64,000 nt of DNA from Nitrospinota bacterium (GTDB lineage Bacteria > Nitrospinota > Nitrospinia > Nitrospinales > VA-1): NCBI GenBank assembly GCA_013349585.1, contig DUZG01000003.1, positions 15,707 through 79,706 on the forward strand, given 5' to 3'. A program made the translations under genes and the position numbers. Below the pieces are notes generated by a model. The model did no database searches. It was not told the DNA's origin and saw only the letters and a program-made list of their open reading frames with translations. Of this stretch, positions 1 through 64,000 are shown in pieces. Position 1 is the stretch's first letter. The number at the start of each line of letters is the position of its first letter.

Positions 1-3000
1 TTTAATGGCAGTGTTAGCCGTAAACCCGTAAACCGAGCCGAAATTTCGATCACTCTTGGCAATGTTGCAGAGGGAATCCGCATCGCTGGGGTTCCCAATA
101 TGGCCGAAGAGGTTAAGGTTACACGATGTTATCACCGTTCAGGTGAAAGTGAATTTTACATCAATCAGATACCTTGTCGCCTGAAAGATATTACAGATTT
201 TCTGCTCGATGCAGGAATCAGCCCAAAGGTTCTGACAATAATCGAGCAAGGACATATTCAGGATATCATTACTTCAAAACCGGAAGAAAGACGGATTTTG
301 ATTGAGGAAGCAGCAGGTATACTTAAATTCAAAAGCCGCAAAAATGATGCAGTGAGAAAGCTCGACAGTTCCCGGCAAAATCTGGAACGCGTTGCTGACA
401 TTGTTCAGGAGTTGCACAGGCAAGTCGAGTCTTTGAAACGGCAGGCTGCAAAAGCAGAGCGGTACAAAAATTTTAAAACAGAAATCAAAGAATTGTCTTT
501 GAAACTTTTTTCAGTAAAAATCTGCCGGCTCAAAGGGCAACTACAGACGGTAGAAAAAGAACTCGAAGAACAAACAGAAAAGAAAACAGAATGGAGTGCC
601 CGCCACGCCACTTTCGAAAATCAGATCGCCCAACTTAATATTGAAATAGAAGAATCGCTGAATCGATTGAATGAGCTTCGTGAAGATATCCATAAGCTGA
701 CCACGCAAATCAGTAATGGCGAACAAACAATTGCTTTTAAAAAAGAACAACAAGCTGAAGCTAAAGAAGATATTGAGTCTGCCGCTGGCGAAATTACCCG
801 GATGAGTGAGGAGGTCGAGAGTTTGTCGCATCAAGCAGTAGAGCAGCGACAAACGCTCAGCAAGACATCTCAGGAAATCAACGACCAGGAAATTACTCTG
901 GAGCAAATAAAAGAACAGAGCGGACAGAAGCGCGATGCTGTTCAAAAAAATCAAGACCAGGTTCAGTCGAGTGAAAGAAAGGTTTTCGAATTGTTTCAGC
1001 AATCGGCTGGTTCAAAAAATAAGCTCACCAAAATTGAAACAAAAAGCCAGGGCATTGAGGTACGCAAGCAAAACCTGGCGAAAGAAAAAGAAGAAACTCA
1101 AAATCAAATTCACAGTAACCAGTCCATGTTCCAAGAACGAGAATCGGGGCATCAGAATCGCATCGATGAATTGCAACAGCTAAAAGAACGACAGGAAAAT
1201 TTAGAACAAAAAGTACTCGAGGGCTCGAATCAGGCCCAAGTTCAGGTCGATGCCCATAGCGAAAGAAAAGAAGGTTATTTTAATAAATCTTCGTTGTTAG
1301 GTTCGTTGGAAAAACTTCGATCTCAGTTCGAAGGGTTTAATGAAGGCATCAAGTCTCTCATGAGCCAACAAAATGGCGCAAGGATTCCCGGGATTCGCGA
1401 AGTACTTGTAGATGTCTTGCAAACCCCCGCAGAATATGAAACGGCAATCGAAACTGCATTGGGCGATAAGCTGCAAAGTGTCATCGTCAATTCCTATTCT
1501 GACTCGATGGAAGCCATAGGTTATCTTAAAAGTAATGAGTCTGGGCGAGGGCTGTTTGTTCCGTTGAATCCAAAATCCACACCCAGCATTCCTATGCAAT
1601 TGAATGGCGCAGAGGGAGTTGTCGGCAAGGCTTTGAATTTTATCGAATGCAGTGAAGATTATCGTCCTGTTATAGAATTATTGTTGCGCAATGTAGTTTT
1701 GGTTCAGGACATGGATGTAGCCATGCACCTTCATCAGAACCCTGAATTTCAAGGAACAGTTGTAACCTTGAACGGTGAAATGATCGATGCGAATGGGTTC
1801 GTCACCGGGGGGTCTGCCAAGAGTGAATCTTCAAGGTTGTTGGCGAGGAATAGGGAAATAGAGAACCTTTCCGAAATTGTGAAAAAGTTAAAGGCAGAGT
1901 TAGAAGAATCGCAATTGGCCGTTGAGTCCGGAAAAAGGGCGCAAATTGAACTGGAGGCTAGCCTCAAGCAAATAAGTGAAGAAGTTCATCAAAAAGAATT
2001 AGCGAATAACAACAGTCTTCGCGATCTCGAACAATTGCGTCAGGAAAAGCAGAGGTTGGAAAGCCGCGCTTCCACTTTGGGTGCTGAAACGATGTCCCTG
2101 TCGCAGGAGCTACAGGAACTGGAAAATGAGAATTCTTCTCTGAAGGTGCTATTGCTTGAAATGGAGCAAAAAAATCAGGCGGAAGAAGAATCGTTAGCTC
2201 AACAGCGGACAGAATTGGAAGACAGTCGAAAAGCCCTGGAAGAAAAATCCGGAGAAATCAGCGGATTGAAGGTTTTGATCACTTCCTTGATTGGGCGACG
2301 CGAAAATACCCTGACAGAGATCAAGCGACTGGAGCTACAACAACAAAATTTGCAGCAACGAATTGAAAAGCGGGAGTCGGACAGAGTCTCCAACCAGAAC
2401 CGAATTGTCGAAATCGATAACGATGTTTCTGTCTTGGAAGAGAATGTACTAAAACAGTCCAAAGAAAAGGATATCCTCAGCGAAAATGCAGTGCAAGAGG
2501 AAGAAAGCCTGAGAGCAAATGAAGATGCGCAGAAACAAATGGATCAGGATATCCGCGAATTGTCCAAGAAGCTTCAAGAAATCACAGAAACTTTATCGCA
2601 GATAGAAATCAAGCGTTCCGAAACAAGATTGCAAAATGCCCACATTGAAGAACGGGCTTACGAAGATTTCAATGCCACTCGTGAAGAGTTGTGGGCAGCT
2701 TATGATGAGAATATTGACGAGCATGAGATCGAAGGAACGGTTAAAGATCTTAAAGAAAAATTGGCACGATTGGGCGAAGTGAATTTGGCGGCTTTGTCTG
2801 AATTCGAAAAAACAAACGAACGCTACACCTTTCTTAAAGAACAGCAGGACGATTTGGCCGAGTCCATTGAGTTGCTGCATTCAACGATCGAAAAAATTAA
2901 TTGCACCACTCAGCAACGTTTTCTGGATACGTTTAAGCAGGTTAATGAAAACTTTAAAGAAGTGTTCGCACGCCTTTTCCAAGGAGGCAAGGCAGAGCTG

Positions 3001-3363
3001 TCCTTAATAGATGAGGCCAATCCTCTTGATTCAGGAATAGAGATTACCGCCAACCCGATAGGGAAAAGCCTGCAAACGCTGTCGCTTCTTTCCGGTGGTG
3101 AAAAAACGATGACGGCCATCGCCCTGATGTTTGCCGTATTTAAGGTTCGCCCCAGCCCTTTTTGCTTACTTGACGAAGTGGATGCTCCGCTCGATGAAGC
3201 GAATGTGGTCCGATTTCAGGAAATGCTGAAAGAGATGGCTGACAACACTCAGTTTATTATCATCACCCACAACCAGAAGACTATGACCTTCGCCAACGCC
3301 CTCTATGGAATCACCATGGAAGAAAAAGGCGTCTCCAAAGCCGTATCCGTTCACTTTAATTAA
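1..3363 (+). CDS. smc: Chromosome segregation protein SMC (5'-truncated by window edge)
   Basis: Frame is open from base 1 (FNGSVSRKPVNRAEISITL). Long coiled coils, hinge (ETALGDKLQ, VTLNGE..GFVTGG), signature LSGGEK and Walker B LLDEVDAPLD. Confidence 0.96.
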   Translation, partial: FNGSVSRKPVNRAEISITLGNVAEGIRIAGVPNMAEEVKVTRCYHRSGESEFYINQIPCRLKDITDFLLDAGISPKVLTIIEQGHIQDIITSKPEERRILIEEAAGILKFKSRKNDAVRKLDSSRQNLERVADIVQELHRQVESLKRQAAKAERYKNFKTEIKELSLKLFSVKICRLKGQLQTVEKELEEQTEKKTEWSARHATFENQIAQLNIEIEESLNRLNELREDIHKLTTQISNGEQTIAFKKEQQAEAKEDIESAAGEITRMSEEVESLSHQAVEQRQTLSKTSQEINDQEITLEQIKEQSGQKRDAVQKNQDQVQSSERKVFELFQQSAGSKNKLTKIETKSQGIEVRKQNLAKEKEETQNQIHSNQSMFQERESGHQNRIDELQQLKERQENLEQKVLEGSNQAQVQVDAHSERKEGYFNKSSLLGSLEKLRSQFEGFNEGIKSLMSQQNGARIPGIREVLVDVLQTPAEYETAIETALGDKLQSVIVNSYSDSMEAIGYLKSNESGRGLFVPLNPKSTPSIPMQLNGAEGVVGKALNFIECSEDYRPVIELLLRNVVLVQDMDVAMHLHQNPEFQGTVVTLNGEMIDANGFVTGGSAKSESSRLLARNREIENLSEIVKKLKAELEESQLAVESGKRAQIELEASLKQISEEVHQKELANNNSLRDLEQLRQEKQRLESRASTLGAETMSLSQELQELENENSSLKVLLLEMEQKNQAEEESLAQQRTELEDSRKALEEKSGEISGLKVLITSLIGRRENTLTEIKRLELQQQNLQQRIEKRESDRVSNQNRIVEIDNDVSVLEENVLKQSKEKDILSENAVQEEESLRANEDAQKQMDQDIRELSKKLQEITETLSQIEIKRSETRLQNAHIEERAYEDFNATREELWAAYDENIDEHEIEGTVKDLKEKLARLGEVNLAALSEFEKTNERYTFLKEQQDDLAESIELLHSTIEKINCTTQQRFLDTFKQVNENFKEVFARLFQGGKAELSLIDEANPLDSGIEITANPIGKSLQTLSLLSGGEKTMTAIALMFAVFKVRPSPFCLLDEVDAPLDEANVVRFQEMLKEMADNTQFIIITHNQKTMTFANALYGITMEEKGVSKAVSVHFN

Positions 3364-3447
3364 TATCCAACCTATATTTATAATTCAAATAGGCAAAGCT
3401 GCTTGTTAATAGTGTTATAATTCGAGTCCTCTTACCAAGGAAGAATT

Positions 3448-4800
3448 ATGGCAGAAGCGAAAGACATTGACAGCAGTTTGGAATATCTTCGGCATTTTGA
3501 AAAGAATACTGCCAATCCGGATTTAGGAACCTTAATCCAGGAAAAAATCAGCACAGATAAAGAAAGTTTAAAGCTCCATGGCTGTAAACTGAAAGAGGAA
3601 GATTTTAAAGCCATCTCTGGTTTTAGCCCAATCAAGAACCTGAAGTACCTCGACCTGAATCAGACAGGGCTCAACTCGGCAGGCTTACAACCCCTTAGCG
3701 CTTCCGATTCTTTTGCTAATCTTGAAACGCTTACTCTAGCCAATAATAATCTTGATGATGAGGCAATATTTTTTCTATCAAAATCTTTGTCTTTGACTCA
3801 ACTTAAAAACCTTGACCTTTCCAGCAATGAGTTAGGTTCACTTGGCGCAAAAGTACTCTCCATGGCGGAGGGAATGAAAAAATTGAGCCGGATTGACCTA
3901 TCCTATAATCGTCTCGAAGGATTGGGTCTTAAATCCCTTGCCGATTCATCTTTAGGTCGACAATGCGTTGAACTAAATCTTCGGGATACAGGTATCGGGG
4001 ATGAAGGCTTGAAGTCTCTGACAAAAATTCCACCTCTTGAATCTTTGACGACATTAAATTTATCTGATAATGGGTTAACCGAAGTAGGCATAGAAGCACT
4101 TTGCCGCTCTATGGTATTTCCCAATTTAAAAACTTTGATTCTTAATAATAATCATGTAGGGGATGAGGGTGTTTACGCGATGGCAGAATCGCCTTTGTTT
4201 TCCAATCTTGAAAAACTAGTAATGCATAATAATGGTTTGACCACAGACAGCGCGATTTCGCTTTCCCAATCCAAAACCATAACCGGACTTCGCGCTCTGG
4301 ATCTGAACAACAATGACGTTCGAGCCGAGGGCGCCCAAGCTCTAGCGGATTCCATCAATATGAAATGGATGGAGAGCCTTGATCTTGGAGAAAATAAACT
4401 GAACCATGAGGGAGCTGCTGCGCTGGCAAATTCAGAAAATTGTTCTGCGCTGAAATTTCTAAGGTTGAATAATAACAATCTTTCGGATAAAGGTGCCGAA
4501 GCTCTGGCGCGTTCAACCAACTTGTTGCAACTGGAAACCCTTTCCATCGAAAATGAAAACTGGATTCACGCGCCGGGTGCCAAGGCAATTTCAGAATCTA
4601 AGAACCTTTCCAGCTTGAAACGGCTGGTGCTGGTTTTGAATGCTATTGGTGATGAAGGTGCCATTCACCTTGCCAATTCGCAGACACTTTCAGGTCTGAT
4701 GTTTTTGAATGTTGCCGGAAACAGGCTCACACCTAGAGGGGAAGACGCATTACAAAAGTCTACGGCTTTGACCGGAATAGAAGTTCTTGAGATTGTTTGA
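3448..4800 (+). CDS. Leucine-rich repeat protein (RI-like/GALA-type ~28-aa repeats)
   Basis: About 14 repeats of LxxLxLxxNxI/L followed by GxxALA; RBS aagga upstream; no signal peptide evident. Confidence 0.88.
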   Translation: MAEAKDIDSSLEYLRHFEKNTANPDLGTLIQEKISTDKESLKLHGCKLKEEDFKAISGFSPIKNLKYLDLNQTGLNSAGLQPLSASDSFANLETLTLANNNLDDEAIFFLSKSLSLTQLKNLDLSSNELGSLGAKVLSMAEGMKKLSRIDLSYNRLEGLGLKSLADSSLGRQCVELNLRDTGIGDEGLKSLTKIPPLESLTTLNLSDNGLTEVGIEALCRSMVFPNLKTLILNNNHVGDEGVYAMAESPLFSNLEKLVMHNNGLTTDSAISLSQSKTITGLRALDLNNNDVRAEGAQALADSINMKWMESLDLGENKLNHEGAAALANSENCSALKFLRLNNNNLSDKGAEALARSTNLLQLETLSIENENWIHAPGAKAISESKNLSSLKRLVLVLNAIGDEGAIHLANSQTLSGLMFLNVAGNRLTPRGEDALQKSTALTGIEVLEIV

Positions 4801-4938
4801 AAATCATAGCGCGATTAGTTTGTTATTAAAGATCAACAGCGATAGTAGTTATCAACAGAAAATCCAACCCCGCCGAATCTATTACTGTTACTATTTCAGT
4901 GATATGAAAAAAATATCAATACCCCCGCTATCATAGAA

Positions 4939-5795
4939 TTGAAGATGTTGAAGGAAATAAAAAAGCAATATCATTCAGATGGTTTAACCGGGCTTTTTAA
5001 CCGGGGTTATTTTGATGAAGCTCTGCAACGAGAAATGAACCGGGTACAAAGATACGATGGATGCTTTTCTGTCTTCTTTATTGATCTGGATAACTATAAA
5101 AAACTTAACGATACATACGGTCACTAGGTAGGTGGTTTAACTCTAAAGGTCGTGGCGATATTTTTCAAAATATGAGGCGCACCGAAGATACGGCTTGTCG
5201 CTATGGTGGCGAGGAGTTGGTCCTGATCCTTCCTGAAACAGAGAAAATGAATGCTCGAGTGATTGCTGAAAGAATTCGAAAAAAAGTAGAAGAAGCAGTA
5301 CTTAAATTTGAAGATAAAACGTTTAACGTTACCTTAAGTGGCGGCATTTCTACATATCCTGTAGACGGAAAATAAGTTCATGAACTGCTACACGCAGCAG
5401 ACGTGTAGCTTTATCAGGCAAAAGAGAGTGGCAGAAACCGAATCTTCCTTCATGACTTTGAGAAGCCGCATTATTTGCGGATTGGTATTTCAGAGGAAGT
5501 TCAAGTCCAATCTGTTACTGAAAGCTTGAACCCAAAGAAATTGAATGCTCAAGGGAAAAATATGAGTTCTTCTGGAATTCTTGTTGAAAGTCCTATAGCT
5601 TTGAAAATTGGTTCGCAGGTGGGAATTTCATTTTCGATTAAAGGTCAAGAGGGTCCACTAACCGTCAATGCGCAGGTGGCAAGAGTAGAAATTTTTGATT
5701 CGCATTTCGATATTGGGGTGGCCTTTTTGGATATGGATGCCGCCGGGGAAAGTGAATTTTCTAAAACACTTTTGCAAGCCCTAGTGATTTCGTAG
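4939..5795 (+). pseudogene. Diguanylate cyclase (GGDEF) with C-terminal PilZ domain, disrupted
   Basis: DGLTGLFNR..DLDNYKKLNDTYGH, then TAG 5125-5127 and a frameshift near 5165. RTED..RYGGEEL follows, then in-frame TAA 5373-5375 and TAG 5406-5408, LYQAKESGRNR, and a PilZ-like domain (NMSSSG..V.RVE..IGVAF). Confidence 0.88.
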
Positions 5796-5820
5796 CCCTA
5801 GGCGAAGAAAGTCTATCCGT

Positions 5821-6612
5821 CTAATTTCGAACTGCTAAAATATTGAACGTATTCTGGGTCCTCAGGATTCGATTTGCCAACCAGGCATTTATTCCAAATC
5901 GACGAGCGCAATATTTTTCTGTATTTAAAATAGAACAGTTTTCTTCCTTCAGAACTTTTTCAATACCCCTTGGGTCAATGCCCCCAAATTGGCGTTGGTA
6001 GTCAGAGTGATGATACTCGTCTTCCAGCAAAGGTATATTCCGCACCCTCATTTCCAAACGATAAGACTTTTCGTCTAACCACGAAAGGCCGCGATGCAAA
6101 GCATAAGAAATTGAAGAAGCTACTGATTGCTTCAAGGGCTCAAAAAATATCATAATTTTTGTTCCTGCCTTGAGCCCCTTACAGGCTTTTTTTAAAACCA
6201 TTTCATAGTCAAAAAGATGGTGTAATACTGCAGAAAAAACCACGAGATTAAACTCTTTTTGGTTTCTTTCGAGAAATTCCTCCACATCCCCAACTGCCAA
6301 GTGAGCGCGATTTTTTTCGCTTTCTGAAACAGAATCCTTTAGTACCTGGATCATCTCACTGGAGAGATCCAGACCTGTCACATCGAATCCTCTTCGTAGA
6401 AATCTTAAAAATAGATATCCGGTGCCGCATCCAAGATCAAGGACTTTTGCATTTGCGTCCAAGTCACAACAGATTTTGTCTAAATTTTTTTCTGCAATAT
6501 AGTTCTGGAAAAAGTTGGTTTGCTCCGGGTGGCGGGATAGATATAACTGGTTTTCAAGTGCGTGAACACGCCGGTTTTCTTCTAATACTTTTTCTTTGAG
6601 GAGGGTTGTCAT
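5821..6612 (-). CDS. Class I SAM-dependent methyltransferase
   Basis: VLDLGCGTG motif I, GLDLS and VLHH; last gene of the glycan operon. Confidence 0.9.
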   Translation of the reverse strand: MTTLLKEKVLEENRRVHALENQLYLSRHPEQTNFFQNYIAEKNLDKICCDLDANAKVLDLGCGTGYLFLRFLRRGFDVTGLDLSSEMIQVLKDSVSESEKNRAHLAVGDVEEFLERNQKEFNLVVFSAVLHHLFDYEMVLKKACKGLKAGTKIMIFFEPLKQSVASSISYALHRGLSWLDEKSYRLEMRVRNIPLLEDEYHHSDYQRQFGGIDPRGIEKVLKEENCSILNTEKYCARRFGINAWLANRILRTQNTFNILAVRN

Positions 6613-6623
6613 TTTAGATGCAA

Positions 6624-7475
6624 CTAGATAGCTTCCTGAATCTCGTCAAAAAAGAAACGCTTTTCAGTTGTCGAAGTTTCACATTCATTGCAATTCACAC
6701 ATACTTTTGGGTAGTCTGCCTTTTCGTGTTGATTACGTAAAGCTTTAATTTCCGAATTATTCCATAGATCGTTGACCCGGTCGCTGTTGGCGTTCCCTAA
6801 TTTAAGAGTCGCGTTATAATCCACACAGCAGGGAATGACAGTACCATCCCAGAGAACAACCAGTTTGCCATAATCCTTGCCGAAGGGTTCTGGGCAGGGT
6901 TCGCTTCGCGGACTTTGAATGAGCTTTGGTTGTGTGCGAACATGATCGACAATGGTTTCCCAGTGCTCGATATATTTTTCAACATCCTCTTGAGTATCTT
7001 CCTCAACTGTAAAGACTACTCCCATACTCAATTCAGGTCGCTTTGCCTCTTTAGTCTTTTTTAATCGAAGAATATTTTCTTTTATTTTTTGAAGTTCGAC
7101 TCCGCGAATCCTTTTAAAAGTATCTGCAGAACCATCTATGGAAAACCGAATTATGTTTAGTGGACTTTCAATGATTTTGTTAATCATCTTATCTGTCAAC
7201 AAAGTTCCATTGGTGTTCATGACAATATGTTTCACACCAGCCTTATGTGCGTAATCGAACATCTCAAAAATTTCTTTGTGCAGTAAAGGCTCTCCCCAGT
7301 TATGCATGCATAGATGTTCAAGGTCGGGAGTGTCATCTATGACCTTTTTGAATAGCTTTAAATCCATGAACCCTTCATCTCGCGTCATGCCTTCTGTCAC
7401 AAAACAAAAAGTGCAACGCAGGTTGCAGGTATTGGTCGGTTCGATGATTAGTGATGTGAGGGGTTTGACGCGCAT
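6624..7475 (-). CDS. Radical SAM protein with SPASM/Twitch domain
   Basis: CNLRCTFC motif, GEPLLH, TNG, and C-terminal CPEP..PCCVD..CVNC. Confidence 0.9.
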   Translation of the reverse strand: MRVKPLTSLIIEPTNTCNLRCTFCFVTEGMTRDEGFMDLKLFKKVIDDTPDLEHLCMHNWGEPLLHKEIFEMFDYAHKAGVKHIVMNTNGTLLTDKMINKIIESPLNIIRFSIDGSADTFKRIRGVELQKIKENILRLKKTKEAKRPELSMGVVFTVEEDTQEDVEKYIEHWETIVDHVRTQPKLIQSPRSEPCPEPFGKDYGKLVVLWDGTVIPCCVDYNATLKLGNANSDRVNDLWNNSEIKALRNQHEKADYPKVCVNCNECETSTTEKRFFFDEIQEAI

Positions 7476-8413
7476 TATTCGATAACCTTCTCAACAATAT
7501 AGTCAGGGCGTTCCTGAATTTGATGGTGCACCCGGCCCAGATATTCTCCCAAAAAACCAATGGATAATAACTGTACACCTGCAAAAAATGCAAACACTGC
7601 GAGTAAAACCACAAAGCCCTCAATCAAAATTCCATTTACAATTCTTTGGAATAGTAAGAAAGTCATCATTAAAAATCCTAGGAAAGCACCAAATAATCCC
7701 ATATAGGTTACCATACGCAGCGGAAAGCTGGAGTAACCTGTTATGAGATCCCATGATAACTTCAGTAGATTAAGAATATTGTATTTGGTGTTCCCTTTTT
7801 TTCTTTCGTGATGTTCCACTTCAATTTCGATGCTGGGTAATCCCATCCAACTCATCAAAACCGCCATATAGCGAGACCTGTCCTTACAAGTTTCAACCCT
7901 TTCTACTACGCTACGACGAATTGCGCGGAAAGAGCTTAAATTTAATTTTACCGTATCCCCAAAAAGAGCTTGCCCGATCTTTAGCAAGCATTGTGAGCCG
8001 AGTACTCTCAACATGCCATCGCGCCGTTTGCGCTGAACCGTGGTAACCATGTCAATATCATTGGACATGGCATCAAGAAGTTTTGGTATTTCTTCAGGGG
8101 GATTTTGCAAGTCTGAATCCAGCTGAACGATGATATCACCTTTGCTTATTCTGAATCCGGCAAGTACCGCAGCCTGTTGTCCGAAATTCCGGGTAAGTTT
8201 CACAATACGCAATGCACTTTCTTTCGCCTGAATTAGTTTTAACTTTTCGTGCGAGCCGTCAGAGCTTCCATCGTCTACGATTACAATTTCGTAAGGTTGA
8301 TCCAGTTTATCGCAGACGACCTTGAGCCTTGAAACTAACTCTTCAATAAGAGATACCTCATTGAAAACAGGAATGACAATTGAAATTTCTATTTGCTTGT
8401 CCATATCATTCAT
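7475..8413 (-). CDS. GT2 polyprenol-phosphate glycosyltransferase (ArnC/GtrB-like)
   Basis: IVIPVFNE, VDDGSSD, RNFGQ, DSDLQNPP, two C-terminal TM helices, GEYLGR..RP.Y. Confidence 0.9.
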   Translation of the reverse strand: MNDMDKQIEISIVIPVFNEVSLIEELVSRLKVVCDKLDQPYEIVIVDDGSSDGSHEKLKLIQAKESALRIVKLTRNFGQQAAVLAGFRISKGDIIVQLDSDLQNPPEEIPKLLDAMSNDIDMVTTVQRKRRDGMLRVLGSQCLLKIGQALFGDTVKLNLSSFRAIRRSVVERVETCKDRSRYMAVLMSWMGLPSIEIEVEHHERKKGNTKYNILNLLKLSWDLITGYSSFPLRMVTYMGLFGAFLGFLMMTFLLFQRIVNGILIEGFVVLLAVFAFFAGVQLLSIGFLGEYLGRVHHQIQERPDYIVEKVIE

Positions 8414-8467
8414 GATGATTGATTAATTCTGTTTTGAAACCTGCTTTCCTCCTCTGAGAGGAAGAAG

Positions 8468-9631
8468 TTATTGCTGGCGAGAACACGCCATTTCGGTTTC
8501 ACGAATTCTTACCGCTTCCCCTTCGGGGCCAGTCAGGCCAATGTATTCCGATTGGCAACAGCCCAGACAACCGGGAAATATTCCTTCTGATTTTAATTTT
8601 TCACGGAATCCCTTAATGCGACCTGAGTTCCATGAAGTAAGCTCGTTACCGTCATTTATATTTCCAACTCTATAATGAGGACAACTGAACACATCGCCGT
8701 AGGCAGAAAAAGCCACTTTTGTCCACGGAATGAAACAGCGGTAATCTTTGTAGGAACTTTTGTTGGAGTAGTAACGGACAATTTCTTCTACCGTAATATA
8801 GTTCGGCGAAAACCTTAGTTTCGTTTTAAAGCCCTGACTCAGTGTCTCAAGTTGTGATAATTGGCGGTTCAATTTTTTCGGTTCAATTTCTTCGACTGGT
8901 GCCGTTGGGCGATCCAGATGGTGGTCCTGATCATAATCTTTTCCATGCCAGTAGGTCGCTGGACTACTCACAACAAAATTGCAAACATTCACTCCAAGTT
9001 TATTCGCATACTCATATAGCGGGACAAGGTCCATTGTATTTCCCCGATTGATCACGCAAGTGAGATGGATGAGCGGAAACTTAGATTTTAATTCCTGTTT
9101 GCGCGCAATCAGTCTTTCTAGTCCCTGTGTGGTTTTCTTAAAAGAGCCGGGAATCGTGGTGATGGTATCGTGAAGCTCTTCTCCGCCTTCAATAGAAACA
9201 CCCATATAAAATAATCCACAGCCCCAAACCGACTTGAGCCGTAAACTCATCAAGTCTTCGACTACTTTTTCGCTCAAGGTAGTTCCGTTTGTGATGATAT
9301 GGACCTTATGATTCTTAACAGCGAATTCAAGAATTTCCATGAAATCGCTTTTCATAAACGCTTCGCCACCGGTAAATGTGATCAGTGAAAAGCGCGGAAG
9401 TTTTGTAATGGCCTTTTTGACTTCATCTGCAGAGAGCTCATTTTTGTAAGTTTTATTGGTTTCAGTGTCATCGATTATTTCGAGATAGTGGCACATATCG
9501 CAACGGAGGTTGCAACGATAGGTCACTTCAAAAAATGCTTGAATCGGCGGCAGAGAGTTTCGCGGGGCGAAATAAAACGGAAGCAGCGAATACAAGCGCG
9601 GTAGAATTTTTTGAATAAATTTAAAATCCAT
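8468..9631 (-). CDS. Radical SAM protein with SPASM/Twitch domain
   Basis: CNLRCDMC, TGGE, ITNG, and C-terminal CFIPW..SCP..CLGCC. Confidence 0.9.
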   Translation of the reverse strand: MDFKFIQKILPRLYSLLPFYFAPRNSLPPIQAFFEVTYRCNLRCDMCHYLEIIDDTETNKTYKNELSADEVKKAITKLPRFSLITFTGGEAFMKSDFMEILEFAVKNHKVHIITNGTTLSEKVVEDLMSLRLKSVWGCGLFYMGVSIEGGEELHDTITTIPGSFKKTTQGLERLIARKQELKSKFPLIHLTCVINRGNTMDLVPLYEYANKLGVNVCNFVVSSPATYWHGKDYDQDHHLDRPTAPVEEIEPKKLNRQLSQLETLSQGFKTKLRFSPNYITVEEIVRYYSNKSSYKDYRCFIPWTKVAFSAYGDVFSCPHYRVGNINDGNELTSWNSGRIKGFREKLKSEGIFPGCLGCCQSEYIGLTGPEGEAVRIRETEMACSRQQ

Positions 9632-9644
9632 AATAATAAAACTA

Positions 9645-10337
9645 TTAAGCGCAGTCCATTTGTTTTAAAAATTTCATACTCTTGTCGCCGCAGTTAAACA
9701 ATAAATCTATCGTTGATAAGAATGGAACAAATCCTTCGTAGCGTTGTGGGTACTCCGGGTGCTGATACTCCTGATACACTAATTCAATGCCCTGATCGGA
9801 AAAATCTTTCTCCGAAATATAGTTTCTAGCCGATTCTCCGCTTAGATATTGCGTTGCGCCAAGTTGTTTGCAAATTGAAACCAATCTTTCGGTCTTATTG
9901 CCAGGCTCGCCGAGTTCAGAAGAACGAAGAAGAGGGGTATTTATTTTTAACTCCCCTTTTAAATATTGGATGGTCTCCAGCGAAAGGTCTAATAAAAAAT
10001 TCCATTCGCTGTTAAATATCTTCTCGCACCATGGGAAGTGTAAGTCGAAAAAAGGTGTTTTGGAATAATGGCACCGAATAGTTTCCAAATGTTTTCGTTT
10101 CCATGAAGTGGAATTATCGATTTTTGTTTCTAGAAGACTTTGCTCATATTTATTCTTTTGTATTACCGGTACCGTCAACCAGACTGAACCCTCCAGAACC
10201 CGAACCCGGTTTCTATTTCTCCAATCCCTCCGGGTGAACTGCACGTCATCGTATAAGACGAATTGATCCGAACGGCACATTTGTTCGAAAAATCCCAGCC
10301 AGGGTAAATAGGAGGGCTGAAGAATAGTCACGCGCAT
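9645..10337 (-). CDS. WbqC-like family protein
   Basis: Starts MRVTILQPSYLPWLGFF (ATG at 10337); DDVQF..W.NRN, YLSG, and LS.IDLLFN.G are typical of WbqC. Confidence 0.9.
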   Translation of the reverse strand: MRVTILQPSYLPWLGFFEQMCRSDQFVLYDDVQFTRRDWRNRNRVRVLEGSVWLTVPVIQKNKYEQSLLETKIDNSTSWKRKHLETIRCHYSKTPFFDLHFPWCEKIFNSEWNFLLDLSLETIQYLKGELKINTPLLRSSELGEPGNKTERLVSICKQLGATQYLSGESARNYISEKDFSDQGIELVYQEYQHPEYPQRYEGFVPFLSTIDLLFNCGDKSMKFLKQMDCA

Positions 10338-10354
10338 AGATTTAGTTCCCGTGG

Positions 10355-11362
10355 TCAAGATCCCCAAAGTTCTTTCATCCAGATAAATCGTTCCCACCAT
10401 TGGCGGTTATTCTTGTAAAACTCAATGGTTTTTTCCAACCCTGCATCCAAACTTATTTCTGCCTGCCAACCTAGTAATTCCTGGGATTTATCTGTCGAGG
10501 AAATATGACGCGAAACTTGGCCGGGACGATCTTTTATATAATTGAGCGTGCTTTCCGGCTTACCCAGTTTTTCTAAAACTTTGCGTCCGATGTCAAGCAC
10601 GCAGGTGTCGCTACCTGTTCCCAGATTTATTGTCTGGCCTATAACTTTTTCCCTGTCTAAATGTAGAACTTTATCCAATGCTCGGCAAGTATCTTCTACA
10701 AATAACCAGTCCCGCGAGCTGCTGCCATCACCATGAATAGTGAGTGGTTTATCTTGCAAAGCGCTGACAATAAAATTGGGGATAGCCTTTTCCAGATGTT
10801 GACAGGGACCGTAGTTGTTAAAAGGTCGAACAATTACCGCTGGCAAATCGTAAGTTTTAATATAGGAATAAATCAATCGGTCAGCACCAGCTTTCGCCGC
10901 TGCATAGGGGCTCATTGGATTCAACGGATGCTCTTCATCCATCGGATCGGTTAAAGCCGTTCCATAAACCTCCGAGGATGAAATATGTACAAACAATTCT
11001 ACAGGATTATTCACCGCTGCATTTGCAACCACCTGGGTGCCGATGACGTCGGTCTCGAAAAAGATCGCGTTATCATAAATCGATCGAGTCACATGCGACT
11101 CTGCGGCAAAGTGAACGACAATATCCGCCTCGGCAACTAATTTGCCGACAATGTCTGGATGGGTGATGTTGCCGTGGAAAAATTCAAAATGGCAGTTGGA
11201 TTTTAAAGCAGGAGAAATATTGTCGAGATTGCCAGCGTACGTCAGTGCATCGAGGAGCAAAATTTTGTAATCGGGATAACAGCGGTGGATATAGTTAATA
11301 AAATTACTGCCAATAAAACCGGCACCGCCTGTGACCAGTAATTTTTTCTTAAATTCGCTCAT
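10355..11362 (-). CDS. NAD-dependent nucleotide-sugar dehydratase/epimerase (RmlB/RfbB-like SDR)
   Basis: TGGAGFIG, DALTYAGN, HFAAESHV, YAAAK, NNYGP. Catalytic segment is SSSEVYG rather than STDEVYG. Confidence 0.85.
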   Translation of the reverse strand: MSEFKKKLLVTGGAGFIGSNFINYIHRCYPDYKILLLDALTYAGNLDNISPALKSNCHFEFFHGNITHPDIVGKLVAEADIVVHFAAESHVTRSIYDNAIFFETDVIGTQVVANAAVNNPVELFVHISSSEVYGTALTDPMDEEHPLNPMSPYAAAKAGADRLIYSYIKTYDLPAVIVRPFNNYGPCQHLEKAIPNFIVSALQDKPLTIHGDGSSSRDWLFVEDTCRALDKVLHLDREKVIGQTINLGTGSDTCVLDIGRKVLEKLGKPESTLNYIKDRPGQVSRHISSTDKSQELLGWQAEISLDAGLEKTIEFYKNNRQWWERFIWMKELWGS

Positions 11363-11553
11363 TTGTTTTATTTAATATGTGGTCTGAAAAACCATATCGT
11401 TACAATATTATATACAAGGGTCCAATTATTCTTTACGGGAAAATGGCGGAAATCCTTTAATTATAATAGGAAAGGAGGGTTTTTAGAGGGGTAGCGGGGC
11501 GAAAAACCGCCCCATTTACAGAAATAGCAAAATCTAAGCAGAATAGGGAGAAT

Positions 11554-12216
11554 TTAAATCATGCTGACCAGCTTATTGATGGTTTTTTCGATCCCCTCCG
11601 CCACTTCAGAAATACTTTGGCCCACCATATAGGCCGGGGTTGAAATAATTTTATTTTCTTCGTCAAAAACGAAATCAGTCGCGAGACATTCCTGATGCTT
11701 ACTCCCCATAGCTTCGATCATGCCAATACCTTCTTTATCGTTACCAATCGTCAAAGTGGGTTTGGCTGTTTCGTTTTGATAAATTTTTGCCATCATAGCC
11801 GGAGCGATGCATAAAGCAGCTTGTGGTTTTTTCTTGGCAGCAAACTCTTTCACTAGCCTCATGACTTCGGGATTAACATCACATTCATCGCCTTTTTCTG
11901 CAAAGTTTGAGAGGTTCTTGGCTGCACCGAACCCACCGGGGATCACCAGCGCATCAATGTCATCGGCTTTGATTGCATTGATATCGCGGATTTCTCCACG
12001 GGCAATACGAGCCGACTCCACGAGCACGTTGCGTTTTTCTGTTGGCATTTCCTGCCCATTGTGATGATTGACCACATGCATTTGATCGATATCAGGGGCC
12101 ATGCATACGGCCTTGGCACCGGCACGATCGATTGCCAAAAGAGTGATGACCGCCTCATGAATCTCCGATCCGTCATACACACCGCACCCTGAAAGAACGA
12201 CACCAATTTTTTTCAT
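11554..12216 (-). CDS. elbB: ElbB/ES1-family glyoxalase (DJ-1/PfpI superfamily)
   Basis: LSGCGVYDGSEIHE, RNVLVESARIARG, PGGFGAAKNL, CIAP, STPAYM. Confidence 0.95.
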   Translation of the reverse strand: MKKIGVVLSGCGVYDGSEIHEAVITLLAIDRAGAKAVCMAPDIDQMHVVNHHNGQEMPTEKRNVLVESARIARGEIRDINAIKADDIDALVIPGGFGAAKNLSNFAEKGDECDVNPEVMRLVKEFAAKKKPQAALCIAPAMMAKIYQNETAKPTLTIGNDKEGIGMIEAMGSKHQECLATDFVFDEENKIISTPAYMVGQSISEVAEGIEKTINKLVSMI

Positions 12217-12339
12217 AGTTATTTCCCCTCTAAATATAAGAACTCAATGTGAGATGATTTTTAATTGAAAGTTCGGCTCAAATTCTACCACCCTCTAACA
12301 GGGGAGGCAATGTTCGTAGAGAAACCACACAAAAGATAG

Positions 12340-12448
12340 AACTATAGATGAGCACGGATAGACACAGATCAATCATTCCTCTCCCTCGGTGGGGAGAGGG
12401 ATTATTTTAGTTGCCCCCACGGCGAGTGGTCTGTGTTTGTCTGTGGTT
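12340..12448 (+). repeat. Nested palindromic (REP/MITE-like) element between nadE and elbB
   Basis: 12340-12359 pairs with 12429-12448 over 20 positions on the + strand, 7 of them G-T wobbles. Encloses the hairpin ttcctctccc-tcggtg-gggagaggga. Confidence 0.6.
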
Positions 12449-14135
12449 AACTTTTATGCCGGTGGGTAATAGGCAAGCGCCTGTCTTTACCAAAGGCTTT
12501 AGGAGTGATTTTAACACCCGGAGGGCCTTGCCGACGTTTGTATTCACTGGCATCCACCAGTTTTGCGACTCGCTTGATATCCGTTGTCGACAAACCGGGA
12601 ACTTTTATCTCTTCGACCGATTTATCTTCTTCAATGTATTTTAACAAGACTGGATCCAGTAAATCATAGGCAGGTAACGAATCGGAATCTTTCTGATCTG
12701 GCCGTAGTTCTGCCGAGGGTTCTTTCGTGATGATGGACTCGGGGATGATTTCTTTTTCATCATTGAGCCAACGCGAAATTTTATAGACCCAAAATTTTGG
12801 TACGTCTTTGATAACGGCGAATCCCCCAGCCATATCGCCATAAAGAGTGCAATACCCCACACTGAATTCACTTTTATTTCCCGTAGCCAGAACCATCCAC
12901 CCCATTTTATTTGAAAGTGCCATGAGCAGGTTGCCGCGTATTCTTGCTTGTATGTTTTCTTCTGCTAACCCAGAACCCGTTCCTTTAAATGGTTTTGCGA
13001 GGATGTGACCGTATGCCTCCATGGCTTTTTCTATGGGAAGCGTCAAAGTCGCAATGTCTATATTCTTTGCTAGGTCAAGAGAATCCTGAACGCTACCTTC
13101 AGAAGAGTAGGGGGAGGGCATCAACACTCCGACCACATTTTCTGAGCCTAACGCTTGCGCAGCAATGACTGCGGTTAATGCCGAATCGATTCCGCCGCTC
13201 AGCCCTAGTACCACTTTTGAAAATCCGTTCTTGGAAATATAGTCACGAGTGCCTAAAACCAGTGCTGAGAAAATCTCTTCGACCTCTGTTTTATCACAGC
13301 AAATATGAGAGGGAAGGGCGGGGTATTTTTTCTGTTTCGATAGCCCCGCCGGTGCGCGGTAAGATCGAATATTGATTTTAGAAGATAGTTTTTTCTTTGG
13401 TTTAGGAATGATTTCAATATCGGAAAAAATCAATTCTTCTGCGAAAGAATTTCCCTGCGTGACGATTTTGCCATCGGGTGCTACCATCATACTTTGCCCG
13501 TCAAATACTAACTCATCCTGACCGCCGACCAGATTGACATAAGCAATATGTGAGCGATAACTGCGTGCACGTTGCTGGATCATTTTTTTTCGTGCTGTGC
13601 CTTTTCCTTTGTGGAAGGGAGAAGAAGAAATATTCAACAGCAAGTCTACCCCACCTTTACCGCACAGAGTTTTTCCCGGCCCTGATTCCTCCCAAATATC
13701 TTCGCAAATTGTAATACCCAGTGTTGCTCCTTTTAATGCAAACCGAACGGGAGTGCTGCCTTCCTGAAAATATCTTTTTTCATCGAATACACCGTAATTT
13801 GGAAGAAGCATTTTTCGACAAGTGCCGACATGCTTGCCATTGCAAAGCAGGGCCGCAGAATTATAGATGGAGTTGCCGTGCTTTTCTGCAAAGCCGACAA
13901 TGGCAGTCAGCCCTCGGGTATGAGATACAATTTTTTCCAGAGCCCTGTGACTGTGCATTAAAAAACTGTCTTTCAGTAACAAGTCTTCAGGTGGGTAGCC
14001 AGTGATAGCTAATTCTGGGAAAAGAATTACATCGGTGCCCATTTTCCGGGCTTGCTTTAAATGGCTTTTTATTCTATTGGTATTGTCATCAAAATCGCCG
14101 ACCATCGAATTCATTTGCGCCAATGCAATTCGCAT
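12447..14135 (-). CDS. nadE: Glutamine-dependent NAD+ synthetase
   Basis: Nitrilase domain (FPEL, LPNYGVFDEKRYF, ICEDIW) fused to a synthetase domain (GLSGGIDS, ENIQAR, TGNKSE, PSAEL). Likely start is MRIALAQ; the ORF is open to 14234. Confidence 0.96.
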   Translation of the reverse strand: MRIALAQMNSMVGDFDDNTNRIKSHLKQARKMGTDVILFPELAITGYPPEDLLLKDSFLMHSHRALEKIVSHTRGLTAIVGFAEKHGNSIYNSAALLCNGKHVGTCRKMLLPNYGVFDEKRYFQEGSTPVRFALKGATLGITICEDIWEESGPGKTLCGKGGVDLLLNISSSPFHKGKGTARKKMIQQRARSYRSHIAYVNLVGGQDELVFDGQSMMVAPDGKIVTQGNSFAEELIFSDIEIIPKPKKKLSSKINIRSYRAPAGLSKQKKYPALPSHICCDKTEVEEIFSALVLGTRDYISKNGFSKVVLGLSGGIDSALTAVIAAQALGSENVVGVLMPSPYSSEGSVQDSLDLAKNIDIATLTLPIEKAMEAYGHILAKPFKGTGSGLAEENIQARIRGNLLMALSNKMGWMVLATGNKSEFSVGYCTLYGDMAGGFAVIKDVPKFWVYKISRWLNDEKEIIPESIITKEPSAELRPDQKDSDSLPAYDLLDPVLLKYIEEDKSVEEIKVPGLSTTDIKRVAKLVDASEYKRRQGPPGVKITPKAFGKDRRLPITHRHKS

Positions 14136-14304
14136 GGCAGTTCCTAGTTTTTTCGGCATTGATTCCACGCTCTTTTTACTTGCAGGCATTGTCGACTTTT
14201 TTTTCGAGAGGTTCTTTGGAAAATTAATATTCATCCCGTTTGGCAGATTATACTACAATAGATATTAATCCTTAATTATCTGGGGCAGAAAAAAATATCG
14301 AGAT

Positions 14305-14739
14305 ATGACTGAACCTAATCAAGCAGAAGAGAGTATTAAACATTCAATTAATAAAAATGGGTTTCCCGAAAAAGTCGTTCGGCTTCCGTTCAAGCCGGTT
14401 TACGATGCCTGCAAAAAACACGGCACGAATTTGTCGGATGTTTTAGATAATTTGCAGGAACAGCAGATTTTCGGGAAAATCATTGGCAACCATGTTGAGT
14501 TTCGTTCTCGGGAGAAAATCGATTTAAAGTCTCCCAATCCGTCTTCTGCTGATGACTTCTCGTGGGTAAAAGGTGCAGCGGGAAATATGGAAGGATTCCA
14601 GGGCGCTGCAAAAGAAGCCATGGGAAAAATGACTCCCGATCAAATGCAGGAAATTCGCAAATCTGTTGAATCAATGAGTGATGAAGAAAAGATGAATATA
14701 ATGAAAATGTTCTCCCAGCGATTCGATCCTTCCAAATAA
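14305..14739 (+). CDS. Hypothetical protein with Met-rich helical C-terminus
   Basis: 144-aa ORF divergent from nadE and closely followed by the next gene. Confidence 0.7.
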   Translation: MTEPNQAEESIKHSINKNGFPEKVVRLPFKPVYDACKKHGTNLSDVLDNLQEQQIFGKIIGNHVEFRSREKIDLKSPNPSSADDFSWVKGAAGNMEGFQGAAKEAMGKMTPDQMQEIRKSVESMSDEEKMNIMKMFSQRFDPSK

Positions 14740-14756
14740 TTTAACTCAAAATATAT

Positions 14757-15605
14757 ATGCTAATTTTTTCTAAAGATATCGGTCAACGAGACCATACTCA
14801 TGCGCTGGAAGATAAACTGCCAGACTTGAAAAGCTATATGGAATACCAAAGAAAACTATTTCCATACACCGTTGTTCGGGCGGGATTAGACTTGGCCTAC
14901 AAAGAGGTTGATGACATGCTCAATTTTGTCGATAACGATTATCGTCCGCCTACCGACAGCAACCGACAGGAATACCCTGCAGATGTTGATCAGTGGTACC
15001 GTCAACGGTTTCCCTGGTCGTCCGCATTTTTAAAAATGGAGGATATGCATTACGCTTTGGTAACTCTTGTTAAAATAATGGATTCCTTCCGTACTCACGA
15101 AACCGGAAACAGTTATCATTGGACTGTTTTGTACGATTCCGTTCACAATATTATTCAGGTTTATAACAGTCTCATCCGGGAGAAACCCGACCAGTCGAGA
15201 GATATCCATTTGAGCAGTGGAGTTGAAGTTGACTTCGATGACTTTGTAAATAATTACTGGCTGAATCTCGATTTTATGATATTTTCGCAAGCCGACTATC
15301 CTCACAAACCGCATATGAAAAGAAAAGCAGCGATTGAGGAGACGATCCAACAGCGTATGGCGGAAGGAGAGGAGCCTTTGGTTGCCCTGGAAAACTTGGC
15401 CCCTGATTTAAAACCTGATGAAGCCACACTAAAACTTCTAAGGCGAGATCCTGTTGAAACTCGGCTTCTTGAATTGATCAGTCATCCTGAAACGGGAAAA
15501 CAATATGACAGTATCAATAAAGAGTTTACAGAAAACCAGCAGTACGGAAAAATCTCAATTGTTGATGCTGATTATTTGGTTAACCACGAACATTCAAAGA
15601 AATAA
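14757..15605 (+). CDS. Hypothetical protein
   Basis: 282-aa ORF of globular composition, 17 bp after the previous gene; no motif recognised. Confidence 0.75.
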   Translation: MLIFSKDIGQRDHTHALEDKLPDLKSYMEYQRKLFPYTVVRAGLDLAYKEVDDMLNFVDNDYRPPTDSNRQEYPADVDQWYRQRFPWSSAFLKMEDMHYALVTLVKIMDSFRTHETGNSYHWTVLYDSVHNIIQVYNSLIREKPDQSRDIHLSSGVEVDFDDFVNNYWLNLDFMIFSQADYPHKPHMKRKAAIEETIQQRMAEGEEPLVALENLAPDLKPDEATLKLLRRDPVETRLLELISHPETGKQYDSINKEFTENQQYGKISIVDADYLVNHEHSKK

Positions 15606-15608
15606 ATA

Positions 15609-18600
15609 TCAAGGGGCGAAACTAAAAAAGTCTAGCTGACTCAAGCTGAACAGAGGTTTGGGAGACCTCTTGGGCGTTTTGTGTGAAGATTGATAAGAGG
15701 CTCTTTTTCCTCCAGAAGTATCCTCAAAATAGGAGGAAGATTTCTGTACCGACTTTCTAAAAGAAATATCAGCCACCTGCTCCTCTTCGAAAGTTGTTTT
15801 AGGTCGTTTGGAAAGGACACTTCTTGATGATCTTTTTCTTTCGGCTATTTGGCTGTTTTCAATCCCAGTTCCTTCCCAGATATTCCCAAGGTTTTCCAAG
15901 CCATCAAAATAGACCGCTGTTTCTTCATCAATCTCTACCAATCCTTTTACTTCGCTAAACAAATTAAGAGGAGGAAGTTTTTTCCTTTTGGCTGTTGCTA
16001 GATCGAGCTTTAAATAAGTTGGTTCAGGGTATTCTAACTGAGTAAATAATTGCCCCGTAGTTTCGTTAGAACGCTGACTTAATTTTTTATCCAGAACGAG
16101 TATGTTTCCCGTATCACGCCGAGTGAATAATACGGATCCCGAAAATGCGGTTGCATTATGTCGGTTGGTGGCGGTTCTTATAAATGAGACGTTAATATCT
16201 CCGGTTCCAGCATGGTTAATTTTAAAAATATCGATAGCATTTGATTCGAAGATATTGATTTTTCCTGATGTGGAATTGTCAATGTCAACCGAGGTCAAAT
16301 TTGTTTCGATAGCGTTGTCTGATGTTCCAAACCCTGTTACCAGGTCGGCTACCAGTCGCCCCGATGTGCTAATATCCAAAGCACTTGTGTCACCATCGCG
16401 AACGCCGCCATTCGTTGAAGTCAAAGTGATGGAAGTGGTTGAAGAGTTTGAGGTGGTGAGCAAGCCAAGAGTAATATCTTGATCGGCTGACAAGTTAATA
16501 GTTTCTGTTCCTGCGTTGAAAGATCCTCCTGTTGCCATTGTTATTGCACCTCCGTTACTCTCGGCCCTTGCAATTATTTTTCCCGAGGTGGTAACGTTTC
16601 CACTAACATTCAGTGATTTGGCACCATTTACTGTCACAGTAAGGTCGCCGCCTATTGTGGAATTCCCCAATGTAAAATCACTGTTACTAACCACTGTTGC
16701 GTTGGCAGTTCCTGATGTGTTGAAGCTAGCTGTGCCAGCGATAGTTAATACGCCAGCACCTGCAATGGCCGCCCCAGATGTTGCAGTCAATGAACCGGTA
16801 GTCGTTACATCAACGCCAAAGTCCATGCCGCCTGTGCCGGCGTTGATAGTAATGTTGCCCAGGCCTGATGAAGCTGTGCCAGAAAAGTTAACTGCACTTC
16901 CCGTTGCTGTTGCGTTCAAGGTTAGTGGTCCAGAAAAAGAAGTTACATTGTCTAATGTCGTGGTTCCATTGGAGTTATTCCCTATTGTCAGATCTGTAGC
17001 AGTGATCTGACTGAGTTCAGTATTATTCAAAGAAAAACTGCCAGCACCTGATCCCAGTCCTATGGTTTGGCCAGACTGCGAAGCCAATAATGTTGCAGTG
17101 CCTGAGTTGATTGCGCTAACGGCACCCAATGCTATATCGCTGGAGATGATAGATAAAGAGTTGCTACTGGTGTTCAATGTTTGGCCTGATGAAATTGTAA
17201 AAATACCACTGCCATTAGCATCACTATCTGAATTGAAACTTGTTGTGTTGTTAGTAGTTAGGTTGGAAGAGAGAGTAATTCCATTTCCGGAATTCACGGT
17301 TAAGACTTTAAAAATAGAAGCGGAATTTTCAAAAATAACCGATGATCCTGAGGATGTTGCATTTAAAGTTACTGATGTGAACTGGTCCGAATCCGTTGAA
17401 GGGATTCCGTCCACCGTGATATTGCCATTGGTGTTATCGCCAACGACCAGATCCCCGGCTATAATTTTTCCCAACTCGGTCGAAGTTAAACTCAAACCGC
17501 AGGTATCGCCGCAGTTGGAGGCTCCTAAGCCGATAGTGGCATTAGCCAGATTTGTTTGAATTGTTGTTGATGCGGTACCGCTACTTAATGTCGATCCTCC
17601 AATTGTCAGTCCATTCGATTTCAGGACAATAGCGCCTGATGCTATGAAATTATTGTTGAGATTTATGGCACCCGTGGATTTAAGCGTTATAGCTCCAGCC
17701 GTTGTGATGTTGCCAGTGTTTGAGGCTAATGTAATGTCTCCGGACGATGTAATGGTGCTGGTATTAATGACCAGTCCTGTTGTGCCAGACAAAGTCGATG
17801 CTCCTTGTCCTGTTATGGTCCCTCCGCTTTGTCCGATGGTCAGTTTTCCAGCAAGATTCAATGAAGTTCCAGATGCAAGGGTAATGCTGCCATTGATCAG
17901 ATTGAGATCACCGGTGATCAGAGCCAGTTCAGTATTACTGATATTCATTCCGGAAAATCCGGAAGTAAACCCCAACCCTAAACTTCCGCTGTTTGATACA
18001 TTAATGGTGGTTGCACTGGTGCCGGTATTTATCGACCCAGTTAAACTCAAATCACTGGCCGTGACAGTCAAAGCGTTATTGGTTGTAGATAAAGCTCCAG
18101 AAATGGTTGTGGTGCCGGTGCCTGAGTTCAGATCTACTGTTCCATTTGCTGAAAGACCGGCAAGAGAAACTCCCGAGCTTGCAGTTAGGTTTGCGGTTGT
18201 TACGGAAGTCAGTGCATTGCCAACAGTAATACTGCCTGTGGAATTTAGAGTGAGCGAACCATTATTAGCTGTAATCGTAGACCCGCCTAAAGTTATATTT
18301 CCTCCAGAAATGCTTGTACCACTTGCCAGAGAAAGCGAGCTTCCTCCTTCTAGATTAATGTTTTCTGCTGCCGTTAGCGTGCTGTTGTCGAGAGTTAGGC
18401 CGCTGTTGGCAGTCATCGTTATAGCACCTTGAGAAACTAGAGCGTTGTCGATATTTATCGTTGAGCTGGTAGAGGTGAGAATCAAGGCTCCCGCAGAGGT
18501 TGTGTTGCTGGCGCTAAGTGTCAATGCACCTGCTGAGCTTAAAGTAACGCCACTTCCTAATGCTAATACTGAAGAGTTTGCGTTGATGCTTAAGTCGCCA

Positions 18601-21053
18601 GAAGATGTGGTAATGCCGCCATTCAAAGTAATACCGGAGCTTGCTACCAGGGCAACGGTTCCGGCGGCTGTTAAATTGCCTGTTGTCGTGATGCTGGTAG
18701 GTGCTGTCAGCGTTAACCCGGCAGCCGCAGTCATACCACCGGTAATGGCACTCAAGCTTATAGCTGTTGCACTGTTTAGAGAAACGCCACTGGCAAAAGT
18801 AATATTATCCTTTGGGTCGATTGTATCGATGCCGTTATCGGAGTCTCCGTTTAAGCTAATAGCTCCTGTAGTTGTGGTGATATCGGCATTGACATTAATT
18901 CCATTAACGGCTTTAGCTTCCAGTGAAGAAAACGAAGAGTCCGCCTGAAATATAATAGCACCATCTGAACCCGAGACATGAGTGTTGACATTCAGCACAA
19001 CACCCTCATTAAAAGAAGTGAGGGTAATTCCATCTACGGTGATATCACCGTTGAGGGTTCCGCCAATGGTGAGCTTATTGCCGCTGATGTTATTCAGCTC
19101 AGATTGCACGATGGACATATCACACAGGCTTGCGAAACCAGCTCCACAACCGGATAACGCGCTGCCACCTAAGAAAATATTTGTGTTCGATCCAATGGTT
19201 ACATTGCCGGTGCCACTGTTAATGTTGCTCGCCAAATTTAAAGTTCTACCTGTTAGAGAAATATCGCCTCCGTTCGAAGTCAAATTTCCTATGATCAGGT
19301 CACCCTTTGCCTCGAAGATGATATTTCCTCCCTGGGTAGAGATGGTGTCATTCGCTCCAAGGAATTGAATATTTCCGGTAGAAGAAACGATATCCCCGTT
19401 AGTGTCTTTGCTGATAAGATTTTTTGTGGTTCGGAAGGTAACTGAGTTGCCGCTACCTTGCTGTAAACTGATAAAAGCAGATCCACCTAAATTCGCGATG
19501 GTGATTTTTTCGTCTGCTTGTAGAATTATATTTGTTGTTCCTGAAATTCCTTGAAGTGTACCAACAGAGATAGTCGCTATTTCGAAAGTAGCCGCACCAC
19601 TGGTGGTAGCTTGCGAACCTGCAACAACGTTAATTTCTTTTGGGTCAAGCAACAATGTTCCGGTTTTTCCATTGGCAGCGGTGGTGTTTACTGACCCATC
19701 AAAAAATAGTTCTTCTTTCCCGGAGACTTCTACGAATCCGCCATTGCCAAAATATTTTCCTCCGCGACCTTTGACAATCCCTTGAAAGTGGATTCTTCGA
19801 TCGGCCCAGAAAATCGTTCTGCCGCCATCACCATAATTCACGGCATCTGCAAATATCAGTGTGCCAGATCCGATATAGGTATCCCATGCATTGGGAACGG
19901 TGCCATTACCCTGATAGTCACCGCCAAACAATAATGTTCCACCTCCAGAATCGCCAGAAACATCTATGAAGCCTGTTCCGTAAAGCCCAACCAGATGGCC
20001 CAGAACATTAATTTCGCCTCCTGTTTCTCCTGCATTGTAACCCGAAGCATCCAGCGTTCCTGAAACATGGACATCGCCTTCATCGCCACCCATCAAAATT
20101 ATTTTTCCATTTTTCTCCATAACAGACCTTGCCTGAATCACGCCATCCATATTGATCACATGGTCTACGATATCTTGTGCGGCATTGACATCCAGCCGAA
20201 CCACACCCCCATCAGCAAAAATACTGCCACTGTTAGTGATTAGAGTGGATAGGGTTTCTCCATCCATTCCTGTTACCTGGTCTACCACTTTGCTGTCGAT
20301 TGCAAGGTTGATCAATTGATCACCATAAAGGTCGAGGGTAAAAGTTTTACCTGAAGCCAGACTCACTTTCCCCAGTCTGGCATTGATCACTCCTAGATTT
20401 TGTACGCCCGGTGCCACCAAGGCCACGAGTCCGCCTTCAGCAGCGGTTATGGTGCCTTGATTGACTATTGAGTTCGAGAAACTGGAGGGGATATCGAAAT
20501 TATAATTTTCACTCAAAAAATTTGAATTGTTAATATTGCTGGTTGTTGCTACTAGACCATGCACGTCCACTTGCGAATTGTTACCAAAGAAAACCCCATT
20601 GGGATTAACCAACCACAAATCACCATTCGATGTCAGTTTTCCTAGAATTTGTGAAGGATCATTTCCCGTTACCCGGTTCAGAGTAACGCCACCCTGTGAT
20701 AACTGGAAGTCAACGTGTTCCATCGTATCGATGTTAAAACTTTCCCAATCAATGATCGCCTTGGTAGTGCCTTGGTAAATATTCATGGTATCAGGGATGG
20801 ACGTATCATCAATTATCACCGAACCAGACTTAATAGTTGGGTCGGTAGGAAGGGCGAAAACGATCGAAGGGAAAATACCTATCAGATAAGTCAAAAATGA
20901 AACCAGAAATATCGCCCAATTGCTTGGCTTCCGGGAGAGTTGGAATACTCGTCCCGGGCGAGAGGCTGATTTCTCACGAGGAAAAGGCATTGTTGGCTTT
21001 TCTCCGGTCTTTGCCGGGCCAAATGCCATCTGATTTATTTTAAAAACGTTCAT
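15609..21053 (-). CDS. Filamentous-haemagglutinin-like TpsA exoprotein
   Basis: Signal peptide ending VFA-LP; TPS domain (IIDWESFNI, TLNRVTG.DPSQILG, NPNG); GGDYQG..GGFVEVSG..G.LLLDP block; long G/S/T/N-rich beta-helix. Confidence 0.92.
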   Translation of the reverse strand: MNVFKINQMAFGPAKTGEKPTMPFPREKSASRPGRVFQLSRKPSNWAIFLVSFLTYLIGIFPSIVFALPTDPTIKSGSVIIDDTSIPDTMNIYQGTTKAIIDWESFNIDTMEHVDFQLSQGGVTLNRVTGNDPSQILGKLTSNGDLWLVNPNGVFFGNNSQVDVHGLVATTSNINNSNFLSENYNFDIPSSFSNSIVNQGTITAAEGGLVALVAPGVQNLGVINARLGKVSLASGKTFTLDLYGDQLINLAIDSKVVDQVTGMDGETLSTLITNSGSIFADGGVVRLDVNAAQDIVDHVINMDGVIQARSVMEKNGKIILMGGDEGDVHVSGTLDASGYNAGETGGEINVLGHLVGLYGTGFIDVSGDSGGGTLLFGGDYQGNGTVPNAWDTYIGSGTLIFADAVNYGDGGRTIFWADRRIHFQGIVKGRGGKYFGNGGFVEVSGKEELFFDGSVNTTAANGKTGTLLLDPKEINVVAGSQATTSGAATFEIATISVGTLQGISGTTNIILQADEKITIANLGGSAFISLQQGSGNSVTFRTTKNLISKDTNGDIVSSTGNIQFLGANDTISTQGGNIIFEAKGDLIIGNLTSNGGDISLTGRTLNLASNINSGTGNVTIGSNTNIFLGGSALSGCGAGFASLCDMSIVQSELNNISGNKLTIGGTLNGDITVDGITLTSFNEGVVLNVNTHVSGSDGAIIFQADSSFSSLEAKAVNGINVNADITTTTGAISLNGDSDNGIDTIDPKDNITFASGVSLNSATAISLSAITGGMTAAAGLTLTAPTSITTTGNLTAAGTVALVASSGITLNGGITTSSGDLSINANSSVLALGSGVTLSSAGALTLSASNTTSAGALILTSTSSTINIDNALVSQGAITMTANSGLTLDNSTLTAAENINLEGGSSLSLASGTSISGGNITLGGSTITANNGSLTLNSTGSITVGNALTSVTTANLTASSGVSLAGLSANGTVDLNSGTGTTTISGALSTTNNALTVTASDLSLTGSINTGTSATTINVSNSGSLGLGFTSGFSGMNISNTELALITGDLNLINGSITLASGTSLNLAGKLTIGQSGGTITGQGASTLSGTTGLVINTSTITSSGDITLASNTGNITTAGAITLKSTGAINLNNNFIASGAIVLKSNGLTIGGSTLSSGTASTTIQTNLANATIGLGASNCGDTCGLSLTSTELGKIIAGDLVVGDNTNGNITVDGIPSTDSDQFTSVTLNATSSGSSVIFENSASIFKVLTVNSGNGITLSSNLTTNNTTSFNSDSDANGSGIFTISSGQTLNTSSNSLSIISSDIALGAVSAINSGTATLLASQSGQTIGLGSGAGSFSLNNTELSQITATDLTIGNNSNGTTTLDNVTSFSGPLTLNATATGSAVNFSGTASSGLGNITINAGTGGMDFGVDVTTTGSLTATSGAAIAGAGVLTIAGTASFNTSGTANATVVSNSDFTLGNSTIGGDLTVTVNGAKSLNVSGNVTTSGKIIARAESNGGAITMATGGSFNAGTETINLSADQDITLGLLTTSNSSTTSITLTSTNGGVRDGDTSALDISTSGRLVADLVTGFGTSDNAIETNLTSVDIDNSTSGKINIFESNAIDIFKINHAGTGDINVSFIRTATNRHNATAFSGSVLFTRRDTGNILVLDKKLSQRSNETTGQLFTQLEYPEPTYLKLDLATAKRKKLPPLNLFSEVKGLVEIDEETAVYFDGLENLGNIWEGTGIENSQIAERKRSSRSVLSKRPKTTFEEEQVADISFRKSVQKSSSYFEDTSGGKRASYQSSHKTPKRSPKPLFSLSQLDFFSFAP

Positions 21054-21061
21054 CTGTAAAC

Positions 21062-22801
21062 TTAAAAATGTGTCGACAAGCTGAAAAACATTCGGGTGTC
21101 CTTGTTGCCCTCTGCCGAGACATCTCGGTTTAGAGGCTTGTCAAATTCAACATACCCGGAAATATAATCCGTAACATTGAATCTCAATCCCATACCAATA
21201 GAACTGAGGTCTTGTTTGCTGGAGCCGGTTGAAGTTTTGATTCGACTCCACACCGTTCCATAATCGAAAAATGTATATGCCTGGATGTCTTGAATGTAGG
21301 CTCTATTGATTTGAAAGGCTTTTTGTAACTCAAGCTTTAAAGCCAAGCCATGGTCACCTGTAATTTCTGAAGGATCAAAAGCCCGTCCAAATTGTGAGCC
21401 ACCTACTCCAAACTCTTGGGGTGCCAATAGTTTTTCAAAAGAGTATTGCCACGATGCAGCGCCCAATAACATCCAGGAAGGAACCAGTTGTTGCAGTCGA
21501 AGCACTTCTCCAGAGATTTTTGAAAAGTTAGCTCTGCCTTCGGGGCGCGAAAGCTTGAGTCCGCCCGATTCGCTGGCGCCAAAAATGTTTAGTCCCTGGC
21601 TCCAGTTAATGCTAAGTAAGTTGACCCCGCGATAACTGTCGACGAAATCGTAAGACAAACCAAAATTGGCGATGCGTAATTTATCTTTCGAATTCGTATC
21701 ACCCAAAAATTTTGTAGTGGAATCTCTGCGGGCAAAACCAAAAAACGTGTTCAAGTTTTCAGCGCGAGATCGGATGATAGGATGTGTCACTCGCAACGTG
21801 AAAGCGGTGCTATTTCCTTTCACATCAAAAACTTCAAGATCCGCACCGGGTTGAGACTTGCTGGCTGAACCAGAAAAATAAATTTTAGTTCCTTCAGAAA
21901 AGACAGGCTGTTCATAAAATCCACTAAAGAACCTCAGCTCATCGGTTTGTTTTGTAATTACCCCTTGAAAGCCGATTCGTTCATAAAGCCCTAGCAAAGA
22001 ATTTGTGCTGGCATTGCTAGAAAACTGGATGGGTCCGTTGAATTTTGAACCACGGTTATCGACTCCAAGACTTCCTGCGTATCTTTTATTCTCAAAAATC
22101 AAGGTCAGGTCGGTAGCCCCTGATTGAACTTTAGAAGGCGTTAAAACCGATTTCACTGTCACGCCGGGCAAGTCATCTACTAAAAGCAAATATCGCTCGA
22201 GATCTTTGGCAAGTAGCGGTTTGGATTTTAAAAGCTTCTTGCGATATTTATTAAGTAAGCTTCTCGGGCCGATAACATCTCCCTGAACATTGACCTTGTC
22301 CACGAAACCTTCTATGACATCGATACGGATGACCCCTCTGTCAATTTGTTGCGGAGGAACAACAGCTTTGCTCAAAATGTATCCGTCATTCCTGTACATA
22401 TTCGTAATTGTTTGTGCAATGCCATACACATGCCCTAACGAAATACGCTTTCGCATATACTTTTTAAATAATCTGGAAAACCTGCGTTTGCTGTAAAGGG
22501 TCGAACCCTTAATAACCATTTTTCGCAAAATAAACTTTACCTTCCGCAACTCCTCGGGAAACATAGGTTTGAGATTGTCTTTTCGTACGGGTATCTTTTG
22601 CGCTTTTGGTTTTGCTTGCTTCTTGAAGCGTTCTTCGAATCGGAGTGGGGAGGCCTGCTTATAAACTTGATCCCGCCCTTGGGAAGAAATCTGGGCAAAA
22701 GAGGGCAAGGCAAAAAAATTACAGAAGAGAAGGCAAAAAGCCCCTACTGTAAGAATTTTATTTTTGAAATTAGTTGTAACCAAATCCACCACCATATTCA
22801 T
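21062..22801 (-). CDS. TpsB (ShlB/FhaC/HecB family) outer-membrane transporter
   Basis: Signal peptide, POTRA domains (YRNDGYILS..VPPQ..G..RI.VIEG, LERYLLL..DLPG), DNRG motif, C-terminal Phe; directly upstream of tpsA. Confidence 0.93.
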   Translation of the reverse strand: MNMVVDLVTTNFKNKILTVGAFCLLFCNFFALPSFAQISSQGRDQVYKQASPLRFEERFKKQAKPKAQKIPVRKDNLKPMFPEELRKVKFILRKMVIKGSTLYSKRRFSRLFKKYMRKRISLGHVYGIAQTITNMYRNDGYILSKAVVPPQQIDRGVIRIDVIEGFVDKVNVQGDVIGPRSLLNKYRKKLLKSKPLLAKDLERYLLLVDDLPGVTVKSVLTPSKVQSGATDLTLIFENKRYAGSLGVDNRGSKFNGPIQFSSNASTNSLLGLYERIGFQGVITKQTDELRFFSGFYEQPVFSEGTKIYFSGSASKSQPGADLEVFDVKGNSTAFTLRVTHPIIRSRAENLNTFFGFARRDSTTKFLGDTNSKDKLRIANFGLSYDFVDSYRGVNLLSINWSQGLNIFGASESGGLKLSRPEGRANFSKISGEVLRLQQLVPSWMLLGAASWQYSFEKLLAPQEFGVGGSQFGRAFDPSEITGDHGLALKLELQKAFQINRAYIQDIQAYTFFDYGTVWSRIKTSTGSSKQDLSSIGMGLRFNVTDYISGYVEFDKPLNRDVSAEGNKDTRMFFSLSTHF

Positions 22802-23076
22802 CTTAGCGGGAAATAAAGAGCTGAAGTTGAGTCCAAAAATACCTTTGCTAAAATCCTTGAATTACCGTAAATAAAGGGCTTGAGCCTTAAAAGGTTCTGC
22901 TGCATACTTGCTGTCTCAATCGAGATTACTTCCCATATTTCATAGAGTTTCATGCCATAATTTGACAGCCCAAAGCCTCGGGGGAATTCGAAAGAATATT
23001 TGATTTTTTAAACAAACTGCATTGGAAGTTAACCCTTTAATTACAAGTATTTCAGGCATATTGACTCCTTATTAAA

Positions 23077-23092
23077 AGCAAGGACTATGCCA
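23077..23092 (-). promoter_or_regulatory. Sigma54 -24/-12 promoter upstream of tpsBA
   Basis: Minus strand TGGCAT-AGTCC-TTGCT, canonical GG-N10-GC spacing. Confidence 0.75.
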
Positions 23093-23208
23093 AAGGGCGT
23101 CCTACGAGAATAATTGCGTAAGTATTTGTAAATAAAGTATTTTATTAGTTTTGATGCGGGAAAAATTACTCGGTACAGAGTCAAAATCGGAAGTTTTTTC
23201 CATTGCCT

Positions 23209-23222
23209 GTCAATTTTTTGAT
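23209..23222. promoter_or_regulatory. FleQ-type enhancer box candidate
   Basis: GTCAATTTTTTGAT, about 117 bp upstream of the sigma54 promoter. Confidence 0.45.
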
Positions 23223-23380
23223 AACAGGAGAAGAGATGGAAAATCCTATTTGGGATATTTGAGGGTTCAAAAAAAGTCAAAGAATTTAAAAAAAGCCGGG
23301 CAACCCTCTAAGATTAAAACCATAAGTCGATTGATTTTTCTACTTCCGGCTATCTAGACTCCATTGTGCAAAGGGGGAAA

Positions 23381-23587
23381 TTGGCAAACGATAAATCCAT
23401 GATAATTTTGAATCTGTGCGACTTTTACTCCCACGAAATATCTGACTGTGGAGCACAACCCATATTGGCGGAATAATTGAACCTTGAAAAACAAGACTCC
23501 TACAAATTGACTGCAGTGATGGCCTGCGACAAGTATAAAAGCCCGGTCGATATTCTGAAAGAAAGGTTTCACGACCCTGATCTCTAA
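23381..23587 (+). pseudogene. Small hypothetical gene with one in-frame TAA
   Basis: RBS aagggg, TTG start, LANDKSMIILNLCDFYSHEISDCGAQPILAE*LNLEKQDSYKLTAVMACDKYKSPVDILKERFHDPDL; internal stop at 23474-23476. Confidence 0.45.
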
Positions 23588-23733
23588 GAAGTCATAGCTA
23601 TATTTACCCTTACCTATTTGCGTTTTTCCTTCCTGTTTTATCCTTAACCAATTTGAAACGTTCGCTTGACAATTATGTAATGTGAGAAGGCTATACTTTT
23701 CTTAGTCGACAACCTGATTTTAAGGAAAATTTT

Positions 23734-24117
23734 ATGTCTTTGAAAAACGATGGTAAAAAGAAACTCGCAGAATATTTTTGAATGGAAATCATCAAGGCCA
23801 TCCTGACTTCACCTGAAGTAAAGCTCTCGATCAAGCAACTGCAGGCATTGGGGCTTTTGGATTATGTCAGCGAGTATAATTTAGTGCTGGAAGTGGAAGA
23901 ACCGGGACAAATAAATTTTTCACACAGCCAAAAGAGTAGGGAAAAGACGATTCTTAAGGATAAAATCGATCTCGAAGATTCAGAAACGTTCAAGAAAATT
24001 TCTATGCCGTGGGTAGATGAAAAATTGTTGTCAGGTAACGAGATGCTTTTCGAAGAATATCTCAGTCAAGAATTTGATGAGGAACAATGGTTGAAGCAAA
24101 GCAAAATCAGGCTTTAA
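23734..24117 (+). pseudogene. Hypothetical gene with in-frame TGA after codon 15 (or a shorter CDS from 23782)
   Basis: RBS aagga with ATG 23734, MSLKNDGKKKLAEYF*, then MEIIKA.. in the same frame; TGA at 23779-23781. Confidence 0.55.
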
Positions 24118-24161
24118 TTTTCCGCTTTTCTTCAAGATATTCTTGCCCGAAAAATGAGAGT

Positions 24162-24422
24162 TTATTTGGCGACTAGGTGATCCGCGATCAGAATAATATG
24201 TTGTTTATTTACCGCAAGAAATTTGGATTCAAATAAAACATTCCCAGTGACCAGGCAATAGACTTTGGCATCGATCACAGGAATGAAGCTTTCCTCCCCC
24301 TGATTCAACATATCCAAAAGTCGATTATTTGGGAACTTGAAAATCTTTCCCTCGACTTTTTAGCTCGCGGTTCGAATAATGGCGCTGATGGTTTCTTTTT
24401 TGACAAAAGCGTTGTAGGCCAT
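24162..24422 (-). pseudogene. DUF6812-like small protein with one in-frame TAA
   Basis: MAYNAFVKKETISAIIRTAS*KVEGKIF..RLLDMLN..FIPVIDAKV..FLAVNKQHII; stop at 24360-24362. Family assigned from recalled motif only. Confidence 0.6.
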
Positions 24423-24604
24423 GTCTCGATCCCTTACCTGATTCAAGTAAAAATAAACAGCCCGATCTCGAATATTTTTGCGAGCATTTAGCTTACCCGT
24501 TTTTCCTCCTTCTGACAAGAGAGCCTTCTCATAAATTGCATGCTTCATGTGGGTATGTGGTATTCTTCATTTTGATTTTTTTAAACTCTATTTAATCGCT
24601 AATT

Positions 24605-26644
24605 ATGAATAAGCCCGGCACACAAAGACTTCAAGGTACCGATGGTATACGCCGGGAAACAAAGCTCGCTAGTGATTTTGAATGCAAAGGGCTCACTCCG
24701 CAGCAAGTATTTCTTGAGAAGGGCTGGATCACCGAGCAATTCATGGAGTTATATGCCTATGTGCATATTAAAAATCTGCCAGGACCCAAAAAAGCAAAAA
24801 ATATTGTGGTGGGATGGGACCCGCGGGACCCATCTGGAATTTTTATTGAAGCTGCTATCAAGGGGATTCGTAAGGCTGGGGGCAATGCCCTGACTCTTGG
24901 GATTGTGCCAACCCCGCTGGTACCGCTCTTTATGCTCCATCAGGATGCCGAATGCGGCATTATGATTACGGCATCGCATAACCCCAATGACCAGAACGGA
25001 ATAAAACTTTTTTCCCCTTTTCGCGGCATGAAACCTCTGCCGTCCGACGACTCTCGATTGACTCATTTTATTTCGCAGCAAAAATATTCCGCCATTAAAA
25101 GCCTATTATTAAAGGGTAAGCGTAAAGATTACAGGAAAAATGCTTTGGAACTTTTTAGCGAGTTTACCCTAGCTCCCGAAAACTCGTGGATTGATGAATC
25201 GATCAATTTTGAAAACGTGGTGCTGGTTGTTGACCCTGCTAATGGCTCGCTCACGGGCATTGCCAGGGAAATTTTTACCCAGGCAGGGGTTGGGAAAGTA
25301 TTCGAGGTCAACGGAAAATTAAATGGGGATGTGAACGTGTTTTCCGGTGTGGCCGATCTCGAAGGCCGAGACCGGATCGCTGCCGAGCAGATTAAAAATC
25401 CCGGCGGGTATTTTTATCGCCACCAAGCCGTTGTTAAACTTTTTGAAGTAGGACGTAAGCACAAACCCTTCTTGCGCAAAGGAATAATGCGAGCCGTGGC
25501 AGCCATCTTCGATGCAGATGCCGATCGTTTTTTTATGTTGGAATACGATCCTTTTAAAGATCTACTCTGGGTATTGAGCGGCGATGAAACGGCTATTTTG
25601 CAAGCCAAACATCTGTCGACCCAGTTCCCAGAAAAATATAAAGAATCTTTGTATATCAATACCGTTGAAAGCGATCTCAATGCTGCAATCGCCGCTGAAA
25701 AAATGGGATTGAAATCTGAGCTGACCGCTGTAGGCGATAAATGGATTCTTCTTGAAATACTGTTAAAACATTTAGAGAAAAAAGCAAAAGGCAGCGATTG
25801 CCCGAAGCAAAAACGTTTGGTATTTCAGCGTGAAGCGAAGAAGCTAAAAAAGGTGGGTATAACAAGTATTGCTTCGCTAAAAAAACTTGCCAAAATTTTG
25901 GGTGAAAAAAAGAGGCCGAAAGAAGATGCTAACTCGGTTCTGGCAGTTGGCAGTGAAGAAACCGGGCATAATATTACAGAGTCAAAATTTACTCGGCCTG
26001 ATGGAGAAGCAGTGTCGATTTATTCTGGTAATGGCATTAAAAGTGCTTTGAACACTCTGGTGGCGACCGAATATCTAAATCTTTCTCCAACAAAATATTA
26101 CAATAAGATAAGTCGACCCTTTACCCCAGGCTTTAAGGGTACGCTTTATGTTTATTATATTCAACAGGAATTGTTTTTCAGAGGTTCAATAGTCTGGCGA
26201 AAAGTAAAGCAAACTCTTATGCGTGCGGCTAAAAAAAGAAGCTATCAAGTTGCGACTCGAATTTTTCCTGAAGACCCCGATATGTTATATATCTCATTGT
26301 CGGCAGGGAAAGCGGGTATCTTCGTGAGGAACTCCGGCACCGAAAATAAAATCAGTATCAATCTCCGAGGAAGTAAGTTGGATGCCGCGAACCTGAAACA
26401 AATGGGACAAGAGACTATAAAAATACTTTTCACGGCCTTAAAAAACTGCGATCATCATTTTTTTAAACTGGAATTGGATGCGCTTAGTCAGATTGCATCG
26501 CAGCCCTTGAATGAAAAAGATTTAGAAATTGAAAAATTTTCAAAAACCCGACTGGTCACTGAAATGCAGAAACAGAGCCTCATTGAAATGAGTTCCAAAG
26601 GCTTCCGCTTGACCGCGCTTGGAAAATGGTATGTAGGAAATTGA
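24605..26644 (+). CDS. Phosphohexomutase (GlmM/PMM-like), enlarged
   Basis: GTDGIR, D.R.S, PTP, ITASHNP (catalytic Ser), DADADR metal loop, GDK, EETGH, VRNSGTE. Confidence 0.85.
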   Translation: MNKPGTQRLQGTDGIRRETKLASDFECKGLTPQQVFLEKGWITEQFMELYAYVHIKNLPGPKKAKNIVVGWDPRDPSGIFIEAAIKGIRKAGGNALTLGIVPTPLVPLFMLHQDAECGIMITASHNPNDQNGIKLFSPFRGMKPLPSDDSRLTHFISQQKYSAIKSLLLKGKRKDYRKNALELFSEFTLAPENSWIDESINFENVVLVVDPANGSLTGIAREIFTQAGVGKVFEVNGKLNGDVNVFSGVADLEGRDRIAAEQIKNPGGYFYRHQAVVKLFEVGRKHKPFLRKGIMRAVAAIFDADADRFFMLEYDPFKDLLWVLSGDETAILQAKHLSTQFPEKYKESLYINTVESDLNAAIAAEKMGLKSELTAVGDKWILLEILLKHLEKKAKGSDCPKQKRLVFQREAKKLKKVGITSIASLKKLAKILGEKKRPKEDANSVLAVGSEETGHNITESKFTRPDGEAVSIYSGNGIKSALNTLVATEYLNLSPTKYYNKISRPFTPGFKGTLYVYYIQQELFFRGSIVWRKVKQTLMRAAKKRSYQVATRIFPEDPDMLYISLSAGKAGIFVRNSGTENKISINLRGSKLDAANLKQMGQETIKILFTALKNCDHHFFKLELDALSQIASQPLNEKDLEIEKFSKTRLVTEMQKQSLIEMSSKGFRLTALGKWYVGN

Positions 26645-26646
26645 CT

Positions 26647-27420
26647 ATGCAAGACTTGTCCCTGTTCTTTTCAGATTTGGACCGAGAGCCTTATAAGACG
26701 CTGTTTTCTGGGGTTGATCAGGTTTGGGGGCCATTGAGAAATCTCGATTCGATATTACAGTCGCTGATGAAAAGTAAAACAGATTCCTATTCAATAGAGT
26801 TGGAGGGTGCCAGTTTTGACAAAAATGAAAAGGGATTATTCGTGCAGAAATGGATAACACTGGATCGCGCGGTTTATTTAAAAGAGTTGGGAATTTTTAT
26901 TGGCTCGGGTACTCGGTTGGAACCATCAGCAATAATTAAAGGTCCGGCGGTGATAGACGAGAACTGCGACATTCGGCAAGGCGCTTATATTCGCGGAAAT
27001 GTTTTTGCCGGCGAAGGTTGTGTGATCGGTCATGCGACAGAAGTTAAAAATAGTATTTTAATGGATCACAGTGAAGCTGGGCATTTCAATTATATTGGTG
27101 ACAGTATTGTGGGGCGCCATGTCAATATGGGTGCCGGGTCGAAACTGGCAAACTTGCAGTTTCGTAGCAGGGAAGAAAAACAGGAAGGTTTTGTCCATCC
27201 GATTCAGATTCCGTCTGCGGGCCTTGATACCGGTATGGAAAAGCTGGGAGCTGTGGTGGGAGATCATGCCGAGATTGGGTGTAACGCGGTTCTTTGCCCG
27301 GGAGCATTGTTGGGTAAAGATACCTGGGTTTACCCTAACCTGATGGTGCCAAAAGGTTATTATCCTCCTAAAACCGTACTGACTCCAAAAGACAGAAAAC
27401 TACGAAGTATAGATAGGTAA
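26647..27420 (+). CDS. Left-handed beta-helix acetyltransferase (GlmU C-terminal-like)
   Basis: Hexapeptide repeats, EVKNS, HFNYIGDS, GAG..AN, KLGA..GD..IGCN; no nucleotidyltransferase domain. Confidence 0.85.
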   Translation: MQDLSLFFSDLDREPYKTLFSGVDQVWGPLRNLDSILQSLMKSKTDSYSIELEGASFDKNEKGLFVQKWITLDRAVYLKELGIFIGSGTRLEPSAIIKGPAVIDENCDIRQGAYIRGNVFAGEGCVIGHATEVKNSILMDHSEAGHFNYIGDSIVGRHVNMGAGSKLANLQFRSREEKQEGFVHPIQIPSAGLDTGMEKLGAVVGDHAEIGCNAVLCPGALLGKDTWVYPNLMVPKGYYPPKTVLTPKDRKLRSIDR

Positions 27421-27424
27421 GTTT

Positions 27425-27928
27425 ATGAATACTAAAGACTCATCATCGAAAGAACAATCTAATCTTGATGCCTTTTTCGAAATGTTTGACTGGGTGGATG
27501 ACGATGTTTCTGAACTGAATAACGACGAAGAAGTCGATGTCAGTGGCTATGAATGTCTTTTCATTGCATTCAATAATTTGCGCAGTTATTGCAAGCAGAT
27601 CGATTTAGATTTCAGTCAGATTGAAGACCAATACCAAGCTTCTATCAATCCCGGTCAATCTGATGAAACCTTCTGGGACCAAGATCTGGATGCGACCTAT
27701 TCAGAAATGGATGAGCTGGCTGGGTTCGGGAAACTATTGGAAACAATAGAGAAAGGTTTTTCGGAGTATGAAAAATTTTGCAATAAAAGTGATGAGATTT
27801 TTGATGAGTGGCATTGTGTCCTAATAATGCACTCTTTTCTGCGGAAGTTTTGCGATAAACTCGAAATTGATTACACTTTGCTTCAGGACGATATTTCTGC
27901 CCTCAAGTTGGAAATGAAGAAGAAGTAG
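27425..27928 (+). CDS. Acidic hypothetical protein with internal duplication
   Basis: 167 aa, 4 bp after the previous gene; two similar halves. Confidence 0.7.
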   Translation: MNTKDSSSKEQSNLDAFFEMFDWVDDDVSELNNDEEVDVSGYECLFIAFNNLRSYCKQIDLDFSQIEDQYQASINPGQSDETFWDQDLDATYSEMDELAGFGKLLETIEKGFSEYEKFCNKSDEIFDEWHCVLIMHSFLRKFCDKLEIDYTLLQDDISALKLEMKKK

Positions 27929-28037
27929 CGTAATTTGACTGGAACAATGGTAAATGCCTTCCTTTATGTCTCAGGGGATTTTCTTTCTACCTAATTCCAT
28001 ATAAAGTGGTATATTTCTGCGAGCAATTTGGCAATAA

Positions 28038-28119
28038 GCCGGTGTGGTGAAATTGGTATACACGCTAGTTTTAGGAACTAGTGCTTTCGGGCGTGGGGGT
28101 TCGAGTCCCTCCACCGGCA
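28038..28119 (+). tRNA. tRNA-Leu (anticodon TAG)
   Basis: Acceptor stem GCCGGTG/CACCGGC, D-loop TGG, anticodon arm CTAGT-TTTAGGA-ACTAG, variable arm, T-loop GTTCGAG; CCA not encoded; usual position before tig. Confidence 0.96.
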
Positions 28120-28228
28120 TTCCTCGGAGGAAGAAGTAATAGGAGTTGCCAAATCTTAATTTATGCCGACAAAATGAAAACTCAGTTTTATAAGCCTTTG
28201 TTAAAACTTTAGAAAAATTGAAAGCTAT

Positions 28229-29584
28229 ATGAAGATCGAAATTGAAGACATTGATTCTTGTAATAAGAAAATTAATTTTGTAGTTCCTTATCAGGATTAC
28301 AAAAAAGAAGTGGACAAGTACTATCAGAAACTGGGAAGAGAGGTTAAAGTCCCTGGTTTTCGTAAAGGTAAAGTGCCTGCCTCCCTGTTAGAAAAGCAGT
28401 TTGGGCCTGATGTTAAAAAAGAGGTGTTGAGCAACCTCATCAGTGATCGTCTGAACCAGGCTATCGCTGAAAAGGAATTGCGTGCCATCGGTCAACCGCA
28501 TCTTTTGGAGGTCAACGCAGAGGAAGGTACCGATATTTCTGTATCCGCTTCGCTAGAAGTGTTGCCGAGTATCGATATTCAAGATTATTCGGGGATGGAG
28601 ATGGAGATGAAAGTGCCCCGTATCACTGATGAAGAAGTCAATCAGACTATTGAGACTTTTCGTCAAAGAAAAGCAAAAACTATAGAGATTACGGATCGTC
28701 CTGTGGAGGAAGATGACCTTATAAAAGTCGACTTCACAAGCAAAATGGGAGACCAGCCCTTTGAAGGTGGAACAGCCCAGGACCAAGCCATTCGAGTAGG
28801 ATCGGGTCAGCTAATCGAAGGTTTGGACAAAGGTATGGTTGGCATGAAGATCGGGGAAAACCGCGAAATTCAGGTGAAGGTGCCAGAGGACTACCAGGGT
28901 AAAGAAATCGCCGGTAAAGATGTCGATTTCAATGTCACCTTGAAAGGCATTCAGGAGCAGGAACTGCCAGAGCTTAATGATGATTTTGCACGCGAAGTGG
29001 ATGCTGAAAAGAAATATGAAAGTATGGAAGACATGAAAGCTAAGGTCCGGGTTGAGTTGGAGGGATATGAGCGCGATGAAGCTAAAAAGGCCGTCAAAAA
29101 AACACTTGCGGATAAACTTGCCGAGCAAAACCCTGTCGAGTTGCCCGAAGGCTTGATCAAAGAGCAAGTCAAGTTCATGTCTGATCAGGCTAATAAGAAG
29201 CAAGGGAAAGAAGCTAAACATGATCATGGTCACGACCATGATCACGACCACGATCATGAAGAAGAGGTTTCACCCGAGCTGATTGAAAAATATAAGGAAC
29301 CTGCTGTCAAAGCTCTTCGAGAAGAGCTAATTCTGGATCAATTATCCCGTGACTTGGAATTGGAGGTTACTCCAGAGGAGCTGGATCAAGAATTGCAAAA
29401 TATGGCCCAGTTGTTAGGGGGTGGGGACAACCTGCAACAAATGAAAAAGGAATGGGAAAAGAACGGTGTGCTTGCACGTTTGCACAGTCGTATGAAACGC
29501 GATAAGACCCTAAATGCAGCCCTTGAAAAAGTAACATTGAAGGAAGTAATGGTTGACAGAAAAGATTTAATTGCAGATAATTGA
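28229..29584 (+). CDS. tig: Trigger factor
   Basis: PGFRKGKVP ribosome-binding motif, FKBP domain, tig-clpP-clpX-lon synteny. Confidence 0.96.
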   Translation: MKIEIEDIDSCNKKINFVVPYQDYKKEVDKYYQKLGREVKVPGFRKGKVPASLLEKQFGPDVKKEVLSNLISDRLNQAIAEKELRAIGQPHLLEVNAEEGTDISVSASLEVLPSIDIQDYSGMEMEMKVPRITDEEVNQTIETFRQRKAKTIEITDRPVEEDDLIKVDFTSKMGDQPFEGGTAQDQAIRVGSGQLIEGLDKGMVGMKIGENREIQVKVPEDYQGKEIAGKDVDFNVTLKGIQEQELPELNDDFAREVDAEKKYESMEDMKAKVRVELEGYERDEAKKAVKKTLADKLAEQNPVELPEGLIKEQVKFMSDQANKKQGKEAKHDHGHDHDHDHDHEEEVSPELIEKYKEPAVKALREELILDQLSRDLELEVTPEELDQELQNMAQLLGGGDNLQQMKKEWEKNGVLARLHSRMKRDKTLNAALEKVTLKEVMVDRKDLIADN

Positions 29585-29708
29585 TAGTCAAGCTGTCTTT
29601 AGTTATCAAGCTATTTCTAAATGACTTTCAAGCCAATAATCCTTTCTGATCCCTGTTTGGTTTCAGAGGGTGGTTCATCTTACCTGAAGTCCTAATCAAG
29701 AGAGAAAA

Positions 29709-30329
29709 ATGAATTCCATTCACAACCAATTAGTACCCATTGTTGTAGAGCAAACCAGTCGCGGCGAAAGGTCTTACGACATTTATTCGCGCCTCTTAAA
29801 AGACCGGATCATTTTCATCGGTACTGCCATTGACGATCACATGGCAAACCTTATTATTGCACAATTATTATTTCTTGAGTCGGATGAGCCGGATCAGGAT
29901 ATTTATATTTATCTCAATAGTCCGGGCGGTCAGGTCAGTTCGGGGATGGCTATTTACGATACGATGCAATACATCAAACCTGATGTTCAGACTATTTGTA
30001 TTGGTCAGGCCGCCAGCATGGGCTCTTTGCTTCTTGCAGCTGGAGCGCCAAAAAAGCGTTTTGCTCTACCGCATTCGAGAATCATGATTCATCAGCCTAG
30101 TGGCGGGTTCCAGGGGCAGCACAGCGATATCGAAATTCAGGCCAAAGAGATTTCCCGGATTCGAACTATATTAGACGGTATCCTTGCAAAACACTCAGGC
30201 AAAGATGTTGCCCAGATTAACAAGGATACTGAGCGCGATAATTATATGACCGCAGAGGAAGCGAAAAATTACGGCTTGATAGACAGTGTTATTAGCAATC
30301 GTGAAGAAGTGAAAAAAGATAAAAAGTAA
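29709..30329 (+). CDS. clpP: ATP-dependent Clp protease proteolytic subunit
   Basis: [29 protein letters not shown]. Confidence 0.98.
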
Positions 30330-30369
30330 AACGGATTTTTAACTACATCGAGTTAAGGTCGAGGACTTT

Positions 30370-31617
30370 ATGGCAAAGAAAAGCACAACCACCGGGAATT
30401 ACCGCTGTTCTTTTTGCGGCAAGAGTCAGGAAGAAGTCAAGAAACTGATTGCCGGGTCCAGCGTCTATATCTGTGACGAATGCATTGAGCTATGCAATGA
30501 AATCATGGTGGAAGAGTGGGCCCAGGAAAAGTGTGAAGACTTCCAGCATTTGCTGAAGCCAAAAGAAATTTATAATCATCTTGATCAATACATTATTAAT
30601 CAGGAGCGTTGTAAAAAAATTCTTTCCGTTGCCGTTCACAATCATTTCAAGCGCGTTGATTCGAACCTTGATATGGATGATGTGGAGTTGCAAAAAAGTA
30701 ATGTGTTGTTGATCGGGCCTACCGGCTCCGGGAAAACACTCATGGCGCAAACGCTAGCGCGTATCGTTGATGTCCCGTTCACCATTGTTGATGCGACGAC
30801 ATTGACGGAGGCGGGTTATGTCGGAGAAGATGTCGAGAACATTATCCTCAAGCTTCTGCAAAGTGCTGATTACGATGTCGAGAAAGCCGAGCGAGGGATT
30901 ATTTATATTGATGAAGTCGATAAGATTTCTCGGAAATCAGAAAACCTGTCCATCACTCGCGATGTGTCTGGGGAGGGTGTCCAGCAGGCGTTGCTAAAAA
31001 TCATTGAAGGCACAACTGCTAGCGTTCCACCGCAGGGTGGACGTAAGCATCCTCATCAGGAATTTCTGCAGGTAGATACCACCAATATATTATTTGTTTG
31101 TGGTGGTGCATTTGTGGGTATGAGTGAAATTATTCGCAATCGGGTTGGCAAAAAAAGCCTTGGATTTGGACAAAAAATCGTTTCCAAGACTGAGTTGGAG
31201 CAAGAAGATTTTCTTGAAAAAATTCAACCTGAAGATCTGCTTAAGTATGGTTTAATCCCTGAGTTTGTCGGACGGTTTTCAGCGGTGGCTACACTTAAAG
31301 AGTTAGACATAGAAGCGCTGATAAAAGTTATGACCGAGCCGAAGAACGCGCTGGTCAAGCAATACAAAAAACTATTTGAGTTTGAAGACATTAAGCTTAA
31401 GTTTACGGATGGTGCTGTTAAAGCTATCGCCGAAAAAGCGATTGAGCGAAAAACTGGAGCAAGAGGTTTACGCGCCGTGATGGAAGAAACTATGCTTGAA
31501 ATTATGTTCGAGCTACCTTCGCAAAAAGAAGTCGAAGAAGTTGTTATTAATGAAGAAGTCGTTGCCAAAGGTGAAAAGCCCATAATGGTTTACGCGAAAA
31601 AGAAACAGGCCAGTTAG
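30370..31617 (+). CDS. clpX: ATP-dependent Clp protease ATP-binding subunit ClpX
   Basis: C4 zinc finger, [26 protein letters not shown] loop, GARGLR. Confidence 0.98.
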
Positions 31618-31621
31618 CATT

Positions 31622-34024
31622 ATGGGTTCCGATAAAATTGTTCTACCGCTTCTCCCTTTAAGGGATATCATAGTATTCCCGTTCATGGTTCTACCCTTGT
31701 TCGTGGGCAGAGATAAGTCTGTACTCGCTTTGGAGAAATCCATGGCAGAACAAAAAAGCATTTTCCTTTCCGCTCAACGCAATCCCAGTAATAACGACCC
31801 GCAGCCGGCAGACATTTTCGAAATCGGGACCATAGCCAATATTCTACAGATATTGAAGCTGACAGACGGCACTATGAAGGTGTTGGTCGAAGGGCTCCAA
31901 AGAGGCCGTATTGAGACCTTTAAGGAGAATCCTGATTACTTTGAAGTGGAGGTCAACCGAATCCATGAAAACGATCAGCTCACTGCCGAAGTGAAAGCCA
32001 TGATGCGAACTGTCGGGACTGTGTTCGAGCAATATGTAAAGCTCAACCAGAAGATACCGCTAGAAGCGGTTGCCGCAAGCGCAAACATTCTTGAGCCGCA
32101 TCGTTATGCAGACACCATTGCTTCATACATGGTTTTTCAGGCACAAGAAAAACAGGATCTGCTGGAAACGCTGAACCCTGAAGAACGTCTGGATAAATTG
32201 TTCGGAATTTTAAAGTCAGAAATGGAAGTCCTTAAGATTGAGAAGCGCGTTCATGGGCGGGTGCGCAAGCAAATGGAGCGCAGTCAGAAAGAGTTTTATC
32301 TGAATGAGCAGATGAAGGCTATTCAAAAAGAACTTGGCAAGCGTGATGAATTTAAGAGTGACTTCGATGAGTTAAAGGGGAAAATCAAAAAAGCAAAAAT
32401 GCCGAAAGAGGTCAACGAGAAGGCCAAGAAAGAATTGAAGCGGCTGGAGCTCATGCAGCCGATGTCGGCAGAAGCCACAGTGGCGCGGACTTACATCGAA
32501 TGGCTTGCAGATTTGCCGTGGGAAAAAGCTGTGGGGACCGATAAAATTAAAATTCCGGAAGCCCAAAAAATTCTCGATGAAGACCATTATGGGTTGGAAA
32601 AAGTAAAAGAGCGCATCACCGAACATCTGGCAGTTTTAAAGCTGGTGAAAAAAATAAAAGGTCCCATTATCTGTCTTGTCGGTCCCCCCGGTGTTGGTAA
32701 AACATCGTTGGGTAAATCCATTGGTCGCGCCATGGGTCGAAAATTCGTCCGTATATCCCTCGGTGGAGTTCGCGATGAAGCGGAGATTCGCGGCCACCGG
32801 CGTACCTATATCGGTGCTTTGCCCGGTAAAATAATTCAAGGCATGAAAAAGGCCGAGGTGCATAATCCTGTATTCATGCTTGATGAAATCGACAAAATGA
32901 ACGCCGATTTTCGTGGTGATCCGGCATCTGCATTATTGGAAGTGCTTGACCCAGAACAAAATGGAACTTTTAACGATCACTATCTCGAAATCGATTACGA
33001 CCTTTCAAACGTTTTATTTATATGTACCGCGAATGTATTGCATTCCATTCCGGGACCATTATTGGACAGAATGGAAGTGCTGCACCTTCCCGGTTATACC
33101 GATCAAGAAAAACTTGGTATTGCCCAGAGGTTTCTGGTGCCAAAGAAAGTCGCTGAGCATGGATTGACTGAAAAGAATATCGAAATTTCTGAAAAAACTC
33201 TCGAACGAATTATTCAAGATTTCACCCGCGAAGCCGGAGTAAGGAGCTTGGAACGGGAGATTGGAACTCTTTGTCGTAAAGTTGTCAGAGTCGTAGTGGA
33301 AAAAGGTAAGAAGACCCATGTCAAAATCACGCCTGCCAGTTTGGAAAAATATCTAGGCATTCCCAAATACAAACGCTCAGAGAGCGAAGGTCCACTTGAT
33401 ATCGGTTCGGCAATTGGATTGGCATGGACAGAGTTGGGTGGCGAAATTCTTTCGATTGAAGTCACTGTCCTTCCCGGAACAGGGAAACTCTTGCCCACCG
33501 GGCAGTTGGGCGATGTTATGAAAGAATCGGCGCAAGCCGCGATGACTTATGTTCGCTCACGCGCAGCTGACTTTGGGTTGGTTAAAAATTTCTACCAGAA
33601 AAATGATTTTTTTATCCATATTCCTGAAGGTGCAGTTCCTAAAGATGGTCCTTCAGCAGGTATCACCATGGCGGTGGCGCTGGTTTCAGCTCTCACTAAA
33701 ACTGCGTTGCGTCACGACGTTGCCATGACTGGAGAGTTGACGTTGACTGGAAAAGTTTTGCCGATTGGCGGGCTAAAAGAAAAAGTTCTCGCTGCGCATC
33801 GACATGGTATTCACAACCTGATCATACCTGTTGAGAACGAAAAAGATATTGCAGATATCCCGGAGAATATAAGAAAAACCATCCAGTTTTTTCCCGCTAC
33901 TACAATGGATGATGTACTTCAGCATTCCTTCCACAAAAAATTCAAAAAGAAAAAACCAGCCGTACGAAAAACCAAAAAACCCTCAAAAACAGCAAATAAA
34001 CAACCGGCTCTCCGTATCAACTAA
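31622..34024 (+). CDS. lon: Lon protease
   Basis: LON N-domain, [24 protein letters not shown]. Confidence 0.98.
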
Positions 34025-34082
34025 CCCTCTGGAGAGGGATAATAGGTTCTATTTATCTTACTGCGAAGTAACTTGTTATGTT

Positions 34083-35625
34083 ATGGGGGCTCCTGAGAAT
34101 TTGGCAACAGTTGAAAAAGCGGCAGCCGCTACGGTTCAGGAATTTATAGAAGACCTCGATAGAACCGCCATTGAGCCTGAAACTATTCTACCCAAACTTA
34201 AAATTCAATCAGTTGAAACTCCTCAAGTCACTGAAGCAGAAAAGACACCCATAGCCTAGCCAATAGCTGATGTAACAAAAATAGGAAATTATCAAATCCA
34301 GGTACTCCTTAAGAGATAAAACCGAAGCAGAACAACACAGGGAAGAACTGGCGAAAGGAGGGTTTGATGTGTTCTTGAAAAAGGCAATCAAAGAAAAAAC
34401 TTTTAAAGGAAGCCCAGGAATAAATCTATTAAAAAACCTGGAGCAAAAACCCAAACCAATGCGTTCAAATTCTAAAGAAGTAAAAAAATTTGTTCTTCTT
34501 ATTGTTGTCCCAGCTTCCATTCTAGTTTTATTACTGGTTGCCAATCCCTTCACACCAAAACCCAAGATTGTCAACAAACCACCAGTCGTGTCTTTAACTC
34601 CTTCAGCACCGGCTGGCTCCAGTACCACAAAAGAGGAAGGTTGTTAACCCCACTAGCTCGTCCTGTTGAACCGGTTGTGCAAAAACCCGTGCCGTAAAAA
34701 ATTCAAAAAGATGGGCCGGTAATGGAATCTGGAATGAAAGAGGTCCTTCTTTAAAAAGAGAACTCTCAGGTAGGATCAATCAAATCCACTCCATAAATAA
34801 CAAAACCTGTAGCTCGGATAGAATTAAAAGAAACTCCGGATTCGCCCCCTGCGGCAATAAGAATTATCCCCAATCCACCGGCGCAGAAAAATAAGAAAAT
34901 CAAAGCTGCGAACAAACAGGAGCAGGTATCCAAACCTACTGTAAAAAAGAAAACCAAAAAAATTGCTGCTAAAAATATTAAAAACCAGCTAGAGAGCAGG
35001 TCGCGGATCTACCAAGAAAGCAAAAGAAATAAGGTTCCCAACCACACCAGAACCAAAAATTTATGCAAACAGCAATTATTACTTCAACAGAGCAATATTT
35101 TTTCAGAAGTACAAATCTTGGAATAAGGCATAGTCAAATTACTCTAAAGCGGCTGCACTCAGCCCGGATAGAGCTTATATTTACAATAATATGGGGGTTA
35201 TTTATAAAGAGTTAAAAAAATATGACAGGGCCATTGAAGAATTCCTGAGAGCTTTCTATCTTAACCCAAATTACGCAAAGCCCTATAATAATATTGGCGT
35301 GGTATACTACGCGAAAGAAAATTTTTCCAGTCCTATTCGCAATTACCAGAAAGCCATAAAGATAGATCCTGAAAATTTGGAGGCGCTAAATAATCTTGCA
35401 GTGGTTTTTAAAAAGCTAGGGCAATTAGAAAAGGTCAAAGCTATATTAAATCAGGCCTTGAAATTGGGCGTGATTCATGCAGGAACTCATTATAATAGGG
35501 CAGTTTTATATGAAGAAATTGGCAACAAAAAGTCAGTCATTCACTTTTACCAAGAATTTTCGAAACTGGGTTCTACCAGCCACCCTTCGTTGGTTCAGGA
35601 AGTTAAAGAATATATAATTTTTTAA
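34083..35625 (+). pseudogene. Fragmented SPOR-domain / Pro-rich / TPR membrane protein gene(s)
   Basis: Frameshifted pieces: YQIQV..SLRDKTEAEQHREELAKGGFDVF (SPOR-like), TM helix FVLLIVVPASILVLLLV, Pro/Lys-rich linker, and TPR repeats (open 35191-35625); several stops. Confidence 0.65.
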
Positions 35626-35669
35626 AATAAGCATTGGAATATTCGCAATTTTAATGTTGAGTGAGGGCA

Positions 35670-36308
35670 ATGTTTAAAAAAGCACTAAAGAAAAATTTAA
35701 TAGCAGGACTTCTGGTTACTGTTCCTGCTGCTTTGACATACATGATTTTATCATTTGTCATTACCCGTGTTGACAAGGCGATGGAGCCTGTCATCGTTGG
35801 GGTTTTGGGGCCTCAGAATCTCAAACTAATGGATGAGTGGCATATTCCTGGTATGGGATTTTTATTCCTGGCTGTTTTTATTATTGCGGTAGGATTTGTG
35901 GGAACCAATTTTATAGGGAAAAAAGTAGTTGCTCTGGGAGAGAAGGTTCTACATAACATTCCGGTCGTCCGTGTCATATATACCAGTATTAAAAAAGTTG
36001 TTGATACAGTTTCTTTGACAGAAACACCCACCTTCGAGAAGATGGTTCTTATTACTTATCCACGAGAACCCTTGAAAACTTTGGGAATTGTTTGTTGCAA
36101 TACTCCGGAGGGAATCACTGAGGGTGAAAAAATGTTGAATGTTTTTGTGCCAACTTCGCCTAACCCAACCACAGGATTTCTTTTTATGTTACCTGAAAAG
36201 GAAACCCAGCCGCTTAAGATGTCTGTTGAGGAGGGCTTGAAAATGATTATTTCTTTTGGAATGACGCATCCAGATACTGGTGAAGAAATAACTTCTATTA
36301 AAAATTAA
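35670..36308 (+). CDS. DUF502 domain membrane protein
   Basis: IPGMG, IPVVR.IY, VFVPTSPNPTTGF, MSVEEGLK.IISFG. Confidence 0.92.
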   Translation: MFKKALKKNLIAGLLVTVPAALTYMILSFVITRVDKAMEPVIVGVLGPQNLKLMDEWHIPGMGFLFLAVFIIAVGFVGTNFIGKKVVALGEKVLHNIPVVRVIYTSIKKVVDTVSLTETPTFEKMVLITYPREPLKTLGIVCCNTPEGITEGEKMLNVFVPTSPNPTTGFLFMLPEKETQPLKMSVEEGLKMIISFGMTHPDTGEEITSIKN

Positions 36309-36320
36309 TTCAGCCGTTCT

Positions 36321-36956
36321 TTATTTTTTGTCCTCGCTTTTCATCATTTTGTCATCTTTTATTTTTTTTCCCGCAAGGGTTTCGCTAATTCGTTTGGCGA
36401 CTTTTACATCTAGTTTGCTGAGCACCTTGCCCGCGATCTTACTTTTCATTCCTGCTACGATTCTGAGAGCCAGATCGTCATCAATTGCTTCAATAAGACT
36501 AGCGGCCTCTTCAGGTTTCATACTGGAATAAACTTTGATTAAGGACTCCACATTATTCTTTATTTTCTCATCCTGAATTTCGAGTTGTTGTTTTGATTCT
36601 GATATCCCTTTTTCAATTTTATCGAGATCCTTGCTGACCTTGGCTTCAATGGCTTTTATCCTGAGTTCCTTTATGCGTAATTCTTCTTCCCGGCGTTTAA
36701 GCTCACGATTTTTCTTTTCAATCGTTTCAATCATTCGAAATGTTTCAGGGTTTACAGCGGGAACCTTGGTAGGAAGTTCCACCTTTTTTTCTTCTTCTAA
36801 TATAGGCTCGTCTGTGGTGTTTCGTTTTTCTTCTGTTTTCCCGTCAAGCATTTTGACCTGAGCGTAGGCAATACCTTCCTGCTGAGAATCGAAGGCATTT
36901 CCGACAAGAAAAGCAATGGCTGTTGCTGTGAAAATGAATAAAATTTTAATTTTCAT
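36321..36956 (-). CDS. MotE/FlbB-like flagellar protein (MgtE N-terminal-like domain)
   Basis: N-terminal hydrophobic segment, coiled coil, LIKVYSSMKPEEAA..MKSKIAGKVL; downstream of fliJ. Confidence 0.8.
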   Translation of the reverse strand: MKIKILFIFTATAIAFLVGNAFDSQQEGIAYAQVKMLDGKTEEKRNTTDEPILEEEKKVELPTKVPAVNPETFRMIETIEKKNRELKRREEELRIKELRIKAIEAKVSKDLDKIEKGISESKQQLEIQDEKIKNNVESLIKVYSSMKPEEAASLIEAIDDDLALRIVAGMKSKIAGKVLSKLDVKVAKRISETLAGKKIKDDKMMKSEDKK

Positions 36957-36957
36957 A

Positions 36958-37395
36958 TTAGATTCCTTTTCTTCCCCACAAATTTGACGCATTTTCATCT
37001 TGAATGGCGAGGTCCTTTTTTGCTCTGAGTTCTCTTTCTTTTAATATGTTTCGGTCCTTCAATATTTCCAGAGTTTTCCGGTTGCGCATTGCTTCAACAA
37101 CTTCTGCGCGTTTTACTTCTAGCTTGAGGGTGATTTCCGAAATAATCTTATCCTGTCGGGTTTTATGAACCTGAGTTCCTCGGAAAAAATTATCATAAAG
37201 AATCATTGTATTGACATCAACGTCTTGTCGTTTTTTCTGGTTTAACTCATCTTTTATATTCTCGGTAAATTCCCGCATGAAGTGTTGACTGTCCTTCTGC
37301 TTTTGTATCATGGCATTGATCTGTCCCATATCTCTTTGCAGTAGATCTTCTTTGTTTTTATTCATTCTGAGAATAGTTTCAAATCGAAAACTCAA
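36958..37395 (-). CDS. fliJ: Flagellar export protein FliJ
   Basis: FRFETIL N-terminus, RK.LE.LK..DE C-terminus, directly after fliI. Confidence 0.88.
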   Translation of the reverse strand: MSFRFETILRMNKNKEDLLQRDMGQINAMIQKQKDSQHFMREFTENIKDELNQKKRQDVDVNTMILYDNFFRGTQVHKTRQDKIISEITLKLEVKRAEVVEAMRNRKTLEILKDRNILKERELRAKKDLAIQDENASNLWGRKGI

Positions 37396-37397
37396 TT

Positions 37398-38717
37398 TTA
37401 AGCCTCCATAATTCTTTTTAACTCATCCAGGCTTGCCCGCCAATCAAAATTCTCAAACATTCCTTGTCTGAGAAACGGAATCATTTGATCATATTTTTGG
37501 ATGGCCATGTCAATTTTAGGGTTGCTGCCTTTAGTGTACGCGCCAATATTAATTAGGTCTTCAGCCGATTTATAGGTCGCAAGAAAATCCTTAAATTTCA
37601 TAGAGAATTCCTGATGCTCTTTGGTCACTACATCAATCATCAAACGGCTTACACTATTGAGTATGTCAATCGCGGGATAGTGATTGTGGGCTGCCAATTC
37701 CCGTGTCAAAACAATGTGCCCATCGAGAATAGCACGAACTGCATCAGAAATTGGTTCACTCAAATCATCTCCTTCGACTAGAACGGTATAGAGTCCGGTA
37801 ATAGATCCTTCGCTGGATGAAGTTCCGGCACGTTCCAAAAGTTTTGGTAGCATAGCAAAAACCGAAGGTGTAAAACCGCGGGTAGTTGGTGGTTCCCCTA
37901 CTGAAAGACCAATTTCTCTTTGTGCCAGAGCGAAGCGAGTAACAGAATCCATCATCAACATCACATCCTGGCCTTGATCCCTGAAATATTCTGCAATGGT
38001 AGTTGCAATGAATGCTCCGCGCAACCTTACCAGAGGCGGCTGATCCGAAGCAGCCGCAATTATGATGGAACGTTTCAGTCCTTCTTCACCAAGGTTCTCA
38101 TCGATGAATTCTTTTACTTCCCTGCCTCTTTCTCCGATCAATGCGATTACATTAATGTCAGCACTGGTATTTCTAGCGATCATTCCCATCAAAACAGATT
38201 TTCCTACGCCAGTTCCTGCTAAAATTCCTACCCGCTGACCCTTGGCAAAAGAAAGAAGACCGTTGATAGATTTAATTCCAACATCCAGAGGTTCTTTCAA
38301 TCGTTTTCTTTCTAAGGGGTTAATCGGCGTACCCATCAAGGGATATTCTGTAGTGGTAGGAATTGGACCTTTGCCATCAATAGGCAGTCCATTGCCATCA
38401 ATAATTCTGCCAAGAAGAGCATCACCGACTTTAAAAGTAGGGTACTCCTCGACCGCTTCGATAACGCTACCGGGTTCAATGCCAATTATTTCTCCTAGTG
38501 GCATGAGTAAAATGCTTTTATCTCGAAATCCTACAACCTGAGCCTGAATAGACGGTCGTTTACTAGGGTAAATGGTGCAGATACTTCCAACGGAAGCAGC
38601 TGGGCCATCTCCTTCGAGAATAAGACCAATAATACGATTGACGCGCCCAGTTTTTTTTACGAAGTCTGTTTTCTCTATAAAGGAGGTGTATTTTTTTAAA
38701 TCAATAGTTGCTTCCAT
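37398..38717 (-). CDS. fliI: Flagellar export ATPase FliI
   Basis: GQRVG..AGTGVGKS, IGERGREV, MDSVTRFA.AQREIG, GSITGLYTVLVEGDD, LDGH. Confidence 0.97.
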   Translation of the reverse strand: MEATIDLKKYTSFIEKTDFVKKTGRVNRIIGLILEGDGPAASVGSICTIYPSKRPSIQAQVVGFRDKSILLMPLGEIIGIEPGSVIEAVEEYPTFKVGDALLGRIIDGNGLPIDGKGPIPTTTEYPLMGTPINPLERKRLKEPLDVGIKSINGLLSFAKGQRVGILAGTGVGKSVLMGMIARNTSADINVIALIGERGREVKEFIDENLGEEGLKRSIIIAAASDQPPLVRLRGAFIATTIAEYFRDQGQDVMLMMDSVTRFALAQREIGLSVGEPPTTRGFTPSVFAMLPKLLERAGTSSSEGSITGLYTVLVEGDDLSEPISDAVRAILDGHIVLTRELAAHNHYPAIDILNSVSRLMIDVVTKEHQEFSMKFKDFLATYKSAEDLINIGAYTKGSNPKIDMAIQKYDQMIPFLRQGMFENFDWRASLDELKRIMEA

Positions 38718-38722
38718 TTTTA

Positions 38723-39646
38723 TTAATCCTGACTTTCTATAGAATCTGTGTCGTTGCTGTCTGATTCTTCTTCCGGTGATTGCTGATCGTTCTGTATCTC
38801 CGGTTCTTCAATTGCGGATTCTTCATCAACTGCTGGTATTTCAATAACCGAAGCCTCGGAAGCCGCAATCAATTTATCCGGTTGTGCTGGGGCAAGTTTA
38901 AGAATGCGGTCAATCTGTTCTTCCAACTTTTCTATTCGCGCATCGATCACACCAAAATTAGTTTCGACAACACAACCGCCACGTTCGATTCCTGAATGTG
39001 CGGCAAAGGTGATATTTTTTATTTCACTGAACATATGGTGCAATTCAGGCCGAAAACTTTCTGCGTATTTCTTGTCGGTGGGATGGATTTTTATAACCAT
39101 GGACTCCCGATCCAAAACAGACTGAACTGCCAGCCGAATCATATCTTGAACGGCATCCTCGCGTGTAGAAAAATCAAAATGAATGACTTTCTTGGTAAGG
39201 GAAATGACCATCTCAATCATTTCCCTTTCAACCTTGTCATACATCTCTTTTCGGAATCCTGACAGTTCTTCAACTAATTGCTGGGTGGTTTCCAAAACAG
39301 TGCTGAACTCTTCTTTGGCGGCTTCTTTTCCTTTATTAAAGCCTCCTTCGAAACCTGTATCGTATCCTTGTTTTCTGGCATTTGATTTGATCTCACCGAC
39401 CTGCTGTTTCGCCTTGTCGATAGCATCTTTAAGTAGTTGCATCACACTTACTTTTGCTTTGTCTACATTTCCCTGGTCGAAGTTTCGGGCTTTCTCAGAA
39501 TCGTATGTAAAGTCTCGACGAATGGATGGGTTTTGGATCGTCAATTCATCGAATTGAAAGGAACGCTCCTCTGAAACCGCAACGGTTTCCTTTGCATCTT
39601 TTGGCTGCAGGTCACTGGCTATAAATTGTTCGCGTATATCAGACAA
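38723..39646 (-). CDS. fliH: Flagellar assembly protein FliH
   Basis: GxxxG repeats (GYDTGFEGGFNKG), IHP.D, GGCVVET.FG.IDA; probable TTG start overlapping the fliG stop. Confidence 0.9.
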   Translation of the reverse strand: MSDIREQFIASDLQPKDAKETVAVSEERSFQFDELTIQNPSIRRDFTYDSEKARNFDQGNVDKAKVSVMQLLKDAIDKAKQQVGEIKSNARKQGYDTGFEGGFNKGKEAAKEEFSTVLETTQQLVEELSGFRKEMYDKVEREMIEMVISLTKKVIHFDFSTREDAVQDMIRLAVQSVLDRESMVIKIHPTDKKYAESFRPELHHMFSEIKNITFAAHSGIERGGCVVETNFGVIDARIEKLEEQIDRILKLAPAQPDKLIAASEASVIEIPAVDEESAIEEPEIQNDQQSPEEESDSNDTDSIESQD

Positions 39647-40643
39647 GAGCTTCACCTTGATCCATAACAATAGCTCCCGAATCTTCAAGATGCTTGCAGA
39701 TGGAAACAATTTTCTGTTGTGCTTTTTCTACCGCGCTTATCTTAGTTGGGCCAAGTAATTCGAGGTCCTCCTGCAACATACTTGCAGCACCATCAGACAT
39801 ATTGGAAAGTATTTTAATTTTCAACTCATCAGACGCAGTTTTAAGAGCAATCAACAGATCTTCACTACTGACATCCCTCAAAACAAGCCGGATGCCTTCA
39901 TCTTCAACTCTCTTCAGATCCTCAAATGTAAACCTCAGTTCACGAATTTCATTTGCCATATCGGGATAGATCTCTTCCATGGAAGAGAGGATCATGGATT
40001 CTGTGGTTCTATCCATTGCCTCCATCAACCTGGCGGCAACTGTTTTTCCGCCCAACTTATTTCCAGAAATGGTTCCGTAATATTGAAACTCCATTTGCAG
40101 GACATCATCCAGCTCTCTTAGCACCTGAGGGGAGACTCTTTCCAGAGTAGCCAATCGGTGGACAATTTCCATGCGTTTATTTTCAGATATTTTTTTTACA
40201 GTCTGGCTGGCCACGTCCGGCTCCAAATGCGCTAGGATAATTGCTGCCGTTTGTGGATGCTCATTTTCAATGAAACTGGCGATAACTTCAGGTTCAAGAA
40301 GGCGAATCGTTTCCAGGCCACCCCCTATTTTTTCACCCGGAGAAGTTATATTGTCCAATATTTCTGTCGCCTTGTCAGGGGTCAATGCCTTATTTAAACT
40401 AGACTTAAGGAAATCCGTTCCAGCTTTTGCAAGCCCTGATGCCCCCGATTCCAATAGGTTATAAAAATCTTTATTGACCGAGTCCATTACCTTATGGTCA
40501 ATATTGCCTAGAGATGACATGTAATTACCGATGGTTTGAATTTCCAGCTCATCCATATTTGCTAGAACCTGATCGGCTTTTTCTTCTCCAAGGTTCATCA
40601 ATAGTATAGCGGCTTTTTCTGCACCTAAAAATTTTCTAATCAT
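39639..40643 (-). CDS. fliG: Flagellar motor switch protein FliG
   Basis: EKAAILL, EHPQ, GG linker, FTFEDL, GP..AQQKIV. Confidence 0.95.
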   Translation of the reverse strand: MIRKFLGAEKAAILLMNLGEEKADQVLANMDELEIQTIGNYMSSLGNIDHKVMDSVNKDFYNLLESGASGLAKAGTDFLKSSLNKALTPDKATEILDNITSPGEKIGGGLETIRLLEPEVIASFIENEHPQTAAIILAHLEPDVASQTVKKISENKRMEIVHRLATLERVSPQVLRELDDVLQMEFQYYGTISGNKLGGKTVAARLMEAMDRTTESMILSSMEEIYPDMANEIRELRFTFEDLKRVEDEGIRLVLRDVSSEDLLIALKTASDELKIKILSNMSDGAASMLQEDLELLGPTKISAVEKAQQKIVSICKHLEDSGAIVMDQGEALV

Positions 40644-40666
40644 AATTCTCCAAGCCTCAATTATTA

Positions 40667-42256
40667 TTAAGCAGCAGGTTCTTTTTCTCGAATCCATTTT
40701 CTGATAACACCCGCTGTGTATTTTGGATCATTGGTAACAAACTCATTTACCGAGTCTCTGATATTAGCTGCTTCAGTGGCCATTTCAGTGAGCTTTCTTT
40801 TCTCTTCACCCACTGCGTCAATGTCAGCTGCTTCCAACTGATCAGTTTCGGGGATGACTTCAACCGTTGTTGTCATCCAGGTTATGATTGGTCGGATGAC
40901 TCGGGTAAAGAACATGATGAGAAAAATTAATCCCACCAGCAGTTTGCCACCTTCCATTGCCAGATCAATCTGCTCTGCGCGTTCGATTGCTGCTTTTTCT
41001 TTATCCAGTTGAGAATGATCAAATTGAATATTCTCAACTTGAACAACATCGCCGCGCTCTGCATCATAACCTACAGCTGATTTAACCATTTGCAGATACT
41101 TTTCCATTTCTTCCGGAGTACGGGCTTGATACTCAGCCGGGTCGCCTGCCATTATTCCATCAATCATCACGGCGACACTTAGTTTAGTAACTTCTCCGAC
41201 GGGTTTAGAAACCCTTCGAACTACTTTGTTGATTTCGTAATTAAAAACTGCGTTAGATTTGTTTCTCTGTGCCGCTTGACCGATTCCGCTCGCTGCATCC
41301 TCTCCAGATGGAACAAGAGCTTGGACTCCAGGAATACCTCCTGGAGGGATAGCACCTATAGAGTTTTCTGAAATTTGGTTTTCGCTTCGTACCACCTGAG
41401 AATCTGGATCGAAAGTTTCTTCGGTTCGTTCGACCTGTTCAAAATCCAGATCCGTGGATATCTTGGCGATCACTTTTCCAGCGCCTAAAGCTTCTTCCAA
41501 CATTTTTATAACCTTTACCTGCAATTCTTTTTGCACACGTAGTTTATGTTTGAAATTGGAAGAGGACATCATGGCCCCTTTTGAGGGCTCTTTGCCGCCG
41601 GACAAAAGGTTTCCTTTCACGTCAACGATGACCACATTGGATGCTTCGATGCTACCCACACTGGCGGAAACCAAATGCACAATTCCCTGTATCTGCCCTT
41701 CTGAAAGGGAATTGCCAGACTTAAGTTTCAATGTGATAGAGGCTTTACCTTTTGGTTTCTCCTTTCGGAAAAGATTGTCTTTAGGAATTACAAGATGAAC
41801 CCTTACCTGGGCAACAGCATTCAAAGTTTTGATTGTGCGTGTCAACTCACCTTGAAGAGCGCGTTGAAAATTTAGTTTCTGAATAAAATCTGTCATTCCC
41901 AGAGGAGTGTCCTCAAACATTTCCAGTCCAACTTCAGAGCCTTCAGGCAACCCTTCACCAGCAAGTTGCAAGCGGGTTTCGTGAATCAGGTCCGAAGCTA
42001 CACGAATGGTACGTCCACCATTTGATATCTCATAAGGAACTTTCTGACTTTTCAATTTCTCTACAATTGCTCCTGCATCTTGCTGTGAAAGATTCGCATA
42101 CAAAAGCTGAAAATCGGGCGCCTTCAGCCATAAAGACATCACAAGCAGGGATGCTAGAGCTAGAGCTACTAAAGAAAGTGCTGCAACCTTTTTGCCTTGA
42201 GAAAGTTCGTTAAATCGTTCGCCGAGTTGTCCTAAAAAATCTTGAAAGTTATCCAT
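40667..42256 (-). CDS. fliF: Flagellar MS-ring protein FliF
   Basis: Two TM helices, GLP..GLE.F, RALQGELTRTI, RVHLVIP, NYEI, RGD.V.V. Confidence 0.96.
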   Translation of the reverse strand: MDNFQDFLGQLGERFNELSQGKKVAALSLVALALASLLVMSLWLKAPDFQLLYANLSQQDAGAIVEKLKSQKVPYEISNGGRTIRVASDLIHETRLQLAGEGLPEGSEVGLEMFEDTPLGMTDFIQKLNFQRALQGELTRTIKTLNAVAQVRVHLVIPKDNLFRKEKPKGKASITLKLKSGNSLSEGQIQGIVHLVSASVGSIEASNVVIVDVKGNLLSGGKEPSKGAMMSSSNFKHKLRVQKELQVKVIKMLEEALGAGKVIAKISTDLDFEQVERTEETFDPDSQVVRSENQISENSIGAIPPGGIPGVQALVPSGEDAASGIGQAAQRNKSNAVFNYEINKVVRRVSKPVGEVTKLSVAVMIDGIMAGDPAEYQARTPEEMEKYLQMVKSAVGYDAERGDVVQVENIQFDHSQLDKEKAAIERAEQIDLAMEGGKLLVGLIFLIMFFTRVIRPIITWMTTTVEVIPETDQLEAADIDAVGEEKRKLTEMATEAANIRDSVNEFVTNDPKYTAGVIRKWIREKEPAA

Positions 42257-42292
42257 GGGAATTTAATTTTTATAGTTTATATTAATTTTTTA

Positions 42293-42730
42293 TTATCTAC
42301 CCAGGTCAATGGCTCTTGTTGCCATTGCCTTGGACGCGTTGATTGCCGTCACATTTGCCTCAAAAGATCTTTGCGTGGTTACCATATTTACCATTTCCTT
42401 CATTGGATCTACATTTGGCATGGCCACATAACCCAGATCATTCGCATCCGGGTGTTTTGGATTATAAACTAGACGTGGTTCTGTCTGATCTTCTACCACT
42501 TCCGTAATTTGTGGTTTTGTTAGTCGATCCCCTAGCTGGTTTTTAAAGATACTGCCGAATTCACTTTCCATAGGAACCGCGGTCACCAATATATCTTTCC
42601 TGCGATAAGGGCCACCTTCTGGAGTTCGGGTAGTTTCGAGATTAGCAAGATTACTGGAAATCGCTTCCATGCGTTTTCTTTGCACATTCAATCCCGATGA
42701 ACTAATTTTCATGTTGGTGAGAAAATCCAT
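42293..42730 (-). CDS. flgC: Flagellar basal-body rod protein FlgC
   Basis: SSNLAN.ETTRTPEGGPYRRK, P.HPDA..GYV.MPNV, FEANV. Confidence 0.96.
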   Translation of the reverse strand: MDFLTNMKISSSGLNVQRKRMEAISSNLANLETTRTPEGGPYRRKDILVTAVPMESEFGSIFKNQLGDRLTKPQITEVVEDQTEPRLVYNPKHPDANDLGYVAMPNVDPMKEMVNMVTTQRSFEANVTAINASKAMATRAIDLGR

Positions 42731-42806
42731 TATCCCGCCCTTCCTTGAAAAGTTAAACTTCAGTTATTAATAAAACCCATAATTTGAGGAGGTTTGGTAT
42801 TAATTT

Positions 42807-42822
42807 AGCAAGTTCCATACCA
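42807..42822 (-). promoter_or_regulatory. Sigma54 promoter of the flgC-fliFGHIJ operon
   Basis: Minus strand TGGTAT-GGAAC-TTGCT. Confidence 0.75.
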
Positions 42823-42942
42823 TTACTGAAATAGCTTGGCTGGGCAGGGGGGATTCAGAGAAGATCTTTTATCTATATAGGTTTACGATTATGGTCGGGG
42901 AAGATGAGAGTAGCGAGAAATGAAGCATAGGGAAGCAATCCC

Positions 42943-42956
42943 GTCATATTTTTGGC
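42943..42956. promoter_or_regulatory. FleQ-type enhancer box candidate
   Basis: GTCATATTTTTGGC, about 121 bp upstream of the sigma54 promoter. Confidence 0.45.
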
Positions 42957-42983
42957 TTTCAGAGGAGGTTCTGCCTTCTCTTT

Positions 42984-44357
42984 CTATAAAGAATCGGCGC
43001 TGTTGTATTCATTTAGTTTATTACGGAGTGTGCGGATGCTGATGCCCAGGGAATCGGCGGCTTTTGTTTTGTTACCGTTGACTTCTTCTAGAGTCTGCAT
43101 GATGAGTTCTTTTTCCATTTCATAGATGGTTCCTGACATACGCGGAGCCTCTTTTTCATTTCGGTGTAGTTCCTCATCGAAGAACAAGTGTGATGGCAGC
43201 ATCGTATCGCCTTGGCACATCAGACATGACCGTTCTACAATATTCCCCAACTCGCGAATATTCCCCGGCCAGCGATATTTTTTGAGGAGAATCAGTGTTG
43301 CAGAATCTACCGTTATAGGTGATTTGCCATTCTCCTGACAAAATTGAGTGATAAAGTTTTCGACGAGAACGGGGATGTCATCTATTCTCTCTCGTAATGG
43401 AATGAGATTGATCGGTACTACGTTCAATCTATAATAAAGGTCTTCACGAAACTCTTGATCCTGAATACGTTTTCGTATGTCTCGATTGCTGGTAGCGATC
43501 ACCCGCACATCTACGGGGATAGGTGCCCGACCGCCAATTTTATCGACTTCATGTTCCTGCAAAACTCGTAGTAGTTTGGCCTGTAACGGAGGAGACATTT
43601 CCGTAACCTCATCGAGGAGCAATGAACTGTGGTTGGCCAGTTCAAATTTCCCTTCTTTACTTTCAGTGGCTCCGGTAAAGGATCCTTTTTCATGGCCAAA
43701 CAATTCTGATTCGAGTAAACCCTCGGGTAGGGCGGCACAGTTGACCGCCATAAAAGGTTTTTCGGAACGTGGACTGCACTGGTGTATATAACGCGCGAAT
43801 AATTCTTTTCCTGTTCCTGTTTCGCCCATAATGAGAACAGTGGACTTGCTGTAGGAAACGTTTTCGGCAAATTGTAGAAGTTTTTTCATCTCTTCATTCT
43901 GCGTAACAATTCTTTTCATATCCCCTAACGATTCCATTTGTGTTGTCGGCCGAAGGGCAGGGGGGATAAAACTTCCAGGATCGAGAAACGCACGCTTAAC
44001 TGTAGATACCAATACGTCGGCCGAAAACCCGGAACCTTTTATTAAATAATCAAACGCGCCTTCTTTCATGGCCTCAACAGCATTGTCTATGGTCCCATAT
44101 GCCGTCATCATCACCACCTGAGTTTTCGGTGACCTTTCCTTAACCGCACGTAACAATTCGAGTCCATTCAATTTTGGCATGCGAACATCGGTGAGAATCA
44201 GGTCAAAATCATTATCTTCCATTTTGTCTAATGCTTGCTTTCCATCTTCGGCACAGGTGAGCTGGAATTTTTCCCTTTTCAGGGTGGTCTCCAGGGCCAC
44301 TCGCATTTCTGATTCGTCATCGACGATTAGAATTTTTTTTGATTCATTATTTTTCAT
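42984..44357 (-). CDS. Sigma54-dependent response regulator (FleR/FlrC/FlgR-like)
   Basis: Receiver (ILIVDD, D.RMP, K), AAA+ (GETGTGKE, GSFTGA, REDLYYRL, WPGNIREL) and HTH ISIRTLRNKL. Confidence 0.92.
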   Translation of the reverse strand: MKNNESKKILIVDDESEMRVALETTLKREKFQLTCAEDGKQALDKMEDNDFDLILTDVRMPKLNGLELLRAVKERSPKTQVVMMTAYGTIDNAVEAMKEGAFDYLIKGSGFSADVLVSTVKRAFLDPGSFIPPALRPTTQMESLGDMKRIVTQNEEMKKLLQFAENVSYSKSTVLIMGETGTGKELFARYIHQCSPRSEKPFMAVNCAALPEGLLESELFGHEKGSFTGATESKEGKFELANHSSLLLDEVTEMSPPLQAKLLRVLQEHEVDKIGGRAPIPVDVRVIATSNRDIRKRIQDQEFREDLYYRLNVVPINLIPLRERIDDIPVLVENFITQFCQENGKSPITVDSATLILLKKYRWPGNIRELGNIVERSCLMCQGDTMLPSHLFFDEELHRNEKEAPRMSGTIYEMEKELIMQTLEEVNGNKTKAADSLGISIRTLRNKLNEYNSADSL

Positions 44358-45621
44358 CGAAATCCTCATCCCAACTTGGAATTTTAACTGTGAACGAAGT
44401 TCCCTTTCCCTCTTCACTAACCGCGTCTATCGAACCCTGATGTGCCTTGATGATATTGTGGGAAATGGCTAGTCCGAGTCCTGTGCCTTTATCTTTTGTA
44501 GTGAAGAATGGATTAAATATTTTCGCAAGATTATCGGCCGACATGCCGACACCCGTATCCGCTACAGTAACAGAAATGTACTGCCGTGCTGTTGAACCAT
44601 TTTCTGCTCTGGTACTGGGAATAGAGGATTTTTGCGTGATGAGGTTTAACTCACCGCCTTCGGGCATTGCCTGAATCGCGTTATTGATTAGATTAGGAAA
44701 CACCTGACGTAATAGTTCGCGATCACCGTTAGCCAGTAGGGTGCCCTTACCTGATTTGCGAATTACATTGATATTTTCCGGGACAAGGACGTTATTGATT
44801 CCCTCTAGGCATTCGGTGAGCAGTAAATTAATATCACATTGTTGTCGAGATGGCTGCGCGGATTTTGCAAATAGAAGCAGGGTCGATATGATGCGATCCA
44901 TATTTTGCACTCCTGCCCGGATATGTTGTACCAGATCTTCTTTCTCACTATCTCCTTCAAGGTCTTTTTTGAGCAGGGAAGCAAACAACTCAATACTGGC
45001 TAAAGGATTTCTGATTTCGTGGGCGATGCCAGCGGCCATTTCTCCCATCTCTCGCAGTCTTTGATTGCGTTGCGCCAACTCTTCCATCCTGCGGAACTCG
45101 GTCATATCTTGCAGTATTAATATCGTGCCGATTTGGCCTCCGTGGTTATCCCAAACGGGGGATGCAGAAATACGGATGTGCAGAGTACCTCCGTTTGCAT
45201 TGGCGATGTCTTTGTCCTGGCTAATGGTTTCACCACGGGATTTCCCCAACCGAGCAACCACAGATTCGAATAAAGGAAATACTTTATTTAAAGATTTTCC
45301 AAGACAACTTTGAGGTTTTATCCCTGTGATAGTTCCAGTTGTTTTATTGCAAGTGGTGATATTTCCTGTACGGTCTACAACGAGGACACCGTTGGTTTGG
45401 CTTTCCAAAATATCATTTAGATAGTTTTTTACCCGTTCTTTTTCAGCTAGATTTTTTTCCAGTTCATCATTTTTATCGGATAGTTCAAGATCAAGTTTTT
45501 TGACTCTTCCCTGAAGTTCATCGTAAGAATTTTGCAACTGTGCAGTGACTTCGTTAAAAGCCTCCATATTCTGGATAAGGGTCTGGATTTCTTTGCTTTT
45601 ATTGCTGTCAGGGTTTGTCAT
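44347..45621 (-). CDS. PAS sensor histidine kinase (FleS/FlrB-like)
   Basis: N-terminal coiled coil, PAS, H-box AHEIRNPL, N/G1/F/G2 boxes; overlaps the response regulator start. Confidence 0.92.
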   Translation of the reverse strand: MTNPDSNKSKEIQTLIQNMEAFNEVTAQLQNSYDELQGRVKKLDLELSDKNDELEKNLAEKERVKNYLNDILESQTNGVLVVDRTGNITTCNKTTGTITGIKPQSCLGKSLNKVFPLFESVVARLGKSRGETISQDKDIANANGGTLHIRISASPVWDNHGGQIGTILILQDMTEFRRMEELAQRNQRLREMGEMAAGIAHEIRNPLASIELFASLLKKDLEGDSEKEDLVQHIRAGVQNMDRIISTLLLFAKSAQPSRQQCDINLLLTECLEGINNVLVPENINVIRKSGKGTLLANGDRELLRQVFPNLINNAIQAMPEGGELNLITQKSSIPSTRAENGSTARQYISVTVADTGVGMSADNLAKIFNPFFTTKDKGTGLGLAISHNIIKAHQGSIDAVSEEGKGTSFTVKIPSWDEDFDEK

Positions 45622-45669
45622 GGGAAGGATTACAGTGGGTTTTCAATCTGTTTCTATTATAAATTAAAA

Positions 45670-48270
45670 TCATCCTTCTTTTGATTGTTTTTCCCACTCC
45701 TGAATATTGGCCCTGGACTGGGCAGCACGTTTGAGAATAGGGTCGGCACTTTTAGCCGTGATCAGTTTGTTGATTTCATCTTTTGATTTGTCTAGATCTC
45801 CTTCTTGTTCATAGCTTTCGATCAAGAGGTAATCTGCCCAATTTCTTAAGGGGTTATCCGGAAAAAGTTCTTTCGCGGAATCAAAAGCTTCAATAGCGGC
45901 TTTAAATCGATTCATTTTAAAAAGCGAAGTGCCTAGATGATAATAAGATTTCTGGATATAGTCGGGAATAACGCGCTCTTTCCTGTCGTATTCTGCGATA
46001 GCATTTTGATAGGATTGTGCGGCCTCAGTATACTTTTTCATTCCGGTTTTAACTTCGGCAATTAAATAGTGAATCTCAGCTTTATTTTTTGATAGGGCCA
46101 GCAACTCGTCAAACATTGTCAATGCCCCGAGAAAATTTCCGTTTCCTTTATGGGCTTGGGCAAGCATTTTTTTAGCTTCTAGCAATCTTTTGCTGCGAGG
46201 AAAGTTTTTGATGAAAGCACGACCAACCATAATGGTTTCATCAAAACTTTTCTCTTCTAAATGAATTTTGCCCAAGTTTAGAAAAATTCTATCTCGAAAT
46301 GAGTTTTCAGAATCAAGCACTTTGACTTTTTCATAAAACTTGACTGCTTCAGGGTACATGCCTATTGCTTGATAGGCTTCTCCGACCTGCAACAGGGTCT
46401 TGGCATTCTTAATGTTCTTGATCGGCAGGCTGACAAAATCGCTGTAGGAATAAAGAATAGGTAACATACCTTTTTGCTTTGAATACTTATCCACCAAGGC
46501 AATAAGAGCTTGTTTGACAAACCTTTCAGCTTCCTGTGAAAAACGCGACTCAGGTCCAAGCGGAAAAAGCTTTTTAAATTCCTCAATAGCTTTTAGGTAG
46601 TTCTGTTCCATTAAGTAAGCGATGCCGCGACTCAAAGTTACTTCAGCCAGTATTTCTACATTTTTTGCGTCCTGAAAAATTTTCTCATACGTTGGAAAGG
46701 GCTTATAATAATAAGAGACGTCAAAAACGATGTCGTTGACTTCTAAGCGCGGACTACGTATCCCGATATCAGCCATTCGAATTCTTCCATATTGCGTGTC
46801 GGCACTGTCTTCCATGATTGGATTTTCTTCTTCATCCAAGATAAGTTTTCCTTCTTCATCCCGTTGGGGGGCTTGTTTTTTGCTGGATTCATCAAACACC
46901 GCCAAAGCATTTTGATAGTTGCCATTAAGCATATAGGTGTCACCGATTCGGTTCAGGGCTTTATGTGCATTGGTTGAAGAGGGAGCCAAATTCAGAAGAT
47001 TGAAAAAATGTGTTCGCGCCTTATCATATTTTTCCTGGGAAAAATAAATTTCCGCCATATTAAAAGCGATTTCTGGTTTTTCATTTAATTCTCTCGGCCA
47101 GCGTTTGGCACTCGTCTCATAAATTTCAAGTGCCTGGTCATATTCATTTTTTTCGTAAAACCGATTGGCTATCGCAAAAATTCCTGTTTTTGCGTCCAGA
47201 TTTTTTGGGGAACTCTTAAGAATCAATTGAAAAGCATCGAACGCTTCTTTAAATCTTTTTTCTTTCATCAACATTGCAGCCAGACTATTCTTTCGCGTCT
47301 CGTTATATAAGCTCTTTTTTTTTTTACTCAAACCCTGGTTATAAAGAGTTCGTGCTTCAAGTCTATAGCCTATATCATCGTAGATCGTTGCTACCTTCAG
47401 TAACGCATGATCGTAAAACTTTGATCCGGGATCTTTCCTCATGGCGGACTGGTAAGCAGCTAGGGGCCTATCGTAATTAGGGTTAAGCTCCTTAAATGTT
47501 TTGCGATATTCAGACTCTGCTCTTAAATAAAGGGCTTGCCCCAGGTATTTGCTTTTTGGATATTTTTCTACAAACTCTTTTAAAGCTTTTGATGCGTTGG
47601 GGTAATTTTGGCTTTGAAATTCTTTAAGTCCTTTTTGGTAATCTTCCCACCCGTTCTTTTCTTTTTCCTGTTCATCCAGGCTGATAAGGTTGCTGACTTT
47701 GTCTGGTGTGAACCCAACTAGGCGCACCTTTCTGGTAGAAGGGGAACCACCTTTTTTGATATCTCCTTTTCCGATTTTTCTGCTGCTACTTTTCGTTCCT
47801 CTTGCAGCAGGAGACAGGCCTCCGATTCTTGCTTTCAAAATAGGTCGGGACTCCCCCTTCAGATCAATTATGATTTGAGGTTTTTCGGGGTTCATCGAAT
47901 GGAAAAACCGAGTATTGGATCGCTTTAAAACAAAAGTAATTTTTACTTTTCCTTCCCTCGAGCTAACCATAAACTGCGCCAGGTTTTTGTCATTAAATGT
48001 TTTATTGCGAACTCGCGGTCCACGCTGAGTCTCTGGCAAAGTCAAAACAATGCGTTTTTCTGCAAAACTTGCTTTAACTTGATAGGTAACGGGTTCGGTC
48101 AAATCGATCAAAATTCTTGTGTAAATGGGGTGTGGTCCAATTTTTACTGTTTTGAGTAACGGACCATTCCTATAGAAATCTTCCTGAGCCGAAAGGTCTG
48201 GTACCATTAAGGATGGCACAAGTAATAAAGTGAGGATGAGGATCTCTTTAAATTTTGATTTTATTGACAT
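45670..48270 (-). CDS. Exported TPR protein with N-terminal AMIN-like domain
   Basis: Signal peptide from MSIKSK, VKIG.H..YTRILID AMIN-like motif, many TPR repeats. Confidence 0.8.
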   Translation of the reverse strand: MSIKSKFKEILILTLLLVPSLMVPDLSAQEDFYRNGPLLKTVKIGPHPIYTRILIDLTEPVTYQVKASFAEKRIVLTLPETQRGPRVRNKTFNDKNLAQFMVSSREGKVKITFVLKRSNTRFFHSMNPEKPQIIIDLKGESRPILKARIGGLSPAARGTKSSSRKIGKGDIKKGGSPSTRKVRLVGFTPDKVSNLISLDEQEKEKNGWEDYQKGLKEFQSQNYPNASKALKEFVEKYPKSKYLGQALYLRAESEYRKTFKELNPNYDRPLAAYQSAMRKDPGSKFYDHALLKVATIYDDIGYRLEARTLYNQGLSKKKKSLYNETRKNSLAAMLMKEKRFKEAFDAFQLILKSSPKNLDAKTGIFAIANRFYEKNEYDQALEIYETSAKRWPRELNEKPEIAFNMAEIYFSQEKYDKARTHFFNLLNLAPSSTNAHKALNRIGDTYMLNGNYQNALAVFDESSKKQAPQRDEEGKLILDEEENPIMEDSADTQYGRIRMADIGIRSPRLEVNDIVFDVSYYYKPFPTYEKIFQDAKNVEILAEVTLSRGIAYLMEQNYLKAIEEFKKLFPLGPESRFSQEAERFVKQALIALVDKYSKQKGMLPILYSYSDFVSLPIKNIKNAKTLLQVGEAYQAIGMYPEAVKFYEKVKVLDSENSFRDRIFLNLGKIHLEEKSFDETIMVGRAFIKNFPRSKRLLEAKKMLAQAHKGNGNFLGALTMFDELLALSKNKAEIHYLIAEVKTGMKKYTEAAQSYQNAIAEYDRKERVIPDYIQKSYYHLGTSLFKMNRFKAAIEAFDSAKELFPDNPLRNWADYLLIESYEQEGDLDKSKDEINKLITAKSADPILKRAAQSRANIQEWEKQSKEG

Positions 48271-48302
48271 ATTCTTTGATTTTGGCTTTTTCACATACAT
48301 AA

Positions 48303-48318
48303 AGCAAATTAGATGCCA
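48303..48318 (-). promoter_or_regulatory. Sigma54 promoter of the TPR-kinase-regulator operon
   Basis: Minus strand TGGCAT-CTAAT-TTGCT, 32 bp upstream of ATG 48270. Confidence 0.8.
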
Positions 48319-48465
48319 TTTGCGAATTCTTAAGACTCTTTCGATCTTGCATGCTTTTTTCATGCTATAGAAGTCTAAATATTTAAACGTTTTAACTGTA
48401 AATATAGTATAAAGCGGTCTGCCATTTTCTTCGACATTTTCTGGAAAAAAATGATGTTTATCAGA

Positions 48466-48479
48466 GTCAGATTATTGAC
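48466..48479. promoter_or_regulatory. FleQ-type enhancer box candidate
   Basis: GTCAGATTATTGAC (GTCA-N6-TGAC), about 148 bp upstream of the sigma54 promoter. Confidence 0.55.
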
Positions 48480-48533
48480 CTAATTTAGAATTTTGGAATT
48501 GATCCAAGTCTATCCGATTCGGAACAGGAAAAA

Positions 48534-48952
48534 TTGAAATGGCAGGAGTCTGAGACAGTTAGGAATCTGTTGAAGAAGCAAAATAGCTTGTTGGGGGATT
48601 CCCTGGAAGCACTGGATCACCGGATCTATTTGCAAAAAAGTATAAACCTCCTTAGTTCCGAAAGTTACGAAGAAATCAGCAAGGTCATGGCAGAAAAGTT
48701 GCCTTCCATTTTATCTGTAAATTTTTTTTTCTGTTTGATAAAGATCGCAGGAAATTACGACTACTCAGCCACAATCACCCCGAATTGCAGGAAGGTTTGA
48801 CTCTTTACCAGAGTGTGACGGTCAGTTGCGGCATAGCCGAGTTCGATTCGAACCTTATCAAGAGTCCCGTCGACCTTGTCAAGGTTGCTGATGAGGCCTT
48901 GTACAAGGCCAAAAATGAAGGCAGGAACCGAACGATTGTAGGAACGCCATGA
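48534..48952 (+). pseudogene. Sensor diguanylate cyclase remnant (catalytic core deleted)
   Basis: GAF-like start, frameshift at the poly-T near 48722, then ..LTLYQS joined directly to the GGDEF C-terminal end VTVSCGIAE..ADEALYKAKNEGRNR; no GG(D/E)EF motif. Confidence 0.75.
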
Positions 48953-49706
48953 CAAAATCTCTCGATTGGTTTCGAACTATAAAAAACCTTCCTTCTCTTC
49001 CTGAGCAGATCAACAGCTTGCTTGTTGCCACAGGTTCTACTTCTTCTATGGACTATAATATTGCTGAAATTATTCAATACGATCCGTGCATGGCACTCAG
49101 TGTTTTAAAATTTGCGAACAGCCCTGTCTATGGGTATTCGGGTAAAATATCTTCTTTGCAACAGGCGGCAGGTCTTTTGGGGCCGGGAACCATTAAAAAT
49201 ATCATACTGCGCACACCTATTCTGGGAAGGCATTTGACCAACCGCCAAAATGATACCCCGATAGACTTTAGCGACTTATGGGTGCATTGTGGAGCAACAG
49301 CATCTCTGTCAGGCGATCTGGGTCGCTTGATTGGCGGCCTGGAATTGGATGTTTGTTTTACTGCAGGATTGATTCACGATGCCGGGATTATCGCACTATC
49401 TGCATATTATCCAAAAGAGCTGGCGAAAGCATGGAACTGATGAAGGCTTGGAATTTTCCTGAGTCTCTTTCAGGTTTATACCGTTCAGATGACAAAGATA
49501 ATAAATTCCGTTGGGTTTTCAAACCGATTACGGTTGTGGTATTGGCAAAACTACTTTTAAAGGAATGGGGTTATCCCGATTGTTCTCACATGCAAGGGGA
49601 ACCAGATAAGGAACAATTACTGCAATTTTTGAAAATTACGACGGATGATTTACCAACTGGGAAGTTGAGCTTAGAAAATATGTGGTGTTGTCTATGCGTG
49701 TTTTAA
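48949..49706 (+). pseudogene. HDOD domain protein, internally deleted and frameshifted
   Basis: LPSLP, DP....VLKFANSP.YG, LW.H, GLIHDAG, stop at 49440. The remainder (LMKAWNFPE..) continues in another frame and lacks the H..IG helix. Confidence 0.75.
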
Positions 49707-50017
49707 AAGCGGAACATTAGCTTATATATTGCCTAACAAACTGTTATGTAAAGGCTAATAAGCGATCAAAGCATAAATAACCCAAGATGCTCAATTCCTC
49801 CGCGCTTATCTGTTTCCGCGATATTTGCCTCTTCACATCTTTCGTACCCCAAATAGGGGTGCATCCTTAGCGATACTTACTATAAGGATTTCAGGAAATA
49901 ACTGGCGTCAATTTATACTACGGTTTGGGTGGGTGTGATTCCACATCTGCTTTCTTGAGGGAGATGGGTTTTTGACTTTTTTTGTGTTTAGTGCTGTCTT
50001 GTAAATAGCTGTTTTAT

Positions 50018-50045
50018 TTGACAATTTATCTTATCTGGATATAAT
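50018..50045 (+). promoter_or_regulatory. Consensus sigma70 promoter
   Basis: TTGACA-16 nt-TATAAT, ending 11 bp before ATG 50057. Confidence 0.75.
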
Positions 50046-50056
50046 ATTCCCTGACT

Positions 50057-51106
50057 ATGAAGATAAAACTTGAATCAGACAGCTTCAGTATTATCGGCGA
50101 AAGCCAGCCTATCCGTGAAGTTTTTGACGTTGTAGAGCGTGCTGCAGTATCACAGAGCACGGTAATGATCTATGGCGAAAGCGGTACCGGAAAAGAACTC
50201 ATCGCCCGCGCTTTACATTTGAACAGTCCGCGTGCTACTAAACCTTTCATCGCTGTCAATTGCGGTGCCATTCCCCATGAGCTTTTAGAGAGTGAGTTGT
50301 TTGGCTATGAAAAGGGCGCGTTTACGGGTGCGGTTAACACCCGGATCGGACGTATGGAGTTGGCTAATCATGGGACTATCTTCCTCGATGAAATCGGCGA
50401 TATGCCCACAGCTTTGCAGGTAAAACTGTTGCGGGTTCTTGCTGAAAGAGAGATTGACCGTCTGGGGAGTAGCAAGCCGACACCAATTGATATACGAGTC
50501 ATCACCGCTACGCATCGAAACCTGGAAGATTTGATCAAAGAGGGTAATTTTCGTGAAGACCTTTTTTATCGGCTAAATATTATTCCTATTGACCTTCCTC
50601 CTTTGCGTGAGAGAAAATCCGATATCCCTCTCTTAGCGAATCACTTTTTAAAGCAATTGAATGGATCCGCAGTTGGAAAAAACATCAGCGATGAGACGAT
50701 GGGATATTTGGTTAACTATTCTTGGCCGGGCAACATACGGGAATTGGCAAACTTTGTAGAACGCATGTTGGTGCTGAGCATTGGTGCTACTATCACGCCG
50801 CGTGACCTGCCGGATAAAGTTCTTGGCGAAGCTCCAAAAAATAAATGGAAGCCATTGAACGTAGAAGAGGAAGGCAACCCTGCGCAGATGTTGCAGCAGT
50901 CTTTAAAGCAGTCTTTTCATGTTGGTATTCCGGAAGAAGGTATCAACCTTAAAAAAACGGTTGAAGGTTTCGAAAAAGAATTGTTACTAGAAGCGCTGGA
51001 AAAAACCGGTTGGGTTAAAAACAAAGCCGCAAATTTACTCGGACTCAACCGGACCACCCTCGTAGAAAAACTCAAAAAAATGCAAATTACCAACCCTATA
51101 GGATAA
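50057..51106 (+). CDS. Sigma54 enhancer-binding protein, FleQ/FlrA-like, without N-terminal regulatory domain
   Basis: Begins directly at the AAA+ domain (GESGTGKE, GAFTGA, REDLFYRL, WPGNIREL); HTH NRTTLVEKL resembles FleQ/FlrA. Confidence 0.88.
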   Translation: MKIKLESDSFSIIGESQPIREVFDVVERAAVSQSTVMIYGESGTGKELIARALHLNSPRATKPFIAVNCGAIPHELLESELFGYEKGAFTGAVNTRIGRMELANHGTIFLDEIGDMPTALQVKLLRVLAEREIDRLGSSKPTPIDIRVITATHRNLEDLIKEGNFREDLFYRLNIIPIDLPPLRERKSDIPLLANHFLKQLNGSAVGKNISDETMGYLVNYSWPGNIRELANFVERMLVLSIGATITPRDLPDKVLGEAPKNKWKPLNVEEEGNPAQMLQQSLKQSFHVGIPEEGINLKKTVEGFEKELLLEALEKTGWVKNKAANLLGLNRTTLVEKLKKMQITNPIG

Positions 51107-51267
51107 ACTCCTAACGATGAGCCGCTTTGGATAACAGGTCGCCATCCTGTTTGAATTTATTTATCCGTGCAGGTTCAATCAACAGATAATACAAACTATT
51201 CTGTCCCCCTTTTTTTGATGAGAAGGTAATGTGAGGAACGAGGGCTGTATCCTTTCGCCTGTTTGCC

Positions 51268-52843
51268 CTACTTATAAGTGGTCTCCCTATCGAGGAAAAT
51301 ATCGACCACTCCAGATGTTTCATATTCATTTTTCAAATAATTCTGAGCCCAAGTCATTAATTGAGGCGGAGAGTGCGGTCCAGGTAAACAAGACCAGGGA
51401 ACAATTACTAGCACGATGAATTTGGGTTGAACTCTTTCAATTTTTCGAATCATCTCATTTTGCATGGGAAGGGCATAACTATGTTTTTCCATTAATGGAC
51501 TCATATAAAGATGCCGTGTTGCAGATTTTCTTTTTGAATGAAAATAGATTTGCGGTTCCGACCCCAAAATTGCGATTTTGCCCTCTTTTTTAGAATGATC
51601 ACGAATGTATTTTTCCACCTCAAGGGACTCTGAAAATGGATTGGTATTGTAAGTCAAACGGGTGGCTTTAGAGATTGAAAGGTTAAAGAAGAAATCCTTC
51701 TGGATCCATATAGGGCAGCCCAAAACTAAAATCAGGATTCCCAAAGGGATTACCTTCATAATCCCATCAGAGAACCTGCCGGTCAGGGTTTCAAAACCTG
51801 CGCCAGCCAAAAGCGAAATAGCAGGCATCCACAATATAAAATAATGTGGCCTGAAATAAAGACCAGGAGTAATTGCTAAAAATGAAAATACTAAGAATGC
51901 CAATAAGAAAATAAACTCCTGCCTTACATTTTTTCTCTAGGCTGCCGAAGCCAAACCTAAAAAGGATAAAAGTAAAATAAAAAAATTGGACTCTACAATT
52001 GGTGTAAAACTATATTGAAGGTACGCCAAGCCTGCGCTGAGAGGAACTATGGAAACATATTCAGAAGTGTATTGAAATGTGCAAAACCAAAATCAGAAAA
52101 ACTTCCCATAGCCACATATAGAAGTGCCGTAATAATTATCGGTGCCAAGCCTCCTATCGCAAACAGCACTAAAGTATTTAATGGTTTTTTTTAAGGTTGT
52201 GATGTGCTGAAATACCGGGAGGCCAAATATATGGCTCCGAACAAGCAAAAAAGATGGCATGCTGCTTGATCAAAATAGATTAGCCCAGCAGGAGCCCACT
52301 AAAAAAAATCGTGCAGGTTGGTCGTCTTGAGCAATTCGAAGTAATAAATTCCCCCCCCCCATAGCAGGAAGCAGGACAAAGTCCTCCAAATTGGGCCAAA
52401 TACCATGTAGGGAGGTACTCAAGGTTAGAACAGAAAAACAGATCGCGGCTATAATGCCTGCGGAAAAATCCAATAAATTCTTGTCCAATAAAAATAAGAG
52501 AAACGCTGTAGCAAGGTTTAAAAATAGTAAAGATAAATGAATTGCTCCATGGCTTTCACCAAAGAATGACAAAATCCCCGGAAATTCCATGCTTAGAGAC
52601 TCGGTGTAAGGCAGAACTCCCTGAAGCAACTGCTGAGCCATATACGCATATTCCCCTTCACCCCGTTCTAGAGGGGCTCCCAAAAGTCAAATTTGGACCC
52701 ATAAAACAACACCTAGAGAAATTACGGATATTCCTGGAAGTAGGAAGCTTTGATAAATTTTTTGAGGCTGTATATATTTCATTAAAATCGTTAATTGTAC
52801 TATTAACTTCAAGCTGGTCTAGGGTGATAAATATTTTTGTCAA
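51268..52843 (-). pseudogene. ArnT/PMT-like (GT39) membrane glycosyltransferase, fragmented
   Basis: PLERGEGEYAY..QLLQG.LPY, TM helices, F.PHYF, LGSEPQIYF.SKRKSAT, split over several frames by frameshifts and stops. Confidence 0.75.
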
Positions 52844-52931
52844 AACACTACGTATTTTAAAAACAAACGTTGTGAGTCAGTTGCTATTACCTACGATATA
52901 TTCTATCAAAGAACCACCATTAGTCGCATCT

Positions 52932-53322
52932 TCACTCAAAAGAATGCCTAGCACGTCGTAGCTGTAAGAGGTGGTTTGAACCGTTTGTCTTGGTTAATAA
53001 TTCTCCGTTCGCAGTGTAGGTGTGAATGTTTGTGCCCAGGCTCGTGAGCCTGTCATGATCATCGTAAATTGCGCCATTGTTGGTCCTGTCTCCATTTGAG
53101 TCGTAGGTGGCATTAACAGTGTGTCGGTTGACTTCAATCAAGCAACCCGATAGATAATCGAAGATATGGGTGACCCCTTGGAGGGTTTATACTTTTTGTG
53201 TGATGCGCCCGAGTTTGTCGCGGGTGTAGGTCGTGGTGATGGTTTTGCTGTTATCGAGATTGAGTCGAGTGGTGTTGACAAGGCTATTTAGATCGGTGAC
53301 TGTTTTCAGGTTGCTGCCAGCC
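52932..53322 (-). pseudogene. RHS/YD-repeat gene fragment
   Basis: YTRDKLGRITQKV*..YDSNGDRT..YDDHDRL..YTANGELLTKT..(frameshift) YSYDVLG. Confidence 0.7.
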
Positions 53323-53514
53323 TAAAACATCAAATTTTTAAGTAAGAAGCCTTGATTTCCCCTAGTTAATTGATGGAGGTGAAAATTTGGCTTTGTCTTA
53401 ATGCTGGTGGCGGCGCGACCCCTATATGGGGATGCAATGAAAATGGACGAGAGTAAAAGGCTGTTGGCAGATATTGTTTTGAAGCGTTATGTTTTTTTAG
53501 CGGCTGTGCGCCGC

Positions 53515-53718
53515 TTATCCTTCTATACGAGCGTTAGCGAGTTCTTGACCTACTTTAGTGAGATCTTTTACGAATTTCTGGAAAGCCTGATCGGTATCTT
53601 TATGTTGGGTTTGCTGGCGGATACTTTCTCCATCTGCATCAATAATAAGATCGAGAACATTGATTCCCGGAGTCACATGATGTTTTCTGATTTCTACTCT
53701 GATTTCATTGATTTCCAT
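53515..53718 (-). CDS. Small hypothetical protein (67 aa)
   Basis: RBS ggaga and ATG 53718, MEINEIRVEIRKHH..ARIEG; amphipathic beta/alpha pattern. Confidence 0.6.
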   Translation of the reverse strand: MEINEIRVEIRKHHVTPGINVLDLIIDADGESIRQQTQHKDTDQAFQKFVKDLTKVGQELANARIEG

Positions 53719-53930
53719 GGATCTTTCTCCGAACAAAACAGTTATTGACGACAAGCAAAGTGAGTCTACTTGTACTAGAAAAAATTTAGGAAATAAATTA
53801 ATAGCATTTCGAGGGAATGGGGTCAAGACCCTTTATAGTTCTATGAAGGTACAAAATTAATTAAAGAGATTTTAAATGCGCTCAAAGAGCCTCGATAACT
53901 TATAAAATCAATGCAGTATTGATTCGATCG

Positions 53931-54655
53931 CTAGACTGAGAAATCGAGAATGCGTGCTCGGGATTGTTCGTTCTGAATTTGAGACGCCAGGGCGCAGATG
54001 GATGTTTCGAATCTCAATAAGCCTTGTTGCAGGCGGGGCACTTCTTCAACGAGATCGGTGTCGGCCAGACCAGGTTCTGCTTGGATCAGGTTCTCGATTT
54101 GCGAATTCAATCCATTAGCGGCACTTGCCAATCGGTTTCCAACTGCACCGACTTGGCCCCGGGCAGAGTTTAGCGTTTGCGCAGCTCTTTCGAAGTCATC
54201 TATCGCTTGCAAGGCGCCTTGCAAGCGATAAATGTTTGCGTTACCCATCCCCAAGGATTCGTTTGTAACACTCTCTACGACATTGAGGTTGATCTGGTTT
54301 GACGCTCCTGATCCAGAACCTGCTTGAATGTTTACCGGATCGGCGCTTGGAGCAAGGGAGCCGTCTAAAAGTGTTTGCCTATTTAACTCCAGGGAGCCGG
54401 TCAATCGATCTATTTCGCTTTGAATTTGTGTGGACTCCTGATTTAAAGCCTGCCTTTGTGAATCGTTCAAAGTTCCATTGCTAGATTGAATTGAAAGCTC
54501 TCTTCAACGGCTAACCAGATTGGAAACTCCGGCAAGCCCGCCATCAGCTGTACGCGTAAAATTCGCTCCAGTGAATTTTGCAGGCTAGATCGGTTCCGAT
54601 TTATCGTGTTTAGTAACTGGCTGAATGTTCCACCACCTATGGGATCGACCATTAT
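53931..54655 (-). pseudogene. Flagellin (FliC-like) pseudogene
   Basis: N-terminal ..SSLQNSLERI is joined out of frame to RTADGGLAGVSNLVSR*RELSIQSSNGTL..R..LNQE..EIDR. C-terminal RGQVGAVGNRL..ENL..AE..LADTD. Confidence 0.85.
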
Positions 54656-54934
54656 CTTCGTCCAAATAGAAATGTTATTGATACCCATTCTACTGACCTT
54701 AGAGCTAAAAGGTCAACCGGCATAAGTTCAAATTAGCGAAAGCCTTTAGAATAACGCTTAACTTTCTGACTAATTCTTGGTTTTGTTAGGGGGGGATTTA
54801 AATTATTTTGTAAGAATTTAGAAGAAATGACGACTATTGGATAGCTAGAAAAAATGTTTATCGGCCCATCCATATTTATAACGAGGTAGAATTAATGCCA
54901 GGGGCAAATATAAAATTAAGCAATAAGGGGAAGT

Positions 54935-57079
54935 ATGAAAAATTTGAAACAAATAATAATAATTTTTGTTATTGCCAGTGTTCTGGGAGCTTTTTTCTAT
55001 TTAGATCTCGGCCAATACCCGTCCCTTGAATATATTAAAGAGCAACAAGCTAATTTCTTAGAATTTTATAAAGAAAATGCTTTGTTGACAATTGGTGCTT
55101 TTACCGCAATTTATATTGTGTCTACTGCTCTTTCTCTGCCAGGGGCGGTACTCCTTACCTTGCTGAGCGGTGCTTTGTTTGGGTTGCTTATTGGAACGAT
55201 TCTGGTTTCTTTTGCCAGCAGTATCGGCGCGACGCTTGCCTTTCTTGTTTCGCGCTTATTGTTGCGCGACTGGGTTCAGGATAAATTTGGTAGTTATCTA
55301 AAGTCATTCAATGACGGGGTGCAAAAAGATGGAGGTTTTTACCTTTTCACACTCCGGCTAATTCCTGCTGTTCCCTTTTTCGTTATAAATTTGGTGATGG
55401 GTTTAACTCCCATGAAGGCGATAACTTTTTACGGGGTGAGTCAGTTAGGCATGTTGGCAGGGACTATTGTTTTTGTAAATGCCGGAACGAAATTGGCTCA
55501 ATTAGATTCTCTAAGTGGCATTCTCTCCCCGGAAATTATTTTTTCATTTGTTCTGTTAGGGGTTTTCCCTTTTCTGGCCAGAAAGCTTTTGGGCTTCTAT
55601 AAAGGAAGAAGGGTTATGAGTAAATTTAAAAAACCAAAATCATTCGATTACAACATGGTGGTAATTGGCGGAGGGTCGGCTGGATTGGTTACAAGCTATA
55701 TAGGTGCCGCGACCAAAGGGAAAGTTGCGCTTATAGAGAAATATAAAATGGGAGGAGACTGTCTTAATACGGGATGTGTTCCCAGTAAAGCCTTGATCCG
55801 TTCAGCTAAATTTATGGCTGATGTTAAAAAATGTCAGAAGCTGGGTTTTAAAAGTGTGCATGTTGATTTTGATTTTGCGGATGTGATGGAACGAGTCCAG
55901 CGGGTTATCAGAACGGTAGAGCCGCATGATTCTATAGAACGGTATACTTCTTTGGGTGTTGAATGTCATACCGGGGAAGCAAAAATAATCTCACCTTATG
56001 AGGTATCTGTGAATGGGAAAGTTTTAACGACCCGAAATATTGTTGTTGGCACCGGAGCGCGTCCATCCATTCCTCCTATTGATGGAATCGGAAATGTTGA
56101 ATACCTGACCTCCGACACCATTTGGAATATCCGTGAACAACCCAAAAACCTACTGGTACTGGGTGGAGGACCCATCGGTTCTGAACTGACGCAGGCCTTT
56201 GCCCGACTGGGGAGTAACGTAATCCAGGTTCAACGCAACAAACGACTGATTCCCAAAGAAGATCCGGAAGTATCACAAATGGTTTTGGAGAGTTTTCAAA
56301 ACGATGGCATCAATGTGTTGGTAGAGCATACACCTAAAAGATTCTTTAAGCGCGACGGAAAAGATTTTATGGAGTGTGAGAATAATGGAAACTCTGTTGA
56401 AGTCGAGTTCGATACCCTGTTGATTGCATTGGGCAGAAAAGCCAATACAACCGGATTCGGATTGGAAGAGCTGGGAGTCGAATTAACCCCACAGAAAACG
56501 ATTAAGGTAGACGAGTATATGAAAACCAATATCCCAAATATTTATGCTTGTGGCGATGTTGCGGGACCCTATCAATTTACTCATACCGCTGCTCATCAGG
56601 CCTGGTACTGTGCGGTCAATTCCATGCTAAATCCTTTTTATGGATTCAAAATCGATTACAGCATCGTACCTTGGTCGACTTTTACAGACCCTGAAGTGGC
56701 GCGTTCGGGTTTGAACGAAATAGAGGCTAAAGAGCAGGGGGTTCCCTATGATGTAACTACTTATGGAATTAATGATCTGGACCGGGCCATTGCCGATGAG
56801 GCTGCTCATGGGATGGTTAAAGTTTTGACGGTACCAGGAAAAGATAAAATTATTGGAGTGACCATTGCGGGGCTTCACGCGGGTGATATCATTTCAGAAT
56901 ATGTTGCGGCGATGAAAAACGGTTTTGGCATGAATGCAATACTGGGAACTATTCATATCTATCCCACGCTCGCCGAAGCAAATAAATATGCAGCAGGAAA
57001 TTGGAAGAAAAATAATGTTACCGAAGAAGCTCTAGCCTGGGGTGAGAGAATCAATCGGTGGAGAAGAATCTATGTTTAA
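54935..57079 (+). CDS. DedA/TVP38 membrane domain fused to a pyridine nucleotide-disulphide oxidoreductase (LpdA/MerA-like)
   Basis: SLPG..GALFG..LRLIP.VPF DedA domain; GGGSAG, GGDCLNTGCVPSK, GGGPIG, GDV, HIYPTLAE; no C-terminal Cys-Cys. Confidence 0.93.
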   Translation: MKNLKQIIIIFVIASVLGAFFYLDLGQYPSLEYIKEQQANFLEFYKENALLTIGAFTAIYIVSTALSLPGAVLLTLLSGALFGLLIGTILVSFASSIGATLAFLVSRLLLRDWVQDKFGSYLKSFNDGVQKDGGFYLFTLRLIPAVPFFVINLVMGLTPMKAITFYGVSQLGMLAGTIVFVNAGTKLAQLDSLSGILSPEIIFSFVLLGVFPFLARKLLGFYKGRRVMSKFKKPKSFDYNMVVIGGGSAGLVTSYIGAATKGKVALIEKYKMGGDCLNTGCVPSKALIRSAKFMADVKKCQKLGFKSVHVDFDFADVMERVQRVIRTVEPHDSIERYTSLGVECHTGEAKIISPYEVSVNGKVLTTRNIVVGTGARPSIPPIDGIGNVEYLTSDTIWNIREQPKNLLVLGGGPIGSELTQAFARLGSNVIQVQRNKRLIPKEDPEVSQMVLESFQNDGINVLVEHTPKRFFKRDGKDFMECENNGNSVEVEFDTLLIALGRKANTTGFGLEELGVELTPQKTIKVDEYMKTNIPNIYACGDVAGPYQFTHTAAHQAWYCAVNSMLNPFYGFKIDYSIVPWSTFTDPEVARSGLNEIEAKEQGVPYDVTTYGINDLDRAIADEAAHGMVKVLTVPGKDKIIGVTIAGLHAGDIISEYVAAMKNGFGMNAILGTIHIYPTLAEANKYAAGNWKKNNVTEEALAWGERINRWRRIYV

Positions 57080-57929
57080 AAGTCTGGTTTCTTTCATTAC
57101 CTTTTCTGCTTGTTTTTTTTTCTTGGTACCTGCTGGTTCAGAAGAGACAAAGGGAAAACTGGGGGTAAGTGCGAAAATAAATAATGCAGCATCTTCGTCC
57201 AAAAAAAATCCGGAGGGTATGATTTTTATTCCCGGCGGAGAATTCATTAGAGGGACAGCCTCAAAAAAAGCACAAGATGTTTGCCTTAAGAATAATGATC
57301 ACTGTAAGGAAAAATGGTTTAAGGATGAAGAGCCCCATCACCCCGTCAAACTAAACAACTACTACATTGACATCTATGAAGTAACTCAAAAAGGTTACCA
57401 ATTTGTTATGACCAAGAACCCTTCTGAATTTAAAGGTTCTAACTTGCCGGTGGAAAGAGTTACTTGGTATGAGGCGGTGGAATATTGTGAAAAAGTTGGC
57501 AAGCGACTTCCCACTGAGGCTGAATGGGAATGGGCGGCAAAGGGGGGCAAGCAATCGACCTTTGCATGGGGTAATGAAGCTGAATCCAATCGAGCCAATT
57601 TTTGTGATCGTAGTTGTGATAAACGTTGGAAAGAAAAGCAATTTGAGGATGGTTACAGTCATACCGCTCCGGTAGGCAGTTTCCCGGCAAACAATTTTGG
57701 TTTGTATGATATGGCGGGTAACGTATATGAATGGGTTATGGACTGGTATGATGAGGACTATTACGAGAAAAAACCACATGACAATCCCAAAGGCCCAGAA
57801 AAAGGCAATCGTAAAGTGATCCGCGGTGGTTCCTGGATAAACTATTCTGTCGGGGTTCGACCCTCTGATAGAACAGATGCGAAACCGACAAAAAAAATTA
57901 ATTTTGTCGGTTTCCGCTGTGCTCTATAA
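57072..57929 (+). CDS. FGE-sulfatase (SUMF1/EgtB/PvdO) domain exported protein
   Basis: Signal peptide, RLPTEAEWE.AA.GG, N.FGLYDMAGNV.EW, RGGSW, GFRC. Confidence 0.92.
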   Translation: MFKSLVSFITFSACFFFLVPAGSEETKGKLGVSAKINNAASSSKKNPEGMIFIPGGEFIRGTASKKAQDVCLKNNDHCKEKWFKDEEPHHPVKLNNYYIDIYEVTQKGYQFVMTKNPSEFKGSNLPVERVTWYEAVEYCEKVGKRLPTEAEWEWAAKGGKQSTFAWGNEAESNRANFCDRSCDKRWKEKQFEDGYSHTAPVGSFPANNFGLYDMAGNVYEWVMDWYDEDYYEKKPHDNPKGPEKGNRKVIRGGSWINYSVGVRPSDRTDAKPTKKINFVGFRCAL

Positions 57930-58116
57930 AGCATTTCCTCGCTGGTTTTCCGGCTAAGCGGCTTTCTTCTGCAGAGACAAAAAATATTTCTAGAAGTTTC
58001 AGGATTCCTGACGGTCATAAAAAGCACAGACCTATTGCTTCCCACTGTTAAGGGGTTGCAAAGGGGGGTGGGGGAGTTTAAAATTACGGAGATTTTAAAC
58101 TTAAGGAAAAAGCCAG

Positions 58117-58716
58117 ATGAAGGTGTCCATCAATGGAGTTGAGCAAGTAGAATCCGATTTTAAAGGCGATACATTAGGAGCTATCCTTGACTCTATGGTA
58201 AAAAAAAACCTTGGCTCCTATATAAGGCGAATGTGGCTGGATGATAAAGAATCCTCTTCCGATGACCAGGAAGCCCTGAAAAAAAAACCTTCCGATATTG
58301 ATTCTCTTGAAGTCGAACTGGCTAATTTGAAAGATCTGGTAGCCACCAATCTCGCAAATGCCCTCAATTATCTAAAAAAGCTCATCCCGGGCTTTGAGCA
58401 GGCTGCAGATTTATTTCGTGCTGGAAATGAACAGGAAGCCAATAAATATTACCTGCAAATTCTGGATGGTATCGACTGGTTCTCCCAAGTCGTTAGCATA
58501 ATAATGAATCCGGACGAAGGTGAAATGGAGCTACCCGACGCTGATGATGAAAATTTACAGGCGCGGCAGAAAAAGCTAACCGACTTGATGAGCCAGATGC
58601 TGGAAGCTAACCAGAATCAAGACTGGGTGCTTCTGGCAGATCTCCTAGAATATGAAATGGTACCTTTTTATAAGGACTGGGAAAATATTCTCACCAAATT
58701 AGAAAACCCGCATTAA
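58117..58716 (+). CDS. Hypothetical flagella-locus protein (DWVLLADLLEYE motif)
   Basis: RBS aagga. I recall this C-terminal motif from proteins in flagellin/Maf loci; not checked. Confidence 0.7.
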   Translation: MKVSINGVEQVESDFKGDTLGAILDSMVKKNLGSYIRRMWLDDKESSSDDQEALKKKPSDIDSLEVELANLKDLVATNLANALNYLKKLIPGFEQAADLFRAGNEQEANKYYLQILDGIDWFSQVVSIIMNPDEGEMELPDADDENLQARQKKLTDLMSQMLEANQNQDWVLLADLLEYEMVPFYKDWENILTKLENPH

Positions 58717-58849
58717 TTTATTCCTCCGAGCCTTTTTTATTTTATTCAAGCAACTATCTGAAAAATAAAGTTTTATTTTTTTTTGAGTGGAATCTTATAG
58801 ACGATAGTCAGTGAATATAGCTAATTTAAAAAAAGTCCTAAATTAGAGC

Positions 58850-58876
58850 TAAAGTTTGGTTGCTTTTTGCCGATAA
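58850..58876 (+). promoter_or_regulatory. Sigma28 (FliA) promoter
   Basis: TAAA-15 nt-GCCGATAA, exact consensus and spacing. Confidence 0.85.
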
Positions 58877-59123
58877 GAAAAGAGTAGGATATTAAGCCTC
58901 TCTGGGGTAAAGGTAATTGTTGGGAGGAGGGTTTTACAGGCTTTATTTTTTTAGAAGTGTTTTTTAGCAAAAGGATACTTGCAGCCTGATTATCTTATCG
59001 GACAAAGTTGCTAAAGCTTTACCAAGCAATTGATTTTTTATCGATAAGAGTTTCAGATATCAGGAAGCAACCCCAGGGGCCGAGTACCAAAACCGAAATA
59101 ATACCGATTAGTAGGGGGATGCT

Positions 59124-60110
59124 ATGGCTGGAGAAGTAGGTAACTTTCCATTAGATCAGGGAAACACCAGTGCCTTAAGGGGGCTGGAACAATCCCGTGA
59201 AGAGGTAGGGCGACCTCGCCGGCTTGATGACGCGGAAGAAGATTTAAGAAATCCGGGACGTGCTCGCGAACCCGCGGCAGAAGAAGAAAGAGACGTTTCT
59301 CGACCTGCCCGAACAGAAGATCGCGTTGAAATTACTCAGGATGCTTTCGATCAGAACCAGGCGGCTGAACGTAATCGCGCAGAGACCCAAACCGAGGAAG
59401 TTCGGCAGGCAGTCGATCAAGAAGAGGCTGATCAGCAAGAGTCGATTCAAGGGCAGGCAATTGCCGAACGGCGCGTTGCATCTGAAGATTCTCTTCGACG
59501 AAATCGAACAGAACCCACTCCCAACAACACAGGTGATTTAGCGCAGGTTGCAGGTCCTGGAGGTTCTGACCCAGAAGAATCCCTCGACGAAGGTTTTCAA
59601 CTGGGCAATACCCAGACGAACCCCAATCGCACTGAAGAATTTGCCCTGCGGAATCAGATAGATAATCCAGAGGAAGCTGCTGCTACGACGAACAACTTGG
59701 GTTCTAATTCAAGCTCCCGAGATGCAAGCAGAGATACAAATAATGATGTTGCTGATGCGCCAGAGCAGCAAAACATCCAATTAAAGCAAAGAATCGAATC
59801 CGACAATGCTGAAATTAGAGGAGCTGAAGAGGTAGAGGTTCAGGAAAACAATCTTTCTGAAACAGGGGCGAATGTCCCAGAAACGAGAGCCGAGCAAAGA
59901 GCTGAGGTTGCGCAAGAAGCAGCCCGTAATGAACCGCCTTTGGATATCCCTGCAGTAGATGTAGAGCAAATTGAGGAAGTTCGTGAGCCCTTGCTGGAAG
60001 CTCAGGATACTAATCCGTTACGTGCGCCTAGGCCTTCAGAAATTAGGGATGAGCCGGATGCTACGGCTATAGAAACTGAACGTGGACAGAATGTCAGTAG
60101 TTTAATTTAA
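59124..60110 (+). CDS. Acidic, low-complexity hypothetical protein, probable flagellar export substrate
   Basis: 328 aa, RBS ggggga, rich in E/A/R/Q/N/D, with DRVEIT motif and C-terminal ETERGQNVSSLI. Confidence 0.75.
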   Translation: MAGEVGNFPLDQGNTSALRGLEQSREEVGRPRRLDDAEEDLRNPGRAREPAAEEERDVSRPARTEDRVEITQDAFDQNQAAERNRAETQTEEVRQAVDQEEADQQESIQGQAIAERRVASEDSLRRNRTEPTPNNTGDLAQVAGPGGSDPEESLDEGFQLGNTQTNPNRTEEFALRNQIDNPEEAAATTNNLGSNSSSRDASRDTNNDVADAPEQQNIQLKQRIESDNAEIRGAEEVEVQENNLSETGANVPETRAEQRAEVAQEAARNEPPLDIPAVDVEQIEEVREPLLEAQDTNPLRAPRPSEIRDEPDATAIETERGQNVSSLI

Positions 60111-60120
60111 GTAACGAACC

Positions 60121-60382
60121 GCGCCCGCCAGCAGAATGCTGTCTGGGCCTTATTGTACAACTCATCAAGAGGAGACAAGCCAGAACTGGAACACCCCATC
60201 GCTTAGAAGAGGATCTCGATTAATATTGGAATGGTTTGCGGCCTTGACCAATATTAAACGAAGGTTCAGATTCTGATTTAAGGCCCGTCAGGGGCACCTG
60301 TCACATCGGCGTGGTCTGTCGCCTTACGGCGAAAGTACGTCACCGGTGGATAGCACGCACTGGCGAGGCGGGCGTTTTTTTT
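60121..60382 (+). ncRNA. Candidate structured non-coding RNA (~255 nt), family unassigned
   Basis: Nested long-range helices with G-U pairs only on the + strand, and a closing stem followed by a T-run (details in findings). Confidence 0.55.
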
Positions 60383-60483
60383 CCGGTAAATCTGTGGAAC
60401 TCCGATCTTGATGTGTTTATCGACATTTTCGATTAAACACTTTATAGGCGAAACAAGTTATTTTCGCCAGACCGGAAAAAAAC

Positions 60484-62310
60484 GTGCAGGTTCTCAATAA
60501 TACCCCCCCAACATTTTTCCCTTTTAATTCCAGTCGAACGACCAGCAAAAACCATGCTGTCAATGTGGCCAGGGATACCCTGAATCAGGTAGGCAATAAC
60601 TCCCAAAATAAAAGCCAAACCTTATTTGATGCGGTTTTTTTAAATAAAAGGCAGGTTCCTCAGCTAGAGGCCACCGGACCTCTTGCAGCTTTTAGAACGG
60701 CGGATGCGATCGCGCTTCTCAGCCAGCGTTCCCAATCCCAAAAACTTCCCATCATAGAGAACCTGGATAAAAAGCAGTCATTTGCTCTTGCCCGATTGCG
60801 TCAATTGGATGGTCTTACAGGCTCGCTAAAAGAACTGCAGCAAACCGTAGCCGATTTGGAAAATGCCTTGAATCCGAAATCGGCTTCTTCGTCCCGTTTC
60901 AGGGAAGTTCTTGCCGCGGCGGGCAAAAATGCACCGCTGAATAGTTTTGATGTCAGATCTGTAAGGTTATCGCGGACGGCAGAACTGGTTTCAGATGTAA
61001 AAGATCCCTCGCAAAAACTGGGCCTGAGCGGCAGATTTTTTATCAATGGCGTTCCTATTACGGTTGTTTCGACCGACTCGTTGTTCACAATTAAAAATAA
61101 AATCAATTTTGGGGAAGATGTAAACCAAAACGGTACCCTCGATCTTTCGGAAGATGTTGATCGGAATGGAACCCTTGGGATATTACAGGTGGCTAATTCC
61201 GAATTTGGTGAGGGAATTTTTATAAAGGAAGATATAAATGGAAACGGAGAGATCGATCCCACAGAAGACAGCAATTCCAACAAGCGGCTTGATGGAGGGT
61301 CTTTTGAAAACAATGTGCTGGCCCTAATTAGAGACAACCGACTTGTTCTGGTAAGTCTCGCAGGAGGCAGTAATACCATTGATTTAAGGGAAGACGACAG
61401 CGTTCTTTTGGGTCTTGGTTTTTTTGAGATTGTTAATGAAGGATTGTCGGTTCAAAAAGAGATTCAATTAAACGATTTAAAAACTCGTGAAAATCTGATC
61501 GTCCAACCGCAAACCGCAATCGTTGAAGTGGACGGAAAGTTTTTCAGCAGTAATACCGATGTCGTTTTTGGAGTAATTGAAGACACCGCTTTGTTGTTGC
61601 AGCAGGCTTCGGAAAAGTCTGCGAAGATCACTGTTTTTATTGATGCGCCTATCTTTTTTGAACAAATCAAAATTCTGTTCAGCCAGTTCAATAATTCAAT
61701 CGCAAAAATAAATGACCTGCTTGCAATTAGCAATTCTTTTGAGGGGGACGGCGATATTCAGGACATTCGCAATGACCTGACCATCGACCCTCAAAAACAG
61801 GCTCGTGTTTTGCAGGAAAGAAATCGGATTATCGATGACCTCCGCGGCAGACCAGGAAACACGCAAGCAACAGGTATTTCCGTGGGGAATACAGAAAAAA
61901 AGACCCAGCAGGAGGTTGCCGTTACCTCCATTGTTAAAGGAATTAAAAGTGGATTGAGTTTTCCATCTCAAAATGGCGGTGAAAACTTATTAAAAAGATT
62001 GAGTTCGGTTGGAATTCGAACATTGACCGACAACACCTTTGCGATTGATGAAACGGAATTCAAACGTGGACTGGAAAAAAATACGCTCGAAGTGTTTGAT
62101 CTGTTTACAAACTCTGAAACCGGAATCCTTCCTCTACTTACCGAGAGGCTGGAAAATATTGTACTTGAAGGTCGCGGTGATCTGGCAATCAAGCAAACCA
62201 AAGTGATTATTCAATCCGGTACTCCTAATATCCTGGCAGAAAATTTTCGCAAGTTTACCGAGAACTTAAATCTGGGTACGACTGTTCAAACCTTAATCGC
62301 GGTGGCCTGA
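60484..62310 (+). CDS. FliD-like (filament cap/HAP2) protein with EF-hand-like insertion
   Basis: FliD-like segments (SASSS..A...A...FDV....L; A.VEVDG...SS.T; L.SVGI....IDE.EF...L....V..LF..S.TGI); atypical termini. Confidence 0.7.
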   Translation: MQVLNNTPPTFFPFNSSRTTSKNHAVNVARDTLNQVGNNSQNKSQTLFDAVFLNKRQVPQLEATGPLAAFRTADAIALLSQRSQSQKLPIIENLDKKQSFALARLRQLDGLTGSLKELQQTVADLENALNPKSASSSRFREVLAAAGKNAPLNSFDVRSVRLSRTAELVSDVKDPSQKLGLSGRFFINGVPITVVSTDSLFTIKNKINFGEDVNQNGTLDLSEDVDRNGTLGILQVANSEFGEGIFIKEDINGNGEIDPTEDSNSNKRLDGGSFENNVLALIRDNRLVLVSLAGGSNTIDLREDDSVLLGLGFFEIVNEGLSVQKEIQLNDLKTRENLIVQPQTAIVEVDGKFFSSNTDVVFGVIEDTALLLQQASEKSAKITVFIDAPIFFEQIKILFSQFNNSIAKINDLLAISNSFEGDGDIQDIRNDLTIDPQKQARVLQERNRIIDDLRGRPGNTQATGISVGNTEKKTQQEVAVTSIVKGIKSGLSFPSQNGGENLLKRLSSVGIRTLTDNTFAIDETEFKRGLEKNTLEVFDLFTNSETGILPLLTERLENIVLEGRGDLAIKQTKVIIQSGTPNILAENFRKFTENLNLGTTVQTLIAVA

Positions 62311-62312
62311 CT

Positions 62313-62741
62313 ATGAAAGAAGCAAAGATCAAAACAATTCTTGAAAATAAAATAACCCTTTTGGCAAGGCTGACAGAGCAAATGGTGAAACAAGTAAAGG
62401 CCATCGACCAAAATGACGAGTCTTCACTCACTGAAATCCTTGATGAAAAAGAAGCCGTGATTGAGTCATTGGCCAGTGATGACCGGGAGTTAGAAAAAGG
62501 TGTTGCACTTCTGGATGAGAAAATCCGGGTTGCGATTGCGAACAAGTTGAAAGAGCTAGGAATTCAGATCAAGAGTGAGATAGAAAAAATTACAGGAATG
62601 GAAAACGATTGCGAGAAAAAATTGCTCAACGAAAAATTAGAATTACTTGAAAAAATGAAGTCGACGAGAAACGGGCGTACCTTATTAAAAGGATACGGGA
62701 TTTCAGCGAGGATCAGGCCAAAAATATCGGGAAGTATTTAA
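62313..62741 (+). CDS. FlgN/FliT-like flagellar export chaperone
   Basis: 142-aa helical protein (L..L..Q...I...D...L..IL.EK...I..L), ending ..LKGY; 2 bp after the fliD-like gene. Confidence 0.55.
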   Translation: MKEAKIKTILENKITLLARLTEQMVKQVKAIDQNDESSLTEILDEKEAVIESLASDDRELEKGVALLDEKIRVAIANKLKELGIQIKSEIEKITGMENDCEKKLLNEKLELLEKMKSTRNGRTLLKGYGISARIRPKISGSI

Positions 62742-62756
62742 CGGAGAAAGACAATT

Positions 62757-63017
62757 ATGGAATTTTCAATAGTACCGGTAAGCAGGGTTTTTAAAACATA
62801 TCAGGGGCAGGCACGCATTGCCGACTTGAATAAGAAAAGTTCAGTTAAAAGAGCTCAGGGGCAAAAGGACCAAGTTATCATTTCCAGCTCAGCGCGACAG
62901 GCTTTGCAGAAAAACCCCAGGGGGGATGCTCCCGTTCCAACTGCTAACTTAGAAGCGGTTGCAAGTACCAGCAAGTCAGCCCCAGCAGCGAGTGGTGACT
63001 TTGTTCCGGGGATATAA
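62757..63017 (+). CDS. Small FlgM-like protein
   Basis: RBS ggag; VFKTY..Q and KDQVIISSSARQ resemble the FlgM N-terminal D-x-V-x-IS motif; no clear sigma28-binding C-terminal helices. Confidence 0.5.
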   Translation: MEFSIVPVSRVFKTYQGQARIADLNKKSSVKRAQGQKDQVIISSSARQALQKNPRGDAPVPTANLEAVASTSKSAPAASGDFVPGI

Positions 63018-63110
63018 ATTTTCTTTTGATCTTTAGTGCTGGTTTTCGTTTTGATTGTGCCCCGGGTCTGTTAATATTCCCTCCTGATAAAAACTTCTAA
63101 ATTTTATTTT

Positions 63111-64000
63111 ATGATTTGTATCCCCATCGTCGGCGCCTCCATGCCTAAAGCATTGGAGCAAATCACCTCAGCAGAAAAAATAGCTGATATTCTGGAGTTA
63201 CGTCTTGATCTGATCGACTCTCCTGATCTTAAAGTGCTTTTAAATGCGGTTAGTAAACCCGTTATTGTCACCAATCGAAGTAAGTTGGATGGGGGGCAGT
63301 TCAAGGGCAATGATGATGAACGCCTGCAAGCATTGAGTGATGCTTTGGCAGCAGGGGCTGACTATGTAGATATCGAGGTTTCAACGCCACGCGAATTTTT
63401 GCAGCCGTTTTTAGAAGGCCACGAAACTTCGCGAATCATTGTTTCTTACCATGATTTTTCCCATACTCCTGAAGATTTGAATCCGCTTTACGAAACGATG
63501 AGCGCTTTACCAGGTGGAATTATTAAAATTGTCACCTATGCCCGCGACCTCAGCGATAACCTTAAGATGTTCCAGCTTCTTGAGCGTGCAAAAAAAGAAA
63601 ACAAAAAACTAATAGGACTTTGTATGGGCGATCTGGGGGAGATAAGCCGTGTGCTTTCTCCGCTCTACGGAGGTTTGCTCACCTTTGGTAGCCTTGAAAC
63701 AGGGCAAGAAAGCGCACCGGGCCAGATTCCGGCAAATGCCCTGAAAAATATTTATCGCGTTAATGATGAGCGCGAAAACTTTAAGGTATATGGAGTAATT
63801 GGCAATCCGGTTTCTAAAAGCATGGGTTACCTGATTCATAACCGGGCTTTCCATGAAACAGGTTCTCACAATATTTATGTTTCGTTTTTAGTGGAGAATG
63901 TTGAAAAGTTTTTTATCGCCTTCAAAGATTTCTTTTCAGGGCTGAGCGTCACAATGCCTGCAAAGGAGAACATTATGTCGTTATTGGATAAGGTTGATGC
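63111..64000 (+). CDS. aroD-aroE: Type I 3-dehydroquinate dehydratase fused to shikimate dehydrogenase (3'-truncated)
   Basis: MICIPI..ELRLD..T.R..DGG..ADYVDIE..SYHDF..MG..G.ISR..SAPGQI, then YGVIGNPV.KS..HN..GLSVTMP.K; missing from the ORF track because it runs off the window. Confidence 0.92.
   Translation, partial: MICIPIVGASMPKALEQITSAEKIADILELRLDLIDSPDLKVLLNAVSKPVIVTNRSKLDGGQFKGNDDERLQALSDALAAGADYVDIEVSTPREFLQPFLEGHETSRIIVSYHDFSHTPEDLNPLYETMSALPGGIIKIVTYARDLSDNLKMFQLLERAKKENKKLIGLCMGDLGEISRVLSPLYGGLLTFGSLETGQESAPGQIPANALKNIYRVNDERENFKVYGVIGNPVSKSMGYLIHNRAFHETGSHNIYVSFLVENVEKFFIAFKDFFSGLSVTMPAKENIMSLLDKVD

Follow-up and report, generated by a model that had tools for sequence, protein, structure and literature searches.

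A conserved sigma-28-headed gene unit encoding a second FliD-type cap protein beside the flagellar genes of Nitrospinota

Introduction

What is the nature of a gene unit that stands behind a consensus sigma-28 promoter in a flagellar locus, with an acidic open reading frame and a folded element in the flagellin position, followed by genes resembling those of a cap protein, an export chaperone and FlgM? The unit lies in a 64,000-nucleotide stretch of DNA from a Nitrospinota bacterium (Nitrospinia; Nitrospinales; VA-1), namely positions 15,707 to 79,706 of the forward strand of contig DUZG01000003.1 (assembly GCA_013349585.1). This whole stretch is referred to here as the window, and all coordinates are window positions. 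An initial annotation made from the sequence proposed that the unit exports non-flagellin substrates through a retained flagellar export machine, fliC and fliS being absent from the unit; it might also be read as the ordinary late flagellar genes of the organism. Excerpts of PMC8527033 give the chaperone-substrate pairs of the flagellum as FlgN with FlgK/FlgL, FliS with FliC, and FliT with FliD. We find that the unit is an extra sigma-28-controlled set beside the normal flagellar genes, conserved in marine nitrite-oxidising Nitrospinota. Its members are an additional cap protein with a dedicated chaperone and two disordered orphans, joined in a single family by a large structured RNA.

Results

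The initial annotation had described a consensus sigma-28 promoter, a leader of ~240 nt, a 328-residue acidic ORF, a folded element, a FliD-like gene with EF-hand-like loops and a FlgN/FliT-like gene, all co-oriented and intact, and each of these was borne out; the window ORF list gives every ORF of the unit as intact and in the same orientation. The promoter-like site P1 (58850..58876, + strand) reads exactly TAAAGTTT-N11-GCCGATAA (16/16), is the sole exact consensus match in the window (0/100 shuffles give any) and, at a looser threshold, scores best of the 28 sigma-28 sites in the whole genome, where the motif also precedes the flagellin genes and canonical fliD. A plus-strand site is found upstream of the acidic gene in 50/54 loci. 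The leader between P1 and the ATG at 59124 is about 240 nt long, with a fold that is not unusual (z -0.87).

The acidic gene (59124..60110, + strand) encodes a low-complexity protein of 328 aa with a pI of 4.25 and 76 D+E against 35 K+R. Its N-terminus is conserved, a D-R/K-V motif is invariant and the C-terminus has the conserved end ...G-x-N-[VI]-x-x-[LMF]-I (alignment A3). The same slot holds an ORF of the acidic type, 184-585 aa long, in 17/17 other loci; Pfam gave no match for any of 12 members, and the named relatives are all 'hypothetical protein' entries without any Pfam domain. RNA contigs carry in-frame deletion variants of the gene, of 579 and 168 nt. The acidic gene is a real, fast-evolving orphan; its product, disordered and abundant-looking, sits behind the best sigma-28 site of the genome.

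The FliD-like gene (60484..62310, + strand; 608 aa) encodes a divergent paralogue of the flagellar cap protein (HAP2), here termed FliD2. It exceeds the Pfam FliD_C cut-off (40.9 bits against 25.4; E 2.1e-10), and its AF2 model has a true FliD fold, with Foldseek matches to FliD cap structures (E 3e-16, prob 1.00, TM up to 0.69 on target). The protein has an N-terminal extension of ~80 aa and tandem DxNxNG calcium-type loops, of which a pattern search found three, with loop residues invariant in 19 orthologues (alignment A6). FliD2 was found in 33/41 relatives; a separate promoter for it was not recognised. Three nucleotides past its stop codon starts FlgN2 (62313..62741, + strand; 142 aa), an export-chaperone paralogue of the FlgN family: 15/18 orthologues match Pfam FlgN (best E 3.2e-13) and 5/18 match FliT, and the FlgN2 profile matches the FlgN structure 5b3d in register (E 0.034).

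The last gene of the unit starts 16 nt past the FlgN2 stop codon and encodes p86 (62757..63017, + strand), a basic orphan of 86 aa and pI 10.2, for which a search of 1.84 billion proteins yielded only 74 representative clusters. A conserved N-terminal part of 50 aa ends in Q-x-D-x-V-x-[IL]-S-x-x-A and is followed by a variable tail (alignment A2). The initial annotation called this protein FlgM-like and saw one motif, D-x-V-x-(I/L)-(S/T/N), in three products. The motif is indeed kept in two of them, as the invariant D-R/K-V of the acidic protein and as D-x-V-x-x-S in p86, but the 'DAVFLN' of the FliD-like protein is not conserved as such. The Pfam domain of FlgM, the anti-sigma-28 factor, starts with D-x-V-x-[IL]-S/T-x-x-A. 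This motif is present in p86 as well as in the acidic protein, hhalign aligns exactly this stretch, and like FlgM both proteins are small or disordered. The hhalign probability is, however, 3-4% across some 20 columns; FlgM's C-terminal helices are missing, and the p86 tail is variable after residue ~52. We rejected p86 as a FlgM, since it has no Pfam FlgM match and only a motif of ~20 residues in common with that family; 2/18 orthologues reach E 0.01 to Pfam FlgM.

Upstream of P1 lies orf199 (58117..58716, + strand), a conserved gene that adjoins the unit in 16/18 loci at 34-90% identity and is detected by HMM in 41/76 loci, many of the copies truncated. Its AF2 model (mean pLDDT 85.2) combines an N-terminal beta-grasp-like part with a four-helix bundle, for which the PDB gave no match at E<=0.001 and the local Pfam copy gave none. 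The product is DUF8042/TP0873_N-like, the nearest ESM Atlas clusters being DUF8042 (score 0.96, 232/256 shared features); neither name was found in the literature searched. In Treponema, TP0873 may be a neighbour of the fliD gene.

The order orf199, acidic gene, FliD2, FlgN2, p86 recurs in four Nitrospinales families. The initial idea of a distinct, conserved, sigma-28-headed unit of flagellum-type late genes, which includes an RNA element and whose products are not flagellins, is thereby far supported. In 76 loci HMMs detect FliD2 in 72, FlgN2, adjoining FliD2, in 66, and p86 in 56 (17/18 in the smaller set); one sub-clade lacks p86 and orf199. The reported absence of fliC and fliS is true of the window but not of the genome, which has flagellin genes on contig C31, a canonical FliD (FliD1; E 2e-38) together with FliS on contig C79, and a flgM gene whose two parts lie at the ends of two contigs. 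Two FliD_C genes and two FlgN genes are present in 5/5 near-complete relatives, where FlgN2 is the second FlgN gene and the other adjoins FlgK; most relatives have two canonical FlgM genes elsewhere. As flagellins, canonical fliD-fliS and flgM are found on other contigs and both FliD and FlgN are encoded twice in near-complete relatives, the unit is a paralogous late-flagellar module.

These observations bear on two other readings. That the unit is simply the ordinary fliD, fliT/flgN and flgM of the organism, poorly conserved and special only in annotation, would fit the public naming of the 608-aa protein as 'flagellar filament capping protein FliD', the position of the unit about 16 kb from the fliF, fliG, fliH, fliI and fliJ genes of the window, and its occurrence only alongside flagellar genes. 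Against it, a far better FliD (E 2e-38 versus 9.6e-12) adjoins fliS on another contig; FliD2 matches FliD1 with a BLASTP E of 0.03 only, against 3e-25 for some Planctomycetia FliD-like proteins; relatives keep a canonical FlgN beside FlgK and two canonical FlgM elsewhere; and p86, without the C-terminal half of FlgM, fails both Pfam and hhalign. We therefore consider this reading quite unlikely. The initial annotation had itself expected to fall if a canonical flagellum elsewhere left these as ordinary fliD, fliT and flgM; a canonical flagellum is indeed encoded elsewhere, but the genes of the unit are extra paralogues.

The flagellar apparatus secretes non-flagellar proteins in other bacteria. 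That precedent, the disorder of the acidic protein and p86, the lack of signal peptides in them as judged by eye, and their flagellin or late-substrate positions behind a sigma-28 promoter would all suit a secretion or appendage module of flagellar descent, in which a retained FliFGHIJ core exports non-flagellin substrates independently of a working flagellum. The genome, however, has flagellins, FliD1, FliS and FlgM, so that the unit does not replace flagellin and FliS on a 'retained' machine. Nor was persistence without a flagellum seen. At least two FliD_C matches occur in 72/102 genomes of the order; 16/102 have none, 7 of these being at least 90% complete, so neither FliD paralogue was found in any of those 16. 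Genomes whose single match is of the FliD2 type are 57-89% complete; of all genomes at least 90% complete, none was seen to carry the module without FliD1. An independent secretion module is accordingly very unlikely. We regard it as reasonably probable, the proposed mechanism included, that the unit is a Nitrospinota-specific, sigma-28-controlled flagellar accessory module rather than the ordinary fliD/fliT/flgM genes or a secretion system in its own right. The late flagellar genes of the canonical kind, as a complete set, are present alongside the module.

The folded element that follows the acidic ORF and precedes the FliD2 gene is a structured RNA of ~280 nt (60107..60390, + strand). It consists of a multi-branched domain, which a long-range stem rich in GC closes, and a U8 tract (60376-60383) after it. 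Its folding is more stable than that of any of 100 shuffles (z -6.5; 0/100 as stable). It is absent from Rfam, where no riboswitch match was found either. With the covariance model R1 it was recovered from 35 sources, in every case some 95-100 nt before FliD2, with compensatory changes in 47/80 pairs, which 0/500 shuffles reach; the covariation is significant. The U-tract is present in all 25 aligned copies, interrupted at most by single bases, and AGAGGA is invariant within the domain. By its sequence, the element is thus a covariation-supported RNA ending in a predicted U-tract terminator ~95 nt before fliD2. A DNA search found it in 3/22 genera, in one family only, and R1 gave no match in other families of the order; because it occurs in one family only, the RNA is not essential to the module. 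In 3/4 metatranscriptome runs, from different studies, the deepest contigs cover the element, a weak hint only, as contigs give neither strand, ends nor reliable levels.

The sequence evidence on the strand of this RNA points both ways. Over the whole element, G.U cells outnumber A.C cells by 249:80, but the two parts differ: the internal helices have 245 G.U against 37 A.C, and near-invariant G.U pairs turn into A-U or C-G in divergent copies, whereas the closing stem has 4 G.U against 43 A.C, the pattern that would be expected from wobbles on the minus strand. The RNA could then be made from the minus strand: the reverse sigma-28 site P3 would yield a small RNA that depends on sigma-28 and is antisense to the acidic transcript at its 3' end. 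On that strand P3 precedes the domain by about 35 nt, and it is kept in 36/54 loci; the fold is at least as good there (RNAalifold energy -124.9 versus -117.8; single-sequence MFE prefers the plus strand in only 10/24 copies), and helices predicted on both strands have more A.C (41) than G.U (14) cells. The G.U-rich internal helices contradict this, only on the plus strand does the conserved U8-U10 tract form a terminator, and P3 is also kept in families without the structured element; we find a minus-strand origin rather doubtful.

Alternatively, the plus-strand element may be a cis-acting leader of fliD2, riboswitch-like or a protein-binding attenuator, and not a trans-acting 3'-UTR RNA. Its arrangement in all 35 copies, a structured domain and then a terminator some 95 nt before the gene to be regulated, agrees with this, as does the invariant AGAGGA. 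The two genera with the best sampling allow the U-tract and CCGG to pair with ACCGGAAAAAA just before the FliD2 GUG start, with wobble variants of this pairing in 2 copies. The pairing is not seen in more distant genera, however, the entire domain lies inside the terminator stem, which does not compete with it, Rfam holds no riboswitch match and neither a ligand nor a protein is indicated; we hold such a leader to be a tentative possibility. In a leader of this kind, the long-range stem and U-tract would decide between termination and read-through.

Besides P1, the unit has two putative sigma-28 sites on the minus strand, known as consensus matches. P2 (58995..59021; TAAAGCTT-N11-TCCGATAA, 14/16) lies within the leader and faces P1, and P3 (60417..60444; TAAAGTGT-N12-GTCGATAA, 14/16), ~40 nt upstream of the FliD2 start, reads towards the RNA element and acidic gene. 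A facing pair of the P1/P2 kind, 60-400 nt apart, is found in 40/54 loci, and a minus-strand site near the FliD2 start in the 36 mentioned above. In the genus of the window P3 lies inside a near-palindrome, as it would if the reverse matches were non-functional by-products of chance or local palindromes. We think this unlikely: there are just 28 sites at threshold in ~2 Mb on both strands, 3 of them within 1.6 kb here; the reverse sites have the same placement and direction in four families although the surrounding sequence is not alignable; and they are absent from 3/3 Planctomycetia control loci.

Discussion

For the accessory module that we favour, a role in the flagellum is proposed as follows, with the export, chaperone pairing and cap function of the products drawn by analogy. 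Late in assembly, released sigma-28 would fire P1 and yield the acidic-protein mRNA. In the family of the window this mRNA would end in the ~280-nt structured 3' domain, doubling as an intrinsic terminator and probably accumulating as a stable RNA, as does the fliC 3'-UTR RNA FliX in E. coli; read-through beyond the terminator would supply FliD2, FlgN2 and p86. FlgN2 may be a dedicated export chaperone, analogous to FliT/FlgN, for FliD2 and possibly also for the acidic protein; both of these have conserved C-terminal ends. The flagellar type III apparatus would export FliD2, which on the filament could form an alternative or additional, calcium-dependent cap. P2, facing P1, and P3, pointing back from fliD2, may give rise to antisense transcripts under sigma-28, which would restrict or time the expression of the acidic gene and of the genes beside it.

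The unit resembles the enterobacterial fliD-fliS-fliT operon and its FliD-FliT pair in its FliD fold and FliD_C match, in the small helical chaperone-family gene directly after FliD2 and in upstream sigma-28 control. It differs in that FliD2 comes in addition to a canonical FliD-FliS pair, is hardly similar by BLASTP to the FliD of that pair and has an N-terminal extension and calcium-type loops, in the FlgN rather than FliT type of its chaperone, and in having no adjacent fliS. For the RNA, the nearest comparison is FliX, of ~200 nt, which excerpts of Melamed et al. (2023; PMC10578931) place among the sigma-28-dependent UTR-derived small RNAs of E. coli. Both lie at the 3' end of a gene in the flagellin position behind a sigma-28 promoter and are of comparable size, and the element is probably more abundant than its mRNA body, a weak indication from contigs. 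Unlike FliX, it is far more structured (80 modelled pairs), shows no sequence or Rfam relation and has a host gene that is not flagellin; because the downstream gene is within 100 nt, a role in cis is equally possible. Finally, excerpts of two studies describe intragenic and antisense FliA promoters in E. coli and Salmonella (PMC4183435; 10.1101/2020.09.09.289983). As described there, sigma-28 consensus sites here would drive non-coding or antisense transcripts in a flagellar locus, but P2 and P3, compared with the promoters in those excerpts, keep their position and orientation in four families of an order, and one reverse site faces the main promoter at 117-280 nt.

A predicted sigma-28 promoter lies in a unit of five co-oriented genes

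The unit occupies the plus strand at 58117-63017, and its five open reading frames are all co-oriented and intact, as the initial annotation had maintained for those from the acidic gene onward: orf199 (58117-58716), the gene for a 328-aa acidic protein (59124-60110), fliD2 (60484-62310; 608 aa), flgN2 (62313-62741; 142 aa) and p86 (62757-63017), which encodes an 86-aa basic protein. The consensus sigma-28 promoter placed at the head of the acidic gene was recovered as an exact TAAAGTTT-N11-GCCGATAA at 58850-58876 on the plus strand (P1). This is the sole exact match to the consensus in the 64-kb window, and none of 100 shuffled sequences contained any. When the entire 2.02-Mb assembly was scanned at a looser threshold, only 28 sites passed, among which P1 ranks top at 16/16. 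The class 3 consensus used here, TAAAGTTT-N11-GCCGATAA, is enterobacterial; it seems applicable to this organism, since related sites precede the flagellin genes (contig C31) and the canonical fliD (contig C79) of the same genome, which also encodes FliA. P1 is therefore a predicted sigma-28 promoter with an exact consensus. The leader of about 240 nt between P1 and the acidic gene (58878-59123) folds no better than shuffled sequence (z -0.87) and was rejected as a structured RNA. For fliD2, a simple promoter scan of the upstream sequence at 60384-60483 returned zero sites, and a sigma-54 or sigma-70 promoter was rejected, as matches found by eye were weak or off-spacing.

FliD2 and FlgN2 belong to the cap and chaperone families

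FliD, or hook-associated protein 2, is the filament cap, which sits at the filament tip and is required for flagellin polymerization. FliD2 matches the Pfam FliD_C model over residues 343-574 with 40.9 bits (cut-off 25.4), and it was above the cut-off in the genome-wide FliD_C search (E 9.6e-12). The FliD_N model reaches 19.6 bits over residues 80-158, against a cut-off of 24.8, and PF02465 is present in the precomputed annotation of some orthologues. An AlphaFold2 model built from 19 orthologues has a mean pLDDT of 63.5, with core blocks at 80-93. Foldseek aligned this model to the FliD proteins of Salmonella, E. coli and Campylobacter with E values of 3e-16 to 1e-5 (prob 1.00), and the TM-score against solved FliD caps is up to 0.69 on the target. 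The predicted fold is that of FliD, with terminal helices and D2-D3 head domains, so that both the domain match and the model uphold the earlier description of a FliD-like gene.

FliD2 also carries about 80 extra N-terminal residues and tandem DxNxNG loops, with three pattern matches at residues 212, 224 and 250. The EF-hand or DxDxDG loop follows the pattern D-x-[DN]-x-[DN]-G, position 12 being acidic. The proposal that these loops are EF-hand-like stands as far as the pattern and the loop residues, which are invariant across the 19 orthologues; it does not extend to the Pfam EF-hand models, which gave zero matches to FliD2, and the loop region is modeled at low confidence (pLDDT <50).

FliD2 is barely related to FliD1, the canonical FliD of its own genome (BLASTP E 0.03), and its relationship to FliD-like proteins from a small number of Planctomycetia metagenome-assembled genomes is clear (E 3e-25). 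These proteins (loci L157-L159, near 4434-6644) have 644-654 aa and a single DxNGNG loop; FliD2 is nearer to them (E ~1e-25) than to the FliD1 of its own genome. None of the remaining genes of the module was found at these three loci.

FlgN is an export chaperone that binds the C-terminus of its substrate and hands the substrate to FlhA. On its own, the FlgN2 sequence from the window scores below the cut-off of the Pfam FlgN model (E 0.046; 14.6 bits against 30.5). Among 18 orthologues, 15 match this model at E<=0.1, the best at 3.2e-13, and five also touch FliT; the copy at the locus exceeds the Pfam cut-off in two of five complete genomes. A profile of the family aligned in register with the FlgN structure 5b3d (E 0.034). 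Judged by these profile matches, the 142-aa protein is a member of the FlgN family, and the gene first described as FlgN/FliT-like is confirmed as FlgN in kind.

The module is a set of paralogues in flagellate genomes

The assembly that contains the window is 76% complete. It has seven Flagellin_N matches, six of them on contig C31 and four in intact genes of 285-304 aa, and contig C79 encodes a canonical 540-aa FliD followed by FliS. The claim that fliC and fliS are absent thus holds for the window only, not for the genome. The window itself also encodes fliF, fliG, fliH, fliI, fliJ, a rod gene and sigma-54 activators. A search of the genome for FlgK found none; we attribute this to incompleteness, because five of five complete relatives carry FlgK. 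The canonical FlgM gene is split over two contig ends (C13:2-235, minus strand, and C34, locus L011 1480-1662), and the two Pfam FlgM matches of this genome represent one gene, since the contig-end sequences overlap. A short flagellin-like gene is located on the minus strand of the window at 53931-54688, with Flagellin_N at 54357-54569 containing one in-frame TGA, and Flagellin_C in a 179-aa open reading frame; it appears to be frameshifted or broken, or to reflect an assembly error, because it is divided between two overlapping reading frames (54467-54688 and 53931-54470).

We compared five near-complete relatives from three families. Each has a pair of FliD_C genes: the shorter (540-591 aa) matches at E 1e-38 to 1e-45, the longer (615-627 aa) at E 1e-13 to 1e-25. 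All five also carry two FlgN genes, of which the stronger match directly adjoins FlgK. In most sampled genomes there are two canonical FlgM matches, always outside the module locus. The doubling of FliD_C and FlgN, with canonical FlgM elsewhere, identifies the module as a set of paralogues.

FliD2 was present in 33 of 41 relatives; of the 22 relatives with a completeness of at least 90%, 21 have it. Across the order Nitrospinales, a FliD_C match is present in 86 of 102 genomes, and 72 contain at least two. The other 16, seven of which are at least 90% complete, have no match and therefore lack both paralogues. The 14 genomes with a single match have either the canonical form only (such as two genomes with completeness values of 92% and 97%) or the FliD2 type only, and those of the latter kind are all 57-89% complete. 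Persistence of the module without a flagellum, which the initial annotation had raised, was consequently seen in no case among the 102 genomes, as those lacking FliD lack both paralogues and those with FliD2 only are incomplete. The near-complete Nitrospinales genomes G085-G088, G067, G057 and G023 have no FliD_C match and look non-flagellate; four of these (G086, G087, G023 and G057) still contain one FlgM-family match each.

We scanned 185,579 species genomes with a sequence pattern; the scan, which is biased towards the loop motif that served as the pattern, returned 76 loci. Named isolates and enrichments are among the sources of related loci. Sequence titles name Nitrospin* in 65 of these and Candidatus Nitromaritima in two; the remaining nine carry other or no taxon names, and four of them are only 25-27% identical. 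Hidden Markov models run over the 76 loci, many of which are cut by contig ends, detected FliD2 in 72, FlgN2 in 66, p86 in 56, orf199 in 41 and the acidic protein in 40; one sub-clade is without p86 and orf199.

Two orphan proteins share an FlgM-type motif

The acidic protein has a pI of 4.25 and 16% hydrophobic residues, and none of 12 members of its family matched any Pfam family. An open reading frame of the same kind, 184-585 aa in length, occupies this slot in 17 of 17 other loci. The N-terminus of the family is conserved, with an invariant D-R/K-V motif, as is the C-terminal end, and all named public relatives are annotated as 'hypothetical protein'. The acidic gene is a genuine orphan. 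In-frame deletions within it are seen in contigs of two or three sea-water RNA runs, of 579 nt (59393-59973) and 168 nt (59522-59691), as expected of a coding but disordered region; these deletions indicate that the length of the acidic protein is polymorphic among natural strains.

The p86 protein has a pI of 10.2, with a conserved first part of about 50 residues and a variable tail; sequence conservation ends at about residue 52. No Pfam family matched it at E<=1, and a PDB profile search gave chance-level matches only. Its relatives are few: in a set of 1.84 billion proteins they make up 74 representative clusters, whose members are short and align from residue 1, and those with names are hypothetical. 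The ESM Atlas returned unnamed clusters, with named ones at or below 0.90 (a Campylobacter flagellar-secreted family at 0.86), which are leads only. An NCBIfam scan of the five proteins of the module gave nothing near cut-off.

The 86-aa protein had been described as FlgM-like. Two of 18 p86 orthologues reach the Pfam FlgM model at E 0.01, and genome searches with this model (PF04316) never matched the module locus. Alignment of the p86 family to 15 canonical Nitrospinales FlgM sequences with hhalign covered 20 columns (E 0.01, probability 4%), centered on Q-x-D-x-V-x-[IL]-S-S-x-A. This stretch is also where p86 aligns with the acidic protein (E 0.014), while a comparison of the acidic family with the FlgM profile found nothing. 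We therefore reject the identification of p86 as FlgM, as it has no Pfam domain and no similarity over the sigma-28-binding C-terminal half; the likeness survives at the level of the motif, and family membership is contradicted by both Pfam and hhalign. An FlgM-type motif is thus conserved in two products, p86 and the acidic protein, neither of which is a member of the FlgM family by sequence comparison. The D-x-V motif reported for three products holds for these two, but not for FliD2, in which 'DAVFLN' is not conserved.

The product of orf199 is nearest in the ESM Atlas to DUF8042/TP0873_N proteins (0.96), and its model (pLDDT 85.2) consists of a beta-grasp and a four-helix bundle. Foldseek searches with the model gave generic four-helix bundles only, none at E<=0.001, and a PDB profile search gave chance-level matches only. 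Neither DUF8042 nor TP0873 is named in any paper of the library searched.

A covarying RNA element follows the acidic gene

The 373-nt spacer after the acidic gene folds far better than shuffled sequence (z -6.5), and the folded element noted there initially is further corroborated by covariation. The element begins at the stop codon of the acidic gene and ends in U8, with P1 upstream. By DNA search it was found in 31 of 102 genomes of the order, in three of 22 genera, all of them in the family of the source genome. In a MAFFT alignment of 25 copies, 92.7% of the cells in an RNAalifold structure of 80 pairs are paired, compared with 34-47% when the structure is slid; 23 pairs change on both sides, compared with 11.2 +/- 1.9 in shuffles, of which 0/500 reach 23. 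A covariance model from this alignment (R1; 60107-60390) found 35 strong copies: one in the window, one at locus L038 and the other 33 among the 76 loci. Every copy has the same strand as FliD2 and ends about 95-100 nt before the FliD2 start. With 28 full-length copies, divergent ones included, 47 of 80 pairs show compensatory changes (21.6 +/- 2.6 in shuffles; 0/500) and 91.0% of cells are paired (36-46% when slid), statistics that lean towards structure because the alignment was fitted to the model. Rfam gave no match to the element at gathering scores, and at E<=10 the region 58700-63200 gave one chance-level match (E 1.3) elsewhere in this stretch. With this strong covariation support, the element is a candidate new RNA family.

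R1 had no matches on the loci of other families, where the corresponding spacer is either short or unremarkable in its folding (z 0.15 in family f4 and -2.1 in f2); the RNA is therefore a family-level elaboration of the terminator region of the acidic gene.

Of the two strands, plus is the more likely for the element. G.U cells outnumber A.C cells by 249:80 overall and by 245:37 in the internal helices, near-invariant G.U pairs become A-U or C-G in divergent copies, which favors the plus strand, and a U8-U10 tract with at most single-base interruptions follows the closing stem in 25 of 25 aligned copies. Counting against the plus strand are the closing stem (43 A.C against 4 G.U) and the helices predicted on both strands (41 A.C against 14 G.U). 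The folding energies of the two strands did not discriminate between them.

The terminator U-tract and CCGG (60376-60388) are complementary to ACCGGAAAAAA (60469-60481), directly before the GUG start of FliD2, such that read-through transcripts could mask the FliD2 ribosome-binding region. This pairing is conserved in the two best-sampled genera, with a CUGG wobble variant in two copies, and was not seen in more distant genera. A role as a CsrA sponge, considered because of several GGA motifs, is unsupported, as CsrA and FliW were not found in the 76%-complete genome. The contigs of seven of the 76 loci start inside the element (L086, L087, L092, L095, L104, L106 and L109), and in several genomes it is split over two contigs (G012, G016, G074 and G078); strain heterogeneity or assembly trouble is likely here, because the element is single-copy in its own genome.

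Part of the stretch is contained in 23 listed sea-water RNA runs, of which we examined four (X1, X2, X3 and X5), from four studies. The deepest contigs in three of these lie on 60072-60433, with depths over the element of 217.5 and 81.2 in X1 (against at most 35), 49.4 in X3 (against at most 11) and 12.8 in X5 (against at most 5.2); the acidic gene does not exceed 35 in these runs. Contig depth cannot rank genes, and contigs give neither strand nor ends. In the same three runs fliD2 is close to zero, being mostly without contig cover and thus uninformative, and in X2 the element is barely covered. Contigs from two studies begin at 60026 and 60031. Taken together, these depths hint only weakly that the element is abundant as RNA.

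Reverse sigma-28 sites are conserved within the unit

The genome-wide sigma-28 scan unexpectedly yielded two minus-strand sites within the unit, both scoring 14/16. P2 (59021-58995) lies inside the leader and faces P1; P3 (60444-60417), situated 40 nt before the FliD2 start, is directed towards the RNA element and the acidic gene. We scanned 4.7-kb stretches of the 54 loci with enough upstream sequence. An upstream plus-strand site is present in 50, a facing plus/minus pair 60-400 nt apart in 40, a minus-strand site near the FliD2 start in 36 and all three in 29; other sigma-28 sites are almost absent from these stretches, and the three Planctomycetia loci have none. The genome scan found no facing reverse site at the flagellin or canonical fliD promoters of the source genome, and nothing convincing emerged among small minus-strand reading frames downstream of P2 or P3. 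In E. coli, FliA reportedly makes many unstable RNAs from intragenic promoters (PMC4183435; 10.1101/2020.09.09.289983). The conservation of P2 and P3 suggests function, in the simplest case sigma-28-dependent antisense transcription that would damp or time expression of the acidic gene and perhaps of orf199. Conserved sites that face each other in this way would be an unusual example of antisense control that evolution has maintained within a flagellar regulon.

A proposed accessory late-flagellar module

The best-supported reading of the locus is an accessory late-flagellar module. P1 would yield the mRNA of the acidic protein, the 3' domain of which would act as a terminator and probably also as a stable RNA, and read-through past this terminator would give FliD2, FlgN2 and p86. 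FlgN2 would serve as a dedicated chaperone, and FliD2 as an alternative or additional cap, possibly a calcium-dependent one. What the data show directly are the protein identities, their paralogy and conservation, the occurrence of the module together with the flagellum, the covariation of the RNA and the conserved sigma-28 sites; export, chaperone pairing, capping, a function of the RNA and antisense control are inferred. The closest precedents are fliD-fliT, intragenic FliA promoters and FliX, an RNA from the fliC 3'-UTR (PMC10578931); the likeness to FliX is that the element lies in the 3' UTR of a predicted sigma-28 gene and ends at its terminator. The components are of known kinds in a new, phylum-specific arrangement, together with two orphan proteins and an undescribed RNA. 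A phylum-specific second cap with calcium-type loops, a chaperone of its own and two orphan disordered proteins, encoded downstream of the genome's best sigma-28 match, point to an undescribed change of the flagellar tip or of flagellar secretion. Among the papers listed in our searches on Nitrospina flagella, FliD and motility, none describes this module; one that combines Nitrospina, flagellar genes and FliD mentions Nitrospinae only for the distribution of FlgV (PMC11607428).

A more far-reaching interpretation sees the locus as a sigma-28 device for timing and output, self-contained and without a known counterpart. Here the strongest sigma-28 promoter in the cell would make an acidic, disordered protein with an FlgM motif and a large structured RNA of a new class; this RNA would gate read-through into the calcium-dependent alternative cap FliD2 and its chaperone; the two conserved convergent antisense promoters would switch the unit, and orf199, off again; and the flagellum would secrete the acidic protein and p86, or these two proteins would titrate sigma-28. 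That all of these steps hold jointly seems to us improbable. Nitrospinota are the ocean's main nitrite oxidizers and, to our knowledge, almost nothing is known of their motility; such a device, if real, would provide these marine bacteria with a flagellum that has a second functional state, for instance one for attachment to particles.

Other features of the window

Two further features were seen in the window. The HDOD-domain gene at 48949-49706 (plus strand) consists of two overlapping open reading frames of 163 aa and 142 aa, which points to a frameshift or to an error in sequencing. On the minus strand, 15609-22801 encodes a two-partner-secretion pair, in which a 1814-aa TPS-domain protein adjoins a POTRA transporter of the ShlB/FhaC type.
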